Origin: a virus
DNA: 64,000 nucleotides
Reading direction: 5' to 3' (one strand)
Virus genome (UHGV): UHGV-0039337
The translations under genes were made by a program, and so were the position numbers. The notes beneath the pieces were generated by a model, which was not told the origin of the DNA, did not search any database, and saw only the letters and a list, made by a program, of their open reading frames with translations. Positions within the stretch are counted from its first letter, which is position 1. The number at the start of each line of letters is the position of its first letter. This document shows positions 1 through 64,000 of this stretch, one piece after another.

Positions 1-135
1 ATTGACGTAGATCCAAATACAGGTTATATAATATCTAAAACATCGTCTCAATCTTATGGTGGATTATATTCTAATGATGTAACAACTAATTTAAATAGAA
101 CACATAAAACGTCTAATGATACAGATACAAAATAA
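1..135 (+). CDS. 3' end of an upstream ORF (partial, enters from the window edge); C-terminal tail ...NDTDTK*
   Basis: Open frame 1 from position 1 to TAA at 133-135. A terminator hairpin follows immediately. Confidence 0.5.
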   Translation: MDVDPNTGYIISKTSSQSYGGLYSNDVTTNLNRTHKTSNDTDTK

Positions 136-167
136 TGGGTCAATAAATTATTGACCCATTTATTGTG
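136..167 (+). terminator. Rho-independent terminator
   Basis: Perfect 10-bp inverted repeat tgggtcaata-aat-tattgaccca, followed by a T-rich tract tttattgtg. Confidence 0.7.
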
Positions 168-194
168 TAATAATATTTTGAAGGTGGTGAGCTA

Positions 195-932
195 ATGTTA
201 CAAGGTATGAGAACAGGCTTTTTACTTTATCCAAATAGTGCAGATAGAATCTTGCCTATTACACATATTAATTTGGTATTGGATAATGATGGTAAATCTA
301 TACAAAACAAATTTAATCATTGGAATGAAGTAATAGCTAATTTAGAGACTAGCATGAGCGATGGTAGAGTATTGAGCGTTGATACTCATGATCAATTATT
401 GGCTTTAAAAATAGATAAATTAAAAAACGGTGCTATATGTTATGTAGGCGACGAAGACACATATTATAGTTTCACCTCTACTGGTGGTTGGAAAATACTT
501 ACAACTGGAAGTACTGGTGAAGAAGATATATATTCTCATATTTGGGTAGGTCCAGATCCTCCAGAAGATGACACTATGTTTTGGTATGATACTAGTTCTG
601 ATGGAATTGTAGATGAAGACGATGAAAAAGATTTAATGATTATAAATAATCTATTAAATAAAATGGTGGAAATGCAAAATACTATAATCTTATTAGAAAA
701 AAGAGTTAAATACTTAGAGGATCACGGAGTAGTTAGTCCAGATAATCCACCAGTTGAAACTGAAAACAATATATTACTATTAGAAGATGGCTATACATTA
801 TTACTAGAAGATGGCACAGAGCTTTTATTAGAAGTACAAAGTATACCTCAACCGGAAAATATAAAAACTTTATTATTTGAAGATGGTACTGAATTATTAT
901 TAGAAAACGGTACTAATCTATTGTTAGAATAG
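195..932 (+). CDS. Fibre-like virion protein (245 aa) with a C-terminal repetitive LLLEDGTELLLE module
   Basis: RBS aaggtggtga 7 nt upstream of ATG. Has a W..DTS...D motif that recurs in other fibre-like proteins here (28209, 43852). Last ~50 aa are degenerate 12-aa repeats. Confidence 0.75.
   Translation: MLQGMRTGFLLYPNSADRILPITHINLVLDNDGKSIQNKFNHWNEVIANLETSMSDGRVLSVDTHDQLLALKIDKLKNGAICYVGDEDTYYSFTSTGGWKILTTGSTGEEDIYSHIWVGPDPPEDDTMFWYDTSSDGIVDEDDEKDLMIINNLLNKMVEMQNTIILLEKRVKYLEDHGVVSPDNPPVETENNILLLEDGYTLLLEDGTELLLEVQSIPQPENIKTLLFEDGTELLLENGTNLLLE
772..929 (+). repeat. Imperfect ~36-bp tandem repeats encoding (I/L)LLLEDG(Y/T)(T/E)LLLE units
   Basis: Visible in the translation as ILLLEDGYTLLLEDGTELLLE...TLLFEDGTELLLENGTNLLLE. 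Confidence 0.7.
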
Positions 933-947
933 GGAAGGAGAGACAAA

Positions 948-3569
948 ATGGCAGGCAAGAAAATAAGTGATTTAACTGAAGTACTTACAGTTGATACTGA
1001 AAATGATTACGTCGTTATAGCAAGAAGTGGCGACAATAAAAAATTAAAAGTAGCCAATATGATGGGTTCTACTAATGTTGGCGAAAATTACGTTGATTTA
1101 TTAGGAGAAGACGGTACTACAGAATATAGATTAATAATAGATCAAAATGGAAAGGCTCAAGTATTTCCTAAAGAATGCGTAACAGGACATAAATATGAAC
1201 CAGGAGACAATTTAAAAAAACCTTTAAAATCTGATAAAGTAGTAGTAGGAGCTGTAGGAGCAAAATCTGGAGACGGAGAAAAGAATGCTTCAGTAGTTGA
1301 TGTTCATGGTATAGTTATTAATCAAGCATTCGGTGGAGATGGATATTCTGCTACAGATATGAAACAAGGTACTGCATGTAGTCATAGTTTTGTTGAATTA
1401 TATAATTGTTCAAATAATCTAAATGTAAACTTATGTGGACTTTATTTACACTATAGAGGCTTCGGCTCTACAGGTACTTTAGATGCTACTTGGAAGACAT
1501 TGCCTTTAAGAGGGTTAGTGCCTCCTCGTACTTCATTTTTAATAAGAGGTAAACAACATGCGCCATTCTATAGTGATATGGTTAACTGTAAATTATATGA
1601 TTATGATCAAGAATGGATAGATGAAGCAACCAATGAACCATTAGCTTTTTCTAGTAAAGGATTCGCTTTTTATTTAAGTACTAATTCAGAACCTCCAACT
1701 ATCAATCCTGAAGCAGTTACTGTAATTAAAAATGATGCAGGTGTTGTTACTAGCACTACATATGATCAATACTATGTAGACTTATTAGGATGCGGAGGAG
1801 CTGGTGTAGATACTGCGCCACCTGCATATAATAAATTCTTTTGGAATTGTTTAAATAAAGATACAGGTGTTAGACGTATTAACTTTAGAAATAATAAAAA
1901 TAATAAATATGATACAGAACCTATAAATTATAGAACATGTGAAAAATTAGAAGATATCAAACCTAGAAGCTTACGTGATGGTTTATGGGAACAAATAGAA
2001 GATAAAATAAAGCCTAATCTTAATGCACCTAATTTAATAAATATAACTTTCGGTAAAGTTGCAACTACTAGATATTTTACTTGGCAATCAATAGTGACTA
2101 ATAGTGGATACATAAAATATAGAAAAATAAAAAATGAATCTAATGCAGTTGAAATAGGTGCATGGAAACAAGTAGAAAGTGAACGTGAAATAGTCAATAA
2201 TCATAATATTTTTATGACAATACATAGAGTTAAATTAACAGATTTAGAGCCAGGTTTATATGAATACAAATGCGGAGAAGAAGGATATTGGTCAGACATA
2301 GAACAAATGGAAATAAGAAAATATGATGATAATTCTACAATAAAAATATTATGGACTACAGATCAACAAGGTTATACAGAACAAGAATATAAAGCTTGGG
2401 ATAGTTGTGTTAAAGCGATAAGAGAACAAGATGGCGTGTATAATGATAAAGGATTACCTGTATTCGATTTTCATTTAAATACAGGAGATATATCACAAAA
2501 TGCAAGCAATTTATATGAATGGCTATATTATAGTAAATATGCAGGAGAATTCTGTAAAAACATACCTCATATGATAACTTGCGGTAATAATGATTTAGTT
2601 GAAAAGAACTATGGATTTGCATTTGAACATTATTCAACTTATGAAGATGTCCCTATGCTTAACAGTATAGCCGGTACTACTGTTTCTACTGTAGATTGTC
2701 CTATGGTATCAACTTATTCATTTGATATAGGAAATGTTCATTTTGTATCATTAAATTCAAATCAAGAATTAATGTATAATGATTATGGAATAAATGCTAC
2801 TATATTTTTAGACAAACAAGCTCGTTTTTTAGATAAAGATTTATGGGAAGTATGTCAAAGACAAACTAAACCTAAATGGATAATAGTGCTTGCTCATCTT
2901 TCTCCATTTACAGTTACTAGAGCTAAAAGATTACAGCATTGGATAGCTGTAGTAGAACATTATGAAATAGATTTATTTTTATGTGGTCATAATCATACTT
3001 ATTCAAGATCTATTCCAATTAAATGCGGATATGAAAAAACAAAATATGAAGATGCAATAAGTGAAAAAAATTATAATACATATGTAACTAAAGCTGCTAC
3101 ATATACTGAAGTAGCTGAAACTAAAAAAGATAACCAAACTGAAATAGACAGAACTGCTAATCCTACTCATGGTACTTATTATGTAATGTTCCAAGCGGGT
3201 GGTGCTAAACAAAGTGGTAAAGAAAAAGCTATAGATATAACACTGCCAGCATTTACTGGATTAGATTCTAAACATAAAAGTATTAACGCTCCTAATAGAC
3301 CATGGTGGTATGATTATAATGGAGCTTTACCTGTTCAACCATGTTATTCTACTATAGACATAACAAAAGATGCCATAACTATGAAAATGAATTATGTTAA
3401 AGATGTAGAATCAATAGCAAAAGATACTGGAATTATTTCAATAAGTAATTATAATTCAGCTAAAAATACAGTAGTTAATTTTGATAATTTAACTATTAAT
3501 CATGCTGATAGACAACCTGCTTATAGAACAGGTGGAGTTACTGCTCCTTATTATGATGAAAATAAATAA
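948..3569 (+). CDS. 873-aa virion-associated protein; C-terminal half is a calcineurin-like metallophosphoesterase domain
   Basis: RBS gggaaggagag. The N-terminus resembles a fibre-type N-terminal anchor region. Motifs in order are ILWTTDQQ (D), NTGDISQN (GD), CGNNDL (GNH[DE] variant with N for H), VLAHLSPF (H) and CGHNHTY (GHxH). Confidence 0.8.
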   Translation: MAGKKISDLTEVLTVDTENDYVVIARSGDNKKLKVANMMGSTNVGENYVDLLGEDGTTEYRLIIDQNGKAQVFPKECVTGHKYEPGDNLKKPLKSDKVVVGAVGAKSGDGEKNASVVDVHGIVINQAFGGDGYSATDMKQGTACSHSFVELYNCSNNLNVNLCGLYLHYRGFGSTGTLDATWKTLPLRGLVPPRTSFLIRGKQHAPFYSDMVNCKLYDYDQEWIDEATNEPLAFSSKGFAFYLSTNSEPPTINPEAVTVIKNDAGVVTSTTYDQYYVDLLGCGGAGVDTAPPAYNKFFWNCLNKDTGVRRINFRNNKNNKYDTEPINYRTCEKLEDIKPRSLRDGLWEQIEDKIKPNLNAPNLINITFGKVATTRYFTWQSIVTNSGYIKYRKIKNESNAVEIGAWKQVESEREIVNNHNIFMTIHRVKLTDLEPGLYEYKCGEEGYWSDIEQMEIRKYDDNSTIKILWTTDQQGYTEQEYKAWDSCVKAIREQDGVYNDKGLPVFDFHLNTGDISQNASNLYEWLYYSKYAGEFCKNIPHMITCGNNDLVEKNYGFAFEHYSTYEDVPMLNSIAGTTVSTVDCPMVSTYSFDIGNVHFVSLNSNQELMYNDYGINATIFLDKQARFLDKDLWEVCQRQTKPKWIIVLAHLSPFTVTRAKRLQHWIAVVEHYEIDLFLCGHNHTYSRSIPIKCGYEKTKYEDAISEKNYNTYVTKAATYTEVAETKKDNQTEIDRTANPTHGTYYVMFQAGGAKQSGKEKAIDITLPAFTGLDSKHKSINAPNRPWWYDYNGALPVQPCYSTIDITKDAITMKMNYVKDVESIAKDTGIISISNYNSAKNTVVNFDNLTINHADRQPAYRTGGVTAPYYDENK

Positions 3570-3590
3570 TATTAATTAGGAGTTGATTAA

Positions 3591-6500
3591 ATGCCAATTA
3601 AGAAAAAAATAAATGGTAGATGGGTCAATGTTACTGGTTCATCTACCAGTACTAATAATACTAAAGCAATCAATATTGGTATCACAGATTCATTAGGATT
3701 TTATGATACTGACAATGTGGAAGGCGCATTAGCAGAAATAGGTAATGATTTAAAAAATACTAATGCTAATATAGAAAAGGTAGCAGCAGAGCTCAAAGAC
3801 CATAAACAAAATCATCCAGGTGGAAGTGGCAGTAGTGGAGGAGCTACCTTACCTACAATAACTTCTGATTTTAAAACAACAACTTCAGATGGCAAATCGA
3901 ATATAGAAATTCCTATATTTTTTACTTCTCCTTCTTTAGGTGATGGTACTGCATATATTCTTGTTAAGAATGTAGAAATAGCTACACAACAAATACAACA
4001 AGGAAATAACACTATTATTGTGCCACCTATTGGAGCTGGTAAAAATATAAATATATCATTATATGTTAAAGATAGAGCAGGACTTATTTCTAATCAATTA
4101 ACGTGGTTAATTACTGCTGGCGGTATTGAGATGACAATAATTACTGATACAAAGGCAGATTACGATATAAATAACAGAATAGTTATATCTTATACTATAA
4201 GCTGTATTTCTAACGAAGATATATATGCTCACTTTGAAATAGATGGAAAAGATAATCAAGTTAAATCTATTAACGGATACAATAGCTATCAGTTAACTGG
4301 ATTAACTGTAGGTGTTCATAAGATTTCCTACTGGGCAGAATCTGGTGATTATAAAACCACTAGTAAATCTTTTAACTTAATAATTGTAAATGAAGATACA
4401 TTAATAGTATCTACTGAATTTGATTCAGATAAAGAATATGAAAGCGGTATACCTATTAGCATACCTTACAGAGTTTCTATAACTAAAGACGAAGACTTTA
4501 CTGTTAAAATGTATATAGACGGTAATTTAGATAAAACTATAGTTACTAGACCTACAAGTTTATATTGGTCTATAACTTCATTAGATATTGGCAATCATAC
4601 ATTGAAAATAGAAGCTATTAATGATTCGTTAAATCTTAGCAACTCTATAGAATTTGCATGTCATGTTATTGAAGGTGAATATACTAGAGTGCAGCCTGTA
4701 ATGGATGCTTCTTTACTGTGCTGGTTTGATGCCACAGACAAAACTAATAATGATAGCGATAGAGATGTATGGACAGATAAAATATTAGGTAATAAGGGTT
4801 ATTTACATAATTTTAACTATGGTTCTAACGGATGGATAACAAACGATTCTACTCATACTTCTGAACTAGTAATGGATGGTACATGTTATGTTGAAATAGA
4901 CATGACACCTTTTAAAGATAATTTTAAAAACGGTGGTACTATAGAATTGGTATTTAAAGTTAGAGATGTTGGAAATGTTGATGCAAGAGTTTTAGATATA
5001 ACAGATACAATTTCTCCTTATAAAGGCATTTATATAGACACACGTGATGCATATTTAGCAACTGAAGCAAGAACGACAACTGCCTCTATAGGTGAAGATG
5101 AGTATATACATGTTATGTATGAAATAGATAGAACTAATAAATATGCACATGTAATAGTAAATGGAGTAATTACTGGTTCATGTAAACTTAGTGATAGTGG
5201 TATAGGTACATCTGCTGTATTAGAATCTATAGCGCATACTCAAAAGATTTATCTTAATAGTCAAAAAGGCACAGATTTATTTGGTTCATGTGAAATTAAA
5301 CATTTTAGAATATATGATAGAGCATTAAGTTTTGATGAAATACTACAAAACTATTTATCTACTATTGAAGACATAAAAGTTCAAAAATCTAAAGTTGATT
5401 TTAATGATCCACTTAAGAATATAATGCCAATAATGAATATAACATGCGATCCTGAACTATTTTCTATAATGACAGATGTTAATCAAATAGAAGTTGCTAT
5501 GACTTATACATCTCCTAATGCAGATTTGTATGGACAAACATTGACAACAGCTACTAAGTGTTTAATGTATTGGCAAGGTACGTCTTCAAAAGGTTATAAT
5601 ATACATAACTATAATTTATATCTAAGAGATGACAATAGACAACCTATAGCTTATAGTCCATATCCTAATTGTATTCCTCAATCATTATTTTGCTTAAAAG
5701 CAAATTTAATGGAATCTACAAATGCTCATAACGTAGGTCTTGCAGGCTATGTTAGAAAATATTTATATACTCATAATAATCCGGCGCAAGATGCAGATCC
5801 ACGTGCATCTAGAGTTATTCAGGGATTTCCTTTCTTGTTATATATAAATGGTGAATTAGCTGGCGTATATGATTTTAATTTAGATAGATATTCGTACACA
5901 GCATTTGGCTATGATTTACCAGCTCATAAAAATAAATGCAAAGTATATGAAATATCTGCCAATACAAACAAAACTGCAGGAGCATTTATACCATGGAGTG
6001 CAGATACAGGAGTAGATGAATGGACATGGTATAAAAATGACTTTGGTGGTATATATCCAGAATCTATACAAAACTCTGTTAATGATGATTTTACTGAATT
6101 GAAAAACTTAATTAAGTTTGTACATGATTCAAATGATGAAAAATTTGTTACTGATTTTGAAACATATTTTGATAAAGAATCAGTTATCAGATATTACTTA
6201 TTTGTAATGGTTTTAGGCCTTGTTGACTCATTAGGTAAGAATGCTAAACTTGTTACTTATGATGGTGTCAAATGGTATTTTGAGTTTTATGATATGGATA
6301 CAGCCATGGGTCTAGATAATACTGGTGCAGTTAAATTTGATGTTGATATAGAAATGAGTATGGGCAAATTCAATACTGCAGAATCTACACTATGGGTAAG
6401 ATTAGATAGATTATTTCATGACGATATAGTTAATGAATATAACATGATGAGAAATCAAAACTTAACAGCTGAAAAAATATATGAGTGTATATTCACTGAC

Positions 6501-9500
6501 CAAATAGATAAAATACCTGAAAGTCAATATAATCTTAGTACTCAAAAGAAATATCTTGACACAGGTGAATATATTATGATGTCTAATGGTAACAGATATT
6601 ATGGACTTAAACGTTGGATAAAAGACAGAATTTTATATTGCGATACTTTATTTAATTACACGCCTTCTATTTCAGATTTTATTACAATACGTTCAGGTAT
6701 AACTGGAGAAGCTTATATTGATATCGAAACTTATTCTCCTATGTATTTGACTGTTAGATGGCGTAATGTAATTGACGGAACAGCTGACCAAAAACTTAAG
6801 ATAGGAAGAAATCAAAAAGTTAGATTCCAAGCTGAAGGTTTAAATATACCTTCAAACAAAGACCAAGAAATTATAATTTATGGAGCTAAACATATAAAAA
6901 GCTTTGGTCAATTAGACGGATTAATTCCTATGTATTTATATTTAAATAACGCTACAAAATTAACTAATGTAGAATGCCCGAATGATTCAGAATTATTAGT
7001 TGCTGAAATAGCTAATTGTAGTTATCTACAAAAGGTAGATTTTAGTGGCTGTAGTAGTTTAGGTACATTAGAAAAATATCAAGTTCTCGATGTTAGCGGA
7101 TGTAATAACTTAAGATATTTAAATGCATATGGTACGGTGTTAACGTCTATCAGCACTAATCAATCTGGTGGAAACTTAGTTGAAATGTATGTGCCTAAGA
7201 CATTACAAACATTATCATTGCAAAATCAATATAGTTTAAAAGTTATTGGTATACCTGGTGCGAGTACTTTAGAAAGCACTAAGCTATATGATTTAAAACA
7301 AAACGCTAGTAATATATCAAGCTTTACTCTTATCAATTGTCCTTTAGTTGAAAGATTAACTTATGCTTCAGATTTTACAGTAAACAGTAATTTCTTTGAT
7401 AATTTTACAAATGAACGTAGATCAGCAGAACTTAATTATTTAACTTATACTAAAAATGAGTGGAAACGTTTAATGTATTGGGGAAATGGTTTAGCTAACT
7501 GTTATAATATCAACATAGAAAACAGTTGTCATAATATACCTAGTATGAGCTTTAGAGGTATAAGTAATTTACAGAGTTTGAAACTTAGAGCAATGCCTGG
7601 ATTAAAAACTCTAATGCTTGGAGCTAACTGTTGTGGATACAGATATAATAATGATCCTACTTATGAATCTAATAAATATGATACAGTTGGAGAATTTGAT
7701 TGGGATACATTAAGTATAATAGATTGTCCTAATATAGAAGAATTTAGAATACATGAAATGTATCCATATAATTGGAATGAAGGTTCTAGTGGTAACTTAA
7801 CATATTTTACCTTTAAACCTGGAACAGAATCTATTAACTTAGCTGCTAAATTTCCTAACTTAAAAATATTTGAGTGTAATTGTGCTACACAAAATATACA
7901 TCAAATAATACTTCCTCAATCATTAAAAACTATTATGACTTGTGCATGGAATAATAGACATGATGAGGGTTTTCCTAATGAAGTTAAGATAGAACAATTT
8001 AATATAGATAGTATCTATTTTGAAGGAGAGCATGAAGAAAGCTATACTGGTATAGATTTAGGAAACCACGCGTTACAAAATGTATGTATAATTGCTCCTT
8101 ATGCTTCAGAGTTAATAGGAGTTAATATCACAAATACACATGTAAATCCTATATTTAATGATTTAAAAGAAGCAGATAATGAAAATAGACCATTTGTTAC
8201 TCCTAACGGTAGGATAGATGTATCTAAATTTAAATGGAAAAATATATCTGACTGGTTTGCGTATATAGATTTTACTAAGGGAAAATGTGAAGTTATAACT
8301 CCAACTAACTGGAAAACATTCTTGGTAGGTATACAAAAGGCTAGTAGAATGTTTTATCATTGTACAAATCCTGATTTTACTTGGGAATTTGCTATGGAAT
8401 TCTTTTCTAAGATAAATACCTATTCTGATTTAAGTTATATGTATCAATATGCACAATTAGCAGATCAAGCTGATTTTGATACTGCTGCTGTAGTAATGGA
8501 AAACAAATATAATATAGGCGGATATAACTATAATATAAAACCTTTTCTAGGAACTAATCTTAAATTCGTTAAATCATTTACTTTAACAGCATGTGATGGT
8601 GCATATGCTACATTTAGTGGATGCAGCAGTTTAATTAAAGTAGGAGATTGTAAATTTACAGGATCTAGATCTAGTACATGGGGAATAAGTTATTTATTTA
8701 ATAACTGTATTGCATTAGAAGAAGTAGGAAATATAACTTCTTATGCTAATAAAAATAGTAGTTCTACTATACCAATGGATAATACATTTGAAGGTTGTAA
8801 TAAGTTAAAGAAAATAGGCACATTAGATATATCAGTTAGCAGTATGAACTGTGCTTACTATGATTGTTCTGTATTGGAAGACAATGGATTAAGTTTACCT
8901 TATATGGGAAATTGTGTAGATGTAAGAAATGCATTCTTTGGATGTTATACTTTAACTGCTATTAATTTTGAAACACTTGAAAAGGTTATATATGCTGATG
9001 CATTCTTGCGTAATTGCTATGGATTGTTATCAATACATTTACCAAGCATCAATCGTGATCATCCATTACAAGAATTCTCTAGTGCATTTTCTGGATGTAC
9101 TGCATTAAAGACTATAACTATAGAAGGAGACACATTACCTATAGGATTAAGAAATATGAGCTATGCTTATTCTAATTGTCCATCATTAACTAACGTAATA
9201 CCAGTTCCTTCAGATTTTGTAAATGATGTAGACATGAGTGGATGTTGTAGTCGTTGTAGTTCATTAACAGATGATGCTATATATAAAGAAATACCATTTA
9301 GAGTTGTTAATACCAATTATATGTATGAACGTTGCAATAGTTTAATTTCTCCAACAGTTAATTTATTATGTGACAATGTAACTTCAAAACAAATGTTTAG
9401 ATATTGTGAAAATATGACTAGTTTAACAGTCAATTATAATGGACGTTTATTGCGTGATACTACTTTCTTTGCAGAATATTGCAACAGATTACAAACCGTT

Positions 9501-10040
9501 AATTTTAAATTCCCTAGCGCACTTGTAATGCATGAATACTATGGAACTGGAGTTACTTATTATAATATGTTCCAATATTGTGGTAGTTTATCTATAGTAA
9601 ATCTTAACATGTCTAAATTAGCAGATACTAATTCTAAAGCAGATTTTGGTAGCATGTTCTATGAAGATAAATATATTACAGAAATTCATGGATTAGATTT
9701 TGCTTATCTTAAAAAACCTATACGTAATTTTACTTCTAGTGGTCAAAGTCCTTACGATTGGCATGACACTTCTATTACATATGGTGGTACATATGAAAAC
9801 TTAACAACTTTAGATGTTACAGGTAAATTAACAACAAGCTATAACTTTAAAAATATTGCTACCATGGTTCATACTAAAGTTATTTTACGACACTTAGATA
9901 AAGTAACAAATGAAACATTAGGATTGACATATAATATAGTTGATGCCATAGATGATGAAAAAACAGAATCAGTAGATCAAGAATTAAAAGAATTAGCTAA
10001 TACAGCATTAAGCAATGGTTGGTCATTCATTATAGTATAA
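3591..10040 (+). CDS. 2149-aa multidomain giant protein: tandem Ig-like repeats, LamG (concanavalin-A-like lectin) domain, CotH-like domain and BspA-type leucine-rich repeat region
   Basis: RBS ttaggagttgatt. The LamG signature is the closing motif IKHFRIYDRALSFDEILQNY (~aa 570). The CotH-like motif YYLFVMVLGLVDSLGKNAKLVTYDGVKWYFEFYDMDTAMG (~aa 870-900) matches the CotH W..IPWDxD..G core. The BspA-type LRRs show repeated F.GC.sL..I..v.. units (FSGCSSLIKVG, FEGCNKLKKIG, FFGCYTLTAINF, FSGCTALKTITI, YSNCPSLTNVI, FQYCGSLSIVNL) from ~aa 1100-1950. Confidence 0.85.
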   Translation: MPIKKKINGRWVNVTGSSTSTNNTKAINIGITDSLGFYDTDNVEGALAEIGNDLKNTNANIEKVAAELKDHKQNHPGGSGSSGGATLPTITSDFKTTTSDGKSNIEIPIFFTSPSLGDGTAYILVKNVEIATQQIQQGNNTIIVPPIGAGKNINISLYVKDRAGLISNQLTWLITAGGIEMTIITDTKADYDINNRIVISYTISCISNEDIYAHFEIDGKDNQVKSINGYNSYQLTGLTVGVHKISYWAESGDYKTTSKSFNLIIVNEDTLIVSTEFDSDKEYESGIPISIPYRVSITKDEDFTVKMYIDGNLDKTIVTRPTSLYWSITSLDIGNHTLKIEAINDSLNLSNSIEFACHVIEGEYTRVQPVMDASLLCWFDATDKTNNDSDRDVWTDKILGNKGYLHNFNYGSNGWITNDSTHTSELVMDGTCYVEIDMTPFKDNFKNGGTIELVFKVRDVGNVDARVLDITDTISPYKGIYIDTRDAYLATEARTTTASIGEDEYIHVMYEIDRTNKYAHVIVNGVITGSCKLSDSGIGTSAVLESIAHTQKIYLNSQKGTDLFGSCEIKHFRIYDRALSFDEILQNYLSTIEDIKVQKSKVDFNDPLKNIMPIMNITCDPELFSIMTDVNQIEVAMTYTSPNADLYGQTLTTATKCLMYWQGTSSKGYNIHNYNLYLRDDNRQPIAYSPYPNCIPQSLFCLKANLMESTNAHNVGLAGYVRKYLYTHNNPAQDADPRASRVIQGFPFLLYINGELAGVYDFNLDRYSYTAFGYDLPAHKNKCKVYEISANTNKTAGAFIPWSADTGVDEWTWYKNDFGGIYPESIQNSVNDDFTELKNLIKFVHDSNDEKFVTDFETYFDKESVIRYYLFVMVLGLVDSLGKNAKLVTYDGVKWYFEFYDMDTAMGLDNTGAVKFDVDIEMSMGKFNTAESTLWVRLDRLFHDDIVNEYNMMRNQNLTAEKIYECIFTDQIDKIPESQYNLSTQKKYLDTGEYIMMSNGNRYYGLKRWIKDRILYCDTLFNYTPSISDFITIRSGITGEAYIDIETYSPMYLTVRWRNVIDGTADQKLKIGRNQKVRFQAEGLNIPSNKDQEIIIYGAKHIKSFGQLDGLIPMYLYLNNATKLTNVECPNDSELLVAEIANCSYLQKVDFSGCSSLGTLEKYQVLDVSGCNNLRYLNAYGTVLTSISTNQSGGNLVEMYVPKTLQTLSLQNQYSLKVIGIPGASTLESTKLYDLKQNASNISSFTLINCPLVERLTYASDFTVNSNFFDNFTNERRSAELNYLTYTKNEWKRLMYWGNGLANCYNINIENSCHNIPSMSFRGISNLQSLKLRAMPGLKTLMLGANCCGYRYNNDPTYESNKYDTVGEFDWDTLSIIDCPNIEEFRIHEMYPYNWNEGSSGNLTYFTFKPGTESINLAAKFPNLKIFECNCATQNIHQIILPQSLKTIMTCAWNNRHDEGFPNEVKIEQFNIDSIYFEGEHEESYTGIDLGNHALQNVCIIAPYASELIGVNITNTHVNPIFNDLKEADNENRPFVTPNGRIDVSKFKWKNISDWFAYIDFTKGKCEVITPTNWKTFLVGIQKASRMFYHCTNPDFTWEFAMEFFSKINTYSDLSYMYQYAQLADQADFDTAAVVMENKYNIGGYNYNIKPFLGTNLKFVKSFTLTACDGAYATFSGCSSLIKVGDCKFTGSRSSTWGISYLFNNCIALEEVGNITSYANKNSSSTIPMDNTFEGCNKLKKIGTLDISVSSMNCAYYDCSVLEDNGLSLPYMGNCVDVRNAFFGCYTLTAINFETLEKVIYADAFLRNCYGLLSIHLPSINRDHPLQEFSSAFSGCTALKTITIEGDTLPIGLRNMSYAYSNCPSLTNVIPVPSDFVNDVDMSGCCSRCSSLTDDAIYKEIPFRVVNTNYMYERCNSLISPTVNLLCDNVTSKQMFRYCENMTSLTVNYNGRLLRDTTFFAEYCNRLQTVNFKFPSALVMHEYYGTGVTYYNMFQYCGSLSIVNLNMSKLADTNSKADFGSMFYEDKYITEIHGLDFAYLKKPIRNFTSSGQSPYDWHDTSITYGGTYENLTTLDVTGKLTTSYNFKNIATMVHTKVILRHLDKVTNETLGLTYNIVDAIDDEKTESVDQELKELANTALSNGWSFIIV

Positions 10041-10051
10041 GGAGTGATTAT

Positions 10052-10324
10052 ATGAGAGTATATAAAAACAGTTTAGGTATAACATGTATAGAACCAGCTG
10101 ATGGATATTTGCTAAGTAAGAACGGACAAACTTTTAAAAAAGCATGCTTAGGTAAAAATGATAGAGCTGAGTTATATACAGAAATAAAAAATGAAGATGT
10201 TGGACATGAAATTCAAAATACTACCTTTGATGTATCTGATAACATGATATTAATAAGTCCAAACGGAAAACGATTTAAATTAGTCGTCAATAACGATGGC
10301 TCATTAAGTACTAAAGAGATATAG
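10052..10324 (+). CDS. Small hypothetical protein (90 aa)
   Basis: ATG at 10052 preceded by RBS taaggagtgatt. The ORF track start at 10019 lacks an RBS and overlaps the preceding gene. Confidence 0.6.
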   Translation: MRVYKNSLGITCIEPADGYLLSKNGQTFKKACLGKNDRAELYTEIKNEDVGHEIQNTTFDVSDNMILISPNGKRFKLVVNNDGSLSTKEI

Positions 10325-10330
10325 TATACA

Positions 10331-10357
10331 GGGCCGGATTAATTCCGGTCCTTTTAT
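10331..10357 (+). terminator. Rho-independent terminator
   Basis: gggccgga-ttaa-ttccggtcc forms an 8-bp stem with one G.U wobble, followed by ttttat. Confidence 0.75.
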
Positions 10358-10409
10358 ATGTATTTGTATTTTACGTAATTCTATTATAAATAATAATTTA
10401 AAGGAGGTC

Positions 10410-10535
10410 ATTACACCTACTAATAATTATAATCCAGCTACCAAGAAATATGTTGACGACAAATCAGTAATAATCGATACAGATTTAAATACTGCTATAG
10501 CTAATATATTTGGATCAGATTATTCTATCTTATAA
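10410..10535 (+). pseudogene. Decayed N-terminal fragment of a tail-fibre gene (no start codon)
   Basis: The open frame reads ITPTNNYNPATKKYVDDKSVIIDTDLNTAIANIFGSDYSIL*. ATKKYVDD matches ATKKYVDN in the 15229 fibre and the KAYVD fibre motif. It sits after an RBS-like aaaggaggtc but begins at ATT. Confidence 0.5.
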
Positions 10536-10544
10536 TAATATAAA

Positions 10545-10576
10545 TAGAGCCGTTTTATTCGGCTCTTTTTTATGTA
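10545..10576 (+). terminator. Rho-independent terminator
   Basis: agagccg-ttttatt-cggctct is a perfect 7-bp stem, followed by tttttat. Confidence 0.75.
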
Positions 10577-10798
10577 ATTTTATTATAGAGATTAAAGTCT
10601 AAAGGAGGTCGTATGAAATTGCTGCTAATGACGACATAATAAAATCGTTATTAGATATTTTGGGATAAAAGAGATGCAAATATAATAGGTGCATCTATCG
10701 TTATTCAATTTACAGAAGTTACTATTTAAACTACAGATATTGAAGTAACTTCTATGTTAGATAAAATATTTACATAAATAATAAAAAGGAGTGCTAAA

Positions 10799-12265
10799 AT
10801 GGCTAATACTAAATTAATAAATTGCGATCAACTTCAAATTTCATTACAGAAAGTTAAAGATTATGTAGATGGTAAGTTTGCAGTAGCTGATCATAATCAC
10901 AATAATGTTTATTATACGCAAACACAAATAAACAATAAAATAAATAATATTAATTCTGCAATAGGCGGTAAAGCTAATGCAACACATTCACATAAATCAA
11001 GTGATGTTACAACCATGGGAGGATATTCTAAACCAGATTCTACTGGTGCTATAGCTACTACTGATACTTTAAATGCTGCAATTGGTAAATTAGAAACAGC
11101 ATTAGATGGTAAATCTAGCTCTAGTCATAATCATAATGGGGTTTATTTACCTATAAATGGTACAGCAGCTAGCGCTACTAAATTAGCTACAGCTAGAACT
11201 ATAAATGGTATAGAATTTGACGGTACTAAAGCTATAACTATAACAGCTAACCCTAATGCTCATAATCAGGCTTCAAATACAATAAATGCAATGACAGGAT
11301 ATGCTATAGCTAAAGCTTCTGCAGCAATAGCTACTACAGATAGTTTAAATACTGCTATAGGAAAACTAGAATATGCAATAGGACAAAAACAAGCTAGTGG
11401 TTCTTATGCTTCAGCCAATCATAATCATGATAACAGATATTATACAGAAACAGAAATAAATACTAAAATATCTGATTTACAAACTGCTGATACAAATAAT
11501 TTAGCTAATGCTAAAGCATATACTGATGCTGCTATTGATAAAATAACCGGAGAAGGCGTATCGGAAGCTCTTGATACATTAAAAGAATTAGGAGATGCAT
11601 TAAATAACGATGCTAATTTTGCAAGTACTATGACTACTGCATTAGCTGGTAAAGCAGATTCAAACCATATCCATGATGTTGCTACAACTACTACTGATGG
11701 ATTTATGTCATCTGATATGGTAACTAAATTAAATGGCATAGCTAATAATGCTAACAATTATGTGCATCCAACTACTGTTGGTAATAAACATATTCCTGCT
11801 GGTGGAGCTACAGGACAATTTTTAGGTTATTCAGCTGCTGGCACTGCTCAATGGGTAGCTAATCCTAATACAGATAGCAAAGTAAATACTGCAGCAGATA
11901 CAACTAGTACTAAATTATATTTAACTGGTGCTACTGGAGCTACTACTGCTGGATTGAAATATAGTTCATCTATTTTCTTTAGTGCTAAAGATGGTACCAT
12001 AACTGCTTCAGGGTTTAATGGCAAAGCTACTAGTGCCGGTTCTGCCGATACTGCTTCTGCTTGTTCTGGTAATGCAGCATCTGCTAGTAAAGTAAATAGT
12101 TCATTAACTATACAATTTAATGGTGTTAATAATAAAACATTTAATGGTAGTTCAGCACAAACAGTTAATATAACTCCTGCTTCAATAGGAGCTGCTACAA
12201 CTGCCGATACTGCTAAAGCAACAGACAAAGAAGTAAGCGATATGCTAACTACTATTTTTGGATAA
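10799..12265 (+). CDS. Tail fibre protein (488 aa) with phage tail-fibre repeats containing HxH motifs
   Basis: Strong RBS aaaaggagtgct. The N-terminus MANTKLINCDQLQISLQKVKDYVDGK is shared with the next gene. It has repeated ~35-aa units with DHNHN, THSHK, SHNHNG, NHNHD, NHIHD and TINGIEFDGTKAITIT. Composition is Ala/Thr/Asn-rich, typical of fibre shafts. Confidence 0.85.
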   Translation: MANTKLINCDQLQISLQKVKDYVDGKFAVADHNHNNVYYTQTQINNKINNINSAIGGKANATHSHKSSDVTTMGGYSKPDSTGAIATTDTLNAAIGKLETALDGKSSSSHNHNGVYLPINGTAASATKLATARTINGIEFDGTKAITITANPNAHNQASNTINAMTGYAIAKASAAIATTDSLNTAIGKLEYAIGQKQASGSYASANHNHDNRYYTETEINTKISDLQTADTNNLANAKAYTDAAIDKITGEGVSEALDTLKELGDALNNDANFASTMTTALAGKADSNHIHDVATTTTDGFMSSDMVTKLNGIANNANNYVHPTTVGNKHIPAGGATGQFLGYSAAGTAQWVANPNTDSKVNTAADTTSTKLYLTGATGATTAGLKYSSSIFFSAKDGTITASGFNGKATSAGSADTASACSGNAASASKVNSSLTIQFNGVNNKTFNGSSAQTVNITPASIGAATTADTAKATDKEVSDMLTTIFG

Positions 12266-12320
12266 AATATTTTATTTATGAAGCGTATATTAAAATTATA
12301 AAAAAGAAAGGAGATATTAG

Positions 12321-14939
12321 ATGGCAAATAATAAAAATATTACATTTGATCAACTTCAAACTTCTCTTAAAAAAGTAAAATCAGCTATCGATGGTAAAGC
12401 AAATACCAGTCATGGAAACCATGTTCCTACTACTGGTACAACCGATAACGCTACATATTTAAGAAATGATAATTCATGGCATAAAATAGTGCCTTCAGAT
12501 ATAGGTGCAGCCCCTTCTGTTCATGGGACACATGTCACATATTCTACAACTGCTCCGTCAGCTCCTGGAACTGCTTCTGCAGGTACTGCTGATAATGTAT
12601 CAAGAGGAGATCACGTACATCCTCTTCAAACTACAATAAGCGGTAATGCCGGTAGTGCTACTAAACTTGCCAATGCTCGTAATTTAACTGTAGGAAATAC
12701 AAAAAAATCATTTAATGGTACAGCTGATGTATCATGGAGTTTAAATGAAATAGGAGCAGCTGCTTCTGGTCATACTCATAATTGTTTTGCAATTAAAGGC
12801 GAAAATACTATATCCGGTATTGCAAATGATACTACAGAAAAATGGAAAGATCATGGTAATTCTGTACACTGGTATACAAAAGCAAATCAAATAACAGGTC
12901 AGCCTTCTCCATATGGTTTCCTTACTAACTGGGCTTCAGGTGGAGACGTTCATCAATTATGGATGACACAAAGTTCTGGAAACATGTTTCATAGAGGTGG
13001 TAATAATGATGGATGGTATGGTACTTGGAGAACAATATTAGATGAAAATAATTTTACTGCTTATTCTCCTACGTTAAGTGGTGGAGGAGCAATGGGTATA
13101 TGGGCAATTAGCGTTACTGGTAACGCAGGTACAGCTACTAAACTTGAAGAATCAAAAACTATAAATGGAACTAGTTTTGATGGTTCTAGTAATATAACTA
13201 CTGCTAATTGGGGTACTGCTAGAACTATTACTATAGGAAATAAAAGCAAATCAGTTAACGGTTCTGCAAATGTATCATGGACATTAGATGAAATAGGTGC
13301 TTTTCCGTTAACTGGTGGTATGTTGAGTAGTGGAGTAGGTATTGTAAATACTTATGGCGAAGCATGGTTTGATATTGGAGCCAATGATACATATGTATAT
13401 AATAAAAATAGCAATAAATCATTACAATTAAAGCATACTGGTGAATTAGTTTATGACGAAACATTTATTTTAGCTAATGAAGACGAAGGCGGTAAAATAA
13501 CTATAAAATCTACTGCTAATAATAATAATACAACAAATTATGGTGTTGGCGGTAGTGATATATATATAGATAACGTTAAAACAGGTAAAGCTTTGCAATT
13601 AAAAAATGACGGAACATTAAGATATAATGATAATATAATTTTAGATTCTAGCAACTATTCTTCTTATACTACTAGAAGATGTTGCGTAGTAGGACAAACA
13701 GGAAACTCTACAAGTAAACCTTATTATCTATTTGCTTATATAATTGCAAATGGATCTAACATGGATAGAGAAATAACATTTAAAGTAAGCACAGGATATG
13801 ATAATATTAAAGCTTCTGGTATATTAAGAGCACATTTAAGAACTAATTCAAATAATTATGTACAGAATGCACAATTATATTGGGAATATGCTAATACTGG
13901 TATAGAAGAAAGTAATTTTATCTTAGCATATGGTACAGGAGTGAATCCTACAGTTGAATTATGGGTTAAATGTGATGTAGCTTGGATGATGTATCATTTT
14001 GAAGTAATACAAGAAATTGCAAGAGACGAACATTATTTAGATCCTAAATGGATGTTGCAAACTTGTTGTCAAGAAGGTTATGCTGATTCTCCTACTAGTG
14101 GATATACTCAAGTGCCTAGTACAATTTTACAATTAAAAAATAGTGCACAATATGCATCAGCACTAAATGATGTTCAATATGCATCAGCATTGGATAATGC
14201 TCAATATACATCAACATTAGATAATGATATACAAATAGAAATAAATCCTTCATCAGGTAATGATAATGTTGAATTAGCAGATGGTGCAGTATATAAAACA
14301 ATTGCAGGAGTACTAGATGCATTACCTAAATTTTTAAACGGTAAACGAGTAAATATCTGGATGCGTGCTGATATAACTGAAAATGCAGACTTTCAAAATT
14401 ATACTAGTGGACAAATAAAATTTTACCTAGATGGACACACATTATACGGATATATTAGAAACTATATGAGTAGTGTTAAAGTGACTGTATATGGTGGATG
14501 GCCAGGTACCGAAAAAGGACATGTTGGAATAATTCACCCACCTGTAGGATGCGCAGTTGCCGGAAGAACAGGTAGCTTTATTTCACAAGAAAACTCCTCA
14601 ATGGATGCTTATAGCGTAAAAATATATGGTAGTGATAATCTGAATTCTTCTGGAACTTCCAATACTGTTGGTGTTATAGGAGACTCGTTTGCTACAATCT
14701 ATACTGAAAATGTTCAGTTTGTAAATTGTGATATAGGATTTAGGGGAAGTACCGGTGCTAGAATACATGATGCGAATTCAAGCGGTGTATGTAGTCAATA
14801 TGGTTATCAAGTTACAAGCGGTGCTTTCATAACAATTGATAACGCTGCCCACTGCGGTGGCAAAACTGCAAATACTGACCAAACATTGCCAGGGCAAATA
14901 ATAGCACACGCTAGCGCTACATATGCAAGCGGTAATTAA
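12321..14939 (+). CDS. Tail fibre protein (872 aa) with a paralogous N-terminus, a different distal domain and HxH repeats
   Basis: RBS aaaggagatatt. The N-terminus is MANNKNITFDQLQTSLKKVKSAIDGK. It has GHTHN, GDHVHP and RTINGTSFDGSSNIT repeats. The C-terminal ~250 aa are Gly/Ser-rich and beta-helix-like. Confidence 0.85.
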   Translation: MANNKNITFDQLQTSLKKVKSAIDGKANTSHGNHVPTTGTTDNATYLRNDNSWHKIVPSDIGAAPSVHGTHVTYSTTAPSAPGTASAGTADNVSRGDHVHPLQTTISGNAGSATKLANARNLTVGNTKKSFNGTADVSWSLNEIGAAASGHTHNCFAIKGENTISGIANDTTEKWKDHGNSVHWYTKANQITGQPSPYGFLTNWASGGDVHQLWMTQSSGNMFHRGGNNDGWYGTWRTILDENNFTAYSPTLSGGGAMGIWAISVTGNAGTATKLEESKTINGTSFDGSSNITTANWGTARTITIGNKSKSVNGSANVSWTLDEIGAFPLTGGMLSSGVGIVNTYGEAWFDIGANDTYVYNKNSNKSLQLKHTGELVYDETFILANEDEGGKITIKSTANNNNTTNYGVGGSDIYIDNVKTGKALQLKNDGTLRYNDNIILDSSNYSSYTTRRCCVVGQTGNSTSKPYYLFAYIIANGSNMDREITFKVSTGYDNIKASGILRAHLRTNSNNYVQNAQLYWEYANTGIEESNFILAYGTGVNPTVELWVKCDVAWMMYHFEVIQEIARDEHYLDPKWMLQTCCQEGYADSPTSGYTQVPSTILQLKNSAQYASALNDVQYASALDNAQYTSTLDNDIQIEINPSSGNDNVELADGAVYKTIAGVLDALPKFLNGKRVNIWMRADITENADFQNYTSGQIKFYLDGHTLYGYIRNYMSSVKVTVYGGWPGTEKGHVGIIHPPVGCAVAGRTGSFISQENSSMDAYSVKIYGSDNLNSSGTSNTVGVIGDSFATIYTENVQFVNCDIGFRGSTGARIHDANSSGVCSQYGYQVTSGAFITIDNAAHCGGKTANTDQTLPGQIIAHASATYASGN
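14145..14225 (+). repeat. Three tandem 27-bp units encoding AQYASALND / VQYASALDN / AQYTSTLDN
   Basis: The units gcacaatatgcatcagcactaaatgat, gttcaatatgcatcagcattggataat and gctcaatatacatcaacattagataat sit head to tail inside the 12321 fibre gene. Confidence 0.8.
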
Positions 14940-15154
14940 ACGACCGATAGTACTTCAGCCTAATACTTATTGCGACTAAGATTACTATAATTAAATCTAA
15001 TAATGGTATTATAAAAGGAGTTTTAATATTCAATCTACCTATATAATGCAGCAAACTATGCAGTATATTCTGGTAGCTTAACAATGAAAATTACTTACAC
15101 AGAATAATGTTTAGTTAAATTAACTAAGCAAAGTAATAATATATATGAATGCAG

Positions 15155-15189
15155 TAATAGGATTAGTCAAATATTAGCTAGTCCTATTA
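15155..15189 (+). promoter_or_regulatory. 12-bp-stem palindrome/hairpin immediately upstream of the 15229 RBS
   Basis: taataggattag-(11 nt loop)-ctagtcctatta gives 12 pairs including one G.U, followed by a T-rich tract. It lies in a 289-bp non-coding gap, the largest in the fibre cassette. Confidence 0.55.
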
Positions 15190-15228
15190 TTATGTATATA
15201 TTATTTACAGAGAAAAGGAGAAATATAA

Positions 15229-15767
15229 TGGCAAATTTAACATTTCTAGAAGCATTAAATAAATCATTAATTGCTACTAAAAAATATGTTGATAACTCAG
15301 TAGCTGGAATAGTGGATTCAGCGCCAGAAACTTTAAATACTTTAAAAGAATTATCTACAGCTTTAGGAGATGATCCTAATTTTGCTACTACTGTTGCAAC
15401 TAATATAGGAAAAAAAGTAGATAAAATAGAAGGGAAAACATTAACAGCTAATGATTTAACAAATGAATTAAAAGCTAATTACGATGCTGCATATGCTCAT
15501 AGTCAAGTGGCACATGCTCCAGCTGATGCACAAAAAAATAGTGATATAACTAAAGATGAAATAGAAGCTAAATTAACTGGTGATATAAGTTCTCATACAC
15601 ATAGCCAGTATTTAACAGAACATCAAAATTTGGATGAATATGCTCCTAAGAAATATGTGGATGATAAAATGGCAAATTTAAGTATAGTAAAAATATCTAA
15701 AACTGATTTTGAAGCATTAACTACAAAAGATGCTAATACTTTATATTTAGTATTAGAAGATTCATAA
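15229..15767 (+). CDS. Short tail-fibre-like protein (179 aa) with the shared N-terminal anchor motif
   Basis: ATG at 15229 with RBS aaaaggagaaatata. The track start at 15192 reads through the RBS. The N-terminus MANLTFLEALNKSLIATKKYVDNSVAG carries the KKYVD motif. SHTHSQY is a fibre-repeat HxH motif. Confidence 0.8.
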
Positions 15768-15792
15768 AACCGAATTTAAAGGAGAGGTTTGA

Positions 15793-17295
15793 ATGGCAAC
15801 ATTAAAAATAAAACCGTCATCTTACACTACAAACAAATGGAAAAATATAGAAAAAATGTATGATAATGATACCAGTACATACGCATCATGCACTGTTAAC
15901 TTGACTACTAATGATCTATCATGTGATCTTCATATAACTAAACCTTCCCTACCCGATTATTACATTATTAATAACATAAAATTACATTTAGTAGCAAGAG
16001 GTAAAACAATGACAAATGATGGAGGTCATTGGCTTAGAATATATATAAATGAAACTAATCAAATATCAGATTTACATTTAGGATTTTGTGATGGTATTGA
16101 ATATGATATACCATTAACAATAGATCAATATAATCAAATGAATGAAAATAATAGTATGAAATTAACAGCACATAGGGCCAACTCTAGAACTAACATTAAT
16201 ATTTATATATTTGATTTTTATATTGAAATAGATTATACCGATTTAAGTCAAACTATGATAACTGATACAAACGACGATATTTGGATTTATAAAAATGGAA
16301 CAATTACTATAGATATTAATGCTTATCCTAAAACATTAATAAATTGGTCAGTTGATAATCCAAATATAATAGATTTACAACTTATATCCAATGGATTTTC
16401 ATGCAATATAACAGGTAAAGCTGTAGGAGAGTGTATTGTAACTGCAGTTCATTCAGAAAATAGTGAATGTAAAACTCAATTCAAGATTAATGTTAATAAA
16501 TTAATTGAAAATAATTATTGCTCTTTTATATTAAATAACGTTACTTTGAATCATATTATGATAGGGGAACAAAATGTTGCTTTTGTTTATCTTGGAAACA
16601 CTAAAGTATTTGAATATAAAACTCATATACCATACAGTGAGTTTAAATTTAACACTTTAACAAAAGACTTTACCATGCCTTTATACACTAGATTAACTTC
16701 TCAAACATATACAAAAGCATATATAGATCGTCTTGATGGACATATACGTAATTATGCTGCAGCTCCTCCTGGCGAACTTGAGGAAGACGATAGTTCAATA
16801 GCAACAGTAGATTATATACCAGTATATGATAATGAAGAAATAATATTTAATTATCCATCGACTGAATATGGTATAGGATTATGTAGCTATACTGGAATTC
16901 ATGAATATTATAAAACATGGTTTGGTCCTGATAAAGGTTGGGGTAATTACAATATGAGTGATTCTGGTGGAGACGTAACCGGTACTACAACGACATGTAT
17001 TATTCCTGAAGGAGCTAAATACATAAGATGGTGTGGCAACAATATGACTGGAGAACAAATATTTGCTAGACGATATAGCGTACAAAATATCGATTTAATA
17101 CCTTATCCTCCAAATAGTACATATACTTTTAATACAGAATATAAATCTAGCGATGAGTCTGTAGCTGTAATTGAAGGTTCAATGATACGTGCTAAATCTG
17201 CTGGTAATTGCATTATAACTGTTACGCATGGTCAAATTAGTACAAATATTAATTTAACTATAATAGATAATAGCAATGATTTCACAACATATTAA
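15793..17295 (+). CDS. 500-aa protein with two bacterial Ig-like (Big_2-type) domains
   Basis: RBS aaaggagaggtttga. The Big_2-like segments are WSVDNPNIIDLQ...GKAVGECIVTAVHSEN and YKSSDESVAVIEGSMIRAKSAGNCIITVTHGQ. Confidence 0.75.
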   Translation: MATLKIKPSSYTTNKWKNIEKMYDNDTSTYASCTVNLTTNDLSCDLHITKPSLPDYYIINNIKLHLVARGKTMTNDGGHWLRIYINETNQISDLHLGFCDGIEYDIPLTIDQYNQMNENNSMKLTAHRANSRTNINIYIFDFYIEIDYTDLSQTMITDTNDDIWIYKNGTITIDINAYPKTLINWSVDNPNIIDLQLISNGFSCNITGKAVGECIVTAVHSENSECKTQFKINVNKLIENNYCSFILNNVTLNHIMIGEQNVAFVYLGNTKVFEYKTHIPYSEFKFNTLTKDFTMPLYTRLTSQTYTKAYIDRLDGHIRNYAAAPPGELEEDDSSIATVDYIPVYDNEEIIFNYPSTEYGIGLCSYTGIHEYYKTWFGPDKGWGNYNMSDSGGDVTGTTTTCIIPEGAKYIRWCGNNMTGEQIFARRYSVQNIDLIPYPPNSTYTFNTEYKSSDESVAVIEGSMIRAKSAGNCIITVTHGQISTNINLTIIDNSNDFTTY

Positions 17296-17380
17296 TAAAA
17301 ATATAAAAATACAGTTATAAATAATATTTATTTGAAAATAATTAAAAGACAATGTTATGTCAGTTAAGTATTATATTTTA

Positions 17381-17420
17381 ATACACCTTCTTATAATTTA
17401 ATAGGGGGGTGTATTTTATT
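17381..17420 (+). terminator. Putative rho-independent terminator
   Basis: atacaccttc ... gggggtgtat is a 10-bp stem with two G.U pairs and a 14-nt loop, followed by ttttatt. Confidence 0.5.
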
Positions 17421-17520
17421 ATGATTTTTTACAATAATAATAAAGAAGAGGCAGAAAAAAATATGGAACAAGTTTATGAATTACTAGCAGAAATTTTAAT
17501 AGAAAGCGAGAGTGATAATA

Positions 17521-18906
17521 ATGAAAAATCAATTACTTAATATAGCTTATTTGCGTTGTAGTACAGATGACCAAGATGTAGCACATCAATTATCAAGTAT
17601 AGAAAAATTCTGCGAAAGTCAAAATATAGTTATAGACAAAGTAATTAAAGACGAAGGCGTAAGTGCTTATAGTAAAAGTGCATATGAAAGAAAAGGCTTT
17701 AGTGAAGTAATACATTTAGTAGAAGAAAACAAGGTTAATAAACTTATATTATTCGAATCTTCTAGATTATCTAGAAATTTTCATGAAGGACAAAATTTAA
17801 TTAAATTCTTTAGTGACAAAAGAGTGGAGATATATAGTGTAGTAGATGGTGGTATAATTAATGCTACTGAAGTAGATGAATTATTAAATAGTATTAGGTA
17901 TTGGCTTAATCAAAAAGCCAGTAAAGAAACAAGTGATAGAATTAAAAGTCAAAAAAAGTTAGCTAAATCCAAAGGAGAATTTCTGGGACATCCTGTTCCA
18001 CTAGGATTTAAAATAGAAAACAAGCATGAAATTATAGACGAAGATAAGCGTAATTTTATTATTGAATTATTTAATACTTATATTAATCAAAGTTCTAGAG
18101 CATGTATAGATTTATTAAAAACTATAGGAATCAAAGCTAATCATCAAACGCTATTGCAAAGGATAAAAAATGATAAATATATACAAATAGTAGGAAAAGA
18201 TACTTTTAACAAAGCCCAAGAAACCATACAATCTAGAAGATGTAATAAAGGAAATAATACCAGAACTTTAAACAGGAGTAATATTTTATATGAGGGTTTA
18301 TTATACCATCTATGTGGTAGCAAACTTACAATAGATAAAAATAGAAAAGGTGAACCTGTTTTTAGATGTAGAAGATGCAAACATAATTTAGATATAAATA
18401 TTAAAAAATCTTTTATTGGTAATCCTTTAATGAACAATATTAACAAAGATATGTATGAAATAATCAATAATTTAGATAGGAATAAATTAGAAGAGAAGTA
18501 TAAAGAACGTAATAACAAACAACGCTCAATAATATCTTACAAAATACACGAACTAAAAGCATCTATTAAAAGCAAGAAAAAATCTTATGCTTTAGCTAAT
18601 AATAAATTAGAAAAAATATTAATATCTGATATGGATGATTCACTTATATCTACTGTGGCTAATACTGTTAACAATATAAAAAAAGAGATAGAAGAATTAG
18701 AAAAGGAATTAAATATTGAGCAAGAAAAAATAGATACTATAGACGAACAAGCGAAATTTAATGCTGGTTTAATTAATAAAATAATCAACTTAAAAGATGT
18801 GTATATAAACGGAAGTGACAAGAAAAAGAAGGCTATACTTAACTTTATGATAGATAAAGTAATAGTTTATGACATTGATAAGTTTGATATTTTTTTAAAA
18901 ATATGA
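17521..18906 (+). CDS. Large serine recombinase (resolvase/invertase catalytic domain plus recombinase and zinc-ribbon C-terminal domains)
   Basis: N-terminal IAYLRCSTDDQ carries the catalytic Ser. RLSRN and the resolvase fold motifs are present. The C-terminus has the Cys cluster CGSKLT...FRCRRCKHN and a long coiled coil, typical of phiC31/TnpX-type large serine recombinases. ATG at 17521 is preferred over the track's GTG at 17512. Confidence 0.85.
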   Translation: MKNQLLNIAYLRCSTDDQDVAHQLSSIEKFCESQNIVIDKVIKDEGVSAYSKSAYERKGFSEVIHLVEENKVNKLILFESSRLSRNFHEGQNLIKFFSDKRVEIYSVVDGGIINATEVDELLNSIRYWLNQKASKETSDRIKSQKKLAKSKGEFLGHPVPLGFKIENKHEIIDEDKRNFIIELFNTYINQSSRACIDLLKTIGIKANHQTLLQRIKNDKYIQIVGKDTFNKAQETIQSRRCNKGNNTRTLNRSNILYEGLLYHLCGSKLTIDKNRKGEPVFRCRRCKHNLDINIKKSFIGNPLMNNINKDMYEIINNLDRNKLEEKYKERNNKQRSIISYKIHELKASIKSKKKSYALANNKLEKILISDMDDSLISTVANTVNNIKKEIEELEKELNIEQEKIDTIDEQAKFNAGLINKIINLKDVYINGSDKKKKAILNFMIDKVIVYDIDKFDIFLKI

Positions 18907-18984
18907 TGGTTGAGCATTATAATAGTTGTTGCATTTATTATACTTAACCACAAAGGTAATATTTTATAGAAAGGAGCTGATGCA

Positions 18985-20934
18985 ATGGCTAAAAAAGAGC
19001 AGTTTGATGCTTTACAAATAGTAAATGACAGTCTAAAACTTTATGTAAAAGAAAAAATAGCAGAAGCGAAAATATCAGGTGGAGATGTTGATCTTAGTAA
19101 TTATGTTACTAAAATTACAGGTAATGCTAGTCAAATTACTTTTAATGATGGTCAATCTTTTCAAGATAAATTAAATAATGGCACTTTAAAAGGTGATAAA
19201 GGAGACAAAGGTAATGATGGTGCAATTGGACCTCAAGGACCTGCTGGTGAAAAAGGTGACCAAGGTGAAGTAGGGCCTCAAGGACCTGCCGGAGAAAAAG
19301 GAGATACTGGCCCACAAGGACTAGCAGGTGTTGATGGTACACCTGGAGCTAAAGGTGATAAAGGTGAAATTGGAGAACAGGGACCAAAAGGAGATACTGG
19401 ACCTGCCGGTAAAGATGGAGCTGATGGATTAACTACAGCTGTATCTGTTAATGGTGTTACTTATAACCATATTAATGGAGTAATTACATTGCCTAACTAT
19501 CTTAGTCAAATATATAAAACTCCTAAATTTATTACAACAACTACTACTTCATACAAAGATTCGTCAGGTAATACAGGTTTTACAATAGATTTAGGTATTC
19601 CTACGACTTCTGTATTATCTATAGATAGTATAGTTGTTACTGCTAAATATCAAAATACTGATTTAAAAATAACTCATGTAAAATTAGAAAACAATTCAAC
19701 TAATTGGAATTTATTGGCAACAGTAGAGGGATATGATGCTAATCAAAAATATACTGTATCAGTAGCCATATTTAATTATGGAGAAGAATTAACTGTAGCG
19801 GAAGCATTAAATAAATTATTTGCTAAAGTTTATTTAGGTTCTATATCTCCCGCTGGCTCTGGTAGTGGAGAAACTACTACTGAAACATTAACTATAAGCA
19901 ATATAGCAAATATAACACAAAATATTAAAACATCATTCTATATAGAATATAGCACTAATATAGCGGTGACAAAACATGAAGTATCGTGGGATGGTGGAGA
20001 CACATTCTATGATAAAACTGGTGACGTTACTTCTATTGGTAATAATCATAAGTTTTTACATGACGATAAAGCAAATGCTGGAACATATAACATGGCTATA
20101 AGAGTTACAACTGCTAAAGGTACAACTAAGACAAGTAATATATTTACTGTTACTTTAGTAGATAATAGTGAAGATGAATATGCTATGTCTTGTACTTCTG
20201 AATATATTCTAGACAAGATGTATCCAATGCCACAAAACCATGAAGCAGTACCGAGTGGTGTTACTGATACATGGGCTACTCAATCTCGTTGGGAGAATCA
20301 ACAAAGACCTACTGCCGCAGCACATAACTGTGGTCAAGCGAATTGTCCAGGAGCAGTACAATTTAAAGCTTTAGGTGCTTGGGCTAATGTATATAGAGTA
20401 AAAGATTCAGGATTTAGTTCTAATACTGGAGTTGAAATGAGAAACATAAAAGTTTACGGATGGTATAATGGTCAATGGGAAAAAGTACAAGATATGGCTG
20501 TGCCTGATGGTAATTTTTACACTGAAAGTTTCTCTGGAGATAGTAATCAATACTTTAGTGACAGTATTAAAACTACAAGCACTAGTAAAACTATAATTTT
20601 AAGAGAAAAAAATAAGGTTAATGGTGAAAACTGCATGTACCACCCATTCTCAAAAATAAAGAATTTTGATGTAAAATATGAATATGTATATACTTGCATA
20701 GATTTACGTAAGGTCAAATGGGATGAAAGTGGAGTAGATGATAGAGATAGTTCTCATTACTGTGCAAGTTGTGGTGGTGACTGGTGGTTAGCTGAAGGGT
20801 TAACATTTGATAGTAGTTGGCAACATAACAAAGGTGTAGCCCAACCTAAGATAATAGAAATTACAAATAAGTGGAGAAGATTCTCTATGACTACTGTTCC
20901 ACAAGACTGGACAAGTGGGTTTCCCACCAAATAG
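18985..20934 (+). CDS. Collagen-like tail fibre protein (649 aa)
   Basis: RBS gaaaggagctgatgca. The N-terminal [16 protein letters not shown] anchor motif is present. About 78 aa are uninterrupted G-X-Y repeats. It is followed by an [13 protein letters not shown]...VSWDGG domain that is paralogous to a segment of the 21692 protein. Confidence 0.85.
19192..19427 (+). repeat. Collagen-like G-X-Y triplet repeat coding region
   Basis: [79 protein letters not shown]. Confidence 0.9.
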
Positions 20935-21685
20935 TGATAGTGAAAATGAAACTGTAACAGTTGATGCTCTAGAAATATTGCCTTCATTTACTTATGCTGA
21001 TATTCCAGAAGAAGGAACTAAAAATTTATATGTAAAATTATCTAGTAAACCAGATTCAGATATTATAGTAAATACTACTTCATCATCACAATATTTATCT
21101 TGTTCACCTTCTTCATTGACTTTTACAAATACAAATTGGAGCGTATCACAAAAAATAGCTATAAGCTCATTAAAAGATAATAATGAATCTGATGATACAT
21201 ATAATATAACATTGTCATCAAATGATTTATCTTCTAAAGTTTCAATAGAAGTTACTGATGCTTCTAATAGCAATTATGAAATGTTATATGATAATGGTGT
21301 ATTATCTCATGGTACTTTGACTTTAAACAATGCTACAAATTATGGAAGCTATATTACAATAACTCAAAACGAAAATTCTTCTGTTATGATAAGTGGTTAC
21401 CCTATATCATTAAATAAAAATGATAAGGTTTATTTACAGTTAGGATTAGACACATCAGACCCAGCTTCTACATATTCTATAAAAATAGGTCAACTTGGAG
21501 ACTCATCAGCTAATGACATAAGTAATAGTAATATGCTTACAGAGCAACAAATATCAAACGCATTAGATGGTGATAAAATATTAACATATTGGACTGTAGC
21601 AAATGCAGTATCAAATATTGATTTAACCATTACATCATATTATGCTAGAGTTAAAATTTATAAGATATATATTGAAAGGGGGTAG
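20915..21685 (+). CDS. 256-aa lectin-like module, possibly a +1-frame continuation of the 18985 product or an independent or pseudogenised ORF
   Basis: GTG start with no RBS, overlapping the last 20 nt of the upstream gene in the +1 frame. Its C-terminal domain ([17 protein letters not shown]...[15 protein letters not shown]) is paralogous to aa ~750-880 of the 21692 protein, where it is fused in a single polypeptide. Confidence 0.5.
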
Positions 21686-21691
21686 TAATTT

Positions 21692-24600
21692 ATGGCTAAT
21701 CAAATAATAAATTCAAAAAATTTAACTTCAAAAGAAATTCCAGAATTATATATAAGATATTTTAATTCAAAGGTAAAAATAAATACAGATATAACTATTC
21801 CTTATTATGTATCAGATAATACTCAAGCTGAATATCTAAATAATAGTAATGCTAAAAGTTTTACAACTATAGTTACATTTAATTCAAAAGTATTTTCCAG
21901 CACTACTACTGCTGGAGAATTTACTATTAATATAGGGTCTGTATCTACTGTAGGAGAAACTTATTTTAGTATTTATACTATAGATAACAATGGTGTTGCT
22001 AGCGCGGAACAATTTTTTGATATACTAATTATAGATGATACATATCCAATAACTCAAAGTCAAACTTACACTATGACTTCAGCAGATTTATCTACTTACA
22101 ATATAAAAGCTGGAGAGTCTGTATCTATAAGTGATGCTAAATTAAACGGAGCATCTTTAATAAGTTTATTTAAAGGAGTTAAAGATAAAGGTTATAGAAA
22201 AATTATAATGCTTAATAATATCTATATGCTAGATTACCATGGAAATAAAGTTATTCTTCCAGACCAATTTACTGTGGATATGAATGGGGCAACTTTTAAA
22301 GCTACACAATGTAATGATATAAATGTAGCTAATTTAGTAGATTTAAGAGATTGCTTTGATTCTCATGTAATAAACGGAAAACTAATTGGTAATTATGATG
22401 GATTTGATTTTGCGGCAACAAAAACTAATACTAATTATAACATACCTGGAGAAGGATTGGCTGTTGCTGAAATTAATGGTGCTAGATATTCTTCATTTGA
22501 AAATATGGATATGTCTTACTCAGTAGGGTATAACTTAGGAGTTTTCGGTGGAAAAAAATCAGGGTATGTTGGAACTCCAGGAAAATTAGCTTTTAAGAAT
22601 CAATACTATATTGATGCCAATGGAAATCAAGTAAATAGTTCAGATATGTGTACAACTGATATTATAGATATTTCTACTTTATTAGACAGAGGAGAGTTAC
22701 AATGTAGTGTATATTTAGGATATGGAGGATTATCATTAGATAAAGCAGAATTATTTATACATTTTTACGATAGCTCTCAAAAATATCTAAAAACTATAAA
22801 AACTAGACAATATCAAATAGTAAAGATTCCTGCAGGAGCAAATTATGTAAGAATAACTGGGTTTACTTCTGTAACTGAATCTTCTGGTTTAACTATATGT
22901 TGTACAGGACAAGCGACTAATTGTGAATTAATAAATATAAAATCTCATAATACCAGAACTTGTGCTATGCATCCAGGAATTTATAATCATCTGCTTATAA
23001 AAGATTGTACATTCAACAAAGTTGCAGATGAGAATGAATATAAAGTAACTAAATTAGCTTTAGACTTTGAAGATGGATATGAAAACGGAAGAAATTTATT
23101 CTTTATAAATAATGAAGTATATGATGGGACTTCAGCACTAACAGTTCAGAGATGTTTTAATTGTAATGTTATTAAGTGTAGAAATTTTGGATTAGACTTA
23201 AGAGGACATATAAAAGGAGCTTTAATTAAAAATAATTTCTTTAATGAAGGAAGCATATATACAACTAATTTTGATTCCCAATCTCATATGAAATTAGATA
23301 ATAATACATTCTTCAGATCTTTGAAATTTTTAAAATGGGATGATAAAGGAAATTACCCTACAGTAGGATTGACTAATTTAGACTGTAAACAAAATTATCA
23401 AAATAATTCTAATACTAATGTAGTAATAGATAATGCTGTTAATGGAAGTGGTAGTGGAGGAGCTCCATCTCAAACATATTATAATATTATAAATAATATA
23501 TCAAATTGTACTACTGATAATAGTGATAATTTAGTATTGAAAGATTCTTCATATAAAGCTACGATAACTCCAAAGAGTGGATATGATATAACTTCAATAA
23601 CTGTAACTATGGGTGGAGTTGATATAACTTCTACTGCATTATCTGGACATACGATAAATATAGAAAAAGTTACTGGAAATGTTAATATAAATGTAACTAC
23701 TAAAGAAATAGAAAGTTATAGAATAACAAATAATTTAACTAATTGTACAAATTCAAACACTACAAGTAGCATATTAAAGAATAAAAGTTATAGTGGTACT
23801 ATAGTATCTAATGAAGGATATGATTTATATAGTATAACAGTAACAATGGATGGAACCGATATAACTTCATCTTCTGTAAGTGGAAATTCTATAAATGTAT
23901 CTAGTGTAACCGGAGATATTATTATAACAGCTGTATGTACTACAGAAGTGACTGAGGTTATATATGACAACGGTACTCTAAATAAAGGTACATTTAAATT
24001 GAAGAATGCTACTGCTGAGAGTACTTATATCAGAATAAATCAAAATCAAGATTCTTCTGTTACTATAAATGATTATAAATTAACTTTGAATAAAAATGAT
24101 AAAGTTTATATGGATATAGGATTAGATACTGATAGTCCATCAAATGGATATTCTATAAGAATGCTTCAATTAGGAGATTCTTCAGTAAACAATTTTACAA
24201 ATACAAATATGATAAATGAATCTCAAATATCTACTGCTTTAAATGGTAAAGATAAAGTTACTATATATTGGACTATAGCAAACACAGTATCTAATATTGA
24301 TTTAACATTAACATCATATTTTGCTAGAGTTAAAATATTTAAAATTTGGATAGATAAAAATTCTACCGAATCTGGAGGTGGAGGAACCACTCCAGAAACA
24401 TTAACTATTAGTAATATATCCAACATGACACAACCTGCTCAAACAGAATTTTATATAGAATATACTACAAATATAGCTGTAGTAAAACATGAAGTGTCAT
24501 GGGACGGCGGTAACATGTTCTATGATAAAACTAGCGATGTAACTTCTAATGGAACATCATATAAATTTAAACATGATAATGCAGGAACTGCTGGAACATA

Positions 24601-26026
24601 CAAAATGGCTATAAGGGTTACTACTTCAAGTGGAGAAACTGTAACAAGTAATATATTCACAGTTACTTTAATGAATGATAATGGATTAGTTTTCACGCAG
24701 TATAAAAAATTAGATGATGGTGTAGTTACAGATACTACGGATACGAAATACCATAGTACTATTAATAAAATATCAGTAACTCCATCAGCAAAATATACAC
24801 TTGATCTAAAACCTGTAAGTTATGTTTGTATATGTTTCTATGATAATAATGACACTTATTTAGGTAATAATTCAGGGGGATACATAGAAAACCATACATC
24901 AGATTGGTCAGTTGGTTCATTATCAACAACTTTTACTGTGCCAGCTAGTGCTTCATATATTAGAGTATGTGGTACAACTGATGATACACAAGTAACAGGA
25001 ACACTAACTAAATCTTCTTCTGGTACAGGTACAAGTACAAGTGAATTATTAGATAGTGATGGCGCTTACGTTATAGATGATTTCTCAAGTAACACAATAG
25101 ATTCTAATAAATGGTCATATGAATTGGGTTACGTAAGAAATAATGAAACTCAAAGATATACAAATACAAACGCTGAAGTCAACGACGGTATATTAGCTTT
25201 AAGAGGTTTAAAGGCCAGTGATGGTTCATGGACATCTGCATCTATTATTTCAAAAGGTCACTTCGCCTTCATGTATGGTAAAATAGTTGCCAGAGTTAGG
25301 GCTTGTAACTTAAATGGAGCATTTGGAGCATTTTGGACTTTAGGTGATTCATTTGAATTTGGATATAAAGAAAATGGTAGTCCTGATACATTAGGTGAGT
25401 GGTGGGCATACTGTGGTGAGTTTGACGTTATGGAATTTTACAATGGAAAATTGACTTGTGGCACTTTCTTCAATCAAAAGGAAGAAAGTGGACGTGTATG
25501 GTACAACAATTATCCAACTGGTGATTGGCATGAATTCGCAATGGAATGGAAAACTGACGGTACATTAATTTTTACTATTGATGGTAATGAGTTAAGTAGA
25601 ACAAACGCAACAGATAATAGAGCATTCCATATACCACACTTTATACTACTTAATCAAGCAATTGGTGCTAGTGGTGGTACTCCTGATAGTAATACTACAG
25701 AAATCACTCAATACGTTGACTGGGTTAAATATTATCCACTAAGTACCGATAACGTAGTATTAAATTCTAGTGACTTTACACTAGCTGCTATGGATGCTAA
25801 TGATAGTTCACATAACTGTATGGTAAGACCTACTTTTAATGACAACTGTATTAATAAATCATTAACATGGAGTTCTAGTAATGATAGTCTTGTATGGGTT
25901 CATAGTGGATTATGTAGTACTTATGCAGGAGCTAATGGTGAAGTAATAATAACTGCCACTTCACACTCAGGTGTATCAAAACAAATTACATTAACAGTAG
26001 CAGACGGAATACTACGTGCTAAATAA
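21692..26026 (+). CDS. 1444-aa tail fibre/depolymerase with internal tandem Ig-like repeats, a C-terminal GH16 (beta-glucanase/laminarinase-like) domain and a terminal Big_2 domain
   Basis: RBS gaaagggggtagtaattt. The GH16 catalytic signature is GEFDVMEF (E-x-D-x-x-E) in a Con-A-like context (WTSASIISKG...GAFWTLG). The terminal Big_2-like segment is LTWSSSNDSLVWVHSG...GEVIITATSHSG. Confidence 0.85.
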   Translation: MANQIINSKNLTSKEIPELYIRYFNSKVKINTDITIPYYVSDNTQAEYLNNSNAKSFTTIVTFNSKVFSSTTTAGEFTINIGSVSTVGETYFSIYTIDNNGVASAEQFFDILIIDDTYPITQSQTYTMTSADLSTYNIKAGESVSISDAKLNGASLISLFKGVKDKGYRKIIMLNNIYMLDYHGNKVILPDQFTVDMNGATFKATQCNDINVANLVDLRDCFDSHVINGKLIGNYDGFDFAATKTNTNYNIPGEGLAVAEINGARYSSFENMDMSYSVGYNLGVFGGKKSGYVGTPGKLAFKNQYYIDANGNQVNSSDMCTTDIIDISTLLDRGELQCSVYLGYGGLSLDKAELFIHFYDSSQKYLKTIKTRQYQIVKIPAGANYVRITGFTSVTESSGLTICCTGQATNCELINIKSHNTRTCAMHPGIYNHLLIKDCTFNKVADENEYKVTKLALDFEDGYENGRNLFFINNEVYDGTSALTVQRCFNCNVIKCRNFGLDLRGHIKGALIKNNFFNEGSIYTTNFDSQSHMKLDNNTFFRSLKFLKWDDKGNYPTVGLTNLDCKQNYQNNSNTNVVIDNAVNGSGSGGAPSQTYYNIINNISNCTTDNSDNLVLKDSSYKATITPKSGYDITSITVTMGGVDITSTALSGHTINIEKVTGNVNINVTTKEIESYRITNNLTNCTNSNTTSSILKNKSYSGTIVSNEGYDLYSITVTMDGTDITSSSVSGNSINVSSVTGDIIITAVCTTEVTEVIYDNGTLNKGTFKLKNATAESTYIRINQNQDSSVTINDYKLTLNKNDKVYMDIGLDTDSPSNGYSIRMLQLGDSSVNNFTNTNMINESQISTALNGKDKVTIYWTIANTVSNIDLTLTSYFARVKIFKIWIDKNSTESGGGGTTPETLTISNISNMTQPAQTEFYIEYTTNIAVVKHEVSWDGGNMFYDKTSDVTSNGTSYKFKHDNAGTAGTYKMAIRVTTSSGETVTSNIFTVTLMNDNGLVFTQYKKLDDGVVTDTTDTKYHSTINKISVTPSAKYTLDLKPVSYVCICFYDNNDTYLGNNSGGYIENHTSDWSVGSLSTTFTVPASASYIRVCGTTDDTQVTGTLTKSSSGTGTSTSELLDSDGAYVIDDFSSNTIDSNKWSYELGYVRNNETQRYTNTNAEVNDGILALRGLKASDGSWTSASIISKGHFAFMYGKIVARVRACNLNGAFGAFWTLGDSFEFGYKENGSPDTLGEWWAYCGEFDVMEFYNGKLTCGTFFNQKEESGRVWYNNYPTGDWHEFAMEWKTDGTLIFTIDGNELSRTNATDNRAFHIPHFILLNQAIGASGGTPDSNTTEITQYVDWVKYYPLSTDNVVLNSSDFTLAAMDANDSSHNCMVRPTFNDNCINKSLTWSSSNDSLVWVHSGLCSTYAGANGEVIITATSHSGVSKQITLTVADGILRAK

Positions 26027-26120
26027 TAGATGATATCGGCAGTAATAATGAGAAGTAAAATAAAGAAATATTTTATTATATATAGCGTTAATATCATATT
26101 TATAAAATGTTTAATATAAC

Positions 26121-26149
26121 GAGAGGTCTTTTACAGACCTCTTTTATTA
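26121..26149 (+). terminator. Rho-independent terminator
   Basis: agaggtct-tttac-agacctct is a perfect 8-bp stem, followed by tttattat. Confidence 0.75.
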
Positions 26150-26200
26150 TTTATTCACTTACCGGTAATATTTCAATGAATGAAAGGAGTGATAATTCAT

Positions 26201-26713
26201 ATGTCAGATAATTTAATACATCCTTATTACAATCATGGTTATGCCCGTTATGATATAGATATTAATGATGTAATAGCTGGTCTTAAAAAAGCCGGATATA
26301 TATTAGATGATTCAGATAACGATACGGATGATAATTTTGATAATTTAGACTCTAGCTTAAGGCTTGAAGTGTTAAGCACTCGTGGCACACGTTGTAATAG
26401 TACAGGATTTAATACAATATTATACCCTAGATTATATAAAAATAATATAGATATAACAGATGAAGTACCTGTTAGTAATTTTAAATGGAGAAGAGTTAGT
26501 GGCAATAGTGAAGTAGCTCGTCTTGAGGATGCCGAATGGAATTTACGTTATGCTAATGGTTCTAAAGAATGTTACGTTACAAAAGATGATATAAAACGTA
26601 ACAGTACATTTACATGTTTATATGTAGAATATGAATATCAAGATGTAGCTTATGTTAATACAGCGTATAAAGCTTATATAAATAATGCAAATTTAAATGG
26701 TGGTGATAATTAA
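26201..26713 (+). CDS. Hypothetical protein (170 aa)
   Basis: ATG at 26201 with RBS gaaaggagtgataattcat. The track start at 26180 reads through the RBS. The stop overlaps the next start (taATGg). Confidence 0.7.
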   Translation: MSDNLIHPYYNHGYARYDIDINDVIAGLKKAGYILDDSDNDTDDNFDNLDSSLRLEVLSTRGTRCNSTGFNTILYPRLYKNNIDITDEVPVSNFKWRRVSGNSEVARLEDAEWNLRYANGSKECYVTKDDIKRNSTFTCLYVEYEYQDVAYVNTAYKAYINNANLNGGDN

Positions 26714-28197
26714 TGGCTTATGAAAAGGTAAAAGCCACTGCTTCAGTTACAATAGTAGATGAAACTGATGCTTCGATACTTACTGGTAATATGCTTGTAG
26801 TTAAAGGTAGTAAGAATCAGATATATATAACAGGTCAAGGTAATCCTTATTCTCCTGACTGGACTAAAAACAATCTTGTTATTCGTCCTTTCTTACAGGC
26901 TAGTAATATTACTAAAGAAGATTCAACTAATGTTGAATACAATCCTGATTTATTTGATCCTAAAGAATATCCTAATTCTATATCTACTTATGGATATATA
27001 CGTGATATACATTGGTTTATTCGTGATAATGCGGGAGTAGAAAAAGAGTTACTTGATTCTAGTGATTGTTCTTTCTCTTATTCTTACAATATAGATGGTA
27101 TTGCTACTATGTGTACTGATGGAAGACAATTAGTAATTAGGGCTAACATGCTATCTAAAAATACTACTGCAGATATAGTATGTAAATTTAGTTTTTATGA
27201 TCCATTTGCTAATATGTATATTAGTCAGCAACTTGAAACTACTATAATTAATATTGCGAGTGGTCAATCTAACAGTAAACTATTAACATCTTGTGTTAAC
27301 GGTAGCGCAATAACCAATACAGGAAATTCATATATAGATATTATAGCTAAATTTTATGATGATACTGGAGAAATAAATATAGATGAATTAATAAGTAATG
27401 GTGATGCTAACGTATCATGTTTATGGTATATAAGACGTTATGATGGATGGATACTATTAGATCCAACAGAAGCTGGTCAAAGCTCAGCTAATATAGATAC
27501 TATGATGTATAAAATAATGAGAGTTAACTCATATAATGATGTTAGCGGTACATATGAATTAGTCGATTCTAATAATGCAAAAGGTAATGCAGCACTTCGT
27601 ATTTATCCTGCATTTATATCAGGATCTGAAATAATTAAATGTGTATTTACCGATCCTACTGGAGCTAAATATAATTCATTACAAGTAATATATGATGCAA
27701 CTGATCCTACTAGTGTTGAATTATATTGTAGTAACGGTAAAAGACTTAAAAAAGGTAGTATAGAAAATACTACTGTTAAAGCTATCGTTACTTATAAAGG
27801 TAGTCTATTGGAAGATGATAGCCCATTATACAATACAGAATTTGATTATTATTGGTATAAATATACTATAACAGATGATGTATATGTTAATGTATATAAT
27901 GATGCCAACAATAATCTTATAGAGAACGCTGATTTAAACAATCCTATAAAAGGTAAAAGAACTTTATTTATTAATACAGATGCTATTACATCTGATGAAA
28001 AGGAAGCGCGTTTTAGTCTTGATTTAGTTGAATATGGTGCTTTATCTGCTGAAAGTGCACAGGCTAATTATTTAGCCAATGCTGTATCAGAAGAAGATTT
28101 AGCTACTGCTATGGCTGTTAATAATAATATTGGTATGAATGAAAATGATGTGCAAGCTGCTATTGTTACAGCACAAGAATTAAATACTTTAGAGTAG
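26713..28197 (+). CDS. Virion structural protein (494 aa), paralogous N-terminus to the next gene
   Basis: N-terminal MAYEKVKATASVTIVDE versus MAYTALAKASVTIELFE in the 28209 gene. Start is translationally coupled to the upstream stop. Confidence 0.75.
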   Translation: MAYEKVKATASVTIVDETDASILTGNMLVVKGSKNQIYITGQGNPYSPDWTKNNLVIRPFLQASNITKEDSTNVEYNPDLFDPKEYPNSISTYGYIRDIHWFIRDNAGVEKELLDSSDCSFSYSYNIDGIATMCTDGRQLVIRANMLSKNTTADIVCKFSFYDPFANMYISQQLETTIINIASGQSNSKLLTSCVNGSAITNTGNSYIDIIAKFYDDTGEINIDELISNGDANVSCLWYIRRYDGWILLDPTEAGQSSANIDTMMYKIMRVNSYNDVSGTYELVDSNNAKGNAALRIYPAFISGSEIIKCVFTDPTGAKYNSLQVIYDATDPTSVELYCSNGKRLKKGSIENTTVKAIVTYKGSLLEDDSPLYNTEFDYYWYKYTITDDVYVNVYNDANNNLIENADLNNPIKGKRTLFINTDAITSDEKEARFSLDLVEYGALSAESAQANYLANAVSEEDLATAMAVNNNIGMNENDVQAAIVTAQELNTLE

Positions 28198-28208
28198 GAG
28201 GTGTAATT

Positions 28209-31175
28209 ATGGCCTATACTGCTTTAGCTAAAGCTAGCGTTACAATAGAACTATTTGAAAATGAAGATAAATATGAAGCTATAGTAGTTTCTACTAATGG
28301 TGTTATATTACAACCATATGATACATCTACTACTCTTATAGGTACTGTATTAAAAAATAATATAGATGTGACTAAAAACATTAGTAATTTAAAATGGACC
28401 AAATGGAATCCTACTACTGATAATCTTGAAGAATGTGAAGACTGGAATAAATCTCATATTGGCTCTTCAAGTATAGTTATAACTAAAGATGATGTTAATA
28501 GTAAAAGTATATTTAGTTTTGAGGCCTACAATAATAAAAATGAATTATTGTGTTCTACTACTATATCTATAATAGATATAAATGATTTACTAACTTCAAC
28601 TACGAAACCTAGTAATCCTTATATTGGTCAGTTATGGATAGATGATACTACAGATCCTGCTAATCTATATGTATGGAATGGTTATAAATGGATAATATCT
28701 GGAGCTATAGGTGTTGTAGTAAAAAATCTTTTACGCAATACAGGTTTTATATATAATTGTGATAAATGGGATATAGTAGGAGATACAAAATTAATGTATA
28801 CCCCTGTACCGCATTCATATCTTGAACATAGATTTCTTAAATTAAATAGTGATGTACTAACAGATAGTATTCGTGGTATAACACAAACAACAATAGATAC
28901 TATAGTTCCTAAAAGTGATTATAGTCTTCAGATGTTGTTTTATTCTAAAGAAAATAGTCAGTCATATTCAAATAACATATCAGTTAATGTATATTCTGTT
29001 GATTCATCTAATAATGAAATTATAGTATATAGTAATATTATAACTGCAGAAGAAAAACTTAAGAGGATATGTGCCCGTTTTAAAAGTCTAAACAATACAA
29101 AAGCTTTTAGAGTACAAATTACGGGAGAAAATAAATATAGATTTGATTTTAATATAGCAGAATTATGTTTATACAATACTAGCAATGAATATCCATGGAC
29201 TGTTAATCCTTCAGACAATAATGAAAATCTTACTCAAGAAAACTTATGGAATATATTGTCCAATAATAATACTGTTAAAGGTATTTTTTCTATAAAGAAT
29301 TCTGAAACTGGGCAACTTGATTATTATATTAATGCCGATGCTATTATTGCTGGGCAAATAAAAGCACAATACATGAATTTGTACGGATTAAGCATAACAC
29401 GTAAAGATGATCCTAGTATTAAGACATTTGAGGTTACAGAAGATGGTTATATAAACATTGCAGTTAATGAATTAAAGATAGGCGCATCTAATAAAACTTT
29501 AGAAGATTATATAAATACAGAAATTAATATTGACGGAGATAGTATAAAAGCAGAATTACGTAATGAGTTTAATGAAAAGTATACTAAAATAGGAGCAACT
29601 ATAGACGGAATAAACACAGAGGTATCTGATTTAAAAGGCGACGCTAAAACTTTATTTGATATTACTAATAAAGGTATATATATAAAAACTAATGCAGATG
29701 GTTCTAATACATTAGTAGATATTAATAATAAAAGTTTTAGTGTTAGTTCGGAAAATATAAAGTTAGAAGGTTATACTACTATTAATGGAGGCTTTAGCGT
29801 AGATCTTGATGGTAATATGACAGCTAATAATGGTAAGTTTACTGGTACTATTATATCTTCTACTATAAAATCTGATGATACTGACGATCCACAATTTAGT
29901 CTTACTCCTGACGGTACATTAAGAGCTAATAATGTACATGTTAAAGGCGAAATAAGTGGTAAAATACCTGATTTAGAAAAGCTTGTTAGTGGAAGTGGTA
30001 AATTTACTGTAAATGAAAATGGAGTATTGGAAGCCGAAGAAGCTATTATACATGGAGATATAACTTCGGGTTCTACAATAACAGGCTCTACTATTCGTAA
30101 TGTTACTGGAACATTTAAAATAGATAAAAACGGTAATATAAAAGGTGGTTCTTTTGATATAAATGATAAGTTTAAAGTTGATTCATCAGGGAACATGACA
30201 TCTACATCAGCTAATATAGTAGGTAATATAAATGCAGGATCTAAAATTAATGGTGCTACTATATATATACCTGGTAAAGATGAAGGTTATTCAGAAAACA
30301 TATATGATATAACAATAGAAAATGGACATATGACTATGAGTAATAGACTGTATCCTGATGATCAATATTTAAATATAAAATCTAATTCTTTAAATAATCA
30401 GGCTATTAAAGATATAACTGATTCCGAAAATAAGTATGCATATAGTATATACGATGAAATGTTTTTATCAGAAGGTACGTTGGCTTTTAATAAAAGAAAA
30501 TATGATAAGTACTATGGAAATCCTTATAATAAATATGATTCTTATACATTTACAATGTGGAGCACTGATCATTTTGAAATTAACGATGGATGGATGCGTG
30601 GAAACGATTTAGTATGTATTAATAATATACGACATCAGCCAGCAGCAAAATATCAAGACTCTAACGAAGGTGATATCATATATAAAGGAGAAAGCAATAC
30701 ATTTGTAGCTGATCATTTCGATAAAGGTTTTAATACTATTGGCGATTTTAGTGGCTCAGGAATCAATAAAGGAAATGGCGTACTTACACTAGGCGATTGT
30801 GTGTTATTATATGGCTCAGCTGATTTTACCAATTTAGAAGCAGATACTCCAAATAGTAAGGCTATAAACTTTGATGATATATATGAATATGTATATAGTT
30901 CAAATCCTTTATCAGATGCTCCATATGTTACTTTATCTATTAATAGCTATACTCCTTCTATGTTTTCATGTAGTGTCGCTGATATAACAAGAAACGGATT
31001 CAATATTTACTGCAATAGTAAACTTGGTTCAGCAGTAACTGTACATTGGATGGCAATAGGTATAAGTAAGACAAGAACATTTGCTTATAAGATATACGAA
31101 AACTTTGCTACTCTTGACAATGTTCAATTAATGAGCGGTGCATATGATAAAGAAAAAGCTAAATTATTCTATTAA
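28209..31175 (+). CDS. Virion structural protein (988 aa), fibre or tail-associated
   Basis: RBS gtaggaggtgtaatt. Has the SNPYIGQLWIDDTTDPANLYVWNGYKW motif, which recurs in the 195 and 43852 ORFs. The long beta-rich C-terminus has repeated G.I.G. units. Confidence 0.8.
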   Translation: MAYTALAKASVTIELFENEDKYEAIVVSTNGVILQPYDTSTTLIGTVLKNNIDVTKNISNLKWTKWNPTTDNLEECEDWNKSHIGSSSIVITKDDVNSKSIFSFEAYNNKNELLCSTTISIIDINDLLTSTTKPSNPYIGQLWIDDTTDPANLYVWNGYKWIISGAIGVVVKNLLRNTGFIYNCDKWDIVGDTKLMYTPVPHSYLEHRFLKLNSDVLTDSIRGITQTTIDTIVPKSDYSLQMLFYSKENSQSYSNNISVNVYSVDSSNNEIIVYSNIITAEEKLKRICARFKSLNNTKAFRVQITGENKYRFDFNIAELCLYNTSNEYPWTVNPSDNNENLTQENLWNILSNNNTVKGIFSIKNSETGQLDYYINADAIIAGQIKAQYMNLYGLSITRKDDPSIKTFEVTEDGYINIAVNELKIGASNKTLEDYINTEINIDGDSIKAELRNEFNEKYTKIGATIDGINTEVSDLKGDAKTLFDITNKGIYIKTNADGSNTLVDINNKSFSVSSENIKLEGYTTINGGFSVDLDGNMTANNGKFTGTIISSTIKSDDTDDPQFSLTPDGTLRANNVHVKGEISGKIPDLEKLVSGSGKFTVNENGVLEAEEAIIHGDITSGSTITGSTIRNVTGTFKIDKNGNIKGGSFDINDKFKVDSSGNMTSTSANIVGNINAGSKINGATIYIPGKDEGYSENIYDITIENGHMTMSNRLYPDDQYLNIKSNSLNNQAIKDITDSENKYAYSIYDEMFLSEGTLAFNKRKYDKYYGNPYNKYDSYTFTMWSTDHFEINDGWMRGNDLVCINNIRHQPAAKYQDSNEGDIIYKGESNTFVADHFDKGFNTIGDFSGSGINKGNGVLTLGDCVLLYGSADFTNLEADTPNSKAINFDDIYEYVYSSNPLSDAPYVTLSINSYTPSMFSCSVADITRNGFNIYCNSKLGSAVTVHWMAIGISKTRTFAYKIYENFATLDNVQLMSGAYDKEKAKLFY

Positions 31176-31194
31176 TAGAAAGGTGGTAATATAT

Positions 31195-31881
31195 ATGCCT
31201 ATTTTAGGGAAATTAGATGAAAATGGAAATATTACTTATGCTCCTTCTATATATCGTTCAGAATATAATGTAATACCTAACTTTGATAAAAACTATCAAC
31301 TTATGATTGATATGGGATATAAACCAGTAGTAGAAGATAGTACGGATTTTGCAGGATATATAACTACTAAATATGTAGAAGAAATTAATAATACTATATT
31401 TATACGTTATAAAATAGATAACTCTGAAAAAGTAGTTAATCAATTAAAAGCAGAAAAGATAGCTCAAACTAAAGTTAATCTGGCTAACTATCTTGAACAA
31501 AATCCGTTAACATCTACTATTAAATATGGAATAGAAAAACAGTATAGTGTTACACTTGATAAACAAAGCCAGTTAACATCAACTATTCTTGATTATATGA
31601 GTAAAGCTTTATTTATTTTTATAACTAAACCAATAGGTATACATCAAAACATAATACAATATCTGGATGGTTTAAATTTTCCTCTTACATGGAATAGCAA
31701 AGGAGATACATGCACTAACTGGAAGTATTCAGAATTGTGTCAATTAAAGAACGAAATTAATGAATATGTAGCTCCAATAGTTGAATATCAACGTAAGTTA
31801 GAAAAACAAATAACTGAATGTACTACTCAGGAAGAGCTTAAATTAATAGATATAAACTTTATAAAAGAACGAATAAAATAA
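31195..31881 (+). CDS. Hypothetical protein (228 aa); position is compatible with a fibre assembly or accessory protein
   Basis: ATG at 31195 with RBS gaaaggtggtaatatat. The track's 31138 start overlaps the upstream gene. Confidence 0.65.
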   Translation: MPILGKLDENGNITYAPSIYRSEYNVIPNFDKNYQLMIDMGYKPVVEDSTDFAGYITTKYVEEINNTIFIRYKIDNSEKVVNQLKAEKIAQTKVNLANYLEQNPLTSTIKYGIEKQYSVTLDKQSQLTSTILDYMSKALFIFITKPIGIHQNIIQYLDGLNFPLTWNSKGDTCTNWKYSELCQLKNEINEYVAPIVEYQRKLEKQITECTTQEELKLIDINFIKERIK

Positions 31882-31905
31882 ATATATAATTAGAGAGGTG
31901 ATTAG

Positions 31906-34863
31906 ATGAGCTCACTTAGTCTATCATTTATAACTTCACAAAATACGGTATTTACAGACCCACCTATAATATATTTTGTAATAAGTGCTGAAGATTCAGG
32001 AGGAGAAGCAAGTGTAGATGTTTATACTTCTAAATATAGATCAACATGGATAGGAGCACTGAATGTACCAGTTTCAGAAACAGGGCATGATAGTAAAACA
32101 TTGGTATATTCTATGAGTTCAAGTGTGTGGGATGACTTTATTAGTGGAACTCATACTATATATTTTTTGTATCGTAGCAAAAATGTAACAGATGAACCAC
32201 TTGCAGAATTTACTTTTATAAAAAAATACGACGGTTCTGTCGATCCTAAACCAGATCCTGATCCTAAACCAGATCCTGATCCTAAACCAGATCCTACTGA
32301 AAAATTAGATACAAATTGGGTTGAACCAAACGATGAGTCTATAGTTAAAATGGGTATGCTTACAGATTTTGAATTCAGACTTTCTAGATCTAGAACGTTC
32401 AAAAATGATTGGTATAATAGTGATTATAATAAAGAACCAAGTAATTTTTACAAAACTAGTTGTGACTATTGTAACTATTTATTTACTACTGCCACTAAAT
32501 ATGAAAAAGAACATGACATGGAATGGAAATGGATTAAAACAGAAATAGATGGATCTGAAGCATATATATGTACATCAATGATTCTTATTAGATATCCAAT
32601 AACTTATTATTATGATAAAATTCATAATAAAACTATGTGTATAGATGGAAAATATTATGAATTTAAAATATTAACACGTGATCAATGGACGGATTTATCT
32701 ACTGATATTTTAAAAAAAATAGATTGGAATGGGTTTTATACAATTACCGATACCGACTACAATCCAGGTTCTCATGATTTAAAATATAAAATTACATATG
32801 ATAAAGAAAACGGACTTGATTCTACATATGCAGAATATGATTCGTCTAGCTCAAGTAATACTGGGCTAATTCCAGTTTTATTTCCAATAACAGATCCTAC
32901 TGGATATATCAGTCAATACGGAATTATTCATGATAAAAACGGAAATTTCGGTATAGCATTAAATGATCACGAGGGTTGCTATTATTTTGACAATGTTACT
33001 CATTCTAGTGAAAGTTGTAATTGGTATAAAACAAATATAAATGGTACAGAATTACTAGTTGGTAATGGTGGTATTATGATGTACAGTGCACCTCCCGATG
33101 TTGCTAAAACATATGAAGGCAAAACTGCATATATAAACGGAAATGTGTATAAAATTAGATTATTGTCTGAAGATGATATAAGAAATTTACCAAAATATAT
33201 TATAAAATCCATTAATTTTCTTGATTATAGACATAATGGTGTGAAGCTTTACGTATATACTACCACAACTTATGAAGACAAATGGAATTCGCCTAAATAT
33301 ATAAGATACGATAGTGCTAATGGTAAATTTGAGATACAACCATATGCAGCTAGTTCTATAGATCCGCAACCATATCCTTCTTTTGGATTAATGGTAGGTT
33401 TGGAATATATAGGATCAGCTCCTAATCAAATTAAATTAGGAGCTCTTAAAGATCTCAATAGAGATACAGTTTACTCTCCAAAAAAATATACAAATCAAGA
33501 ACTTTATGGCAATGAGGAAACAGTATATAATTATAATTTTATAGATACTGATGATGAAAGTAAAAAATGGTCTTGGATAGAAACTACTTTAAATGGAGAT
33601 CATATATTAATATCTAAATTTGGTGTAGGTCCAGCTGGATATGAATCTATATTAAATAATACTTATAAATTAATAGGAAGAAAAATTACGCTAGAAAACA
33701 AACAATACGAAATAATTAATTTATCTAGATCTGATGTACAAAAATTAGATTTTAGTGTTTTGAGTAGTATGGATTTTGGTTATAGCAGTAGTGCCCAATG
33801 GCATGATTTTACTAGTGAAATTACACCTTCTCATGATCCTAAATATGTAACTACTTTTAGTTTTTCTTGTTATCGTATTTTTGGAGAATTTGGACTTGAA
33901 TTTGTAGAAAATAACAGAGAAATAACTAGTTATTATGGTAGACATGCGTATTATCCTGTGCTTAAGTTATTGAATCAGCCTCCAACTATTTCAGAACAAG
34001 ATAAGCAACTAGAAGATAAAGTGAAACCATTTACTGTTTATTATTCTGTTGATGATGAAGATGTAGATGATAAGCTTACTATCACAGAAAAATTAAACGG
34101 CACAGTATACAGAACTATAACTAATGCCGTAAGAAAAAGTCAGTATTCATTTGAAATAAACAGTAGTATGTTTTCTAACTTAAAATTATATGAAATGAAT
34201 ACTATAGAGATTACAGTATCTGATGGTATGTTTTCTACAACTAGAACTTATATTTTTAGAAAAACAAATACTGCTCCAACTATTAATTATTCTGGAAGTG
34301 TTAACTTAGGAAGTATAACTTCAAAACCAACTATTGATTATAGCGTACATGATGCTGAAGGTGATGAAATAACGGTTACAGAAAGACTTAACGGTAAAAC
34401 TATACGTACTTTTACTACTACTTCTGATACTTCTTGTACTGTACAAATTTCAGATGATGCATGGCTTTCTTGTGGTAGTGATACAAGTACGGTAGAAATT
34501 ACAGTAAGAGATGATGTTGGAGGATCAAGTAGCAAAACTATTACTTTTAATAGAAATATAGACAGAATAGAAGCAATAACAAAGCCTATCGAAACTACAA
34601 ATGCAGTTACAAAAATATCATTAGAAATAGACTGGGATACAACTAATGCTTCAGGTAAAGTTTTTGTTTGCAATAATGGTTTTGATGATACTCCTACTTG
34701 GGAAGATATGACTACTTCTATCGGTCTTAATAATGCATATACTTTAACTAATAATACTAAAGTTGCCGATAAATGGGGTATAAGCGTTAAAGTCACAATT
34801 AAAAAAGATGAAGGAGCAACTAACGAAGTAAGCTTATATAGTATTAAAGGCACATATCAATAA
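31906..34863 (+). CDS. 985-aa giant structural protein with PDPKPD linker, repeated ~90-aa W.WIKT domains and tandem Ig-like domains
   Basis: RBS tagagaggtgatt. The domains EWKWIKTEIDGSEAYI... and KKWSWIETTLNGDHILI... are shared with the 38232 and 39425 proteins. The C-terminal tandem repeats V.Y.V.D.D.D.LT..E.LNG. are shared with 39425. Confidence 0.8.
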   Translation: MSSLSLSFITSQNTVFTDPPIIYFVISAEDSGGEASVDVYTSKYRSTWIGALNVPVSETGHDSKTLVYSMSSSVWDDFISGTHTIYFLYRSKNVTDEPLAEFTFIKKYDGSVDPKPDPDPKPDPDPKPDPTEKLDTNWVEPNDESIVKMGMLTDFEFRLSRSRTFKNDWYNSDYNKEPSNFYKTSCDYCNYLFTTATKYEKEHDMEWKWIKTEIDGSEAYICTSMILIRYPITYYYDKIHNKTMCIDGKYYEFKILTRDQWTDLSTDILKKIDWNGFYTITDTDYNPGSHDLKYKITYDKENGLDSTYAEYDSSSSSNTGLIPVLFPITDPTGYISQYGIIHDKNGNFGIALNDHEGCYYFDNVTHSSESCNWYKTNINGTELLVGNGGIMMYSAPPDVAKTYEGKTAYINGNVYKIRLLSEDDIRNLPKYIIKSINFLDYRHNGVKLYVYTTTTYEDKWNSPKYIRYDSANGKFEIQPYAASSIDPQPYPSFGLMVGLEYIGSAPNQIKLGALKDLNRDTVYSPKKYTNQELYGNEETVYNYNFIDTDDESKKWSWIETTLNGDHILISKFGVGPAGYESILNNTYKLIGRKITLENKQYEIINLSRSDVQKLDFSVLSSMDFGYSSSAQWHDFTSEITPSHDPKYVTTFSFSCYRIFGEFGLEFVENNREITSYYGRHAYYPVLKLLNQPPTISEQDKQLEDKVKPFTVYYSVDDEDVDDKLTITEKLNGTVYRTITNAVRKSQYSFEINSSMFSNLKLYEMNTIEITVSDGMFSTTRTYIFRKTNTAPTINYSGSVNLGSITSKPTIDYSVHDAEGDEITVTERLNGKTIRTFTTTSDTSCTVQISDDAWLSCGSDTSTVEITVRDDVGGSSSKTITFNRNIDRIEAITKPIETTNAVTKISLEIDWDTTNASGKVFVCNNGFDDTPTWEDMTTSIGLNNAYTLTNNTKVADKWGISVKVTIKKDEGATNEVSLYSIKGTYQ
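32242..32295 (+). repeat. Three perfect 18-bp tandem repeats (gatcctaaaccagatcct) encoding DPKPDP linker units
   Basis: The exact triplication is seen directly in the sequence. Translation is DPKPDPDPKPDPDPKPDP. Confidence 0.95.
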
Positions 34864-34946
34864 TAGTTATTGATATTTAAATATAAATATTTTATCAATA
34901 TAGACCTGTGTAAATAATAAAATGGTCTATAGAAAGGAGGATATGT

Positions 34947-37900
34947 ATGTCTCGTTATTTGTGGCCGTTAGGTAGTAATTACAATAATGAATATATGGAT
35001 ACTGATGACTTCTTAAAAAATTGCCGAACAGTTGATAAACACGGAAATTACGTTAATATTAAATGGAGAGTACAACCAGGTTTTGTGCCTTTTAACTATA
35101 TAACTAATCATTATCCGCTTGAAGGACAATCAGAACAAATAGAAGCTAGTGGTATTTATTCAGAAGAAGGATTAGCATTAGATCCTTTCTTTAGAGGTTA
35201 TTACTTTTCAGATGAATATATGAGTGTACACGCTGAATCTCGTAAGAGAGTATTTGGTGGAGAAGGAGTAAGGTTAACAAAGCTTTACTATAGAATTAAT
35301 GATAATAAATGGATGGAATTATCTCCAGGATTAAAATTTATAGATTTCAATCTAACCAACAATGGTGATAAAATAGATATACAAGCCACTTATCAGGTAT
35401 GGACAATGGGTAATCCCCATAGTCCTATTCCGTTTATGTGGTTAGGAGATGAAGGCGGAGTTTATAATGATGGTAAAAATAAATTTACCGACTCTGTACC
35501 GATAAACCCTGGTAGAAAATATTCAGGTATGATTAACTATCATAAAGGTAAAGATTACAATGCAAGTTGGAAATTAAAAAATGTTAGTTGGTACGCTCCA
35601 GGTTCTACTATGTTAGAATCAAACTGGGCTTATCAAAACTCAATATTTTTTAGAAATGAAATATATAAAAAACATGGTAAGTATTTAGATACATGGAGTG
35701 AAGAATTAAACTGTCAAAAATTCAATGAAGAATTTATGGATGCACCTCCAGGATATTGGACTTTTAGTTGGAGTTCTGGTTGGAACTATAATTACAGTAG
35801 ATATAATACTTATGACACTACAAGTAAATGGTGGAAAAGTCCATATAAAACTAGAAAAGGTATATGGTGGGTTTATGAAAAAACATATACTGATTCTTTC
35901 GTAGCTTCTGATTTATACAGTTATTCCAAAAAAGAAAAAGTTAAAGATGTATCTTTTAAAGTATTGCCAATGGATAGAAATTGGACAAGAACAAAATGGC
36001 TTAACGGAACAAAAGGACAAATAGTTATTAATTTTAAAGGGCCATATGAAGCTTTTGTTGATATATATGCAAAACAATTGGTATACTCAACAGAAGTAGA
36101 GACACTATTAAAATCAAATGTTCGTATAACTAGTTATGGTGATAATAAAATAGATATAAGGTTTACGGATTATCCTGAATTGTATCGTTCTAAAGATATA
36201 GTATATTATATTAAAATATATCCTTCCGATGTAAACGATAAAAAATGCGAATATGAATTAAGCGATATATCGTATTTATCTCTTCTTAAATATGGTTCAC
36301 ATTATTATAATGATGAACCACCATGGATATCAAATGTACAAATAAAACGTATAGATAGTGCAGACGATATGCCTAAAGATTTTGATAAAAAAATCGATTA
36401 CGATTATTACTGGTCAGAAAATGAACGCATAAATGAAGAATGGATTAAGAATAAAGAACTGTATCAAATAACTTGGGATATACCTAAAGATCCGGATAAT
36501 GATATTGTAGATTATACATATATTACTGATAAAGGTAATTTAAGTGATGTAACCTTTTCTCCATCAGAAAATTATACAGTTGAATATGGTAGACAAAATG
36601 ATTGGACTTTGAGATATAGAAGAGGTCAAGAAGAAAGCAGTAATGAAAATGCAACTTTACAAGATGTGCAAGAAACAAATATAAAATATGATTCACGTAA
36701 AGAAAAGCTATATTCAAAGGATAATTTTGCATTATATCGTATACCATCTAAACGTTTTATTAAAGACGATAAAGGTAACTTTATAGATCCATTAAATTTA
36801 TGGATAATACCACACGATGGTAATAATAATAATTATTATTATGGTACTAGAGTAAATTTACTACATGTAGATAAAGCGCCAATAGTTTTAGAGGTACTAG
36901 ATAATAAAAATGAATTGAATGATGCTGGCAAACTTAAATTATTTCATGGAAATTATATAAATGCAACAGTAGATATAAAGATTCATTTATTTATGTCCGA
37001 TAAACCTCATGATAAGAGTACAGGTAAATATCTGGGAACAATTTATGAAGGTAAATTAGAGCCAGGATATACTACTAAAACTATAAATGCATATAGTAAA
37101 ATTAGCAATAATAAAAGAATCAAAAGAGGACACTATATTAAGTATGCTATAGAGTGTAAAAATCTTGATCAAAATTTCGATCCATATGCTACTGATGCAT
37201 GGGATTTAGCAGAAGGATATCATTTATTCAACTGCTTACCAACACCAGTAACTCCTTTTATATGTGAAAATAAAATAAATTTATTTGAAGATAAAAAAGC
37301 AACAATAGCATGGAATGAATCTATAGATAATGATAATGAACCTGTATCTTATATACTATATATAGCAGCTGTTAATAAGCCAGAAATGAATAAGTATACT
37401 GATCATTTTTGGATTAATGGAGATCAAGATGAGAATTATGAAAAGAGAAAATTCTGCAAAAAGGTAGATGTAGGTACAACATTGCCTAGTAAAGATTTTC
37501 CTTATCAACTTGATTTATCAGAATTTGAAGAGAACGACGGCATTAAAATATGGATAACTGCTAAAGATAATACTAGTTCTATTAGATTCTTAACTGGTAA
37601 TACGTTAGATATAAGTAATTTAAGTGTTCGTTTATATCCACCTCAAATTATAACTACTGATGCAAGAGCCATAGGATTATTAGGAGAAGACATGATTGAT
37701 GGAGATAGTGGATATGTTAAAGTATGTCAAGTCAATAATGAAGCTGAATTAGCTACTGTTACATTACATGCCATATGTAAAAAGATGAGCGGACCTGAAA
37801 AAGGTGATATGAAATTATTTGAAAATATAGCTACATGGAATCTTAATAGTGGTGAATGGTCACCTAATACTAAGATTAATTTTAAAGTAGCATTTGGTAA

Positions 37901-38195
37901 AGAATGGTCCAATAGTGAAGTAAGATATTTTGCAGTATCTACTACTAAATCAGGATTAAGCAGTTATGATTCAGATGAAATTACTACTGATGCTTATGAT
38001 ATATGGATAGATGGACACGTATATAATGAAGAGCCTAATGTATCTATCATAAGACGTAATAAACAAAAAAGTAACTTACATAAAAATGCATATATAGATT
38101 GGAGCTATATGATAGATGAACGCTTCACTGATAAAAATACAATTACTATAGTGGATGGAGCATATAATCCTGTAGTACCTAAGTTATTCTATTAA
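34947..38195 (+). CDS. 1082-aa giant structural protein with FN3-like modules
   Basis: RBS gaaaggaggatatgt. The GSHYYNDEPPW motif and the PxxP...W...D.D...Y fibronectin-III-like segments are shared with the 39425 protein. Confidence 0.8.
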   Translation: MSRYLWPLGSNYNNEYMDTDDFLKNCRTVDKHGNYVNIKWRVQPGFVPFNYITNHYPLEGQSEQIEASGIYSEEGLALDPFFRGYYFSDEYMSVHAESRKRVFGGEGVRLTKLYYRINDNKWMELSPGLKFIDFNLTNNGDKIDIQATYQVWTMGNPHSPIPFMWLGDEGGVYNDGKNKFTDSVPINPGRKYSGMINYHKGKDYNASWKLKNVSWYAPGSTMLESNWAYQNSIFFRNEIYKKHGKYLDTWSEELNCQKFNEEFMDAPPGYWTFSWSSGWNYNYSRYNTYDTTSKWWKSPYKTRKGIWWVYEKTYTDSFVASDLYSYSKKEKVKDVSFKVLPMDRNWTRTKWLNGTKGQIVINFKGPYEAFVDIYAKQLVYSTEVETLLKSNVRITSYGDNKIDIRFTDYPELYRSKDIVYYIKIYPSDVNDKKCEYELSDISYLSLLKYGSHYYNDEPPWISNVQIKRIDSADDMPKDFDKKIDYDYYWSENERINEEWIKNKELYQITWDIPKDPDNDIVDYTYITDKGNLSDVTFSPSENYTVEYGRQNDWTLRYRRGQEESSNENATLQDVQETNIKYDSRKEKLYSKDNFALYRIPSKRFIKDDKGNFIDPLNLWIIPHDGNNNNYYYGTRVNLLHVDKAPIVLEVLDNKNELNDAGKLKLFHGNYINATVDIKIHLFMSDKPHDKSTGKYLGTIYEGKLEPGYTTKTINAYSKISNNKRIKRGHYIKYAIECKNLDQNFDPYATDAWDLAEGYHLFNCLPTPVTPFICENKINLFEDKKATIAWNESIDNDNEPVSYILYIAAVNKPEMNKYTDHFWINGDQDENYEKRKFCKKVDVGTTLPSKDFPYQLDLSEFEENDGIKIWITAKDNTSSIRFLTGNTLDISNLSVRLYPPQIITTDARAIGLLGEDMIDGDSGYVKVCQVNNEAELATVTLHAICKKMSGPEKGDMKLFENIATWNLNSGEWSPNTKINFKVAFGKEWSNSEVRYFAVSTTKSGLSSYDSDEITTDAYDIWIDGHVYNEEPNVSIIRRNKQKSNLHKNAYIDWSYMIDERFTDKNTITIVDGAYNPVVPKLFY

Positions 38196-38231
38196 AATAA
38201 AATATAAATAATATGGAGATGATAAGAAAAA

Positions 38232-39413
38232 ATGAGCGGCAGTATTTCAGTAAACGGTTCTACATCTTTGGGGGTAATAACAAGTCCCCCTTCTTTTTCA
38301 TTCGATATAACTAGCAATAAATCAACAGGAGTTAATTATTATTTAGATGATACATCTTATTGGGTAGGAGGGCAAGCTATTGGTTTTGATGAATGGGGCG
38401 GTGGAACTACTACAAGAAACGAATCAATGTCTCAATCGACATGGAATAATCTTGAAGATGGAGAACATACTTTATATATAAAAGGTATTAATGGTGAAAA
38501 TACAGCAAGTATAACGTTTATAAAGAATAATAGTAATGCTCCTGATCCATTACCTCCTTCTTATAATCCACCTGTATATAATCCACCTATATATGATCCA
38601 TCTTCATGGTATTATCCTCATTCATCTGACACTATACCTCCTCCTTCATATCCTAACTTTAAGGATAATGAAGTAGTAAAAATGGGTATATTATGCAAAA
38701 TAACTAATCGTAATGGAGAAATTAAAACAGAATACATTAAACAAAATAAAAATTATTATGAAGATTGGGATATTAATACTATCCCTCGTTATAGAGATGG
38801 TTCAGTTATATCAGCATACGAGAGTGGTCCATATTGGAGTCGTGAACAAATTAAGTTTGTAGATGCAGATAGTTCCCTTAATGAATGGACATGGATAAAA
38901 ACTACTATCGATAAGAAAACTTTTTTAATTTCTACTACTTTTGCTCCACAAGATTATTTATATCCATTAAATGAAATCATAGTATCATTAAAAGGTACAT
39001 TGTTTAAGCTTAGATCATTAACTTCAAAAGAATGGTTTAAAGTTGATAAGTCAATATTGGAGAAAATTGACTGGGATGGATATTATACTCCAACTAGAAC
39101 ATTTATGGGAAAAGATGATAGCTATTATAACTTTTTGCTTGATTATACAGATGATGAATTTAATAAATGGATGGATAATAATTTAGTTAAACTAAAAGAA
39201 GAACATCATGAAGCCATAACATATATTCCTGAAAAAATGAAATCACAAGTAATATCTTCTCGTGTTTCAAAATGGGAATACTTTTCAGATTATTTGAATT
39301 TTAGCACAGTATCTACAGCAGTATCATGGATACCAGTATTAGAATTAATTAATACAAGTCCAAGTATAGTATTACCAGATAAAGATAAAGAAGATAAAGT
39401 AATACATTTATAG
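38232..39413 (+). CDS. 393-aa structural protein with a Pro-rich linker and the shared W.WIKT domain
   Basis: RBS atggagatgataag. The linker is PDPLPPSYNPPVYNPPIYDP. The domain NEWTWIKTTIDKKTFLISTTF...KIDWDGYYTPT is paralogous to 31906 and 39425. Confidence 0.75.
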   Translation: MSGSISVNGSTSLGVITSPPSFSFDITSNKSTGVNYYLDDTSYWVGGQAIGFDEWGGGTTTRNESMSQSTWNNLEDGEHTLYIKGINGENTASITFIKNNSNAPDPLPPSYNPPVYNPPIYDPSSWYYPHSSDTIPPPSYPNFKDNEVVKMGILCKITNRNGEIKTEYIKQNKNYYEDWDINTIPRYRDGSVISAYESGPYWSREQIKFVDADSSLNEWTWIKTTIDKKTFLISTTFAPQDYLYPLNEIIVSLKGTLFKLRSLTSKEWFKVDKSILEKIDWDGYYTPTRTFMGKDDSYYNFLLDYTDDEFNKWMDNNLVKLKEEHHEAITYIPEKMKSQVISSRVSKWEYFSDYLNFSTVSTAVSWIPVLELINTSPSIVLPDKDKEDKVIHL

Positions 39414-39424
39414 GAGGTGATATA

Positions 39425-42400
39425 TTGCATACAACTAAATACGACATAATTAATTCTATTGATGCTGACTTAGGAATGCTAGGTTCTGACGGCACACATT
39501 TATGGAATAGTAATTCTTCAACAATACATATAGGTAATATGGTAAGTTATACTAGCTGTACTTTAATTGCTTTGTTTAAAGGGCTTGATTCCGACAGATT
39601 ATTAGGAGGTCATGCTGCACTTACTGTAAGCATAGATGGAGGTTACGGATCTTTTATTCATAGTTTTATTATAGATCAATCAGATATAAATAATGGACAG
39701 AAATATGTGCAATGTGGTGTTTCTCCAACAAGTTCAGTATATGGTAAAGAATCATCATATAACTTATCAGTAGGAATTACGGTAGTAGATAAAAACGATA
39801 TAGTTGTTTGTGATTCTACAAGATCACTTAATTTTTCTGTTTTTTTTACTGTTCCAACTTATCCTGATCCAGAGCCTGAACCAAAACCACCAGCTAGAGA
39901 GAAACCTAAATATGATGTTAAATTTGGTACTTTATACATAAATAGCAAATCAATGCAACATAATAATTTTTCTAATGAATGTACTAGAGATGAAGGTACC
40001 ATGACTTTTAAAGATACAGTTAAGGGCAAAGAATGGGAATGGGTTAAAGTAGTAACAGATAAAAAAATCATATATGTATCTACAGTTTTTGCAAGAAGAA
40101 ATGTATCTATTGATGAAATAGCACAGGCTAATGACACTATTGTAACGATAGACAAAAATAAATATAAACTTAAAACATTAATAGAATATAATCAATTATG
40201 TTATATAATTAATGATATGATTGCAAATGAAAAAATAGACTTAGAGTATGATGCTGATACTTCAAAATATGATATACCACTTAAAAATATAGAAACGAAT
40301 AATAATTCATCAATTAATGAATATACCGTATGCTCTGTTAATAACCATTACCCATATATACATTATAATCATACTATAAAAGGAAAAGATAAAAATTATG
40401 ACACAGTCATTTTACCTATATTAGAGCCAATAAAAGATGAAGAAGAACCACCTAAAGGTATTGATCTTGGCGTACAAAATGCAGCATTTGGCGTACGTTA
40501 TTTAGCAAAAGATCCTGATAAAGAACAAACATTAACAGTAGTTGAAAAACTAAATGGAAATATAATACAAACAATAAATAATTTCGATAGAAGTCAGCCT
40601 GGTATGGTTAAAATAACAAACGAATTACTTAGACCATTACTGATTGGTTCTATAAATTATATAGAGATAGATGTTTCTGATGGTTTTGTTACAGTTAAAC
40701 AGATATTAACATTTACAAAAGGAAATACTCCACCAGTTGTTACTTGCTATTGCAGTGATGAATTAGGAGAATTAGAAGAAAGACCTGTTATAGAATATTC
40801 CGTTAATGATGTTGATGGAGATGCGGTAACAGTAGTAGAAGAAATAAATGATATACAAACAAGATCATTTACAGCTACATTAAATGAAAAATATACAGCA
40901 GAAATACCTAAAGAGTTTTGGGAAAAATGTGAATATAATAAAAACACATTAAAAATAACAGCTATAGACGCTCGTGAGGCAAAAGATGTTAAAGAAATAA
41001 ACTTTACAAAAGCTAAATTACGTACGGCTTATACTGTTTTTTATGCAGTAGATGGAGATTTAAGACGTGAAAAACTTTTTATATCTATTGATGGCAAAGA
41101 AGAAATGCGTAAATATACTTTTACTGATACTACTTATGACACTGGTATAAATTTTGATTTAAAAGATATATCTGAAGGAGTAGAAATAAAAGCATGGATG
41201 GTAGCTCATAATAATTATGCTACTGAAAAATATAAGAGTAGTAATATATTAACTTTTAAGAAAAGCCTATATGGTAAACCTAATCCTAAAGTTGTACTTA
41301 CTCAAAACCATAGTGAGTATGGCTATTTAAAATTAACATATGATCATGATGATTTAGAGTTTAAAGACAATAAATGGATATCAAAGGATCCTGACAGAGA
41401 ACCTAATGAATTTATAGGTAATGTAGAAATACATTGTTATATTGATGGAAAATATGAAAAACAATATCCTATTGAAAATAATATCATACACGGTGGAGAA
41501 TCTATAACTTATAAAATAAATTTCAATGAAATAAGTCCAGGTTCTCGTAGCCATAAAATACAATATTTAGTTATTATAACTGATATAGAATCAAATAAGA
41601 AAAATATCGATATTGAACCCGGTATGTTTAATGTTGATAATCCTGTGTTAGGTTTGCAAGCAATAGAAGGTTCTCACTATTATAATGATGAACCTCTTGA
41701 TCCTAATGTTAGTTATAGTAATAATAAGTATTCTAATAACGTGTTAGAATATGAATTTTCTCATATAGACTTCATCTGGGATGGAGGTAAAGATCCTGAT
41801 GGAGATAAATGTATATATAATGTGTATATAAAAACACCTGAATCACTTAACGAAACATTAAAAACTGTATCTATATCTAGCAGAACTGGACCACATGCCA
41901 TACAATATAATCGTAAATATAGAATAACAGAAATATACAATGAAAATAATGAAGTTATAGGTTCTAATGTAGAACGTTATGATGATAATAACACTTATAA
42001 ACATATACAAACTAATAAATATGTAGGTATACATATTGATTATTTAAAAGATAGTTTAGATAAGTTTTGGCCTGAAAATGAAAATTACACTATTTACGTA
42101 GAGGCAAGAGATGTTAGAACATGGGATAACAGCTATTATGGATTTGGTGGCGAAGCAGGTAAAGGTATTGAATATCATAGAAGAAAACATGCTTATCCTA
42201 ATGATGTACAGTTGACAATAATACCTAATTTGGTCGATGGATTAGGTGACGGAGAAAAAGGTAGAATTATTGTTTTATATGATCATTCAGAAATAACTGA
42301 TAAATCAGGTATAGTAGATATCTATGCTTATCAAGATAATCAATTAATATGTAAGGTTTATAGCGGAGAATTCTATCCAAAGAAAGAACAAACGATAACT

Positions 42401-43780
42401 ATAGATTTCTCATTGTATGAGCATAAATTAAAAGATATACAAACTTCTGTGCTAAAGAGAAGTAAAAATATTACTTATTATGCAGTAGCTACTGATGTTC
42501 TTGGTTTCACTTCGCTTGATAAATTTGAAGGTATTACTTTAGAATATGTGCCTTATTTAATTCCTAACGAAGATGGTACTTATAATTTATATGATGTTAA
42601 TGTAAATGGAACTATATATGATTTTAATAAAGATAATCATTACATGGGTCCTGTACAAAAAGGATGTCACTATTTTAATGAAGAGCCTCCTGCAACAACT
42701 CCTGTAGAAGTTGATCCTAATATTATAGGATATGAAAGTGCAGCTATTAAGTGGCCTCATGTTATTGATCCTGATGGAGATGAGGTTAAATATGAAATAT
42801 ATGTAGCGAATTCAATAAGCGCATATAACTCAGAAGAAAAAGAATTCTTTAACGATAATCAAGTAGATGATAATGATTATATAAACGGTGAGGAAAATAC
42901 TCATACTCTTGTAAGCACAAAACTTAATTATAATAAAGTCATTGATATACCAGCAAGTGTTGCAGCTGAATACTCACAAAAATTTGAAGTATCTCTTAAA
43001 GAATATATGGATGATAGTAGTGTTAATATATGGATAGTTAGTAAAGACCCTTATGTTAATAGTTACTATAGAGCTGGTGAAATAATAAATATTCCAAAGG
43101 GACATGAAGCTAAAGCAATTAATATAGCTTATCCTCGTAATGGTTCTATTGTTTATGCTAAACGACCTAGAATACTTATATATTTAGGTGAAGATAATCT
43201 TCAACAAACTACCTACGTTCAATGGAAAGAACATATATATAATAACAGAGATCATACAGAATTATTTAGTAGTCCTCCTAATATTAAAAACGTTACGGTA
43301 TTTAAACCACCTGAAGTATATACTGGTGTAAGTGGAGGTAAAGTAACTTTCTCTGTATGGACTCATAATAAGTGTACATACGGTCCTAAGACATATATAA
43401 CTTATACTTATAAAAACTTTTTTGATTCTTTTAGTGACGAGAAATTAATACCTATTAAATCTAGTCATGTTAATGCATTTAGGGAAGCTATAAATACTAC
43501 TCGTGATGCTTATGGATTAGATATATCTAAATTCTCTCGTAAGATAGAAAAGAATATGATATTAGAAAACTTTGACTTTAATGAAACTAAGCAAGCAATA
43601 ATAGATGTTAATGATAAAATAAATGATGCTGATAGTAGTGAAGGGTTAGATTATAATAATCCATTAATAGTAGATCTTAAAGATTTAGACTTAGTAGAAT
43701 ATAAAGGTTCAATCGCTGCAGGTTCGTATGAAGAATTCTTAGAATGGGCACGTTTGTTATATGTATTAGAAAATTTATAG
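39425..43780 (+). CDS. 1451-aa giant structural protein (TTG start) with a PDPEPEPKPP linker, W.W.K domain, tandem Ig-like repeats and FN3-like modules
   Basis: RBS ataggaggtgatatat before TTG. Shares domain modules with 31906, 34947 and 38232: KEWEWVKVVTDKKIIYVST, GSHYYNDEPLDP and HYFNEEPPATTP. Confidence 0.8.
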   Translation: MHTTKYDIINSIDADLGMLGSDGTHLWNSNSSTIHIGNMVSYTSCTLIALFKGLDSDRLLGGHAALTVSIDGGYGSFIHSFIIDQSDINNGQKYVQCGVSPTSSVYGKESSYNLSVGITVVDKNDIVVCDSTRSLNFSVFFTVPTYPDPEPEPKPPAREKPKYDVKFGTLYINSKSMQHNNFSNECTRDEGTMTFKDTVKGKEWEWVKVVTDKKIIYVSTVFARRNVSIDEIAQANDTIVTIDKNKYKLKTLIEYNQLCYIINDMIANEKIDLEYDADTSKYDIPLKNIETNNNSSINEYTVCSVNNHYPYIHYNHTIKGKDKNYDTVILPILEPIKDEEEPPKGIDLGVQNAAFGVRYLAKDPDKEQTLTVVEKLNGNIIQTINNFDRSQPGMVKITNELLRPLLIGSINYIEIDVSDGFVTVKQILTFTKGNTPPVVTCYCSDELGELEERPVIEYSVNDVDGDAVTVVEEINDIQTRSFTATLNEKYTAEIPKEFWEKCEYNKNTLKITAIDAREAKDVKEINFTKAKLRTAYTVFYAVDGDLRREKLFISIDGKEEMRKYTFTDTTYDTGINFDLKDISEGVEIKAWMVAHNNYATEKYKSSNILTFKKSLYGKPNPKVVLTQNHSEYGYLKLTYDHDDLEFKDNKWISKDPDREPNEFIGNVEIHCYIDGKYEKQYPIENNIIHGGESITYKINFNEISPGSRSHKIQYLVIITDIESNKKNIDIEPGMFNVDNPVLGLQAIEGSHYYNDEPLDPNVSYSNNKYSNNVLEYEFSHIDFIWDGGKDPDGDKCIYNVYIKTPESLNETLKTVSISSRTGPHAIQYNRKYRITEIYNENNEVIGSNVERYDDNNTYKHIQTNKYVGIHIDYLKDSLDKFWPENENYTIYVEARDVRTWDNSYYGFGGEAGKGIEYHRRKHAYPNDVQLTIIPNLVDGLGDGEKGRIIVLYDHSEITDKSGIVDIYAYQDNQLICKVYSGEFYPKKEQTITIDFSLYEHKLKDIQTSVLKRSKNITYYAVATDVLGFTSLDKFEGITLEYVPYLIPNEDGTYNLYDVNVNGTIYDFNKDNHYMGPVQKGCHYFNEEPPATTPVEVDPNIIGYESAAIKWPHVIDPDGDEVKYEIYVANSISAYNSEEKEFFNDNQVDDNDYINGEENTHTLVSTKLNYNKVIDIPASVAAEYSQKFEVSLKEYMDDSSVNIWIVSKDPYVNSYYRAGEIINIPKGHEAKAINIAYPRNGSIVYAKRPRILIYLGEDNLQQTTYVQWKEHIYNNRDHTELFSSPPNIKNVTVFKPPEVYTGVSGGKVTFSVWTHNKCTYGPKTYITYTYKNFFDSFSDEKLIPIKSSHVNAFREAINTTRDAYGLDISKFSRKIEKNMILENFDFNETKQAIIDVNDKINDADSSEGLDYNNPLIVDLKDLDLVEYKGSIAAGSYEEFLEWARLLYVLENL

Positions 43781-43809
43781 GGCGATTTATTAATCGTCCT
43801 TTTCTTTTA
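43780..43809 (+). terminator. Rho-independent terminator
   Basis: gggcgat-ttattaa-atcgtcc is a 7-bp stem with one G.U, followed by ttttctttt. Confidence 0.65.
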
Positions 43810-43851
43810 CGTAATAATCTAATAGATGTAATTAAGAGAGGTGAAAAATAG

Positions 43852-46800
43852 TTGGCTGATAGAAGATTTACCCTTGGTCGTCAAGGTGAACAATTAATGA
43901 ACGATAGGCTATTTAATGCATACAATAGAATAAAATATATAGGTAATGGTCTCGATGTTCCAAAACAAGAATATCAAACTCCTATACTAGATTATTCATT
44001 ATGGATAAATAGAGCTACTGGTAGTGATATACTTAACGTATATAATCAGTCTAATAAATCATGGAAAACCGCGTTCGAAGGATATTATCATCCTATTAAT
44101 TTAAAAGAACAACCATTATATCCAGTTGAAGGTCAAATTTTTATTGATGGCAACGGTGTGTTACGTTACTATGAAGATAAACAGTGGAAAGTTGTAGGTG
44201 CGGCTTCTGCTGAAGATCTTAATAATGCGTTAATGGGTATAGATAACTTTTTAATTATTCCCGATATGGCACCATTAACTGGCACTACAAGAGATTATGT
44301 AGTACCTAATGCAAAAGTAGGTAAATTATTTGATAATAAAAAGTTTATACCAAAAGATAAATATTATGATAAGAATATTAGAATAGTGTATCCTAAAGCT
44401 GATGGTTCAGTTCCAGAAGAAAAAGTAAGCTGGATACATGTTAATCCTGCTTTCTTATATGGCTCACGTAAAAGACTAATAAAAGTAACTAAATCTATTA
44501 AAGACAATAGTTATTTTGTTAGCACTCCTACTACTAATACAGAATTTTATGGTTTTATGCTTGGAAATCCTGTTGGGACTTTATTACGTTATATACAAGA
44601 TTATAGTAATGATGAAAATATAAGTTCAGAATCAACTGATACAATAAGTGATTATCGTATAGTTAATGGCGGAATACAATTAATTAATGGAGGACGAGAA
44701 TACGATTTTATTTATGCTATAACATATAAGTTTGATTCAATTGATAGCTCTGTTGGAAGCGTATTAACTGGTTCTTCTACTATAGGAGATAATAATCAAG
44801 TATATGTAGGTCAAATAAGTGGATTCCCTTTAGTATTTTTGAATGGTATGTATTACGAACAAGATAAATATACATATGATAGCAGAGAAGGCACATTAAC
44901 TTTTGAAGATACTAATATAACTAATGAAATGGATTTAACAGTAGCTGCATTTGCTGATGTTGTACGTTATACAACGACTGAATATCCTAATACTGAGAGA
45001 CAACAAAGACCTCCATTTGAATTGACTATTACCAATAAAAATATTGATAGTGATGGAATTATTACTGTTCAACACGAATATTTAAAACAGGCTAAAGATT
45101 TCAAACATCCTATAGCTTTTGTTCAAGGTGTTGCTGCTTTATATGATACTGAATACGGCATAACAGATGAAATAGAGTTAGATGCTGATAAGGGACAAAT
45201 AAAAATATTTAATTTTGGTCCAATTGACTCTACTGATGAAGTAAAAATATTAGTAGCAGATATTGGTGATGCAAAATTATCTAGTGGTTATACAACTACT
45301 AATAGGATAGTTGATAGCCGTATAACTCATGACGATAAATACTTAGTATTTATAAATGGTATATGTACATCTCCTAGCGATCATGAAGTTTATAATGGAT
45401 ATATAGAAATTGATGATCTATTAGAAAATACACAATATGTACTTATGTCGTTAAGTAAAGGTAATGCAGGTATAGATTTGTTATTTGATTCTTCCATTGC
45501 TTATTTTACGTTTCAAATAAATGATCATAATAAAGCTTCTGTATATAATAATTGCGATATGGTAACATCTTATATAACTAGCGAAGACGGTAGTGTTAAT
45601 GGATTACTATTGGATAGAACATTTATTGAGAAAAAATCAATCGGAGAAGAAACATATAGTACAGGTGAAATATTAAGAGTAAGAGATACTGCTAATGAAG
45701 ATGCATCTACTTATATATATAAAATATTTAACGTTAACGGTGATTATCAGTGGACTCCATATGAAAAAGAGTACGGAAATGAAGAAATGCTCAAGTTAGA
45801 TCAAATGTTGACTCAAATGAATGGTTTAGGTTCTATAAGTATTATAAGTAACGAGACGTTAAAAGGTAAAAATATAACTTATTATGCTTATACTTATGCG
45901 GATGAAACTGATGAACCTATTTTAAAAGGAACTGACATATACAGATTTGCAGTTAAAGATCATATCGCTAATACAAATATACCAGAAATCCAAGACTTTT
46001 ATGTTCGACGCACACATTTTTATGCTCCTACTAATAAAGGAATACTTGGCACATATGTTAATGGAATTCAAATGCAAAGTTATGATGATGAGCAAATCGA
46101 ATGTAAATATCATATCCCTACTCATAGCAATATAGACTTTAAAAAGACTTGGGGCAATAAATGTGACTTATATAATTTATTAAAAACTGTAAATGATAAC
46201 ACTACTCTTGAGCAATTAAAACAAATGAAAGATAATGAATTTAGTGAAGAATTAAGAGATTACTCTATTACAGATAATTTATTGTCTCGATTTAAATCTT
46301 TGCATAATGTAATAATTGAAATGGAAACAAATAATAAATTGAATTATTACGTAGAAAGGATAGAACAAGGAGAGACTTACAGTGCTAATAGAGATTGGTG
46401 TACATTTGCTAATAGATATATAGCATTTAACAATACTTATACTTCTAATACATATATAGGACCAGGTAATGTAGATATATATTTAAATGGAGTAATGCTT
46501 GATAGATCAAGTTATTCTATATTTGATTCATGCAACGTTATATTAAATGATTTATCTGTTGCAGGTGGCTCTGATGAGTTTGATTTTGATGATCCAAAAA
46601 CCCATCGTTTAATAAAATATTACATTAAAGACTATAATCCTGACTCTGAAAAAACAACAGGAGAAGTTAAACGTTTTTACTGCGAAACTCCAGATGAAGT
46701 ATTAATCGAATATCGTCCTGATACTTCTTTAAGAAAAACATCTTACGAAATAAAAGAAGTAACATACGATACTGGTGTACTTTTATATGATGATTATGAG

Positions 46801-47034
46801 TTTCCTAATAGTCTATTAAATAGCAAAGACGAAATTAAAATATGGATAGACGGTATACTATACACAGGTGGATATGAAATTAAAAATAAAAATATCGTAT
46901 TAAAAAATAGTCCATTACAATTAGATCCAATTAAAATGTATTTTGATATGCATCCTGATACATATAATGAATGGAAAAAAGATAATGGAGAATATGTTTA
47001 TAGAAGAAGTAGAATTATATTTGAATGGAGGTAA
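43852..47034 (+). CDS. 1060-aa virion structural protein (TTG start)
   Basis: RBS agagaggtgaaaaatag before TTG. Has the PLYPVEGQIFIDGNGVLRYYEDKQWKVVG motif, the same motif class as in the 195 and 28209 ORFs. Confidence 0.75.
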   Translation: MADRRFTLGRQGEQLMNDRLFNAYNRIKYIGNGLDVPKQEYQTPILDYSLWINRATGSDILNVYNQSNKSWKTAFEGYYHPINLKEQPLYPVEGQIFIDGNGVLRYYEDKQWKVVGAASAEDLNNALMGIDNFLIIPDMAPLTGTTRDYVVPNAKVGKLFDNKKFIPKDKYYDKNIRIVYPKADGSVPEEKVSWIHVNPAFLYGSRKRLIKVTKSIKDNSYFVSTPTTNTEFYGFMLGNPVGTLLRYIQDYSNDENISSESTDTISDYRIVNGGIQLINGGREYDFIYAITYKFDSIDSSVGSVLTGSSTIGDNNQVYVGQISGFPLVFLNGMYYEQDKYTYDSREGTLTFEDTNITNEMDLTVAAFADVVRYTTTEYPNTERQQRPPFELTITNKNIDSDGIITVQHEYLKQAKDFKHPIAFVQGVAALYDTEYGITDEIELDADKGQIKIFNFGPIDSTDEVKILVADIGDAKLSSGYTTTNRIVDSRITHDDKYLVFINGICTSPSDHEVYNGYIEIDDLLENTQYVLMSLSKGNAGIDLLFDSSIAYFTFQINDHNKASVYNNCDMVTSYITSEDGSVNGLLLDRTFIEKKSIGEETYSTGEILRVRDTANEDASTYIYKIFNVNGDYQWTPYEKEYGNEEMLKLDQMLTQMNGLGSISIISNETLKGKNITYYAYTYADETDEPILKGTDIYRFAVKDHIANTNIPEIQDFYVRRTHFYAPTNKGILGTYVNGIQMQSYDDEQIECKYHIPTHSNIDFKKTWGNKCDLYNLLKTVNDNTTLEQLKQMKDNEFSEELRDYSITDNLLSRFKSLHNVIIEMETNNKLNYYVERIEQGETYSANRDWCTFANRYIAFNNTYTSNTYIGPGNVDIYLNGVMLDRSSYSIFDSCNVILNDLSVAGGSDEFDFDDPKTHRLIKYYIKDYNPDSEKTTGEVKRFYCETPDEVLIEYRPDTSLRKTSYEIKEVTYDTGVLLYDDYEFPNSLLNSKDEIKIWIDGILYTGGYEIKNKNIVLKNSPLQLDPIKMYFDMHPDTYNEWKKDNGEYVYRRSRIIFEWR

Positions 47035-47039
47035 AATAA

Positions 47040-48929
47040 TTGGCTAGTAAATCATTAATTAGTTTAGCTAATATACCAGTAGAAGATATTTATAATTATC
47101 TTACTATTGTTAAAGGTGTTAGTGTACGAAATGAAAATGCTGTTGATACTGATCGTGTAGATGGGATAGAAGCTAGTAAAATTGCTAAAGCTGCGACTGA
47201 TGAAAATGGAAACTTAGTATCTAACAGAGATACTGTACAAAATGCTTTACAATTAGGAGGCATTGATGCTGCACAATATTTACAACGTGATGAATCTACT
47301 ACATTATTAGGAGATACTTATCAAGTATCAACAATATTATCTAATGAACTAAAAGAATTAAGAGATGAAATATATCAATTAAAAGCTGAGTTAGCTAAGC
47401 AAGGCTATGTTCAACAATCTAAAGTATATGATGGATTTTATGATGCATTTAAAGATGGAGAAATAAGATATACAAATGAACAAGTAACTACAGTAGTAGG
47501 AGAACATCATACTTTTGACACTACTATTACTGTTGCTAACACATCTGATTTAACTGTTGGAGAATATATAGCTATTAGAGATACAGAGGGAAACATGTAT
47601 GCTAGTAGAATAGAAGAAATCAGCAATAATCAAATAACTATCAATAAAGCATTTGGTGTTACAGTATTAAACGATACTGGCGTATTCAAATATGCTGGTT
47701 CTTATTACAATGGTGAATATATATTTGGAAAGAATACAGGTTCATATATATCAACAGATATTACAAAAGCAATTATGAAAGATGGTAAAGATAGAACTAT
47801 AATACAAGTATTAGGTGATACTACTAAAGGTTTTGCCACTAAATTATCTAATTATTATAGTACTTATAGCACTCTTATAAGAAAGGTTGAATTTTCATTA
47901 GCTTATACTGGTAATCCAGGGGCTATAAGAGCTAGTATATGGAAAATGGATATAGATTCTTCCAAACAGAATCCTACATGTGAATTACTAGGCACATCTG
48001 AAAGCGTATATCCTTCTAGTTGTTCTAATACGTTAAGCGAGGTAGAATTTATGTTTACCGAACCTATTAGAATATCAGAAGGTACTACTTATTTAATAGC
48101 TTTATATGCAGGTGGTGTTGATAGTACTAATACGTGGAAAATAGGAGGATATGCAGACGCATATGATGGTATAAGCAGTGACTTATGGTATGTAGACGAT
48201 ACATATTATTTTGACAATAATAGTTTTAGTATAATACCTGGAGCAACAGATGCTTATTTAGCTTTACATATAAGTGAAGAATTAAATGTAAATATACGTT
48301 ATAACGATACAGGATTATATACTTGTGAAGAAACTATACAAGGTGGATTTACTAGAGCCAGAGTAGAACTAAGAGTAAATAGAGAAGGTATTTTTAATGT
48401 TGCTGACAGTGCTACTATTGCTACAATGTCTGGGAATGAATTAAAAATAACAGGAGAAGATACAAATCCTTTTAAAAAAGAAGATAAAGTAGTAGTAGGT
48501 AATATGATATCAACATTAACTGGCGAATGCACTAAAGATAGAATATATATGACTGATAATATATATAGTCCTGTAGGCGCAGATGTATATAGAATAGGCT
48601 ATACTGTTATAGCTAAATGTAAACGTAAGGTAAAAGATGTACCTTTAGAATATGATGCTCCTGTTATAGTTGAACTTCCATTAACATCTGTTATGTATGG
48701 TAAAGAACCTAATAAAGAAGCTTGTAGCACTGATAGATTAATATTTGAAGCAGAAATTGCTCCTGATGAATCAAACAGAACACTTAATACTTTTGATCAT
48801 ATAGAGGTACAAGTATTTTGGAATAGTTCATTAGAAAACGGAAGCATAAACGATAAAAAACAATTTGCAGGTAAAATCTTAGACTTATCAGTAGTTACTG
48901 ATAAATCATATAATAAAGCTAATAAATAG
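47040..48929 (+). CDS. 629-aa fibre-like structural protein (TTG start)
   Basis: RBS ggaggtaaaataa before TTG. The N-terminal TVQNALQLGGIDAAQYLQ motif resembles tail-fibre N-termini. A coiled-coil segment follows. Confidence 0.75.
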   Translation: MASKSLISLANIPVEDIYNYLTIVKGVSVRNENAVDTDRVDGIEASKIAKAATDENGNLVSNRDTVQNALQLGGIDAAQYLQRDESTTLLGDTYQVSTILSNELKELRDEIYQLKAELAKQGYVQQSKVYDGFYDAFKDGEIRYTNEQVTTVVGEHHTFDTTITVANTSDLTVGEYIAIRDTEGNMYASRIEEISNNQITINKAFGVTVLNDTGVFKYAGSYYNGEYIFGKNTGSYISTDITKAIMKDGKDRTIIQVLGDTTKGFATKLSNYYSTYSTLIRKVEFSLAYTGNPGAIRASIWKMDIDSSKQNPTCELLGTSESVYPSSCSNTLSEVEFMFTEPIRISEGTTYLIALYAGGVDSTNTWKIGGYADAYDGISSDLWYVDDTYYFDNNSFSIIPGATDAYLALHISEELNVNIRYNDTGLYTCEETIQGGFTRARVELRVNREGIFNVADSATIATMSGNELKITGEDTNPFKKEDKVVVGNMISTLTGECTKDRIYMTDNIYSPVGADVYRIGYTVIAKCKRKVKDVPLEYDAPVIVELPLTSVMYGKEPNKEACSTDRLIFEAEIAPDESNRTLNTFDHIEVQVFWNSSLENGSINDKKQFAGKILDLSVVTDKSYNKANK

Positions 48930-48945
48930 GAGGTGAGTAGCGTAT

Positions 48946-50424
48946 ATGAAAGGTATAAAAAAGTTAGATGAAAACGTTGTAGCTCCTAGTCGTTCGTTAA
49001 CGATTACAAATCCAAACTTAATAGATAATTCTAATTGGCAAATAGGTACTTTAAAATGTAATCCTAATTTAGCTGGATTATCTTATAAATCAAATACTGA
49101 TGGAGCTTTTTCTTTATTTGATGCTACTTACATTTTAGCTCCTAATACAGTAACTACGCAAATAATAAAAGATGGTACTATACAAACTATAGACTTATCT
49201 GATAAATGTATTATTAATAACAAAATAGCTGATAGAACTATCGATCATATAAAGTTAAAGGTTCATACTTTAACTGATGAAGAAATGGGTACTCAAAGTA
49301 TAACTACTCGTGCATTAAAAAATAAAAATATTACTGATGAAAAAATAGCTGATGCAACTATAACTAATAGACCATTATCTGACAGATGTATTCAATATAG
49401 AAATATGTGTGAAAATAGTGTTGGAACTATGCATGTAAGAGACAACACAGTTACAGAAAATAAAATAAGTAATGGTGCAGTTAGTACTAATAAATTAAAA
49501 GATTCTTCAGTTACTTACAAAAAAATAGTACCTTACACTATAATAGGTGGAGAAATGACAGAGTTAATAGAAAACGGTCAGCGTACTATGGCACAAGGTA
49601 ATATAGCGCAAGGAACTATTACTAGTTATAATATAGCTAACAACACAATTACTGGACAAAATATAATGGAAGGTGCTATCACTAATAAATGTATAGGTGA
49701 TTATGAAATATATGGAGAAAAAATTAAACCTAAATCAATATTATATACGCATATAGCTGACAATACAATTACTGGTAACCAAATAGCAGAGAATACCATT
49801 ATTACTAATAATTATAAAGATAAATCTATTACTATGAATAAATTAAGCGATGATGTATTTAGCAAAGTGAATAATGCTGTAACTTATGATAGTAAAGGAA
49901 ATGTTTCCATGTTAATGGAATCAACTACATCTTGTGCTGTTAGTATAGGATCAGAAGATGCAGACGGAAAGAGTATGAGTAATGGTTCTTTAAGAGTGTA
50001 TGGAGACGTAAGAGCTGATAGAGTTTATAATATGGCATACGCAGACTTAGCTGAAGGTTATGTTCCTGGTGAAAAATTAGAACCTGGAGATATAGTAGAA
50101 CTAAGAGAAGATGGCAAAGTATATAAAGCTTATTCAAGCAACATATCTTCTGTAGTGGTAGGAGTTATATCTGATGAATATGCTACATGTTTTGGAGCAA
50201 GCAAAGAAGAATTAATAGATGGCTCTAAAGTTGCAGTAGCTCTTATTGGTAAAGTTCATGTAAAAGTAGAAGGCCCAATAAAAATAGGTGAAGAAGTAAA
50301 AGTAGATACTATACCAGGTATAGGTACTACATGTTCTACTAATAGATTTGTAATAGGTCGATCACTAGAAACAGTTAAAGAAGATGGAATGCATAAGATA
50401 TTATGTTTAGTTAAACCAAGCTAG
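48946..50424 (+). CDS. 492-aa fibre protein with ~22-aa tandem repeats of the form I.D..I.D.TIT..KL.D.S
   Basis: RBS ataggaggtgagtagcgtat. The repeats are visible from aa ~90-300. The C-terminal globular domain is Gly/Val-rich. Confidence 0.8.
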   Translation: MKGIKKLDENVVAPSRSLTITNPNLIDNSNWQIGTLKCNPNLAGLSYKSNTDGAFSLFDATYILAPNTVTTQIIKDGTIQTIDLSDKCIINNKIADRTIDHIKLKVHTLTDEEMGTQSITTRALKNKNITDEKIADATITNRPLSDRCIQYRNMCENSVGTMHVRDNTVTENKISNGAVSTNKLKDSSVTYKKIVPYTIIGGEMTELIENGQRTMAQGNIAQGTITSYNIANNTITGQNIMEGAITNKCIGDYEIYGEKIKPKSILYTHIADNTITGNQIAENTIITNNYKDKSITMNKLSDDVFSKVNNAVTYDSKGNVSMLMESTTSCAVSIGSEDADGKSMSNGSLRVYGDVRADRVYNMAYADLAEGYVPGEKLEPGDIVELREDGKVYKAYSSNISSVVVGVISDEYATCFGASKEELIDGSKVAVALIGKVHVKVEGPIKIGEEVKVDTIPGIGTTCSTNRFVIGRSLETVKEDGMHKILCLVKPS

Positions 50425-50483
50425 GATTAATTTTATTCCTAGCTTTTTCTTGTGTAATATATAAATGTAAGGATGGTGATATT

Positions 50484-51989
50484 TTGGCTATTAATGATTA
50501 TACAAACTTTGATTATAATATAGATCAATTAACTAAACCTATAGACTTGGATATTAAAAAGCAAGGTAATGTATTAGATAGTGATAAATTTAATTCTTCG
50601 TTACTATCTATACAAGAAAATTTAGATGTATTATATGAAAAAACACGTTATTTAGAAGATAGTATAGATTATGCAAGAACATTCTTAGATCAGAAAATAA
50701 CTGCTTTTAATAATAGAGCAACATCTATTATTAAAAGTATAGAAGATATAAAATCTATTAATAAGAATATGTCATACTTAGAATTCTCAGTTCCTTTTCA
50801 AAAGAATACAGTTGATTCTACAGATAGAAATAAAGATTATAAAGTTGAGCCTTGTGACTTAAATGGAGATAATAAAGTTTTAACCCTTTCTGCTCATGCT
50901 AACAAAACATATAAATTATCATCTATTAATAAGACAAGTGTAGCAGTACCTTATGATTCTAATGTAAATGATATTATAAACGGAGAAAAATATAGAGCAA
51001 TATATATAGAAGATAGAATACAGAAAGATGGTATAAATGAAAACTATACATGTTATTTGCCTTATGCCATGGAAGTCAATAATATAGATATAGTACCAGT
51101 AAACTGTACAGTAAATAATATTACTTTAGTATATCCTAATGGAATTACAGAGTTACTTGATAATAAAATTACTGGAATTAACACTAACTCTCGTATGATT
51201 ACTCATTTTACTTTTAATCTAAAATGCACTACTTATGAAACAGTAGAATATGTTTTAGATAAAGAATTAGCTAATGCTGATAATATATGGAATGAATTAA
51301 AAACCTTTGAATATAATTTAAACTTTAATAAAGATACCAAAGTCGAGATTGAAGCATTAATAGAAAGAACTACTACTGACTCAAACGGTAAATCTAGAAC
51401 AAAAAAATATAAGGATGCTCCTGGAGAAACAATTACTGTAGTTAGATACATATATATAATGGGAATAGATACTATAACTGCTAATCTATTAATGTTAAAT
51501 AATAACTGTTATTTCTTATCTGAAAATATTAATACTGGTCACTTTGAACAAAATGATTATTTACAATTAGCTGTGTCTGATAATGTAGGCGAGTTTTCTA
51601 GTATAGAATATTTTATAGTAGATGGAGATATTGAAGTGCCCATATTACCTATGTCAGAAAAATATGTGCATAATGAACGTATATTTCCAGAAACTGATTT
51701 AAGGTTTGACATCGATATAGATTTATATAATTCTATAGACACTAAAATTAAACGTAATGGTATGACTATAAATTCATCATTAGATAATGTTATAGATCAA
51801 TATGATGCAGTATATTCTATATCATATCATCAAGCAGATAATGTATATAATTACACGCCTATTAATGATACTATAAGAATTAAGGCAATAATAAGATATT
51901 ATGGTTCTACTTTAGATACCATACCATATATAGAAACTATTAATATAAGAAAATATGGAGGAAATACATTATGGACACAACTATATTAG
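50484..51989 (+). CDS. Hypothetical protein (501 aa, TTG start), N-terminal coiled coil plus beta-rich body
   Basis: RBS aaggatggtgatatt before TTG. No recognisable catalytic motifs. Confidence 0.7.
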   Translation: MAINDYTNFDYNIDQLTKPIDLDIKKQGNVLDSDKFNSSLLSIQENLDVLYEKTRYLEDSIDYARTFLDQKITAFNNRATSIIKSIEDIKSINKNMSYLEFSVPFQKNTVDSTDRNKDYKVEPCDLNGDNKVLTLSAHANKTYKLSSINKTSVAVPYDSNVNDIINGEKYRAIYIEDRIQKDGINENYTCYLPYAMEVNNIDIVPVNCTVNNITLVYPNGITELLDNKITGINTNSRMITHFTFNLKCTTYETVEYVLDKELANADNIWNELKTFEYNLNFNKDTKVEIEALIERTTTDSNGKSRTKKYKDAPGETITVVRYIYIMGIDTITANLLMLNNNCYFLSENINTGHFEQNDYLQLAVSDNVGEFSSIEYFIVDGDIEVPILPMSEKYVHNERIFPETDLRFDIDIDLYNSIDTKIKRNGMTINSSLDNVIDQYDAVYSISYHQADNVYNYTPINDTIRIKAIIRYYGSTLDTIPYIETINIRKYGGNTLWTQLY

Positions 51990-53374
51990 ATAATAAAAAG
52001 CAATCATTAACTATTGATTATACTCCTACATATGAACAACTTATAATACATCCTGAAGAAGGAGAAAACTTTAAAATAAATAGTTCTTTTTCCAATATTT
52101 ATTATGATATGAAGCAAATAGATAGACTATTAATAAACCAAAGTTATATGCTAGATAATCTTATGAAGAATACAGTTTATAGACTTGACACTATAGATAT
52201 AAATATAAAATCAGAACAAGAACGTTTACAAGATATAAAAATGTTATGTAATAAGTATACAGATTTTGATAACGTTATACCTATAACTCAAAATAATGTT
52301 AATTCTGGTATATATACTTTTAATAATTGCGCTTTTTATTGCGGTATATCAAATCATAATAAACGTAAAGCTAATATTTTAAGTATAAATGGTAACGGAT
52401 TAGAAGGAAATAAATATGTATATAAAGATGAGCAGTATGTAAAGGACAGTGTAGATACATCTAATAGAATATATATAACAGATGCTTCAGATACTAGTTA
52501 TTATGAATACGAAAGAATAACTGCCAGTTCAACAGAACCATATCTATTGAGTGATTTTAATATAGATAGTGAAGATGCTAAATGTACTTTATCTTTTAGC
52601 ACTAAAGAAAATATCAATTTAATAACCATTACTTCTGACGATACTACGGTACGAGTAATAGGTGTTCAATATTCGTACGACGGAATTGAATATATGCCAT
52701 TAGAAATACCTGATATTATAATAAATAACAAACAGTATTGCTATGAAAATAGTGAATATATATGTGGTGACAATAAAATCTCCGTACCTTCTTGTAAATT
52801 CGTAAAGATAACATTTCAATCAGTAGGAACAACTGATGATATAATAGCTTATGATAGAGTAATGTTTTCTCATGAAGACGTACATAAAACATTAGAAGAA
52901 TTAGGATTGAATTACATACCAATAACAACTTCTAGAGCAACATATAACGATTTAAAAGATGCTACTATTATAATAAACTCTGCTAAAAGACATAATATTA
53001 AATTAAACGATATAACATTATCTAGTAATACATATGTATTATCATCTTATTTTACTACTAATGAACTTATAACTAATGGAAAATATTATTCTGCTGCTGT
53101 TTTCGCTAATGTATATATTCCTCAAGGATTAAGTTCTGATAATGTAAGTTTTGTTCTTACTATTAATGGTATAGATTATGATGCTATACCAATTAATGTA
53201 GATGGAAGCGGTAAGAAAGTATTTAGATATTCTCAAGGTAAAAGCAATTTAACATATACTCAATTACTTGATGAACCTATTAAAAGTCTATATCTAACTG
53301 TTAAAATGAACGGTACTAATGATATTACACCTTTTATTGGTAATATAAAGATTTTGTTAGGAGGCGAAATATAG
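51971..53374 (+). CDS. Hypothetical protein (467 aa)
   Basis: ATG overlaps the upstream gene by 19 nt. Has an N-terminal coiled-coil-like region. Confidence 0.7.
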   Translation: MDTTILDNKKQSLTIDYTPTYEQLIIHPEEGENFKINSSFSNIYYDMKQIDRLLINQSYMLDNLMKNTVYRLDTIDINIKSEQERLQDIKMLCNKYTDFDNVIPITQNNVNSGIYTFNNCAFYCGISNHNKRKANILSINGNGLEGNKYVYKDEQYVKDSVDTSNRIYITDASDTSYYEYERITASSTEPYLLSDFNIDSEDAKCTLSFSTKENINLITITSDDTTVRVIGVQYSYDGIEYMPLEIPDIIINNKQYCYENSEYICGDNKISVPSCKFVKITFQSVGTTDDIIAYDRVMFSHEDVHKTLEELGLNYIPITTSRATYNDLKDATIIINSAKRHNIKLNDITLSSNTYVLSSYFTTNELITNGKYYSAAVFANVYIPQGLSSDNVSFVLTINGIDYDAIPINVDGSGKKVFRYSQGKSNLTYTQLLDEPIKSLYLTVKMNGTNDITPFIGNIKILLGGEI

Positions 53375-54574
53375 TTGATAAATGGATACCAAGACATGTT
53401 AGCAAAAGCTAAGTTTTATAAGAAACAAGTTATACAATCATTTATTAAACAGGGATATTTTCCTAGTAACGAAGAGATTCAAACTGCCCTATCTGATATA
53501 GACACTAGAAGCGCATTACTTGAAACATATTTATCAGCTAAGGGTTCATTATTCAATACTAAAGAGATAAATTACATGTTTGAATGTATATACAAAGATT
53601 TAAATATTTTATATGAGACATTAAATGAAATACTGATAAATCAATACAATAAACTAAAGTTAGATATAGAAGCTAGACTACTAGAAATGGAGCAAAAAGC
53701 TAATAATCTTAAAAGAAGAATGGACGAAGAAACAAATGGGACTACTTTAGGTACTACTATATTTTTTAAATCTAATCAATGGGAAGCAGAAACTAATGAT
53801 GATGTTACTATTATACCATTAACTACTATGGATTTAATAGACGGTTCTAGAATAGCCTTTTTTGCTAATATAAATAACATTGATGCTAGTTCAGTATATT
53901 TTCAACTTGATGCTCTAGATGATTCTAATAATAGATTCTTTGCATTACCATATAACTATAATGAAGATGTTTATACTGTACCAGGTACTTTAGGTATTAA
54001 TAGATATGAGCTTAACATGAATGGACAGCTTATCATTAATGGCGAAATTAATATAATACTTAAGAATGCAGATTATGATAATGATTATAAAGTATTAGGT
54101 GGCAGTACTGCAATGAAAGTAACGTATAAAGATGATAATACTGTTGTATATGAACCTTTTGCAGATAAAAATCGTTCATTTCGAGCTACAAGAGATTGTT
54201 ATATAGAGTTTTATATGCTAGACGATACGCAAATATCATATACCTTTAATAAAGCTCCTAATCATACTAACTTTGCTCTTAATGATGGAATAATAACTTC
54301 TACAAAGTCTATTACAAAAGTATTTATAGACGCTCCTGCTAATTTTATATGTAATTTTAATATAGAAAAAGGTGAAGTATGGGCAGTATGCTCTGATGCT
54401 TTAGTAAGAGGAGAAGATACAATAGTATACACAGATGATTATTCTTTACGTGATTTTATTATATTAGAATTTGTAAAAACTTATACTACTAAGTATAAAA
54501 TATCGTTAATATTAAAATCTAATAGTAATATAGTAAACTATATAGATTGTGTATATATAAAAGAAATAGATTAA
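53375..54574 (+). CDS. Hypothetical protein (399 aa, TTG start)
   Basis: RBS ttaggaggcgaaatatag runs directly into TTG. Has an N-terminal coiled coil. Confidence 0.7.
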   Translation: MINGYQDMLAKAKFYKKQVIQSFIKQGYFPSNEEIQTALSDIDTRSALLETYLSAKGSLFNTKEINYMFECIYKDLNILYETLNEILINQYNKLKLDIEARLLEMEQKANNLKRRMDEETNGTTLGTTIFFKSNQWEAETNDDVTIIPLTTMDLIDGSRIAFFANINNIDASSVYFQLDALDDSNNRFFALPYNYNEDVYTVPGTLGINRYELNMNGQLIINGEINIILKNADYDNDYKVLGGSTAMKVTYKDDNTVVYEPFADKNRSFRATRDCYIEFYMLDDTQISYTFNKAPNHTNFALNDGIITSTKSITKVFIDAPANFICNFNIEKGEVWAVCSDALVRGEDTIVYTDDYSLRDFIILEFVKTYTTKYKISLILKSNSNIVNYIDCVYIKEID

Positions 54575-54593
54575 TATATACGAGGTGATGAAT

Positions 54594-54830
54594 ATGATAA
54601 ATTATAATATGAGATATAGAGGTCCATACGAATATGATAAATTCATACTTAATATTTTTCAATACAGTAATGCTATATATGATTTCGAGAACGATTTAAA
54701 CAAAAACAGTACCTTTACTACAATTAACGAAATAAAAGAAACAGTAGATAGTATTTATAATCAAATAATTAAAGAGAACGGTTTAAGTGATAATATATAT
54801 AAAACTTTAATTATGTTAGGAGATGAATAA
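54594..54830 (+). CDS. Small hypothetical protein (~78 aa)
   Basis: RBS cgaggtgatgaat. The track offers an alternative GTG start at 54585. Confidence 0.6.
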   Translation: MINYNMRYRGPYEYDKFILNIFQYSNAIYDFENDLNKNSTFTTINEIKETVDSIYNQIIKENGLSDNIYKTLIMLGDE

Positions 54831-54835
54831 GATAC

Positions 54836-55942
54836 ATGGCTACATATAAACTAAGCTCCCAAGAGCTTAATGAAGAATTTGCTAATAAGAAAAATAAGAT
54901 AGACGAAATACAACTAACTGTTAATAATTTTAAAGCTGATATGAATAAAAAGCTTATGATTGTTAATTATGCGTTAGAAATAGCTAACAATAAATTAGGA
55001 CTATTAAATGCAGGAGTAAATACAGATAAGACTCTTATCACTTTTGACAATAATATTTATAACAATGGAATGTTTGAACAATATTGTTATGAGATACATC
55101 CTAAATTCAAATCAACACCTAACGATATATTCAATTTAAGTTTAACTAATGGCGGATGTATGTTTAAACAAAATGTAAAATGCATAGTGAATGGCGTTGA
55201 GAATGAAGAATGGATTAATGTATTACAATCAGAAAACATACCTACTAAATCCATAGTATTTGATGAATATTATACTGACACTATAGAAGTGTCATATACA
55301 ATAGATAATACTAGTACATGGGGTACTTCTAGATTTAATTTAATAGAGATAGATCCATATATAAGTGGTATATATTCTATTGAGTCTATAGATTGTTATA
55401 CTATAGATACTGCTAACAATTTATCGTCTGAACCTACTAAATCATTTTCTAACATAAATAACTTTGGAAAAATTAGATTAATACTAGATGAAAAAATAAA
55501 GTTCGGTAAAGTAGTTTTTAAATTTAAATGCAATTACAAATCACATATAAATGATTCTGTAGTATATCCATTTGGTATTAAACATATCTTCTTTAAAGAA
55601 GCGGATTTTGTTACTGAATCTTGTGCTATAGTTCATGCTAGATTTGATGACTACGTAGAATATATAGAAGATAAAATAATATTATTTACTCCTACTGGTA
55701 AAATAGAAACTAGTTGTTCTTATTATGGCATAGAAACATATACCACATATGAAAATAATACTCTATTGAATAAAGTTCAATATACAACTAAAGCTGGCAC
55801 GTACAGAATACCAAAAAACACTATGAGTCTATATTTTAAAATACCTTTGTACATAACTAATAGTGCAGATGATACTAAACAATATTTATGTCTTAATGGA
55901 TTAAAGGTAAATATATCAACTAAAGATTTATTAATAATTTAA
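54836..55942 (+). CDS. Hypothetical protein (368 aa), last gene before the module-boundary terminator
   Basis: Has an N-terminal coiled coil (QELNEEFANKKNKIDEIQLTVNNFKADMNKK) and then a beta-rich region. Confidence 0.7.
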   Translation: MATYKLSSQELNEEFANKKNKIDEIQLTVNNFKADMNKKLMIVNYALEIANNKLGLLNAGVNTDKTLITFDNNIYNNGMFEQYCYEIHPKFKSTPNDIFNLSLTNGGCMFKQNVKCIVNGVENEEWINVLQSENIPTKSIVFDEYYTDTIEVSYTIDNTSTWGTSRFNLIEIDPYISGIYSIESIDCYTIDTANNLSSEPTKSFSNINNFGKIRLILDEKIKFGKVVFKFKCNYKSHINDSVVYPFGIKHIFFKEADFVTESCAIVHARFDDYVEYIEDKIILFTPTGKIETSCSYYGIETYTTYENNTLLNKVQYTTKAGTYRIPKNTMSLYFKIPLYITNSADDTKQYLCLNGLKVNISTKDLLII

Positions 55943-55947
55943 AATTT

Positions 55948-56000
55948 CACTCTTCTTACTGCGTATATTATTATCAAAAAGCAGTGAGGAGAGTGTTTTA
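55948..56000 (+). terminator. Strong rho-independent terminator at the structural/replication module boundary
   Basis: cactcttcttactgc-(18 nt)-gcagtgaggagagtg forms a 15-bp stem with two G.U pairs, followed by ttttac. Confidence 0.8.
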
Positions 56001-56002
56001 CT

Positions 56003-56587
56003 TTGGATATTTTGAATAATTATATAGAGCTTATGTATGGTTTTGAAGTAACAGATTTATATATTATAAATCAAATCACAAGAATTATAGGATACTTAAA
56101 AGATAATAGTTATAATGATGATGAAATAATGCATTATCTATTACATAACGGTCCTGTTATAAGAGAATCATTATTTAATACACTTACTGATTGTGTATTA
56201 TATTATAATAATGAATTAGTCGTAGAGTCTAAAGCTCCTACATGGCATCCAGAAAAAGAAGAGACCATTACTGAATATTATAGAGAACCTAGATGTAGAT
56301 TTACTATGAACGATCTATTAGATATGTATTATACTAAGTTAAAAGTTCCATATGAGTTACAAGATAGAAAAAGAGATGGTGGCGCTTTAACTCATTTACT
56401 TGACAAATATAAATTTAAGTATTTCACTTCATTAGATTTCATAGTGACTATGATAAAACTAGCTGAGGAGAATAATGAATCACCTAGTTCAGTATTTAAT
56501 ATAGAAAAGTATACAGATGAAGCATTTAATCTATTAAACACATTAGCGCAATATAACAAAATAAGTATAGTGTGGAGAAATAAATAA
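56003..56587 (+). CDS. Hypothetical protein (194 aa; start uncertain, TTG at 56003 or ATG at 56034)
   Basis: Long ORF. The RBS is weak and partly inside the terminator stem. Confidence 0.55.
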   Translation: MDILNNYIELMYGFEVTDLYIINQITRIIGYLKDNSYNDDEIMHYLLHNGPVIRESLFNTLTDCVLYYNNELVVESKAPTWHPEKEETITEYYREPRCRFTMNDLLDMYYTKLKVPYELQDRKRDGGALTHLLDKYKFKYFTSLDFIVTMIKLAEENNESPSSVFNIEKYTDEAFNLLNTLAQYNKISIVWRNK

Positions 56588-57591
56588 TGGCGTGCAATAT
56601 AATAGAAGTTGGAGGAGTAATAAACAATAACTTTATACGTAATAGATATTGTTTAAAATCAGAATTAAATGAAAGAATAAAACAGTTTACTGGAGATAAA
56701 TATATGACAATATATAGCTATGACTCTAAAGATATTAATACTTGTAATTTTATAGCTCCCTTGTATCTAGATTTTGATATAGATAATCTAAAAGATAATT
56801 ATGATAAGTTAATAAGAGACTTAAAAATAATAGTATACAGATTGAAAACAGAATTACATTTAGAAAACAGAGATATAGAAATATATTTTAGTGGCGCTAA
56901 AGGATTTCATATATTAATAAATCATAAAGTATTTGGATTCAAACCTTCACGTACTATTAATAAAGATTTAAAAACTGTAGCTGTATATTTTAAAGCTTCT
57001 ACTTTTACTAAGTGTATAGACACAAGTATATATGATTATCGTAGACTTTTTAGAGTACCTAATACTATTAATAGTAAGACGGGATTATATAAAGTACCTA
57101 TATCATATAGCAGATTAATTAAAATGAGTTATTCAGAATTATTAAGCTATGCATCTAAGCCTCGTAAGATGATTAAAAAGCCTGTGATTTATAATCAAAA
57201 GGCACATGATGCATTCTATGAATTAATAAACAAGATACAAGAAAGAAAGAAGCAAACAGTTAATACAGCTGTAGCTAGAGAATATGTGAATAGTAAAAAG
57301 CTTCTACCTTGTGTAGAATATTTATTACAGAATGGAGCAGAAGAGGGCCAACGTAATAATTGTACCATAGCACTTGCTAGTGCATTATTTCAGATAGGGC
57401 ACTCTAAAGAAGAAGTTATAGAAATACTTGATACTTGGAATCAAACTAAAAATGATTCTCCTATTTCTGATAGAGAATTGTACACAACTGTTAATAGCGC
57501 ATATAATAATTCTAAAAATAATATTTATTATGGATGCAGTGCTTTTAGAGAATTAGGAGTATGTATAAAAGACTGTCCAATAAATAAATAG
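56587..57591 (+). CDS. Primase-polymerase (archaeo-eukaryotic primase fold) with a Cys-containing C-terminal domain
   Basis: The AEP motifs are DFDID (DxD), SGAKGFHILI (sGxxGxH) and RLFRVPNTINSKTG. The stop and start overlap (taATGg). Confidence 0.75.
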   Translation: MACNIIEVGGVINNNFIRNRYCLKSELNERIKQFTGDKYMTIYSYDSKDINTCNFIAPLYLDFDIDNLKDNYDKLIRDLKIIVYRLKTELHLENRDIEIYFSGAKGFHILINHKVFGFKPSRTINKDLKTVAVYFKASTFTKCIDTSIYDYRRLFRVPNTINSKTGLYKVPISYSRLIKMSYSELLSYASKPRKMIKKPVIYNQKAHDAFYELINKIQERKKQTVNTAVAREYVNSKKLLPCVEYLLQNGAEEGQRNNCTIALASALFQIGHSKEEVIEILDTWNQTKNDSPISDRELYTTVNSAYNNSKNNIYYGCSAFRELGVCIKDCPINK

Positions 57592-57605
57592 GGAGAGATG
57601 ATATA

Positions 57606-58706
57606 ATGAGAGAAGATATTAAAAAAATATTAATGGGGCCAAAGAATGTATCTACTACAAAAAAGGAAAATGTCAAGGAAGTATTAAAAGAATCTGATAC
57701 ATTAACAGTAGAAATACAAGACTATTATAACAACTTAGCTAATGATATAGATAATTTCGATAAGTTAGCGTGGGAATCTAAAACAGGATATGATACACCA
57801 CACTTTCCTAGTTTTACTAAAAATTTAGAAGGTTGGACTCCTGGGTTTTATACATTTGCAGGTGCCGCTAACGCAGGAAAAACAGCATTAATGCTTAATA
57901 TACTAGAAGATTTATGTACTACAGAATCTAATAAGCTATTCGGTATATTCTTTTCATTAGATGATAGCAAAAATAAAGTTATACCTAGAGTAGTAGCAAT
58001 GAGAGAAACTATTCCTATATCTGCTGTATCTAAACCAGCAAGATATAAAGCAATGATAGATAACGGTCATGAAGACACATTATTATTTAATGAATACTTA
58101 ACCAAACGTAAAGAAGGATTAAAGTCTCTTAAGGCAGATAGTAATAAAATGATTATATTCGATTCTACAGAAATTAAAACATATACTCAACTATATGATA
58201 CTATTAAGAATATATATATGTATGTTAAAGCACAAGACGAAGAGGCCAATATTGTAATAGCTATAGATAGCTTAAAAGATGTAGTACTTGACGATGTAAA
58301 ATTAGATATCTCAGAACGTATAGCAGAAGTAGCACGTAGAATAAAAGATATATCTATAGAATTTAATTGTATAATATTATCTTCAATGCATCTAAGAAAA
58401 CTTAACGCTACACGTAGGCCAACATTAGATGATTTAAGAGAATCAAATACTCTTGAGTACGAATTAGATGTATGTTTTCTAATATATAACGATGTATCTA
58501 AGAATAAACAAAATGCTAAGATATTCAGATATGAAGATGATACAGATACAGAGAAAAAGCCTATACTTGAAATAGATTGGGCTAAAAATAAAATAAGTTC
58601 ATACAAAGGCGTGTCATTCTGTAACTTTTCTCCTGAATATAATAAGTGCATAGAAGTAAATGATGCAGCAGCTGAACAATATACAATAAAATTGTACACA
58701 TTATAA
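57606..58706 (+). CDS. DnaB-family replicative helicase (C-terminal RecA-like domain only)
   Basis: Walker A is GAANAGKTAL. AIDSLKDV is the H2/DxLQ-like motif. ILSSMHLRKLNATRRPTLDDLRESNTLEYELDVCFLIYND matches the DnaB C-terminal SQLsR...P.LsDLReSG.iEqdADvv signature. Confidence 0.8.
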   Translation: MREDIKKILMGPKNVSTTKKENVKEVLKESDTLTVEIQDYYNNLANDIDNFDKLAWESKTGYDTPHFPSFTKNLEGWTPGFYTFAGAANAGKTALMLNILEDLCTTESNKLFGIFFSLDDSKNKVIPRVVAMRETIPISAVSKPARYKAMIDNGHEDTLLFNEYLTKRKEGLKSLKADSNKMIIFDSTEIKTYTQLYDTIKNIYMYVKAQDEEANIVIAIDSLKDVVLDDVKLDISERIAEVARRIKDISIEFNCIILSSMHLRKLNATRRPTLDDLRESNTLEYELDVCFLIYNDVSKNKQNAKIFRYEDDTDTEKKPILEIDWAKNKISSYKGVSFCNFSPEYNKCIEVNDAAAEQYTIKLYTL

Positions 58707-58839
58707 TTATTATCCCCTTAATTAGTAATATTATAATGAAGAATACTAGATGAAGGGGATAAATTTTAATTATATATAAGTGTGCCCAATGTCTCCTTTT
58801 GATATACGTATTCTTACAATATTGAAAGGAGATTTTTGT

Positions 58840-59475
58840 ATGCCTAAAAAAGATAAGATATTTGTTAGTGTTAAATCAGTGGTTGACGAATTAAAAGAAT
58901 CAGATTCCATTGATACTCAAAGAGACTACAGAAAAAAGATAGCTTATACTACTCAAGATATAGTAGATAAATTAGATCAACAAAAATTACGTGATATTGA
59001 ACTAGAATTTATGCGTAAAGCAACACGTGAAGAATTAGAAGACAGTATACGTAAATTAGATAATCATTCTATTTGTTCTGGTAATGTAGTATGTCCTAAA
59101 GATATTCCAGTAACTGTAGTTAAAGAAGATAGTAAATGTGAGGGGTGCACACCCAAAGAGCAAAAACAAAAGCTTACTCAATTAGTAGAAGAAGTGCACG
59201 GTCCTAATTGTCATTGCTCTAAATGTTGTCCGGATCCTAATCCAACTTTTTTACAAAAGCATAAGTTTAAGTTTTTAGCAGCCATAACCTTTGTATGTGT
59301 ATTGATACTATCTATAGGTTGGTTACCTTCAGGAGGAAGTTATGATGCTTTGCAAAAAGCATACGTAGAACTTATAGTAAGTTTACCAAAAATGGTATTA
59401 TTGTCTATAGCTGGTTTTGCTGTTTTTAAAATGGCTAAATCAAAAGATAACGAAAAAGACGAGAAGAAGAAGTAG
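58840..59475 (+). CDS. Membrane protein (211 aa): Cys-rich N-terminal domain, two C-terminal transmembrane helices and a charged tail
   Basis: ATG at 58840 with RBS gaaaggagatttttgt. The track's 58780 start reads through the RBS. The TM segments are FLAAITFVCVLILSIGWL and MVLLSIAGFAVFKMA, followed by KSKDNEKDEKKK. Confidence 0.7.
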   Translation: MPKKDKIFVSVKSVVDELKESDSIDTQRDYRKKIAYTTQDIVDKLDQQKLRDIELEFMRKATREELEDSIRKLDNHSICSGNVVCPKDIPVTVVKEDSKCEGCTPKEQKQKLTQLVEEVHGPNCHCSKCCPDPNPTFLQKHKFKFLAAITFVCVLILSIGWLPSGGSYDALQKAYVELIVSLPKMVLLSIAGFAVFKMAKSKDNEKDEKKK

Positions 59476-59478
59476 TTT

Positions 59479-60378
59479 ATGTATAAATTCATTACTATAT
59501 TATTATCATTTATGCTAACATCATGTTTGTTTACTAATTCTTTTGCAGATTCTAGTATCATATATGATATACTTAATAAACCATATGAGCAATCAACTGG
59601 TGAAGATATAATATATAACATTATTGGTAAAAAAAAGACTAATAAAGAGATAAAAGTTAAAATCTTAAATGAAAATTCTATAAGTGATGAATTAGAAAGC
59701 GAAAATAAAAAACAAGAAAAAGATACTAAAATTAAGTTAAATATACCAAATAAAAAATCAGATAAAAATGCTTATATAAAAGGTTTAGATATTTCTAAAT
59801 GGAATGGCAATATAGATTGGAACGCTGTAGAAAGAGCAGATATTAAGTTTGTTATTATTAGAGCAGGATATGGTACACATATAGATTATAAATTTGAACA
59901 GAACATAAATAATGCTATTAAACATAATATGATAATTGGAGTTTATTGGTTTGGATACGCTTATACCAATGATATGGCTGTTGAAGAAGCAAAAATATGT
60001 GATAGAACTATTAGAAAATATAAAAAGCATATTATATTACCTGTTTTTTATGACTATGAATATGATAGTGTTAATTATGCTGCTAAAATGGGAGTAAGAG
60101 TTAACAAAAGAATGGTAAGTTCTTTCACTAATTACTTTTGTTCTTTTATTAAAAATAAAGGTTATGCTACAGGTATATATACTAATATAGATTATGCTAA
60201 TAGATATTTTTCACGTAGCATATTGAACAAATATCATACTTGGATAGCACAATGGGTAGGTTCTTGCTCATATAAATATAACTATATTGTTTGGCAATGT
60301 ACGGATAGTTATTATATAAGTAACAAAAAATATGACCTTGATTATTTTTATTACAATAGATATATAGGTGATAAATAA
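59479..60378 (+). CDS. GH25-family muramidase (lysozyme) with an N-terminal lipoprotein-type signal peptide
   Basis: GLDISKWNGNIDWNAVERADIKFVIIRAGYG is the GH25 signature. The N-terminus is MYKFITILLSFMLTSC, a lipobox-like LTSC. Confidence 0.8.
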   Translation: MYKFITILLSFMLTSCLFTNSFADSSIIYDILNKPYEQSTGEDIIYNIIGKKKTNKEIKVKILNENSISDELESENKKQEKDTKIKLNIPNKKSDKNAYIKGLDISKWNGNIDWNAVERADIKFVIIRAGYGTHIDYKFEQNINNAIKHNMIIGVYWFGYAYTNDMAVEEAKICDRTIRKYKKHIILPVFYDYEYDSVNYAAKMGVRVNKRMVSSFTNYFCSFIKNKGYATGIYTNIDYANRYFSRSILNKYHTWIAQWVGSCSYKYNYIVWQCTDSYYISNKKYDLDYFYYNRYIGDK

Positions 60379-61079
60379 TGAAACGTAAAATACTTATAAT
60401 ACTATTATCTATATACATGGTTCTATCATGTACAAGTAGTTCAACGGCATATCCCTTAACTTATTCTGGTAAACCTTTAATAGATAAATCACAAGCTGAA
60501 CAATATTTAAAAGATCGTCATGCAAGTAAAAAAATGTTAGATTGTTTAGATTTTATTTACGATTATGCAGAGAAAATTCGTTTAGATCCTTCTGAAGTAG
60601 TTGCTATGTCAGCTATAGAAACCGGATTTGGTAAATCTCATTTATTTGTGGTTTACAATAATCCGGGAGGGATAAAATCATCTCATACTAGCAATGGTTG
60701 GGCACATTACAAAACAGCTGAAGATGGTTATAAGGGAATGATAAATCTATTAGCAACATACGACGGTTTAATAAATAAAAAATCATATTTATATGATGTA
60801 TCCGAAACTACGGAAGGATTAGCTGGTATTTACTGGACTAATTATGGTAACGATGCAGGGTATCATAAACAATTATCAAAAGTTATAGAAACTATGCGTT
60901 CTTATCCTATTAAAAAACAAAATACTATTAAACCAAGCAAACCTAAAAAGCTTATAAAAAAATCTACTGAGAAACCTATTATAACTAAAAATCATACAGG
61001 TATAGATATTATCTACGATATCTTAAATAAAGATGATAATACTAGTGGTTTTGATTATATAATGAACTTTCTAAAATAA
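60378..61079 (+). CDS. Mannosyl-glycoprotein endo-beta-N-acetylglucosaminidase-family peptidoglycan hydrolase with a lipoprotein signal
   Basis: SAIETGFGKSHLFVVYNNPGGIKS matches the glucosaminidase-domain AiEsGwG...N.fGIK core. The N-terminus MKRKILIILLSIYMVLSC has a VLSC lipobox. The start overlaps the upstream stop. Confidence 0.75.
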   Translation: MKRKILIILLSIYMVLSCTSSSTAYPLTYSGKPLIDKSQAEQYLKDRHASKKMLDCLDFIYDYAEKIRLDPSEVVAMSAIETGFGKSHLFVVYNNPGGIKSSHTSNGWAHYKTAEDGYKGMINLLATYDGLINKKSYLYDVSETTEGLAGIYWTNYGNDAGYHKQLSKVIETMRSYPIKKQNTIKPSKPKKLIKKSTEKPIITKNHTGIDIIYDILNKDDNTSGFDYIMNFLK

Positions 61080-61094
61080 GGTGGTGAAAATATC

Positions 61095-61310
61095 ATGAAA
61101 AGATTTAATCTAAAAGAACAAGTACATAATAAATTCTTCTGGATGTCAATAGTGTCATTAATAGTTTTAGTAGCACAACAATTTGGATTAGATTTTATTC
61201 CTGCAGATTTTCAAGTATTTGTTAATTCTGCATTAACTATATTAGTTAGTATGGGAATATTAAATGATAATACAACTCCTGGTATTGGTACAGAAGATAG
61301 AGATATATAA
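61095..61310 (+). CDS. Putative holin (71 aa, two transmembrane segments)
   Basis: The TM segments are FFWMSIVSLIVLVAQQFGL and VFVNSALTILVSMGIL, followed by a charged C-terminus. It sits between the lysin genes. Confidence 0.7.
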   Translation: MKRFNLKEQVHNKFFWMSIVSLIVLVAQQFGLDFIPADFQVFVNSALTILVSMGILNDNTTPGIGTEDRDI

Positions 61311-61337
61311 TACAAATAAGAAAGGATGTGATGAATC

Positions 61338-62252
61338 ATGACTAGATTAGTAGCTATTGATGCAGGACACGGTATGAAAACTGAAGGTAAAAGAACACCT
61401 ATATTAAAAAAAGATTTAGTTATTAATGGTGAAGTCGTTAAGAGAAAAGGTGAAATCATACATGAACATGAATGGAATAGAGCAGTAGCTAAATATATAG
61501 CAGCAGGTTTAGCAAGAAATGGAATAAATTATATGTATACTGCAGACATGATAGGAAATAGAGATATTGCATTATCAACTAGAGCAAGAAAAGCTAATAT
61601 TAAAAGAGCTGATATATTAGTATCTTGTCATTATAATGCAATAGGTAGCTGTATTAATTTTCAAAATAGAATAAAAGGTCTGTTAGTATTAAGAACTAGA
61701 AACTGTTCACAAGAATCTATTAAATTAGGTAATTTGATTCATAAACATTTAAGAGCTGATTGCGATTATGAATATAGCTATGGTCTTATGAGAGATGTAG
61801 ATATGTGTGGATTTACATTAGCAATATTAAGACAAACTAATATGCCTTCAGTATTAGTAGAGTATGGCTTTATGGACTACGAAAAAGAAGCTGTAAAAAT
61901 GTTAGATCCTGTTTGGCAAAAACAATGTGCGGAAGCCACAGTAAAAGGAATATGCGAATATTTCGGAACGGAATACAAAGAAGATACTGCTAAGAAAGAT
62001 GAACATAAAAAAGACAATGTAGAACAAGATACTAGTTTTAAACCTTATATAGTTAAAATAGAAGAAGACATCTTAAATGTAAGAAAAGGCCCAGGCGCTG
62101 AATATAATAAAGTAACAACAGTTAAAAAAGGTGATTCTTATACAGTAATAGATGAAGCAAAAAGTAAAGACGGTGATATTTGGGGTCTTTTAAAAGCGTT
62201 TAAGAAAAAACGTGACGGTTGGATAAACTTAAAATATACTAAAAAGAAATAA
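61338..62252 (+). CDS. N-acetylmuramoyl-L-alanine amidase (Amidase_3 type) endolysin with a C-terminal SH3b cell-wall-binding domain
   Basis: Has AIDAGHG and ILVSCHYNA zinc-ligand motifs plus the acidic EYGF motif. The C-terminal YIVKIEEDILNVRKGPGAEYNKVTTVKKGDSYTVIDE...DIWGLL is SH3_3-like. Confidence 0.85.
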   Translation: MTRLVAIDAGHGMKTEGKRTPILKKDLVINGEVVKRKGEIIHEHEWNRAVAKYIAAGLARNGINYMYTADMIGNRDIALSTRARKANIKRADILVSCHYNAIGSCINFQNRIKGLLVLRTRNCSQESIKLGNLIHKHLRADCDYEYSYGLMRDVDMCGFTLAILRQTNMPSVLVEYGFMDYEKEAVKMLDPVWQKQCAEATVKGICEYFGTEYKEDTAKKDEHKKDNVEQDTSFKPYIVKIEEDILNVRKGPGAEYNKVTTVKKGDSYTVIDEAKSKDGDIWGLLKAFKKKRDGWINLKYTKKK

Positions 62253-62253
62253 G

Positions 62254-62280
62254 TCCGGTGTAACTATACCGGATTTTTTG
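62254..62280 (+). terminator. Rho-independent terminator after the lysis cassette
   Basis: tccggt-gtaactat-accgga is followed by tttttt. Confidence 0.8.
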
Positions 62281-62321
62281 TGTATATTAGGTACGAAAAT
62301 AAAAATGGAGGATGATATTTT

Positions 62322-62681
62322 ATGGCATTGTTTCCTACAGATAATATAAAAAAAGATGGTATACAACTAGGAGGTCCTGATACTCTATGTTATAAATGTG
62401 AACTAGAACGTAGAGCAATGGATCGTGATAGTGATATACCATATGGTAAATTACAATATAAAGAAGTATTTAAAATAAATCAAGGCGGATTAGATACTTG
62501 TTTATGTATGAGACATTTTAAAGAAATGTGTGCTACTTCTCATTATATGTTAATAGATACTAATGAATGTATGGCAGTACCTCTATCAGCAATAGAAGAA
62601 TCTGCACCTGAAATAGAAGAAACACCCGAAGCAACAGAAGAAAAACCTAAGAAAAAAGATAAAAAGAAGGAGGAGAAATAA
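62322..62681 (+). CDS. Cys-rich small protein (119 aa) with a lysine-rich acidic tail
   Basis: RBS aaaaatggaggatgatattttat. Has CYKCE...C.C...C Cys spacing, suggestive of zinc binding. The tail is EETPEATEEKPKKKDKKKEEK. Confidence 0.7.
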   Translation: MALFPTDNIKKDGIQLGGPDTLCYKCELERRAMDRDSDIPYGKLQYKEVFKINQGGLDTCLCMRHFKEMCATSHYMLIDTNECMAVPLSAIEESAPEIEETPEATEEKPKKKDKKKEEK

Positions 62682-62818
62682 TGAAGAGTATATTAATAAA
62701 AAAGATAAAAGATGAATTTGGTATAGGTACTATAAGTGGTAAAAAATTAGAACTATATAATTTTTATGATTTAATAGGATTTGTAACACGTATGAGAAAT
62801 GGAGAAGACATAAAGTAA
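62681..62818 (+). CDS. Small protein (45 aa) not on the supplied track
   Basis: Excellent RBS aagaaggaggagaaata. ATG overlaps the upstream TAA (TAATG) and its TAA overlaps the next ATG. Reads MKSILIKKIKDEFGIGTISGKKLELYNFYDLIGFVTRMRNGEDIK. Confidence 0.6.
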   Translation: MKSILIKKIKDEFGIGTISGKKLELYNFYDLIGFVTRMRNGEDIK

Positions 62819-63021
62819 TGGCAATAAAAGAATTGAAAGCTATGATAAATAGCAGAAAAGACAAAATAGAAGCTTTAAAAAAAGTTATGTGTACAGTTGA
62901 TAGACAACAAACTATTGATCAAATAATAATAGAAATGGAAATGATATCTCGTGAGATATGGACTATAGAAGAAGTTATAATGAAAATAAAATATTTACAA
63001 GAAACAAATATAAATGATTAA
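62818..63021 (+). CDS. Small coiled-coil protein (67 aa)
   Basis: Translationally coupled to the 45-aa ORF. No recognisable motif. Confidence 0.6.
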   Translation: MAIKELKAMINSRKDKIEALKKVMCTVDRQQTIDQIIIEMEMISREIWTIEEVIMKIKYLQETNIND

Positions 63022-63117
63022 CTGGAGGTGATTTTATTAACAGAGTAGCCAAACAACCAAATAGAGTTAGAGGAAATATAATACAATGTATTAATTTTCA
63101 AATGTGTCCACTTTGTT

Positions 63118-63327
63118 ATGGTCGGTTGTCGTAATTATGATTCAAGATTAGAAGAATGTAGAGAGTGCTTTGAAGACGGCATACGACCAGGAGAGAAACG
63201 TAACTACAATGTATGTAATACAGATTTACATGAATCATGGAAAGTTAATAGAATGATATGCAAAAATACTGTAGAAATAGATGAAAATATAAAAATAATA
63301 AATGAAAGAGAGGATATAAATGAATAA
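63118..63327 (+). CDS. Small Cys-rich protein (69 aa)
   Basis: Contains C....C.EC...C-like spacing. No clear RBS, so confidence is low. Confidence 0.45.
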   Translation: MVGCRNYDSRLEECRECFEDGIRPGEKRNYNVCNTDLHESWKVNRMICKNTVEIDENIKIINEREDINE

Positions 63328-63514
63328 TGAAATACAAGTTATGGATGTAGTTGAATCTCTTAAAGTTCAGATAGCTGAGTTATCTTATCAAGTAGCATAT
63401 AGAGACGGTATTATAAAAGCTAAAGATAAAAGAATAGAACAGCTAGAACAAGAATCAGAGTTTGCCAAAAGAAAAAAGGCAAGCGGAGTTATAACGAAAA
63501 CTGTGGAGGAGTAA
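63320..63514 (+). CDS. Small coiled-coil protein (64 aa)
   Basis: RBS gaaagagaggatataa. Overlaps the upstream stop. Confidence 0.6.
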   Translation: MNNEIQVMDVVESLKVQIAELSYQVAYRDGIIKAKDKRIEQLEQESEFAKRKKASGVITKTVEE

Positions 63515-63520
63515 TATAAT

Positions 63521-64000
63521 ATGCAATTTGATAAGCCATATGGAGTTAAATGTATAGAACTTATATCTTCGCTAGCGAATAAAGATAATAAACATAGATT
63601 TATAGACATCCTTAATCCTAGTTTAAAGAAATTTATAAACTTATGTTTAAATCATGCAGAAACAGAAGTATCAGACTTTGCTTTACTTGCTTGCGAAATA
63701 TTATGTGATTTAGGAGTATCAAGAGGTATATTTACTTATAATAAATTTGAAGATAAATATGAACCTTCAGAAGCATTGCAAACTATGATAGCTGCTATGA
63801 TGTTACATGATACATATATAGATGAAAAACATTTAACTACTTCTTTATATAAAGCTCGTGAAGAATTCTGGCCTATAGGTAAAGACTCTGATAATTTTAA
63901 TGGGTCAGTAATGAATGATCAAATATTAGGCCAAATATTTCAGTGTATAGAAGGACAATACGGAGCATCTACTCCAGTAGAAGGTTCTATACCAATAGTA
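63521..64000 (+). CDS. 5' part of an ORF running off the window end (at least 160 aa)
   Basis: RBS ctgtggaggagtaatataat before ATG at 63521. No stop codon before position 64000. Confidence 0.65.
   Translation, partial: MQFDKPYGVKCIELISSLANKDNKHRFIDILNPSLKKFINLCLNHAETEVSDFALLACEILCDLGVSRGIFTYNKFEDKYEPSEALQTMIAAMMLHDTYIDEKHLTTSLYKAREEFWPIGKDSDNFNGSVMNDQILGQIFQCIEGQYGASTPVEGSIPIV

Follow-up and report, generated by a model that had tools for sequence, protein, structure and literature searches.

The 474 bases that separate a conserved 90-aa gene from the first surviving tail-fibre gene of this phage (positions 10325-10798 of the window, by which we mean the whole 64,000-nucleotide stretch of DNA analysed) are very probably a deletion scar, in which three genes of the tail-fibre locus have been reduced to pseudogenes while the punctuation around them was retained. 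Rather than as a 474-bp "non-coding gap", the stretch should be annotated as three pseudogene remnants and two terminators, and two fibre-type genes and a small partner gene, still present in related phages, appear to have been lost from this lineage. Three independent metagenome assemblies agree over the gap at 100% identity, which excludes an assembly artefact.

The source is an uncultivated low-GC phage of ~270 kb known from gut and wastewater metagenomes; contigs of 270-271 kb assembled from human-gut samples carry sequence identical to the window. Its ribosome-binding sites (AAAGGAGG) indicate that the host is probably a Firmicute. The window has a GC content of about 29%, and all of its ORFs of at least 100 aa lie on the + strand, barring ones nested antisense within larger + strand ORFs. 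PHROGs matches show it to be rich in tail and fibre genes, and the nearest cultured relatives are Bacillus phage tail proteins with only about 24% identity. The features of the gap and of its two borders are collected in Table 1.

Table 1. Features identified in and around the gap, in window coordinates; terminators and remnants are predictions from sequence.
Feature	Position	Strand	Basis or remark
Giant CotH/LRR gene	3591-10040	+	ends upstream of the 90-aa gene
Conserved 90-aa gene adjoining the gap	10052-10324	+	called in identical contigs; 43 homologue clusters
Predicted intrinsic terminator 1	10330-10352	+	9 pairs, 6 GC, then TTTT (terminator scan)
Spacer 1, AT-rich, with repeat core 10369-10396	10353-10398	+	presumed promoter/5'-UTR copy 1
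SD 1, TAAAGGAGGTC, orphaned (no start codon after it)	10399-10409	+	identical 11-mer at 10600-10610
Remnant 1, last 39 codons and stop of a YadA-head-like accessory fibre gene	10416-10535	+	tblastn
Predicted intrinsic terminator 2	10546-10566	+	7 pairs, 5 GC, then TTTTTT (terminator scan)
Spacer 2 and SD 2	10567-10610	+	conserved region upstream of the small gene/fibre operon
Mini-ORF of 8 codons, MKLLLMTT and stop	10613-10639	+	ATG at 10613, TAA ending at 10639
Remnant 2, last ~17 codons and stop of the 45-68-aa small gene (EIAANDDIIKSLLDILG, then stop)	10615-10668	+	DNA colinearity
Degenerate SD and destroyed fibre A start	10669-10689	+	alignment with L040 and L042
Remnant 3, last ~30-33 codons and stop of a fibre A-type gene (IGASIVIQFTEVTI, stop, TTDIEVTSMLDKIFT, stop)	10685-10777	+	tblastn, DNA colinearity
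SD AAAAAGGAG and 488-aa fibre B gene, first surviving fibre gene	10782-12265	+	67% to the second fibre of L042/L044

The gap had been described as lying between the giant gene and the first intact fibre gene, and the upstream border has to be corrected: the giant gene ends at 10040, and it is the 90-aa gene that abuts the gap. A TTG-start ORF of 101 aa (10019-10324) that overlaps the end of the giant gene was rejected in favour of the 90-aa ATG ORF; an exact look-up of the 101-aa version returned nothing, and the 90-aa version matched. Homologues of the 90-aa gene (49-93% identity) lie invariably immediately downstream of the giant gene, and the C-terminus of the protein (SPNGKRFKLVVNNDGSLSTKEI) is kept across the 43 homologue clusters. 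It was through these homologues, in a large protein collection, that the relatives compared here (given as L numbers) were recovered. Other searches returned no orthologous locus from curated phage genomes, IMG/VR or JGI metagenomes. In a set of 50,697 phage records, neither megablast with 9800-11300 nor tblastn with the 101-aa ORF found a match and the 488-aa fibre gave domain-level matches only, and IMG/VR scans with the 101-aa ORF (10019-10321, containing the 90-aa gene) and the 488-aa protein found shared fibre repeats only.

The relatives share a conserved gene order, which runs from the giant CotH gene through the ~90-aa gene, an optional YadA-head-like fibre, the small gene of 45-68 aa and fibre A to fibres B and C, whereas the window passes from the 90-aa gene directly to fibre B. 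Distant relatives, in which the 90-aa gene is 49-70% identical at the amino acid level, always have the giant gene, the gene of ninety-odd residues, a terminator, a spacer with SD, the small gene and fibres, and the order from the ninety-odd-residue gene to the small gene to a fibre was found in 10 independent relatives, with or without an accessory fibre in between. That accessory YadA-head-like fibre has 194, 197 and 974 aa in L037, L049 and L052, respectively. Fibre A of L042 and L044 has 497-500 aa, starts with MAKLINLDQL and ends in the pattern QFE.AT.QATD.EVT.MLD.VF; in both genomes it is followed by an orthologue of the 488-aa gene of the window, and in L042 the 872-aa gene also has an orthologue next in line, 78% identical over the 96 aa that precede the contig end. 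Intact genes thus stand at the position of the gap in related genomes (L037, L040, L042, L044, L049 and L052), as the preliminary description had proposed to check, and all of the more distant relatives recovered have an intact small gene and an intact fibre A.

Fibre B, where the surviving fibre genes begin, has tail-fibre PHROG matches; Pfam returned no family for the 488-aa protein, nor for its C-terminal 28 aa alone. Fibre N-termini are conserved across the locus (MANTKLINCDQL, MANNKNITFDQL and MAKLINLDQL). At the other end, all fibre paralogues and the small gene finish in a C-terminal tag of ~15 residues, A-T-[DE]-x-E-V-x-x-M-L-x-x-[IV]-[FL], which is present at 12218-12265 of the window, in fibre genes of L042, L044, L037 and L046 and in the small genes of L037-L050, and which may serve as a signal for assembly or docking or act as a hotspot of recombination. 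Inside fibre B the region of an LNTAI(G) motif is duplicated (11015-11105 versus 11291-11381, 74%). A 17-nt exact repeat, TTTAAATACTGCTATAG, is shared by remnant 1 (10484-10500) and the interior of fibre B (11344-11360); it is the only noteworthy exact repeat of the gap and represents the internal LNTAI(G) motif, not a 5' end.

The first remnant is read in a start-less frame, PTNNYNPATKKYVDDKSVIIDTDLNTAIANIFGSDYSIL, that closes with a stop codon. With the window as database, tblastn aligned 10416-10532 with residues 156-194 of the 194-aa accessory fibre of L037 (64% identity, E=7e-12), the match running to a stop codon that both have in common, and the remnant is 94% identical to the 3' two-thirds of a 47-aa ORF in the closely related L033. 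We therefore read it as the C-terminus of an accessory fibre whose start codon and body would have been deleted. Unit 1 had been said to run into a start-less fibre N-terminus; the missing start is borne out, but what survives corresponds to the last 39 residues of the 194-aa protein and not to its beginning. The junction motif PTExxDLxTKKYVDD is general across the protein family of this remnant, with 1808 database matches at E<=0.001. An hmmscan of the 44-aa remnant 1 peptide did not find Phage_tail_C (PF24243), even at E<=10; that family matches the 179-aa gene at 15228-15767 (3.6e-8), which has only the KKYVDD motif in common with the remnant.

Downstream of the second terminator, the mini-ORF reported in the preliminary description is present, and two further remnants that it overlooked overlap or follow it. 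The ATG of the mini-ORF aligns with the ATG of the 68-aa gene in L040 and L042, with the spacing from the SD down to 4 nt from 8, so that the mini-ORF would represent the start codon left over from the small gene, from which the reading frame runs into an out-of-frame remnant. This second remnant is separated from the frame of ATG 10613 by a frameshift. Its peptide matches residues 54-66 of the 68-aa L040 protein weakly (tblastn, E=0.2), and the DNA comparison is stronger: 10616-10695 is colinear with the 3' end of the L040 small gene, the following SD and the ATG of fibre A, at 69% identity (z=13.7; 0 of 300 shuffles reach the score). The small-gene family comprises 41 clusters. At the start of fibre A, relatives read AAGGAGAGGTAAATATAATATGGCT where the window reads AAAGAGATGCAAATATAATAGGTGC, and their ATGG has become AGG near 10687.

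The third remnant is interrupted by an in-frame TAA at 10727-10729. Its translation (10685-10774) aligns without gaps to residues 471-500 of the 500-aa fibre A of L042, with 50% identity and the stop codons in register (tblastn, E=0.003), and to the 497-aa protein of L044 (E=0.004); at the DNA level, 10670-10815 is 65% identical to the stretch from the 3' end of fibre A to the SD and start of fibre B in L044 (z=10.6, 300 shuffles). It also resembles the C-terminus of fibre B itself (48%, ungapped), nearly as closely as that of fibre A, so it is its position and the colinearity of the flanking DNA that point to fibre A, and remnant 3 could instead be a partial duplicate of fibre B. A six-frame reading of the gap likewise shows remnants 2 and 3 as stop-ended peptides resembling the C-terminus of the 488-aa fibre (ATDKEVSDMLTTIFG, then stop). 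Pfam gave no useful match for the remnant peptides and no family in remnants 2 and 3. The remnants are marked as pseudogenes by two things together, their homology to genes that stand intact at the same place in relatives and their disabling lesions, namely no ATG after SD 1, a frameshift after ATG 10613, the change from ATGG to AGG and the TAA at 10727.

The punctuation around the remnants falls into two nearly parallel units, as had been noted. Both hairpins are GC-rich stem-loops followed by a T-run, on the coding strand and downstream of a stop codon, and both are predicted to be intrinsic (Rho-independent) terminators. Their RNA folds reach -17.7 kcal/mol (z -4.8) for terminator 1 and -15.1 kcal/mol (z -5.8) for terminator 2, and in neither case was any of 200 shuffles as good; a scan of 9800-12500 found 4 terminator-like sites where 0.9 were expected. 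A hairpin occupies the position of terminator 1 in 8 relatives, and 3 of 7 pairs are kept through compensatory changes on both sides. Terminator 1 most likely ends the transcription unit of the giant and 90-aa genes. Terminator 2 would originally have belonged to the accessory fibre gene, and L050 and L052 have a second terminator at the equivalent position downstream of theirs. Beyond the hairpins, 10369-10396 and 10568-10595 form a direct repeat that is 82% identical at a distance of 199 nt, and SD 2 (10600-10610) is the same 11-mer as SD 1. The whole units are 67% identical over 76 columns (z=7.7; 0 of 300 shuffles reach the score).

The second unit is conserved beyond this phage. Its sequence (10543-10618) aligns at 73% identity with the DNA that precedes the 68-aa gene of L040 (z=24, 300 shuffles), and in a spacer core at 10572-10594 (ATGTAATTTTATTATAGAGATTA) 20-22 of 23 positions match relatives in which the neighbouring 90-aa gene has no more than 73-78% nucleotide identity. 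Conservation above that of the adjacent coding DNA suggests that the spacers act as a putative promoter or 5'-UTR, and spacer 2 with SD 2 is probably the working promoter/5'-UTR of the 488-aa fibre gene. We keep the promoter reading putative because the sigma-70 matches are weak (TTTACG-16-AATAAT at 10370-10397 agrees at 9 of 12 positions), because the motif is not enriched and because two look-alikes lie inside a gene. The core motif GTAATNNTNTNATAG has 10 matches in the 64 kb where 8.5 are expected. As a genome-wide promoter the spacer motif was rejected, the 20-mer with up to 3 mismatches having 6 matches, of which those at 54345 and 54444 fall within a coding region; our claim is therefore limited to the conservation of the spacer core across lineages. 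The exact 23-mer of spacer 2 had 0 matches in IMG/VR and JGI metagenomes.

Similar intergenic punctuation occurs at four other junctions of the window (138-194, 43781-43851, 50425-50483 and 62253-62321), where a hairpin is followed by a T-run, a (T/C)GT(G)TAAT-like sequence and an SD within ~25-45 nt; in the spacer at 50425-50483 no hairpin is evident in the printed sequence. This arrangement of hairpin, T-run, GTAAT and SD may be a common terminator/promoter arrangement in the phage.

Strains with about 95% identity to the window share remnants 2 and 3 with it and differ in unit 1, which was found in three states. In the window it holds the start-less fragment. L033-35 have at this place an intact 47-aa ORF (MTKYIDDKGLQQALEKTKAYVDDKSVIIDTDLNTAITNIFGSDYSIL, then stop; 8363-8506 in L033), whose ATG lies 8 nt downstream of the counterpart of SD 1 and which joins in frame the N-terminal ~24 residues of the 194-aa type to its last 23, at a duplicated TK(K/A)YVDD motif. 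In L032 unit 1 is absent. The locus is shorter there by exactly 199 bp, the period of the repeat, and at the junction, TTTTACGTAATT joined to TTATTATAGAG, spacer 1 passes into spacer 2, with the crossover within GTAATT of the spacer repeat; we infer the direction of this difference to be deletion and not insertion. Unit 1 of the window would be an independent deletion of the same ancestral gene, in which the C-terminal copy of the motif was kept and everything from the SD onward was lost. A parallel exists in a distant lineage, where the 974-aa accessory gene of L052 (3504-6428) is reduced in L050 and L051 to an in-frame ORF of 50 aa (8733-8885 in L050) made of its N- and C-terminal parts, followed by a second terminator, a spacer and an SD before the small gene. 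The mini-ORFs of the two lineages keep only the N-terminal ~25-30 and the C-terminal ~20 residues of the accessory fibre.

These comparisons suggest a history in which the ancestor carried, in order, the giant CotH gene, the ~90-aa gene, terminator 1, a spacer with SD, the accessory fibre, terminator 2, a second spacer with SD, the small gene and fibres A, B and C. Because the remnants are colinear with the locus of the relatives and each ends at the homologous stop codon, three separate internal deletions would account for ~1.4 kb of missing sequence, almost the whole of the accessory fibre gene, small gene and fibre A. Each would begin at or just past a ribosome-binding site or start codon and end 17-39 codons before the stop. 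Of the accessory fibre the SD and the final 39 codons would remain; of the small gene, the SD, the ATG and ~17 final codons that are out of frame; and of fibre A, a degenerate SD, a destroyed start and the final ~30-33 codons, so that two terminators, two spacers, three SDs and three 3' ends would be the survivors. Since no immediate ancestor with all three genes intact is among the relatives recovered, the deletion end-points and any microhomologies are reconstructed from relatives that are 65-78% identical. At present, terminator 1 would stop the upstream operon, as sequence and fold suggest; spacer 1, if it is a promoter, would yield a short dead transcript ending at terminator 2; and spacer 2 would drive fibre B, whose ~190-nt leader would consist of remnants 2 and 3. 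The similar terminator/spacer/SD units may serve as substrates for further recombination, as the loss of exactly the 199 bp between them in L032 would illustrate.

The preliminary description explained the two units by repeated insertion or deletion of a cassette through recombination between conserved 5' regions of fibre genes. Either a recent tandem duplication of a cassette or repeated insertion by such 5' recombination seems to us highly unlikely. The two units are significantly alike, in their spacer core as over their whole length, and fibre genes do share conserved N-termini, yet when the gap was aligned locally with six gene 5' regions (10799, 12321, 15228, 15793, 18985 and 21692), no match stood above shuffles, with the exception of a borderline 18/20 match at 15273 (a TKKYVD motif; 4 of 200 shuffles reach its score), and the parts of fibre genes that the gap resembles are 3' ends. 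The unit-to-unit similarity on which that account depended is thus real, but the similarity to fibre 5' ends comes down to this one borderline match. Further, the only mapped crossover, that of L032, used repeats in an intergenic spacer. The distant L050-L052 have the same layout of two terminators and two spacers around their own accessory gene, in unrelated sequence, so the layout tracks the accessory gene and is not a recent local duplication. Of the earlier account, a scar of deletion and recombination remains, backed by the intact genes in relatives and by L032, and repeated cassette insertion through fibre 5' ends finds no support.

Whether the short ORFs are themselves functional, the 8-codon one as a leader peptide or cis-regulatory RNA for fibre B and the mini N+C ORF as a plug or adaptor, has to be weighed against the deletion scar, and we give it a slim chance. 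Strong SDs precede both, in-frame N+C mini-ORFs arose twice independently (47 aa in L033-35, 50 aa in L050/51), and remnants 2 and 3 are kept in all four strain types. However, unit 1 is start-less in the window and missing from L032, and therefore dispensable within one population. The ATG of the 8-codon ORF is the orthologous start of the 68-aa gene put out of frame, with its distance from the SD shortened, and no Rfam family reached threshold in 10000-11000 (best 23.6 bits against gathering cut-offs of 38-70). Two in-frame products among three deletion derivatives of accessory genes are weak evidence of selection. A related idea, that the N+C mini-ORFs are selected "plug" proteins which fill a baseplate docking site when the receptor-binding body is dispensable, the tag being a shared assembly or docking signal, is one that we consider unlikely; if the docking tag were shared in this way, the disappearance of both the small gene and fibre A would mark them as a functional pair.

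That the remnants are silent donor cassettes in a programmed switch of fibre C-termini, whether through gene conversion or through site-specific recombination by the serine recombinase (17521-18906), is almost certainly wrong, for although all three carry fibre C-terminal sequence, remnants 2 and 3 have the C-terminal tag in common with fibre B and a large serine recombinase does sit inside the fibre cluster, the remnants span only 17-39 codons, contain stops and frameshifts and all lie on one strand, 9500-22000 contains no long inverted repeats, each remnant stands exactly where relatives have the matching intact gene, and the gap is invariant in the three assemblies. The recombinase (461 aa, with a Resolvase domain and an integrase PHROG match) lies 7 kb from the gap and is flanked by a 500-aa gene and a collagen-repeat fibre. 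An invertible segment was likewise rejected, since long inverted repeats are missing from 9500-22000 despite the recombinase. Invertase systems and shufflons (Mu Gin, P1 Cin, R64) have inverted sites around alternative, oppositely oriented fibre 3' segments and a small serine invertase beside them; the locus does not resemble these, its remnants all lying on the + strand, with no long inverted repeats in 9500-22000 and with a nearby recombinase of the large type.

Among described systems, the units most resemble the PeSLs of T4-type phages, in which an upstream stop codon is succeeded by a stem-loop terminator, a promoter, an SD and a start codon (Arbiol et al. 2010, PMC2839356; Comeau et al. 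2014, PMC4122927) and whose repeated copies surround dispensable genes and give rise to indels between closely related strains (PMC2839356, PMC4122927). PeSLs carry consensus sigma-70 early promoters, have demonstrated promoter and terminator activities, and number ~50 per genome, mostly in hyperplastic regions of early genes in T4-like phages of Gram-negative hosts (PMC2839356). The gap units may be composite intergenic elements of this sort, both having a stem-loop, an AT-rich spacer and an SD; they are repeated around non-essential genes in a plastic region, and recombination between neighbouring copies appears to have produced an indel in close strains (L032 versus the window, 199 bp). Unlike them, only two clearly related copies are present in the 64-kb window in place of many, they lie in a late (virion) module of an unrelated low-GC phage, and their putative promoter is a weak sigma-70-like match, while the core motif of the spacers is not enriched. 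We therefore regard the resemblance as functional only.

In T-even and other phages, recombination at conserved motifs reportedly swaps or deletes fibre segments (work attributed to Tetart et al. 1998 and Sandmeier 1994). The present locus is like such mosaic tail-fibre loci in that its fibre paralogues share an N-terminal anchor, TKKYVDD and a C-terminal tag, and in that one deletion falls exactly between motif copies (the 47-aa ORF of L033 versus the 194-aa gene). It differs in showing net gene loss with non-functional relics, with no adhesin exchange and no donor sequence identified. Relics of accessory genes left by internal deletion are also known from large phages, a spontaneous "ORFanage" deletion in a cyanophage reportedly being one example. 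As in such ordinary phage pseudogenes, accessory genes have been deleted here while flanking essential genes and signals stay; what sets the gap apart is that three adjacent genes each left a recognisable 3' stub and that intermediate states coexist in public metagenomes.

The gap is accordingly an instance of gene erosion of an ordinary, known kind, documented with unusual clarity in the hypervariable fibre locus of a new phage lineage. Start-less, 47-aa mini-ORF and unit-deleted states coexist in human-gut and wastewater metagenomes, an exceptionally full series of intermediates, N+C mini-ORFs recur, and the locus provides a clean example, outside the T4-like phages, of indel end-points that fall in repeated terminator/spacer/RBS cassettes. 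It has a bearing on annotation and on how large phages remodel their host-recognition apparatus and represents no new kind of system.

Two further observations concern the genes on either side. The giant CotH/LRR gene, which encodes 2148 aa in L051 (1925-8371), is split into ORFs of 907, 305 and 1242 aa in L050 (679-8371), a contig of 278.7 kb. Fibre C (12321-14939 in the window, 872 aa) has 872, 881, 871 and 885 aa among otherwise near-identical strains (also L029, L030, L032 and L033), and looks like a length-variable gene that probably determines host range.

Follow-up and report, generated by a model that had tools for sequence, protein, structure and literature searches.

Comparison with described multi-fibre systems

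Branched systems of multiple receptor-binding proteins (RBPs) are described for Klebsiella phages (KP32, the Menlow group and PhiK64-1/RaK2) and for CBA120 and SP6/K1-5, where an anchor/branching domain is combined with N-terminal 'conserved peptides' (PMC6872550), and a branched multi-RBP system has been tested experimentally (PMC13352976). The locus analysed here lies in a 64-kb stretch of DNA, hereafter the window, and belongs to the ~270-kb genome of an uncultured gut jumbo phage; its genes are named by their start positions in the window. Like the branched systems, it contains several adjacent receptor-binding genes with a short conserved N-terminal peptide and variable distal domains, its truncated members stay in place, and the gene number varies among relatives; the largest branched sets are likewise those of jumbo phages. 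Instead of beta-helix depolymerase spikes, the fibres are of HxH and collagen types, and they are carried by a low-GC (Firmicutes-type) gut phage; a glycanase domain is present in a 1444-aa protein alone. As the conserved element, a coiled-coil helix of 19 residues is predicted, and neither an adaptor nor a primary anchor RBP nor a T4 gp10-like branching domain was identified.

In monocin, an F-type tailocin of Listeria, the side-fibre complex comprises the FtbN platform, FtbO and FtbP (PDB 9j1l). The platform holds several separate trimers via short N-terminal latches, and the distal tail protein in turn holds the coiled-coil stem of the platform itself (PMC11830787). The iron-binding HxH stalk is common to FtbO and the product of gene 10799, with homology confined to ~30 residues. 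Monocin has a fixed set with beta-hairpin latches; the island is variable, and the prediction for its fibres is a helix.

Residues 9-97 of the 15228 product align with the upper fibre FibU gp68 of Staphylococcus phage 80alpha (6v8i) and with the tail collar fibre gp4 (9d93). The common unit consists of K-x-Y-x-D and the coiled-coil DSAPETL(D/N)TL(K/N)EL, and the C-terminal ..NTLYL tip is shared as well. In the solved fibres this unit is internal, behind an N-terminal domain of ~190-260 residues, whereas in 15228 it starts at residue 9.

As in the Gin/G segment of Mu, the Cin/C segment of P1 and the R64 shufflon, a site-specific recombinase gene adjoins the tail-fibre genes. Unlike those loci, the island has neither inverted crossover sites nor alternative 3' segments on the opposite strand, and the enzyme is of the large serine integrase type with a single adjacent palindromic site. 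Genes 34-37 of T4 are also adjacent fibre genes with HxH metal-binding motifs, but they form a conserved set of obligatory serial segments, whereas here 0 to 9 genes are found among relatives.

The tail-fibre island and its flanks

The accessory island of ~16 kb spans positions 10325-26163 and is flanked by two conserved tail-gene blocks (Table 1). The interval delimited in the initial annotation (10410-20934) covers most of it. In L110 (55% identity), L112 (67%) and L089 (N-terminal 47 aa), a homologue of the left-flank 90-aa gene comes immediately after the giant protein. The right-flank tail gene is 62-80% identical in the relatives L070, L072, L088, L089, L110 and L112 and in every one of them lies directly 3' of the variable locus.

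All island genes are co-oriented on the + strand, each with a ribosome-binding site and a start codon of its own, except the remnant ORF 20915, which has no ribosome-binding site. AAAGGAG sites precede the intact ORFs 10799, 12321, 15228 and 18985. Three of the four gene starts annotated initially were right; that given as 15229 is off by one. Terminator-like hairpins occur at 10330, 10546, 17380 and 26121 only, and there are no terminators between the genes from 10799 to 17295.

Table 1. Features of the island and its flanks (window coordinates)
Position	Strand	Feature	Basis or remark
10052-10324	+	Left-flank gene, conserved, 90 aa	Directly 3' of 2149-aa CotH/LRR giant protein
10330-10352		Terminator-like hairpin	3' of left-flank 90-aa gene
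10410-10537	+	Ghost 1, start-less fibre remnant (..PATKKYVDDK..LNTAIANIFG..*)	Read from sequence
10627-10687	+	Ghost 2, 3' end of deleted 68-aa mini-fibre gene	L112 match
10685-10777	+	Ghost 3, 3' end of deleted 500-aa paralogue of 10799 (..TTDIEVTSMLDKIFT*)	L112 match
10799-12265	+	Fibre A, 488 aa: N-terminal helix motif, then HxH stalk	N-terminal profile best match
12321-14939	+	Fibre B, 872 aa: helix motif at N-terminus, shaft a paralogue of that in fibre A	Motif, shaft comparison
15004-15106	+	Relic, last ~100 nt of donor receptor-binding gene	Match to L003
15228-15767	+	Fibre C, 179 aa: helix motif, DSAPETLNTLKEL unit, one HxH, Phage_tail_C tip	
15793-17295	+	500-aa protein without the motif, partner of fibre C	Weak Ig-like (Big_2) signal
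17380-17415	+	Terminator-like hairpin, conserved	
17421-17540	+	Small ORF, 39 aa, overlapping recombinase start	
17521-18906	+	Large serine recombinase, integrase type, 461 aa	Pfam, PHROG
18905-18952	.	Candidate attP, imperfect ~48-bp palindrome	From recombinase stop codon
18955-18984	+	Left copy of 5' leader of conserved 177-aa tail gene (GGTAATATTT..AAAGGAG)	Precedes 18985
18985-20934	+	Collagen-like fibre, 649 aa, different module family	Pfam Collagen E 5.4e-15
20915-21685	+	Remnant ORF, 256 aa, GTG start, no ribosome-binding site	3' third of 858-aa-type gene
21692-26026	+	1444-aa receptor-binding-type protein, last island gene	GH16 glycanase domain, residues 1129-1350
26121-26143		Terminator-like hairpin	After gene 21692
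26164-26200		Right copy of 177-aa gene leader	Upstream of conserved tail gene 26201
26201-26713	+	Right-flank tail gene, conserved, ~170 aa from likely start 26201	Then 494-aa tail protein

HxH-type fibres, their remnants and exchanged ends

Genes 10799, 12321 and 15228 are three intact genes for HxH-type fibres. Fibre A has PHROG tail-fibre matches and 66% identical orthologues in L110 and L112. The HxH repeats predicted for it were found as five motifs, and a match to monocin FtbO, in its iron-binding stalk, covers residues 286-313. Fibres A and B have a shaft of ~300 aa in common (26% identity, E 3e-10), and residues 234-287 of fibre A match residues 13-65 of fibre C (41% identity), so the complete divergence beyond the motif described in the initial annotation was overstated.

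To judge from its sequence, gene 12321 is a truncated chimera with a foreign C-terminal domain. Its C-terminal 256 aa (residues 617-872) are 74% identical to a receptor-binding protein of loci L001-L025, whose source contigs of 34-69 kb are unrelated phages. The relic downstream is 80.6% identical to L003 positions 11176-11274 (E 1.8e-21), which shows that ~145 C-terminal codons were deleted from the gene; the homologues P0048 (1050 aa) and P0049 (1096 aa) run past residue 872. The gene also contains a 27-nt repeat (14138-14226) whose copy number differs in strain L054. The AF2 model bearing on the beta-helix-like end proposed for one of the fibres in the initial annotation had a pLDDT of 30.

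The tip of fibre C matches Pfam PF24243 (E 3.6e-8), the protein matches 9d93 (E 2e-13) and 6v8i (E 1e-7) in the PDB, and the 5' region of its gene is 76% identical to that of a 482-aa fibre gene of L112. The Big_2 distal domain that had been assigned to a motif-bearing gene is a sub-threshold signal (E 0.037; 14.4 bits, cut-off 22.8) in the separate, motif-less gene 15793, where the HL_N-beta match (E 0.0011) is likewise sub-threshold. In L072 a homologue of 15793 (28% identity over 150 aa) has the same placement, behind a short Phage_tail_C fibre.

Three ghosts precede fibre A. Ghost 1 sits behind an intact ribosome-binding site and is followed by a duplicated terminator unit (10537-10592), both copies of which match L112 6557-6628. 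Ghost 2 is 72% identical to L112 6818-6878 (E 7e-5), where the intact L112 gene 6653-6859 ends. Ghost 3 is 73% identical to L112 8288-8380 (E 2e-11), where the intact gene 6878-8380 ends, and aligns with the end of gene 10799 too. The island genes decay by internal deletion, and their distal domains are exchanged with unrelated phages. As decay is seen in several members (the ghosts, truncated 12321 and remnant 20915), the intact ORFs need not all be functional.

Variation among relatives

The locus compared among relatives lies between the giant CotH/LRR protein with the ~90-aa gene and the ~177-aa and ~494-aa tail genes. It contains no genes in L089, five in L110, nine in L112, and at least seven plus a recombinase in L070; in the window it measures 16 kb. 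The large fibre sets of L110 and L112 are free of any recombinase. This synteny comparison bears out the earlier proposal that cassettes are gained and lost here, and ghosts 2 and 3, mapping onto genes intact in L112, document the losses.

Adjacent proteins could also be segments of one composite fibre, as T4 gp34-gp37, each joined by its N-terminal helix to the C-terminal end of the preceding segment instead of forming parallel alternative fibres. The genes are indeed adjacent and co-oriented, and the 179-aa fibre C and the mini-fibres of 67-68 aa in L110 and L112 look like connectors. These short members carry the N-terminal motif together with a conserved C-terminal peptide, ..TD.EV..ML..IF(G), which is also the ending of 10799, of its paralogues and of each of the three ghosts. 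However, the absence of the whole set from L089 and its size of five or nine elsewhere indicate that the members are individually dispensable, unlike obligatory fibre segments, and 12321 and its homologues have distinct distal domains of their own. Serial assembly is thus considered unlikely.

The shared N-terminal motif and its predicted helix

The N-terminal module of 10799, 12321 and 15228 comprises ~25 residues, an 8-residue tail and a predicted amphipathic helix of 19 residues. In 12321 the hydrophobic a/d heptad positions are F9, L12, L16, V19 and I23. AF2 placed a helix at residues 9-27 of this protein, with pLDDT ~91 over residues 11-20, in a monomer model of pTM 0.23.

By pairwise alignment the N-termini of 10799 and 12321 scored 82, while shuffles reached 40 at most (p<0.0005); the remaining pairs scored 21-34, and unrelated N-termini of the window gave a background of up to 30. 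An HMM built only from five fibre N-termini of the relative L070 was scanned against 358 six-frame segments of the window, and its top three matches were the starts of 10799 (E 2.8e-5), 15228 (7e-3) and 12321 (1.4e-2), all aligned from Met1. A leave-one-out profile recovered 15228 (E 4.6e-4) and failed to recover the N-terminus of 18985 (rank 43, E 27). The motif is therefore real for 10799, 12321 and 15228 and unsupported for 18985, which had been listed among its carriers. The fragment at 10410, also said to share it, has the K-x-Y-V-D part (E 0.016-0.2) and not the remainder.

Among the 120 best homologues of 12321, 60 (508-1497 aa) begin with MAN[NS]KNITF[DN]QL at residue 1, and none of the 120 has an internal copy. 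The motif is N-terminal in database fibres with differing distal parts and is 66% identical between orthologues whose distal parts differ; five or six further genes bear it in each of L070 and L112. The annotated pattern, in which the N-terminal module is conserved and the distal ends vary, is upheld by these homologues and by the 12321 C-terminus common to unrelated phages.

The shared N-terminus might instead be the heptad pattern that AT-rich DNA would give at the start of any trimeric fibre. The K-x-Y-V-D element recurs internally in 10799 (residues 238-247) and at the C-terminal tip of 15228, and the equivalent segment is internal in 6v8i and 9d93, so that part of the similarity is generic fibre sequence. 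For the set as a whole this explanation is improbable, given the ranking by the independent profile and the strictly N-terminal position in the 60 homologues. Chance similarity is already refuted for 10799, 12321 and 15228 and stands for 18985, with its leave-one-out result and pairwise scores within background.

The right half of the island

The module family of genes 18985, 20915 and 21692 is a separate one, with collagen, Ig-like modules and GH16. The collagen-like shaft noted earlier in 18985 was found again by Pfam. The C-terminal 250 aa of this protein are 89-91% identical to the ends of proteins of 2035-2123 aa in L059 and L066, and an Ig-like module is common to 18985 and 21692. Four equivalent fibres, as first annotated, are accordingly not present: 18985 sides with 21692 and L059/L066, and its N-terminal similarity is not significant. 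The 20915 product is 56-58% identical to residues 615-857 of the 858-aa protein of L059, and likewise in L066 and L061. Gene 21692 is a mosaic with L059, L066, L061 and L003, and its product matches GH16 endo-beta-1,3-glucanases in the PDB (E 4e-18).

In the window GGTAATATTT occurs at positions 18955 and 26164 only, while L070, L072, L088, L089, L110 and L112, as well as L090, have one leader copy each, upstream of the 177-aa gene. The three right-hand genes would be transcribed from this duplicated copy of the tail-operon leader.

The large serine recombinase

The interval also contains a recombinase gene at 17521-18906 that the initial annotation had overlooked. Its product matches Pfam Resolvase (E 1.6e-22) and PHROG integrase (E 4e-47), and the catalytic R12, S14, R82 and R85 are invariant across 17 homologues, as are the cysteines of the zinc ribbon. 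Homologues with 38-51% identity lie just 3' of tail or endolysin genes in phage contigs of 23-77 kb, and an ORF of 36-40 aa overlaps the recombinase start in L072, L074/L075 and L076/L077. An inverted repeat occupies the same position as the candidate attP in most relatives (12/12 in L074, 10/10 in L073, 9/10 in L070 and 8/10 in the window; inner arms of 10/12 in L076/L077; by eye in L072) and was not found in L078. The 64-kb window has no second copy of the candidate attP, the best other match equalling the shuffle maximum. Recombinase, small ORF and palindromic site look like an integrase-type module that is cargo in a subset of relatives; the module is not a fibre switch.

Recruitment of foreign receptor-binding genes into the island by the recombinase and its site, in the manner of integron cassettes, appears highly improbable. 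The foreign block of 7.2 kb (18985-26163) does start 12 bp past the candidate att site, and in L070 and L072 the recombinase borders the variable genes on their right. Yet the palindrome is left whole on the left side of the block, the junction lies away from the palindrome's centre, and att-like repeats are absent from the other gene boundaries. The 10-bp repeat on either side of the block belongs to the ~35-bp duplicated leader with its ribosome-binding site, and the presence of that leader upstream of the 177-aa gene in every relative fits homologous recombination or duplication. Besides, the islands of L110 and L112 vary with no recombinase.

A recombinase that inverts, deletes or shuffles fibre segments as Mu Gin, P1 Cin or the shufflon do, so that one fibre is expressed at a time, is largely refuted and scarcely credible: the gene does lie amid fibre genes, accompanies the variable locus in three related genomes and has weaker PHROG 'DNA invertase' matches as well, but the enzyme has 461 aa with a zinc ribbon and coiled coil, against ~190 aa in an invertase, its homologues in small phages occupy the usual place of an integrase, only one candidate site is present, opposite-strand gene segments and long or well-matched inverted repeats were not found (best 39 nt at 77%), gene order and orientation are identical in both strain contigs spanning the whole interval (n=2), and L110 and L112 keep their large sets recombinase-free.

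Proposed organisation of the fibres

It seems rather probable that the island encodes accessory fibres that are expressed together, dock through a common helix and have mosaic distal ends. The N-terminal helix would form a short trimeric coiled-coil stem, and each fibre would dock via this stem onto a common adaptor on a baseplate or platform protein. With such a stem, any fibre bearing it could be added or replaced while the rest of the tail stays unchanged. Co-orientation, individual ribosome-binding sites and the uninterrupted stretch from 10799 to 17295 suggest that the island genes are probably co-expressed, and the virion would then be multivalent rather than switchable. The initial annotation had left both options standing; co-oriented genes in constant order, with neither a second recombinase site nor well-matched inverted repeats, speak against the switchable one. 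Gain, swap and loss of fibre genes are a familiar route to host-range change in phages, seen here in a new group.

Genomic context and gene content of the fibre locus

The interval 10410-20934 is part of a hypervariable island of about 16 kb, in which three fibres have a conserved, predicted N-terminal helix and variable distal ends. A 271,414-bp metagenomic scaffold matches the window at 100% identity and a 269,929-bp scaffold of a different sample at 99.5%, so that the sequence belongs to a jumbo phage, uncultured and about 270 kb in size. The GC content of the window is about 29%, and approximately 50 kb of it code for very large proteins of the tail or receptor-binding type. All genes around the island lie on the plus strand, and each island gene is co-oriented with the others and preceded by its own ribosome-binding site, with the exception of ORF 20915 (genes are named by their start positions). 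Terminator-like hairpins are confined to 10330, 10546, 17380 and 26121. The initial annotation placed the fibre genes at 10799, 12321 and 18985 correctly and a further one, at 15229, one base away from its actual start at 15228; the large serine recombinase gene inside the interval was left unmentioned.

Within 9.5-27 kb, scans for Rfam families, tRNAs and tandem repeats revealed nothing beyond a 27-nt repeat. The megablast search of the region against GenBank phages gave a sole match of 716 nt, located in an unannotated fragment, and no relatives turned up when viral contigs were scanned with the recombinase and the C-terminal end of the giant protein preceding the island.

Features of the tail-fibre island and adjacent genes, with window coordinates
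Feature	Coordinates	Strand	Remark
Metallophosphatase-like protein, 873 aa	948-3569		
Giant protein, 2149 aa	3591-10040		
Non-coding stretch with gene relics	10325-10798		
Gene remnant 1	10410-10537		
Gene remnant 2	10627-10687		3' end of a 68-aa mini-fibre gene
Gene remnant 3	10685-10777		3' end of a 500-aa paralogue
HxH fibre, 488 aa	10799-12265	+	
Fibre, 872 aa	12321-14939	+	
27-nt tandem repeat	14138-14226		Between shaft and distal domain of 12321
Spacer, 289-bp	14940-15227		
Fibre, 179 aa	15228-15767	+	
500-aa protein	15793-17295	+	Without the N-terminal motif
Hairpin	17380-17415		
Small ORF, 39 aa	17421-17540	+	
Large serine recombinase, 461 aa	17521-18906	+	
Imperfect palindrome, ~48 bp	18905-18952		Starts at the recombinase stop codon
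Collagen-like protein, 649 aa	18985-20934	+	
ORF, 256 aa	20915-21685	+	Just outside the interval; GTG start, no ribosome-binding site
1444-aa protein with GH16 domain	21692-26026	+	Just outside the interval

The N-terminal module

A common N-terminal motif was initially attributed to four genes. In pairwise comparison, the N-termini of 10799 and 12321 are the sole clearly significant pair (score 82; shuffled sequences reach at most 40), while the remaining pairs stay at the background level with scores of 21-34, the best unrelated N-termini in the window reaching 30. A profile built from the five fibre N-termini of a single relative (L070) was then scanned on 358 six-frame window segments, and its best three segments were the initiator regions of 10799 (E 2.8e-5), 15228 (E 7e-3) and 12321 (E 1.4e-2). 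A leave-one-out profile found 15228 again (E 4.6e-4) but did not retrieve 18985 (rank 43, E 27). The motif thus holds for three of the four genes; 18985 shares just a generic heptad-like pattern with the other N-termini.

The 120 best database homologues of 12321 contain no internal copies of the motif, and half of them (60) open with MAN[NS]KNITF[DN]QL... from residue 1. These motif-starting homologues are 508 to 1497 aa long, and their best local alignments to 12321 cover 11-41% of the query only. Residues 9-27 of 12321 form a predicted helix in an AF2 model based on 28 sequences (pLDDT about 91 at residues 11-20), and F9, L12, L16, V19 and I23 match the a/d heptad pattern directly in the sequence. 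The motif is a genuine helical module specific to the N-terminus of 10799, 12321 and 15228, with the reservation that its K-x-Y-V-D element is found also within fibres, and again in the C-terminal tip of 15228, and that the equivalent unit is internal in two solved fibres, FibU of phage 80alpha (6v8i) and gp4 (9d93).

Shafts and distal domains

Beyond the motif, the proteins were thought to diverge completely. This is refuted by the paralogy of 10799 and 12321 across about 300 aa (E 3e-10) and by the DSAPETL unit common to 10799 and 15228. The reported HxH repeats are present, five in 10799, two in 12321 and one in 15228. Residues 286-313 of 10799 align with residues 63-90 of monocin FtbO, including His67 and His69 (E 1.8e-4), and the HxH stretch resembles the iron-binding stalk of that protein; 10799 combines repeated HxH motifs in its shaft with homology to a solved HxH stalk, like tail fibres with metal-binding stalks of the T4 gp37 / monocin FtbO type. 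The collagen-like shaft of 18985 was also confirmed, and the Big_2 assignment corresponds to a sub-threshold signal located in a separate gene, 15793. The AF2 model of the C-terminal domain of 12321 reached a pLDDT of 30, with 5 sequences only, and the beta-helix-like end initially reported is thus a putative one.

The GH16 domain is limited to the motif-free protein 21692, where it is laminarinase-like and occupies residues 1129-1350. Together with 18985 and 20915, this protein represents one other module family, common to L059, L066 and L061, phage contigs sharing these modules. It contains repeated Ig-like modules with an 11-residue signature, and the same modules occur in 18985 and in other phages; probably, they are recombination substrates.

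A conserved C-terminal peptide, ..(A/T)TD.E(V/I)..ML..(I/V)F(G/T), forms the end of 10799-type fibres, of 67-68-aa mini-fibres and of all three gene remnants. It was seen in 10799 (12220-12265), in the remnants at 10476-10778 and in the relatives L088, L110 and L112, and could be a chaperone-binding or joining element.

Variability among relatives

Backbone relatives were reached via the recombinase, the 494-aa tail protein and homologues of 12321. In all of them the variable locus is bounded by two conserved gene pairs: to its left, a ~90-aa gene preceded by the giant CotH/LRR protein, and to its right, the ~494-aa tail protein preceded by a ~177-aa gene. The locus is empty in L089 and contains a 948-aa fibre in L088 (a truncated contig), five genes in L110, nine genes in L112 (about six of them motif-bearing), at least seven genes and a recombinase in L070 and at least three genes and a recombinase in L072. 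The left part of the island is syntenic with L110 and L112, in the order mini-fibre, 500-aa paralogue, orthologue of 10799 (66% identity) and orthologue of the N-terminal part of 12321; the right part is different in each genome compared. L059 and L066 were rejected as backbone relatives, having only receptor-binding modules in common with the phage, and L085-L087, distantly related to it, differ in the fibre N-terminus and lack the recombinase.

In L089, a 193-aa fusion (1951-2532) takes the place of the ~90-aa flank gene, its C-terminal 150 aa resembling the product of window gene 31138-31881 (37% identity). The 2149-aa giant protein carries CotH, laminin-G-like and BspA-type LRR signals; its residues 26-1282 are 29% identical to gp353 of Bacillus phage G, and its orthologue in L112 is split by a NUMOD3 homing-endonuclease gene.

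Remnants of decay accompany this variation. Intact copies of the genes behind remnants 2 and 3 are present in L112, and a terminator unit is duplicated in the remnant region. The interpretation of remnant 1 as a pure relic of a C-terminal tip was dropped in view of the 67-68-aa mini-fibres found in L110 and L112, which contain the K-x-Y-V-D element and the C-terminal peptide in the same gene. The locus varies from 0 to 9 genes and contains such remnants, and the suggestion that cassettes are gained and lost here is well supported.

Mosaicism is also visible inside the genes. In 12321, the 256 C-terminal residues share 74% identity with a receptor-binding protein of unrelated phage contigs of 34-69 kb. 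Since spacer positions 15004-15106 retain the final ~100 nt of the donor receptor-binding gene, about 145 codons have been deleted from 12321; alleles of greater length exist (P0048, P0049). Over its last 250 aa, 18985 shares 89-91% identity with the ends of the giant receptor-binding proteins of L059 and L066. ORF 20915 overlaps the end of 18985 in the +1 frame. It is equivalent to residues 615-857 of the 858-aa protein of L059, the 3' third of a gene that L059 has intact. Probably a scar left by recombination, it could still be translated by frameshifting.

The 27-nt repeat in 12321 encodes the 9-aa unit N-[SD]-[AV]-Q-Y-[AT]-S-[AT]-L. One additional copy of it in strain L054 (99.5% identical) is the sole difference within 10410-20934. 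The fibre island is invariant in single bases when compared with strains L054 and L056, and nearly all single-base differences from them cluster at 500-3500 and 6000-7000, in the metallophosphatase-like protein and one part of the giant protein.

The recombinase module

The resolvase catalytic domain of the recombinase is intact (Pfam PF00239, E 1.6e-22), with R12, S14, R82 and R85 invariant across 17 homologues. The alignment also showed conserved cysteines of a putative zinc ribbon (C265, C283 and C286) and a K/E-rich helical region; PF07508 scored in the distant homologues P0041, P0043 and P0044 only and gave no score in the window recombinase. Homologues with 38-51% identity are encoded in phage contigs of 23-77 kb directly 3' of tail or endolysin genes, and a position downstream of such genes is the usual location of integrases. 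An overlapping ORF of 36-40 aa precedes the homologues in L072, L074/L075 and L076/L077, like the 39-aa ORF in the window.

The palindrome following the recombinase gene is a candidate attP, occurring once in the 64 kb. An inverted repeat is situated at the equivalent site in L074 (12/12), L073 (10/10), L070 (9/10) and L076/L077 (inner arms 10/12), compared to 8/10 in the window; the arm sequences differ among relatives, the repeat is weak or absent in some, and none was found beside the homologue in L078. The scan of reference-genome contigs for an attB or an integrated copy found neither. Its sole match was L078, a 30.6-kb contig of a Cellulosilyticum sp. MAG with a 34% identical recombinase homologue, and this binning gives a weak hint of a Lachnospiraceae-type host. 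The recombinase is most plausibly an integrase module that the island carries as cargo, and not a Gin/Cin-like switch or an integron integrase. There are hints that the jumbo clade may be temperate, or that the integration module may have been captured from small phages.

A more active role appears very improbable, be it integron-like recruitment of foreign receptor-binding genes by the recombinase and its att site or the conversion of the 270-kb phage to a temperate one. The 7.2-kb foreign block (18985-26163) does start 12 bp past the candidate att site, and the 10-bp repeat GGTAATATTT flanks it at 18955 and 26164. Nevertheless, the reading of this pair as an att core or a target-site duplication of a recombinase-mediated insertion was rejected, because every relative has a single copy of the ~35-bp leader with the repeat, placed before the 177-aa gene, and because the palindromic site beside the recombinase is intact. 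The repeat is part of a duplicated leader of the 177-aa gene, and its origin by duplication or by homologous recombination is thus more likely than an insertion at a specific site. The cassettes are not individually bounded by recombination sites; no att-like repeats were found at gene boundaries, which show leader/ribosome-binding-site homology and deletion scars.

The suggestion that the fibres are switchable is contradicted by several observations: no inverted sites flanking opposite-strand fibre 3' segments were found, all ORFs being on the plus strand; the best inverted repeat has 39 nt at 77%, and long or well-matched ones are absent; no second copy of the recombinase-adjacent site occurs in the 64-kb window; and two strain contigs spanning the interval have the same gene order as the window. 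The recombinase, with its resolvase domain, putative Cys-rich zinc ribbon and putative long coiled coil in 461 aa, is neither a small serine invertase (about 190 aa with a C-terminal HTH) nor an Rci-type tyrosine recombinase, and L110 and L112 have large fibre sets without any recombinase.

Comparison with known systems and implications

The locus is a multi-RBP locus with a conserved, putative N-terminal adaptor, of a kind already known. Like adjacent RBP genes in branched multi-RBP systems, 10799, 12321 and 15228 share an N-terminal peptide that is conserved among related phages despite varying distal domains, while 18985 does not; unlike in those systems, the motif-bearing genes showed no depolymerase or other enzymatic distal domains. 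When the neighbouring proteins were scanned with Pfam and PHROG, no T4 gp10-like branching domain or anchor adaptor was found. It can be supposed that fibre trimers dock individually, via a short putative N-terminal coiled-coil stem, onto a common putative adaptor, and such docking would let new fibres be plugged in and several fibres be displayed on the virion at once. Docking of this type has precedents in Klebsiella phages, with their "conserved peptide" and branching-domain systems (PMC6872550, PMC13352976), and in the side-fibre platform of monocin (PMC11830787). Overall, the initial observation is partly confirmed, and its interpretation as interchangeable fibres plugging into one attachment site is partly supported.

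The 25-residue N-terminal helix, common to at least 60 database fibres with differing distal ends, could serve as a plug when receptor-binding proteins are engineered in phages infecting Firmicutes-type hosts, a use to which the conserved peptides of Klebsiella phages have already been put.

Hardly any gut jumbo phages have been cultured, and neither their hosts nor their adsorption machinery are known. An island with conserved flanks and 0 to 9 fibre genes provides a concrete site for comparing the host-range evolution of strains, and current concepts of phage host-range evolution are unchanged by these findings. If active capture took place, the island would be a host-range capture system and not a passive recombination hotspot. 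Judging from the integrase module inside the island, lysogeny may be within reach of some phages of the jumbo clade.

Follow-up and report, generated by a model that had tools for sequence, protein, structure and literature searches.

Serine integrases such as those of phiC31, Bxb1, A118/LI and TP901-1 are large serine recombinases (LSRs) that share one set of domains. Each of these enzymes works with a simple attP of ~40–50 bp, in which an imperfect dyad surrounds a non-palindromic central dinucleotide. The attP of a serine integrase lies near the int gene, and the four phages named are temperate, have genomes of ~40–55 kb, and encode the integrase beside lysogeny control genes. Another member of the group is SprA (YokA) of SPbeta, which comes from a large Firmicutes phage and whose RDF, SprB (YotN), is a small protein. 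Serine recombinase genes are also found beside tail-fibre genes, as in Mu Gin, P1 Cin, e14 Pin and Hin. These proteins have ~190 aa and a C-terminal HTH, and they act on a pair of inverted sites, each of ~26 bp, between which alternative 3′ ends of fibre genes lie in opposite orientations. In transposons of the TnpX/TndX group (Tn4451/Tn5397-like), the recombinase is part of a discrete element that occurs sporadically and has related sites at both ends. Phages larger than 200 kb are usually discussed as virulent. The words 'temperate' and 'lysogen' are never used in a 2026 review of jumbo-phage biology, and jumbo prophages have been described both from the oral cavity (PMC7782811) and as the circular pBtic235 of B. 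thuringiensis (PMC9700832).

The locus considered here lies in a window of 64,000 nucleotides, the whole stretch of DNA that was analysed, which belongs to a ~271-kb gut phage. It is read, with moderate confidence, as a complete LSR module in which a leader micro-gene of 39 aa precedes the gene for the 461-aa LSR, and an attP-type site of 46 bp, with the GT at 18928–18929 as its crossover dinucleotide, starts at the stop codon. The recombinase gene (17521–18906, +) is an ORF of 462 codons. This number includes the stop codon, so the protein has 461 aa; the preliminary description had the ORF right and had counted the stop as a residue. The protein has the full LSR architecture with intact catalytic residues. 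Residues 8–153 match Pfam Resolvase PF00239 (E 1.6e-22), the PHROG 95 'integrase' profile matches at 4e-47, and PHROG 'DNA invertase' profiles also match the catalytic domain. This domain (residues 1–150) carries the nucleophile S14 within LRCSTDDQ, and R12, S14, R82 and R85 are invariant in 30 aligned homologues, which bears out the catalytic serine initially assigned to RCSTDDQ. It is followed by a recombinase domain (~163–240), a zinc ribbon (~261–299, with conserved H263, C265, C283 and C286), a coiled coil of about 110 residues (~320–430) and C-terminal strands. The large C-terminal region typical of LSRs is thus present, and the zinc ribbon, previously thought to form the C-terminus, lies ahead of the coiled coil and the strands.

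A Pfam search with the window protein gave no match to the recombinase or zinc-ribbon domain; among 30 family members, Zn_ribbon_recom is matched by eight and the Recombinase domain by four. The family profile aligns with SPbeta SprA (positions 51–447) and with phiC31 Int. The AF2 model (pLDDT 86) contains a helical domain at 174–239, beta-strands at 261–299 and helices at 320–430, and its top Foldseek matches in the PDB are full-length SprA (9dxd/9dxh, E 1e-15), Bxb1 (9iu2) and LI Int (4kis). On both structure and profile, SprA matches best across the entire length of the protein and has the same four domains, although its identity to the window protein is only ~17–18%. The same domain set is found in the phiC31, Bxb1, A118/LI and TP901-1 integrases. 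Near-identical DNA was not found in a search of GenBank phages, and a search of a plasmid collection returned remote LSRs only.

The gene sits in the middle of a tail-fibre cluster, with fibre-like neighbours on the same strand on both sides. The upstream genes are at 10799–12265, 12321–14939, 15192–15767 (Phage_tail_C) and 15793–17295 (all +). Downstream genes at 18985–20934 (collagen repeats), 20915–21685 and 21692–26026 (all +) are followed by a conserved 170-aa tail gene (26201–26713, +), whose start comes after the 5′ leader CAATGAATGAAAGGAG. The profile matches and the strand of these neighbours confirm that the recombinase lies co-directionally between fibre genes. This neighbourhood resembles that of Gin, Cin, Pin and Hin, but the window protein is a 461-aa LSR, a single site is present, and the genes all run in one direction. 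It also differs from the setting of phiC31, Bxb1, A118/LI and TP901-1, as the LSR lies inside the fibre cluster of a ~271-kb phage, the candidate att site starts right at the stop codon, and lysogeny genes were not seen in the vicinity. Scans of ORFs and parts of the 64 kb revealed no repressor, no HTH and no further recognisable lysogeny gene; another ~207 kb of the genome lies outside the window. The preliminary description had reported neither attP nor lysogeny-control genes in the 64 kb; this agrees with the scanned parts as regards lysogeny genes, but a candidate attP is present at the recombinase stop codon. In a temperate-phage lysogeny module the integrase would stand beside immunity or regulatory genes at the late/early junction, whereas in the jumbo phage fibre and tail genes flank both sides. 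Distant family members sit at the late/early junction, the classical integrase slot ahead of the early genes, in ~40-kb phages, where the gene follows the endolysin gene (L012–L015, L047, L059–L062) or lies between structural and early genes, with no endolysin identified (L027, L028).

A search of the flanks for an imperfect palindrome of ~40–50 bp, as proposed in the preliminary description, yielded a 46-bp candidate attP at 18906–18951 (22+2+22). Its left arm (18906–18927, ATGGTTGAGCATTATAATAGTT) begins with the last base of the recombinase stop codon, its non-palindromic core GT occupies 18928–18929, and its right arm (18930–18951) is TGCATTTATTATACTTAACCAC. The sequence abutting the core reads ...ATAATAGTT-GT on the left and GT-TGCATTT... 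on the right, and the P arm together with GT is ATGGTTGAGCATTATAATAGTTGT. The symmetry of the arms is 14 of 22 positions. A score of 14/22 is reached at 60 positions in the 64 kb and is not rare within the window alone, so the case for an attP depends on comparison between loci. Of 16 homologous loci, 15 have their best palindrome 22–26 nt past the recombinase stop. Equal-length arms around GT, offset 22 from the stop, are found in L010 (15/22) and L026 (13/22), and L058 also has GT at offset 22, with weaker symmetry (~9/22 by hand count). Cores across the family are GT, AC, AA or TC, constant within a clade and all non-palindromic. Position, dyad symmetry and a non-palindromic core are, on this comparison of sequences, conserved across the family and change together with the recombinase clade. 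Among the jumbo relatives the candidate attP is 70–78% identical, compared with differences at 65–72% of synonymous sites in the recombinase, and in strain L005 its sole differences are 2 nt beside the core. The comparative evidence thus points to a simple att site of ~40–50 bp, with imperfect half-sites around a non-palindromic dinucleotide, as in the phiC31, Bxb1, A118/LI and TP901-1 systems. The att sites and integrated state of SprA are known from experiment, while the attP proposed here is a candidate from sequence comparison.

The palindrome was also considered as a terminator. Its AT-rich sequence is not unusually stable as folded RNA (z −1.5), and small phages have separate terminators at an offset of ~67, 3′ of the palindrome and distinct from it; the terminator reading was rejected, and a DNA site is the better interpretation of the 46-bp palindrome. 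The 64 kb contains neither another att-like site nor a cluster of half-sites; a search with the half-site consensus returned the two arms themselves and chance-level matches. One match with three mismatches, at 17361–17377, was rejected as a second site, as it is not conserved in relatives. Scans for tRNAs and Rfam families near the candidate attP gave nothing.

Upstream of the recombinase, a stem-loop with a T-rich tail was found by terminator scan at 17380–17415 (+), with an RNA fold of dG −20.5 kcal/mol and z −6.97. The unit had been described as flanked by terminator-like hairpins, which is true of this upstream element; the downstream one is the palindrome just discussed. The stem-loop probably terminates the upstream fibre operon. 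Equivalent hairpins are present upstream in L026 (z −3.8) and L010 (z −6.0); in L058 another terminator takes its place. The stem is weakened without compensation in strains L005, L006 and L031, which does not uphold covariation of the hairpin and suggests that it is probably just a terminator. Its 3′ arm, GGGGGG, doubles as the Shine–Dalgarno sequence of a micro-ORF. Further upstream, a consensus scan gave a weak sigma-70-like promoter match, AAGACA-17-TATTAT (17346–17374, +), which may be the unit's own promoter; its hexamers are retained in L005, L006 and L031 and absent from L026 and L010.

The micro-ORF is an acidic micro-gene of 39 aa, MIFYNNNKEEAEKNMEQVYELLAEILIESESDNNEKSIT, at 17421–17540 (+). 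Its final 20 nt overlap the start of the recombinase gene, and the codons of its acidic tail contain the recombinase Shine–Dalgarno sequence. An overlapping uORF had been noted before, as a 25-aa frame at 17463–17540; the overlap is real, and gene callers and homologues agree on the longer frame from the ATG at 17421. The gene is predicted by gene callers in every contig. Homologues, extracted in 10 of 18 loci, are ATG-started ORFs of 34–43 aa upstream of the recombinase and share the motif (I/V)(F/Y)(Y/F)..(D/E)..L(Y/L)(D/E)LL(I/A)(D/E)I(L/I). Similar frames can be recognised by eye in L015 and L027, that of L027 with a non-ATG start. Among the jumbo relatives the micro-gene has a dN/dS of 0.19–0.27, and a PHROG search with the micro-ORF peptides gave nothing significant. 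Hairpin and overlapping micro-ORF probably hold translation of the integrase low or regulate it otherwise. The micro-ORF is a candidate regulator only; as a candidate partner of the LSR, it differs from sprB in overlapping the recombinase gene.

The unit occupies the same position in four diverged jumbo lineages, including L010 (64% identity), L026 (76%) and L058 (67%). Recombinase dN/dS among these relatives is 0.09–0.13, against 0.12–0.35 for adjacent core tail genes, and this purifying selection is measured over saturated synonymous divergence. In strain L005, all 15 nucleotide changes in the recombinase are synonymous and none is non-synonymous. The comparison shows that at least four related jumbo phages have inherited the unit vertically and keep it in one location under purifying selection. 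A search of IMG/VR for lineages lacking the recombinase, through relatives of the 494-aa tail gene, found none. These data bear on the idea, raised in the preliminary description, that the unit is a hitchhiking mobile cassette, that is, a relic or selfish integrase cassette captured from a small temperate phage and useless to the jumbo phage. Such an origin would agree with the nearest non-jumbo relatives, which are integrases of ~40-kb phages (48–51% identity), with the compact form of a unit bounded by a terminator-like hairpin, and with the common treatment of jumbo phages as virulent. The idea is improbable, however, since dN/dS is ~0.1, as in the neighbouring core tail genes, the unit has one position in all four lineages, conservation extends to the att site and the micro-ORF, and the unit is invariably present among 16–21 contigs. 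The unit also departs from the TnpX/TndX transposons, as it has one site and is fixed in four relatives with or without the fibre block that adjoins it here.

This block of 7.2 kb (18965–26163, +) lies between the candidate attP and the 170-aa gene and consists of the three downstream fibre genes with their own terminator (~26122–26146). It is bordered by a 10-bp direct repeat, GGTAATATTT, whose left copy (18955–18964, +) lies 3 nt past the palindrome, and whose right copy (26164–26173, +) is followed by the leader and the start of the 170-aa gene. The left border was set by alignment with L026 and L010, whose sites are 'empty'; in L010, L026 and L058, which have no block, the homologue of the 170-aa gene comes directly after the att site. 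The 64 kb contains exactly two copies of the decamer, where chance would give 0.61. It was rejected as a general promoter motif, having two copies in the window and none before the fibre genes of other loci.

Such a block next to the candidate attP touches on a question from the preliminary description, whether the enzyme inserts, removes or exchanges fibre cassettes. The adjacent site would then be its docking or exchange point, and host range would change. The unit stands at the edge of the portion of the fibre cluster that varies most; upstream of it, the genes are unrelated or mosaic across all four jumbo relatives. Fibre modules clearly move between phages. The three-gene block, moreover, stands beside the site in this phage only, with borders formed by a 10-bp repeat that is found nowhere else in the 64 kb. 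Yet the junctions lie 3–13 bp outside the palindrome, in direct repeats that leave it intact, and both palindrome arms match those of relatives, which means that no crossover took place at the GT core; the block was accordingly rejected as an LSR-inserted cassette. A weak palindrome at its right border (13/22) is at chance level, and inspection of its ends revealed no inverted repeats. Within 9.5–27 kb there are no significant inverted repeats or inverted fibre segments, and the long ORFs are all on the plus strand, so inversion or shufflon-type switching was rejected as well. The absence of a second att-like site from the 64 kb weighs in the same direction. The block is present in 21 of 21 contigs of the phage, its modules are 73–90% identical to genes of phages without the recombinase, more than 30 other phage loci carry the same fibre modules without such a recombinase, and other structural variation (L005, L006, L008) is distant from the site. 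The proposal that the enzyme excises, inserts or exchanges fibre cassettes is thus unsupported and considered very improbable. Fibre genes around the unit would instead vary by ordinary recombination and not through the LSR.

If the locus is an integration module, two LSR dimers would bind the candidate attP and a host attB, cut at GT, rotate and religate, and the ~271-kb genome would be inserted. The break in the fibre cluster would fall at 18928/18929. One prophage end would then carry the upstream fibre genes and the recombinase, 22 bp from host DNA, and the other the downstream fibre and tail genes; excision would restore a continuous fibre cluster. This agrees with the earlier suggestion that an attP lies here and would divide the cluster in the prophage, as far as the conserved palindrome at the stop codon is concerned. 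The integrated state itself has not been seen: the contigs inspected (among them 16 with an identical protein and five with P0031) contained no integrated copy, attB or attL/attR, and have the full palindrome with phage DNA on both sides. A scan of 185,579 species genomes returned one relative, on a phage-only MAG contig, and scans of genomes, metagenomes and viral contigs with 12 contig look-ups found the phage form only. The deviant right arm of L047, considered as a host junction, proved to be an indel within phage DNA. As no attB or attL/attR was found, integration itself is unproven; the sequence features make it probable that this giant phage is capable of inserting itself into the chromosome of a host.

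Assemblies of the phage are free-standing contigs of ~270–271 kb whose break points differ, and coverage of one reaches ~890x. Samples that carry the phage include ENA ERZ28618049/SAMEA4969125, ERZ15260007 (Hadza/Nepal, ~890x) and ERZ27287489. These free assemblies weigh against the integration reading, as does the lack of a recognised lysogeny gene in the scanned parts of the 64 kb. In being known from free-phage contigs only, the phage differs from the jumbo prophages of >200 kb that have a temperate or carrier lifestyle in Firmicutes (PMC7782811, PMC9700832). The free form is also relevant to the possibility that the recombinase is active but serves something other than chromosomal lysogeny. 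With its single site it would act on the phage replicon, for instance by resolving genomes that are circular or plasmid-like, or reducing them to monomers, or it would integrate into some other mobile element. In favour of this, no family contig that was seen lies in a bacterial chromosome, all of them show the site in its unrecombined 'attP' state, the phage is found as a free replicon of ~271 kb, and pBtic235 is an example of the known circular extrachromosomal jumbo prophages (PMC9700832). Such a role is nevertheless unlikely, if less so than the other alternatives, because only one simple 46-bp site is present and the position of the gene in small phages fits an integrase rather than a resolvase. 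What is known of LSRs also speaks against it. Multimer resolution is normally performed by small resolvases with multi-subsite res sites, and synapsis of two identical attP sites is not known for any characterised LSR.

Within the integration reading, a more specific proposal joins the upstream elements to the enzyme. The acidic micro-protein of 34–43 aa would belong to this LSR clade as an integral partner, for instance a minimal directionality or activity factor, whose translation is gated by the hairpin masking its Shine–Dalgarno sequence, and the LSR–attP unit would render the 271-kb phage truly temperate, with receptor-binding genes split in the prophage. In this full form the proposal is speculative and rather unlikely. 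A bolder variant would make the site a landing pad that also captures fibre cassettes.

The candidate attP at the recombinase stop, the conserved micro-gene and the stable inheritance of the unit are new here. They add an undescribed conserved micro-ORF partner that is directly testable. They also supply a divergent clade of LSRs whose predicted 46-bp sites have four different natural core dinucleotides; reagents of this type are wanted for genome engineering. In addition, they indicate that a recombinase may lie in a fibre cluster without serving to switch fibres. A selected integrase and attachment site in a recurrent clade of ~271-kb human-gut phages suggests that some giants can lysogenise Firmicutes. 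If jumbo phages do so, this would bear on how their persistence, host range and role in gene transfer are read.

The large serine recombinase (LSR) gene (17521-18906, + strand) encodes a protein of 461 aa that matches the PHROGs category 'integrase' (4e-47); in Pfam, its one match is to Resolvase, at the N-terminus (residues 8-153, E 1.6e-22). Across an alignment of 30 family sequences, R12, S14, R82, R85, C265 and C286 are invariant and H263 is almost so; the profile of this alignment reaches phiC31 integrase as well as SPbeta SprA (positions 51-447). Zn_ribbon_recom is matched by 8 of the 30 members and Recombinase by 4. In the AlphaFold model (pLDDT 86), residues 1-150 form the catalytic domain, whose E-helix is long, residues 174-239 a recombinase domain made of helices, residues 261-299 a beta-ribbon and residues 320-430 a coiled coil of ~110 residues, with C-terminal strands beyond it. 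Among PDB structures the model is closest to full-length SprA, Bxb1 and the LI integrase of Listeria. Given these domain matches, the family profile, the modelled parts and the PDB matches, the product is a divergent yet complete large serine recombinase.

This gene lies in a single strand-uniform phage stretch of 29% GC, from a phage recovered as contigs of 269,929, 271,133 and 271,111 bp in three separate gut samples, with break points that all differ; no near-identical DNA was found among GenBank phages. The genes on both sides of the LSR gene are fibre-like and run in the same direction (PHROG tail-fibre matches, Phage_tail_C, collagen repeats), which bears out, with minor corrections, the preliminary description of a recombinase embedded in fibre genes. 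Elsewhere in the window, a conserved 494-aa tail protein (26713-28197) shares 22-25% identity with tail-fibre proteins of SPO1-like Bacillus myophages, a distant similarity that hints at a Firmicutes-infecting myovirus lineage. Precomputed annotations assign a CotH (spore-coat kinase-like) Pfam match and a faint LRR_5 match to a 2149-aa protein (3591-10040); a CotH match in a virion-module gene is unusual. Three cell-wall hydrolase genes stand in a row at 59479-62252, encoding a PHROG endolysin, a Glucosaminidase and an Amidase_3 + SH3_3 protein.

An imperfect palindrome, which the preliminary description had proposed to seek in the DNA flanking the recombinase gene, was found at 18906-18951, starting at the last base of the stop codon (ATGGTTGAGCATTATAATAGTT GT TGCATTTATTATACTTAACCAC; 14 of 22 arm positions symmetric). 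A score of 14/22 is reached at 60 positions in the AT-rich 64-kb window and is not rare alone, so the argument for an attachment site rests on comparison across loci. A palindrome lies 3' of the stop codon in all nine homologous loci read, and when every possible 22+2+22 palindrome located 10-40 nt after the stop was scored in 16 loci, the highest-scoring one fell at offset 22-26 in 15 of them. The central dinucleotide is the same within each recombinase clade and palindromic in none: GT in the jumbo clade (the window, its strain variant L005 and the diverged jumbo relatives L010, L026 and L058) and, among more distant loci, AC in L027 and L028, AA in L013, L017 and L040-L043, and TC in L015, L018 and L045-L047. 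Both arms shift jointly between clades. The 46-bp site is 70-78% identical among jumbo relatives, whereas synonymous sites of the LSR gene differ at 65-72%, and in a 98%-identical strain the site differs in just two bases, those beside the core. Folded as RNA, the palindrome shows no unusual stability (z -1.5), and small phages carry a separate terminator after it (offset ~67). The 18906-18951 segment has the anatomy of an LSR attP and is a candidate site. In the small-phage relative L047 (11336-11400), a ~10-nt insertion interrupts the right arm and leaves 9/22 symmetry; because the genes further downstream are still those of a phage, the site may be degenerate.

A small upstream ORF overlapping the recombinase start exists as previously proposed, at 39 aa (ATG 17421) rather than 25 aa. 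In 10 loci spread over the family, equivalent acidic ORFs of 34-43 aa run 8-38 nt past the recombinase start and share the motif ..(F/Y)(Y/F)..(D/E)..L(Y/L)(D/E)LL(I/A)(D/E)I(L/I); dN/dS among the jumbo relatives is 0.19-0.27, and similar frames were seen by eye in L015 and L027. The peptide matched no known family; a regulatory or directionality role is purely hypothetical. Its acidic tail codons also form the Shine-Dalgarno sequence of the recombinase, and its own Shine-Dalgarno sits in the 3' arm of a strong upstream hairpin (dG -20.5, z -7). This hairpin is weakened without compensation in strain variants and replaced by a different terminator in L058; it probably does no more than terminate the upstream operon.

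LSR homologues of 76% (L026), 67% (L058) and 64% (L010) identity occur on large contigs of up to 153 kb, each in unchanged position immediately upstream of homologues of the 170-aa, 494-aa and 988-aa tail genes. The LSR gene has dN/dS of 0.09-0.13, equal to or lower than that of adjacent core tail genes (0.12-0.35), and all 15 nucleotide changes in L005 are synonymous. The arrangement is identical in 16/16 contigs with the identical LSR protein and in 21/21 with the 170-aa protein. A decaying relic or sporadic hitchhiker fits badly with this low dN/dS, fixed position and uniform arrangement, and the earlier idea of a hitchhiking mobile cassette is unlikely on the same evidence; the region was also rejected as a TnpX-like transposon. 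Family members of 34-51% identity come from phage contigs of ~40-45 kb, where they sit between late (structural or lysis) and early genes and immediately 3' of the endolysin wherever one was identified, which is the ordinary integrase slot.

The proposal that the recombinase switches or exchanges fibres found no support. Scans revealed no inverted repeats in 9.5-27 kb, no second att-like site in the 64 kb and no tRNA or Rfam element near the site, and a Gin/Cin-type fibre invertase system fails on protein size, site number and gene orientation. Genes upstream of the LSR unit are different or mosaic in every relative. Downstream, three fibre genes (18985-26026) separate the att site from the 170-aa gene, a homologue of which directly follows the site in L010, L026 and L058. 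This 7.2-kb block is bordered by a direct repeat, GGTAATATTT (starts 18955 and 26164), present in just two copies in 64 kb, where chance predicts 0.61. Its left junction lies 3 nt past the intact palindrome, both arms of which match those of relatives; the block was therefore not inserted by crossing over at the GT core.

The block's genes are modular and shared by many phages. In the 1444-aa protein (21692-26026), residues 904-1444 show 75-86% identity to fibre proteins encoded on ~30 IMG/VR phage contigs (L064-L095; 12-72 kb), most of which carry a nearby module 55-75% identical to the C-terminus (residues 617-872) of the 872-aa protein encoded upstream of the recombinase (12321-14939). The two receptor-binding-type modules lie ~1 kb apart in these loci, none of which contains this recombinase. 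Such similarity implies that host-recognition modules were recently exchanged between the 271-kb phage and much smaller phages. A second large phage (L077, IMGVR_UViG_3300045988_156249, 204 kb) has at 7600-16400 homologues, at 58-90% identity, of the fibre genes for the 649-, 256- and 1444-aa proteins; their order differs from that in the window and is partly reiterated, and neither a recombinase nor a 170-aa gene lies within 25 kb of them.

Strain-level variants lie remote from the site: a 365-aa gene is lost (10410/10438), and 1.6 kb is extra in the collagen gene (20154/20175). L005 retains the former gene and the window only its 3' end, so the 'intergenic' gap at 10325-10798 is a deletion scar; in strain variants L006 and L008, the extra ~1.6 kb in the collagen-like gene (18985-20934) gives a fibre protein of >1150 aa versus 649 aa. 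The break points of several assemblies fall at 19.2-25.5 kb. Internal paralogy at 70-80% nucleotide identity (19858-20157 with 24371-24670, 21285-21453 with 23961-24129, 21572-21675 with 24251-24354) pairs the 649-aa and 256-aa genes with the middle of the 1444-aa gene, suggesting duplication and fusion within the block. The likeliest source of the fibre diversity is ordinary recombination, by homology or microhomology, between phages that infect the same cell; fibre switching, the source of the finding's initial appeal, is not supported.

The suggestion that attP lies here gained a candidate palindrome at the LSR stop codon, and no attL/attR junction. In every family contig inspected the site is unrecombined and flanked on either side by phage sequence, and a scan of one genome for each of 185,579 species returned one match, on a contig of phage DNA only that had been binned into a Cellulosilyticum MAG. 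The scanned parts of the window, which itself covers about a quarter of the genome, yielded no recognisable lysogeny regulator. Since no attB, attL/attR, integrated contig or lysogeny regulator was found, we infer integration from anatomy and family context rather than from an observed event. Published work describes jumbo prophages (PMC7782811, PMC9700832), and a 2026 jumbo-phage review leaves temperate lifestyles unmentioned.

Of known systems, the serine integrases SprA, Bxb1, phiC31 and A118/LI come closest, and the window protein and candidate site pass the membership tests that were run, which cover the protein's domains and the layout of the site. The region holds a real serine integrase with its candidate attP, a module that is well conserved and unusually placed in the genome of a ~271-kb gut phage; useful additions are the att sites predicted for the whole family and the conserved micro-ORF that accompanies the recombinase.

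Follow-up and report, generated by a model that had tools for sequence, protein, structure and literature searches.

Organisation of the fibre locus

The DNA analysed here, a window of 64,000 nt with a GC content of ~29%, stems from a giant phage of ~270 kb whose sample origin is gut or wastewater. ORF 21692-26026 (+) encodes a product of 1444 aa, and metagenomic contigs of up to 271 kb carry an identical protein; the 270-kb contig is ERZ28618049 scaffold_23. The gene sits within a run of genes matching tail-fibre PHROGs, and the gene upstream encodes a collagen-repeat fibre that has modules in common with the 1444 aa protein. The following features were assigned.

21692..26026, +: gene for a modular tail fibre/tailspike protein of 1444 aa (ORF list; identical metagenomic protein; flanking tail-fibre PHROG matches)
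21692..23341, +: beta-sandwich (aa ~17-114), helix and right-handed parallel beta-helix (aa ~170-550) (AlphaFold model, Foldseek)
23471..23962, +: two tandem repeat modules, presumed Ig-like (aa ~594-757) (direct repeat D8; duplicated units in relatives)
23954..24358, +: module aa 755-889, which also forms the C-terminus of the neighbouring 256 aa ORF (20915-21685)
24404..24679, +: Big_13-like Ig module (aa ~905-996), with a counterpart in the collagen-like fibre ORF 18985-20934
25067..25741, +: predicted GH16 catalytic domain (aa ~1126-1350), beta-jelly-roll (Pfam, PDB phmmer, AlphaFold model, Foldseek)
25418..25435, +: putative catalytic motif E1243-F-D1245-V-M-E1248 (aligned to E-I-D-I-L-E of ZgLamA; invariant in relatives)
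25754..26020, +: C-terminal, probably Big_2-like Ig domain (aa ~1355-1443) (model beta-sandwich; PF02368 in family members)

The AlphaFold model of aa 1-620 reached a mean pLDDT of 84, with values >90 over most of aa 10-520 and confidence up to ~aa 550. Foldseek matched this region to GH110, GH28, the AlgE4 epimerase, iota-carrageenase, CBA120 TSP3 and LKA1 gp49 (E=1.6e-7 to 1e-3); the top 25 matches had probabilities of 0.93-1.0 with global TM scores of just 0.2-0.4. By sequence, the N-terminal 620 aa found no match in the PDB, so that the fold was seen only after modelling, and one distant homologue carries PF13229 (Beta_helix). According to the model, a right-handed beta-helix like that of tailspikes and depolymerases makes up the N-terminal third. 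The initial annotation had called the protein a fibre; the tail-fibre PHROG neighbours and the modules in common with the collagen-like fibre make this reasonable, with the N-terminal third resembling a tailspike more than a thin fibre. The N-terminal region is 64-91% identical between fibres with differing C-terminal parts and, judged from these alignments, is a scaffold conserved across related fibres. In 26 sequences with identities down to 23%, two of its residues, D458 and E460, never vary, and the beta-sandwich and beta-helix part is possibly a second glycan-active domain.

The tandem modules at aa ~594-757 are located past a low-confidence linker; relatives show the units in duplicate (q594-674 and q676-757), and Big_6 matched this region only marginally. 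The module at aa 755-889 is 59% identical to the C-terminus of the 256 aa ORF (blastp, E=8e-49), the DNA repeats D3 and D4 underlying it being 70-80% identical. The Big_13-like module matched PF19077 at E=4.5e-4, under the cutoff, and is 54% identical to aa 236-394 of the ORF 18985 product (blastp, E=1e-37; DNA repeat D1, 76% identical). Hoc-like Ig domain matches were seen in the neighbouring giant proteins. Inversion of fibre segments by the adjacent serine recombinase (17512-18906) was considered and rejected, since the duplicated modules are direct repeats in co-oriented genes; between positions 17000 and 27000 no convincing inverted repeats and no invertible segment were found, the only pair being 25 nt long and 72% complementary.

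The window also encodes the lysins GH25, glucosaminidase and Amidase_3+SH3_3. Relatives of the amidase in phage databases are mostly from phages of Bacillota, and Intestinibacter bartlettii is the sole organism name among its listed cellular homologues (55% identity). Moreover, on a contig assigned by binning to Intestinibacter sp., two amidases flank a GH16 module 66% identical to that of the fibre. The host is thus probably a low-GC Gram-positive bacterium, Intestinibacter or another member of Peptostreptococcaceae, as suggested by proteins of 55-66% identity and the MAG binning of short contigs.

Sequence, fold and conservation of the GH16 domain

The initial annotation had placed a GH16 module near the C-terminus of the fibre at 25050-25750, which corresponds to aa 1120-1353 and agrees with the modelled strands at aa 1126-1348. 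The peptides on which it relied were located as given: WTSASIISKG at aa 1180-1189, GAFWTLG at aa 1212-1218, GEFDVMEF at aa 1242-1249 (nt 25415-25438) and WHEFAMEW at aa 1279-1286. When aa 1101-1444 were searched in isolation, PF00722 was matched (E=1.6e-9; 37.9 bits, cutoff 22). This match was absent from the Pfam and PHROG scans of the whole protein: with all 1444 aa as query, hmmscan listed no PF00722 at E<=0.1, and the exact protein has an empty precomputed Pfam field. We infer that filtering or bias hides the match in so long and N/S/T-rich a protein, since the domain on its own clears the curated cutoff and PF00722 is precomputed for close relatives; the blank whole-protein scans were dropped as evidence against GH16.

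A phmmer search of the PDB with the GH16 domain retrieved ZgLamA (4bq1) as the best match (E=4.4e-19). Of the 28 matches, 26 bear a GH16-enzyme, laminarinase or beta-1,3-glucanase name, and the other two are porphyranases. Laminarinase segments aligned with fibre segments in the pairs CGEIDILE/CGEFDVME, YTSARLNSK/WTSASIISK, WPAIWTLG/FGAFWTLG and FHVYSLEW/WHEFAMEW, in keeping with the reading of GEFDVMEF as the catalytic E-x-D-x-x-E motif. The AlphaFold2 model of the region had a pLDDT of 90.1 and a pTM of 0.88, with lower confidence in the finger-3 loop by the active site (pLDDT 66-80). Its best Foldseek matches were laminarinase structures (E=6e-18, target-normalised TM 0.74-0.81), and the top 50 PDB matches were all GH16-fold chains, nearly all of them named GH16 enzymes. 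Chance could yield a six-residue motif, but it could not yield this domain-level evidence. On profile and model together, residues ~1126-1350 are predicted to form a GH16 beta-jelly-roll, and the domain call is correct. A family HMM run with heuristic filters off against the six-frame translation found no second GH16 in the window.

The laminarinases ZgLamA (4bq1), TmLam (3azy), PtLam (8xph) and ULam111 (5wut) have in common with the fibre domain the beta-jelly-roll, the beta-bulge E-x-D-x-x-E motif, the stretches N-x-E-x-Q-x-Y, F/W-x-A-x-W-T/M-L-G and W/F-H-x-[FY]-x-x-E-W with its His, and a Trp five residues ahead of the nucleophile. A likeness to lichenases had also been proposed, but the fibre motif is of the laminarinase beta-bulge type rather than the lichenase type and the Bacillus lichenases rank far lower in Foldseek. 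The best sequence and fold matches comprise laminarinases and BoGH16MLG, both of which we take to belong to GH16_3, as well as O-glycanases. GH16_3 includes the O-glycanases (PMC7419316). By a nearest-neighbour argument only, the closest characterised relatives of the fibre domain would lie in GH16 subfamily 3.

By homology, the putative nucleophile is E1243, with D1245 as helper and E1248 as acid/base. The three residues stand together on a single predicted strand (model residues 129-136), and the proposed catalytic geometry rests on this common strand and the sequence alignment. None of the three varies among 25 aligned relatives, which go down to 35% identity, and the same holds for every complete module in the retrieved proteins, for 51 bacterial genome loci and for 80 IMG/VR modules; together with the His, the triad is strictly kept in >200 modules down to 24% identity. 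His1280, Trp1215 and Trp1238 are retained in the alignment of relatives and bacterial loci. The domain is under purifying selection, with a median dN/dS of 0.046 against 62 IMG/VR relatives (range 0.03-0.10, dS ~1). The catalytic module is apparently intact, and these alignments argue for an active retaining endo-beta-glycanase.

Two sugar contacts differ from those of laminarinases, to which the fibre domain is only 26-30% identical. The invariant Ser1184 stands at the position of Arg71 in ULam111, which hydrogen-bonds the sugar in this crystallised laminarinase (PMC5595797), and Trp98 is replaced by Phe1211. The finger-3 motif of GH16 subfamily 3 consists of three tryptophans (PMC7419316); the fibre domain retains the second and third (W1215 and W1238), and the first is Phe1211, aromatic yet not identical. 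In 51 related bacterial loci, this position is occupied by Phe in 36 and by Trp in 15. We ruled out the Arg-to-Ser and Trp-to-Phe replacements as phage-specific marks of specificity, as they are common to many uncharacterised Bacillota GH16s. Because of these replacements, laminarin itself may not be the substrate. The putative substrate cannot be assigned more narrowly than the 'beta-glucan or galactan' of the initial annotation from structures of 26-30% identity and two replaced contacts.

The gene had no megablast match in 50,697 phage records, and tblastn of the GH16 region against the same records gave one weak match (27.5% identity), so that no annotation could be transferred from a cultured phage. 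The GH16s in 185,579 representative genomes are at most 36% identical to the fibre domain, and hence give no direct link to a prophage or host; its closest cellular counterparts are chromosomal GH16 genes of an ordinary kind, one with a CBM4_9 and an adjoining PTS transporter gene. Seven proteins matched at E<=1e-10 as the best viral structural matches, two of them named (a pithovirus GH16 and a metagenomic siphovirus laminarinase-like protein); of the five unnamed, four are presumably chlorovirus proteins, judged by accession series. One relative of the fibre is listed publicly as 'laminarinase-like protein [Caudoviricetes sp.]' (DAL56463.1), and also under the name 'beta-glucanase (GH16 family)'. 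Searches of the literature for tail-fibre GH16s, and for GH16 in receptor-binding proteins or Intestinibacter jumbo phages, found nothing relevant, and a jelly-roll GH16 catalytic fold for phage depolymerases was not found in the literature searched.

The C-terminal Ig domain and the GH16-Ig cassette

The GH16 domain is followed by a confidently modelled all-beta sandwich (pLDDT 88-98), for which a Big_2 domain had been proposed. This proposal has support, if less from sequence: the copy in the window scores 18.5-20.7 bits against PF02368, under the cutoff of 22.8, while 10 of 11 family members match the profile (best E=6e-6). The family profile also matched the Ig domains of LigA/LigB and intimin (E=0.01-0.2) and a fragment of the beta-1,3-glucanase BglH (7quz, 2e-4). 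Thus, the domain is probably a divergent Big_2-like member.

At least 85 residues trail every complete GH16 module, save in four short proteins with little or no sequence past the domain, and the Ig region is also covered by the alignment to a second type of GH16 module (type B). The GH16-Ig unit has a mosaic distribution in related fibres: it occurs at varied positions and sometimes in two copies, or other modules take its place. Among fibres whose N-termini are 64-91% identical, some have the cassette at another place, and others have two GH16 types, a metallophosphatase or no GH16. A stand-alone cassette gene of ~365 aa is present in small (pro)phage contigs; on a 27-kb contig, a homologue of 75% identity directly follows Baseplate_J, a Mu gp48-like gene and a 587 aa gene, which is taken to be a fibre. 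From these comparisons, the GH16 and Ig domains behave as one mobile cassette, and its swapping among closely related fibres is the pattern expected of host-range determinants.

Tailspike depolymerases such as CBA120 TSP3, LKA1 gp49 and the Klebsiella capsule depolymerases are likewise virion-borne enzymes of the tail module, a location that is predicted here from genes. They resemble the fibre in their right-handed beta-helix, which is N-terminal here, and modules are swapped between phages in both. In the classical depolymerases, the beta-helix is the variable catalytic and receptor-binding part, whereas here the beta-helix is conserved and the distal GH16 jelly-roll varies.

Possible roles of the fibre-borne GH16

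On balance, we consider it fairly probable that the protein is a virion tail fibre or tailspike of a ~270-kb phage of a low-GC Gram-positive bacterium, with a distal GH16 depolymerase cassette that cleaves the host surface polysaccharide. The N-terminal beta-sandwich and beta-helix would serve as the scaffold, presumably attached to the baseplate or the fibre network, and would be followed by a string of Ig-like/beta-sandwich modules and, near the distal end, by the exchangeable cassette of GH16 and Big_2-like Ig domain. On cell contact, the GH16 domain may cut a surface polysaccharide of gluco or galacto configuration with beta-1,3 or beta-1,4 links, for which a capsule, a secondary cell-wall polysaccharide and a biofilm glycan are candidates. 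Cleavage would clear the tail's way to wall or membrane, with loss of receptors as a possible further effect.

A virion GH16 might instead act on glycans other than those of the host, such as the poly-LacNAc of mucin O-glycans or dietary and fungal beta-glucans, for movement through, or holding to, mucus or food particles. GH16_3 O-glycanases of Bacteroides and Akkermansia (6t2n, 6t2r, 6t2o), which cut the poly-LacNAc chains of mucin O-glycans, have the fold in common with the fibre domain at the subfamily level, and both keep the aromatic platform by which a beta-1,3 link from subsite -2 to -1 is favoured, with no sign in the fibre domain of galactose selection at subsite -1; 6t2n is among the matches by sequence (E=8e-14) and by fold (E=9e-16). 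Within that subfamily, galactan and O-glycan specificity evolved out of beta-glucanases, and no simple signature in sequence marks it (PMC7419316); the gut or wastewater origin of the phage and the Hoc-like Ig matches of the neighbouring giant proteins fit an action of this kind. We nevertheless regard it as unlikely, as laminarinases outscore the O-glycanases, the stand-alone homologues in baseplate modules or by peptidoglycan amidases suggest action on the cell envelope, and the cassette swaps between close fibres fit host-range determinants.

Lectin-like modules with a beta-sandwich fold occur widely among receptor-binding proteins of phages that infect Gram-positive bacteria. Together with the two sugar-contacting residues unlike those of laminarinases, this would be compatible with a GH16 domain that only binds carbohydrate for receptor recognition, without turnover. 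Binding alone needs no whole triad, so the strict conservation of triad and His in the >200 modules, with a dN/dS of ~0.05, speaks against it, and we hold this to be quite unlikely.

Virome studies class viral GH16 genes as auxiliary metabolic genes (AMGs) (PMC11126160; PMC10465536), and a laminarinase that aids the infected host in using beta-glucan would follow this usual view; the chromosomal GH16s that are the nearest cellular relatives, including the one beside a PTS transporter gene, point the same way. The AMG-annotated 'laminarinase-like' genes and the chlorovirus and pithovirus GH16s indeed belong to the same Pfam family as the fibre domain. The AMG-annotated genes are free-standing metabolic genes, and characterised laminarinases are secreted with CBMs, whereas the GH16 studied here belongs to a structural fibre protein, in which it is joined in frame to a scaffold of 1100 residues with a tailspike-like beta-helix within a tail-fibre gene block. 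Since its identity to GH16s in representative genomes is 36% at most, it is no recent host-derived metabolic gene. A metabolic role is therefore highly improbable.

A bolder version of the depolymerase reading is that the GH16-Ig cassette and the type-B GH16, which are paired on some fibres, form a dedicated glycanase family of a phage lineage with a specificity new to GH16. This is conceivable, if rather doubtful. The target might be a heteropolymeric secondary cell-wall polysaccharide of Peptostreptococcaceae, possibly containing amino sugars or phosphodiester links. If true, this would account for the invariant Ser at the position of the laminarinase Arg and for the alternation with metallophosphoesterase cargo on one scaffold, and many of the viral 'laminarinase AMGs' of virome surveys would really be virion depolymerases.

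The annotation is correct, and the putative virion-borne depolymerase is a new instance of a kind of device already familiar in phages. If it is active on the host envelope, GH16 would join the catalytic folds of virion-borne depolymerases, in a fibre design in which a constant beta-helix scaffold carries swapped cassettes (GH16 type A, GH16 type B or metallophosphatase). It would also provide a compact, monomeric and easily expressed enzyme of ~330 aa against the surface glycans of abundant, little-studied gut clostridia, and would call for caution in naming viral GH16 genes AMGs before fusion to a structural protein has been checked.

Identification of the GH16 domain

The fibre is encoded by an unbroken ORF on the + strand (window 21692-26026, 1444 aa), and the four peptides by which the initial annotation had placed a GH16 module at its C-terminus were all found in the product:

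nt 25415-25438, + strand, aa 1242-1249: catalytic motif peptide GEFDVMEF
aa 1180-1189: peptide WTSASIISKG
aa 1212-1218: peptide GAFWTLG
aa 1279-1286: peptide WHEFAMEW

Because the six-residue E-x-D-x-x-E can arise by chance, the whole domain was tested. On aa 1101-1444, the Glyco_hydro_16 profile (PF00722) scored 37.9 bits (E=1.6e-9, curated cutoff 22). When the GH16 region was searched against all PDB chains by phmmer, 26 of the 28 matches were named GH16 enzymes, laminarinases or beta-1,3-glucanases and the other two were porphyranases; the top match was the Zobellia laminarinase ZgLamA (4bq1, E=4.4e-19). In these alignments the four peptides pair with the laminarinase stretches YTSARLNSK, WPAIWTLG, CGEIDILE and FHVYSLEW. 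PF00722 was absent from an hmmscan of the full-length 1444-aa product at E<=0.1, and the precomputed Pfam field of the identical protein is empty; near relatives carry PF00722. The full-length miss is probably caused by HMMER filters acting on a long N/S/T-rich sequence, not by absence of the domain. For automated pipelines, piecewise scanning of long, compositionally biased fibre proteins is advisable.

An AlphaFold2 model of aa 1115-1444, built on an alignment of 25 sequences, reached a mean pLDDT of 90.1 and a pTM of 0.88. It consists of an all-beta GH16 domain (model residues 12-234, aa 1126-1348) and a second beta-sandwich (model residues 241-329, aa 1355-1443). The best Foldseek match in the PDB was the laminarinase catalytic domain of Thermotoga (3azy, E=6e-18), followed by the laminarinases PtLam, those of Cellulosimicrobium and Nocardiopsis, ZgLamA and ULam111; target-normalised TM-scores of the laminarinases were 0.74-0.81. 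Mixed-linkage glucanases and gut O-glycanases ranked below them, and Bacillus lichenases, carrageenase and porphyranase lower still. E1243, D1245 and E1248 all lie on a single predicted strand (model residues 129-136), and the finger-3 loop beside the active site is modelled with lower confidence (pLDDT 66-80). Whether the catalytic Glu residues would superpose on those of laminarinases is thus addressed indirectly, by the sequence alignment and by their common strand. The annotation as GH16 is thus borne out by the profile, the laminarinase matches, the fold and the motif: on these grounds the domain is a GH16 member with predicted catalytic activity.

Distribution and conservation of the GH16+Ig cassette

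Related fibres are 64-91% identical over their first ~600 residues and differ downstream. In some, the cassette of GH16 and Ig-like domains immediately follows the beta-helix, and many contain two GH16 domains, one of type A (CGEFDVME) and one of type B (CGEIDIME). With ~34% identity to each other, the two cassettes each have their own Ig domain and an intact catalytic motif and occur together in the related fibres P0012, P0015-P0020, P0025, P0026 and P0040 and at loci L065, L073, L075, L077, L078, L116 and L120. Other relatives lack GH16 altogether, and in some, such as P0068 and P0074, a calcineurin-like metallophosphatase (PF00149) and no GH16 was found. The C-terminus of the 649-aa collagen-like fibre of the window is homologous to the C-terminal domain that one relative has behind its type-B GH16; therefore, modules also move between neighbouring genes. 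Complete stand-alone genes of ~365 aa also encode the cassette; on a 27-kb contig, one lies after Baseplate_J, a Mu gp48-like gene and a 587-aa gene that probably encodes a fibre. Judged by these sequence comparisons, the GH16+Ig unit behaves as a mobile cassette.

In IMG/VR, relatives were found on at least 108 viral stretches (ORFs of 620-2140 aa, contigs of 7-205 kb). Among deposited phage genomes, the GH16 region gave a single weak match in 50,697 records, and the PHROG scan of the 1444-aa fibre gave no match. The viral structure library yielded seven strong matches: a pithovirus GH16, a 'laminarinase-like' protein of a metagenomic siphovirus and five unnamed proteins, four of which are presumably from chloroviruses, to judge from their accession series. 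Across 185,579 representative genomes, no relative was more than 36% identical. Of the nearest cellular relatives, the two that were examined are ordinary chromosomal GH16 genes, one of them with a CBM4_9 and an adjoining PTS transporter gene.

Across the 25 aligned sequences, which go down to 35% identity, E1243, D1245 and E1248 show no variation, and neither do N1150, E1152, Q1154, Y1156, W1215, W1238 and H1280. With a family HMM, C-G-E-x-D-x-x-E was intact in every complete module among the retrieved proteins, and the catalytic residues were intact in 51 loci of species-representative bacterial genomes and in 80 modules on 72 IMG/VR viral contigs. Against 62 IMG/VR relatives (84-96% protein identity, dS ~0.8-1.4), the dN/dS of the catalytic domain (Nei-Gojobori) ranged from 0.03 to 0.10, with a median of 0.046. 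These values indicate purifying selection that is strong, unusually so for a distal fibre module. Such selection fits the predicted catalysis better than mere binding, so a domain that binds glycan without cleaving it is the less likely reading.

Architecture of the fibre and its genomic setting

No sequence method recognised anything in the N-terminal 620 aa. An AlphaFold model built on 26 homologues was confident to residue ~550 (mean pLDDT 84) and shows a beta-sandwich (aa ~17-114), then a helix and a long series of short strands. Foldseek matched it to right-handed parallel beta-helix enzymes, including GH110 alpha-galactosidases (E=1.6e-7), GH28 exopolygalacturonase, AlgE4 epimerase and iota-carrageenase, and to the phage tailspikes CBA120 TSP3 and LKA1 gp49 and Klebsiella depolymerases; the top 25 matches had probabilities of 0.93-1.0, yet global TM-scores of 0.2-0.4. 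Across homologues with as little as 23% identity, D458 and E460 do not vary, and the beta-helix part (window 21692-23341) has an invariant acidic cluster there, D458-F-E460-D461 (aa 458-461). The fibre may thus have another catalytic site in this cluster.

Between this part and the cassette, the fibre contains the following:

between the N-terminal part and the distal end: disordered linker
central region: two tandem repeat units, presumed Ig-like
central region: module 59% identical to the C-terminus of the adjoining 256-aa ORF
central region: Big_13-like module, 54% identical to part of the adjoining collagen-like fibre
central region: stretch of ~100 aa without assigned domain

Direct DNA repeats of 70-80% identity (window 19858-20157 versus 24371-24670, and 21285-21675 versus 23961-24354) arise because the 649-aa collagen-like fibre, the 256-aa ORF and the 1444-aa fibre have protein modules in common (54-59% aa identity). 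Related phages have these modules joined in one giant fibre, as in P0016.

The domain trailing GH16 is Big_2-like. The window copy falls slightly below the Pfam cutoff, PF02368 was matched by 10 of 11 relatives (best E=6e-6), and the family profile matches Big_2-type domains of LigA/LigB and intimin as well as a fragment of the bacterial beta-1,3-glucanase BglH (7quz).

The identical 1444-aa protein occurs on metagenomic contigs of 270-271 kb and on short wastewater and other contigs. Gene order is that of the window, in which the serine recombinase gene is followed by the collagen-repeat fibre (649 aa), the 256-aa ORF, the fibre gene and further large ORFs. The surrounding genes (~10.8 to 50 kb) are labelled as tail fibre or tail protein genes by PHROG matches. 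The window has a GC content of ~29% and no tRNAs, nearly all of its ORFs of at least 150 aa are on the + strand, and cumulative GC skew climbs steadily over the 64 kb.

The large serine recombinase (17512-18906, +) lies directly upstream of the three fibre genes with shared duplicated modules and matches PF00239 resolvase, phrog_95 integrase (E=3.5e-47) and phrog_125 DNA invertase. A scan of 17000-27000 revealed no convincing inverted repeats, and no invertible fibre segment was found near the gene; it may serve a temperate jumbo phage as integrase or be a mobile insertion. An 873-aa protein encoded immediately upstream of the tail-fibre block (948-3569, +) combines a purple-acid-phosphatase N domain with a calcineurin-like metallophosphoesterase and possibly acts in the virion as a phosphodiesterase on polymers of the teichoic-acid type. 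The 2149-aa protein at 3591-10040 (+) has a CotH kinase-like domain (PF08757, E=3e-14) and weak BspA-type LRR_5 and Laminin_G_3 matches, an odd mix for a phage protein. Two giant proteins of 985 and 1451 aa (31906-34863 and 39425-43780, +) match the 'Hoc-like head decoration' families phrog_36643 and phrog_10993 (E from 1e-59 to 2e-30) and appear to be Ig-like decoration or fibre modules. The structural block lies ~2 kb upstream of primase-like and DnaB-like helicase genes (56587-58706, +), and the lysis genes ~0.8 kb downstream of them.

Host, substrate and proposed role

Three adjoining peptidoglycan hydrolases are encoded at 59479-62252 (+): a GH25 muramidase, a glucosaminidase and an Amidase_3+SH3_3 protein. 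Amidase relatives among deposited phages are mostly from phages of Bacillota, and among the cellular homologues listed from a large protein database (55% identity over 92%), Intestinibacter bartlettii was the only organism named. On a contig binned as Intestinibacter sp., the gene between an Amidase_2 and an Amidase_3 gene encodes a stand-alone GH16+Ig protein with 66% identity to the fibre module. Because of these lysin relatives and this separate protein, the host is probably Gram-positive, Intestinibacter or a related member of the Peptostreptococcaceae, which is a lead, not proof.

The closest structural relatives, the laminarinases, we take to belong to GH16_3, as do presumably the mixed-linkage glucanases. 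GH16_3 also holds endo-beta-1,4-galactosidases that cut mucin poly-LacNAc, and GH16 has no conserved means of choosing between glucose and galactose (PMC7419316). The closest relatives point to no single substrate, and glycans from other sources than the host, for instance mucin or dietary glucan, are less likely targets than those of the host surface. W1215 and W1238 are retained, two aromatic platform residues that favour a beta-1,3 linkage from subsite -2 to -1, and Phe1211 stands where the three-Trp subfamily motif has its first Trp. The position of the invariant Ser1184 of the fibre is taken in laminarinases by an Arg that forms a hydrogen bond to the substrate (ULam111 Arg71; PMC5595797). 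The Ser1184 and Phe1211 changes are common to many uncharacterised Bacillota GH16s and therefore mark a clade, not a phage invention. Among Gram-positives there are beta-1,3-glucan capsules, e.g. of pneumococcal type 37 and the Pediococcus type, and secondary cell-wall polysaccharides in which Glc, Gal or GalNAc is beta-1,3- or beta-1,4-linked, e.g. of the C. difficile PS-II type; speculatively, either would be a plausible target.

Relatives are already labelled in public databases as 'laminarinase-like protein [Caudoviricetes sp.]' and 'beta-glucanase (GH16 family)', and we found no description of a GH16 tail-fibre enzyme in the literature searched. Virome papers count viral GH16 genes as AMGs (PMC11126160, PMC10465536), a less likely role for this fibre domain than that of a depolymerase. 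Functionally, the predicted enzyme belongs to the well-known class of virion-borne polysaccharide depolymerases. Unlike in the usual members, the catalytic fold is a jelly-roll instead of a beta-helix, and the logic is inverted, with small enzymes as the variable cargo of a constant beta-helix; it is also less usual that related fibres carry two GH16 types in tandem. In the mechanism we propose, the conserved N-terminal sandwich and beta-helix would form the fibre scaffold and probably attach it to the virion, with the Ig-like modules as spacers. The distal cassette would hydrolyse a beta-linked glycan of the host surface through the retaining double displacement that GH16 enzymes use, E1243 serving as nucleophile and E1248 as acid/base, and would thereby clear the path to the wall.
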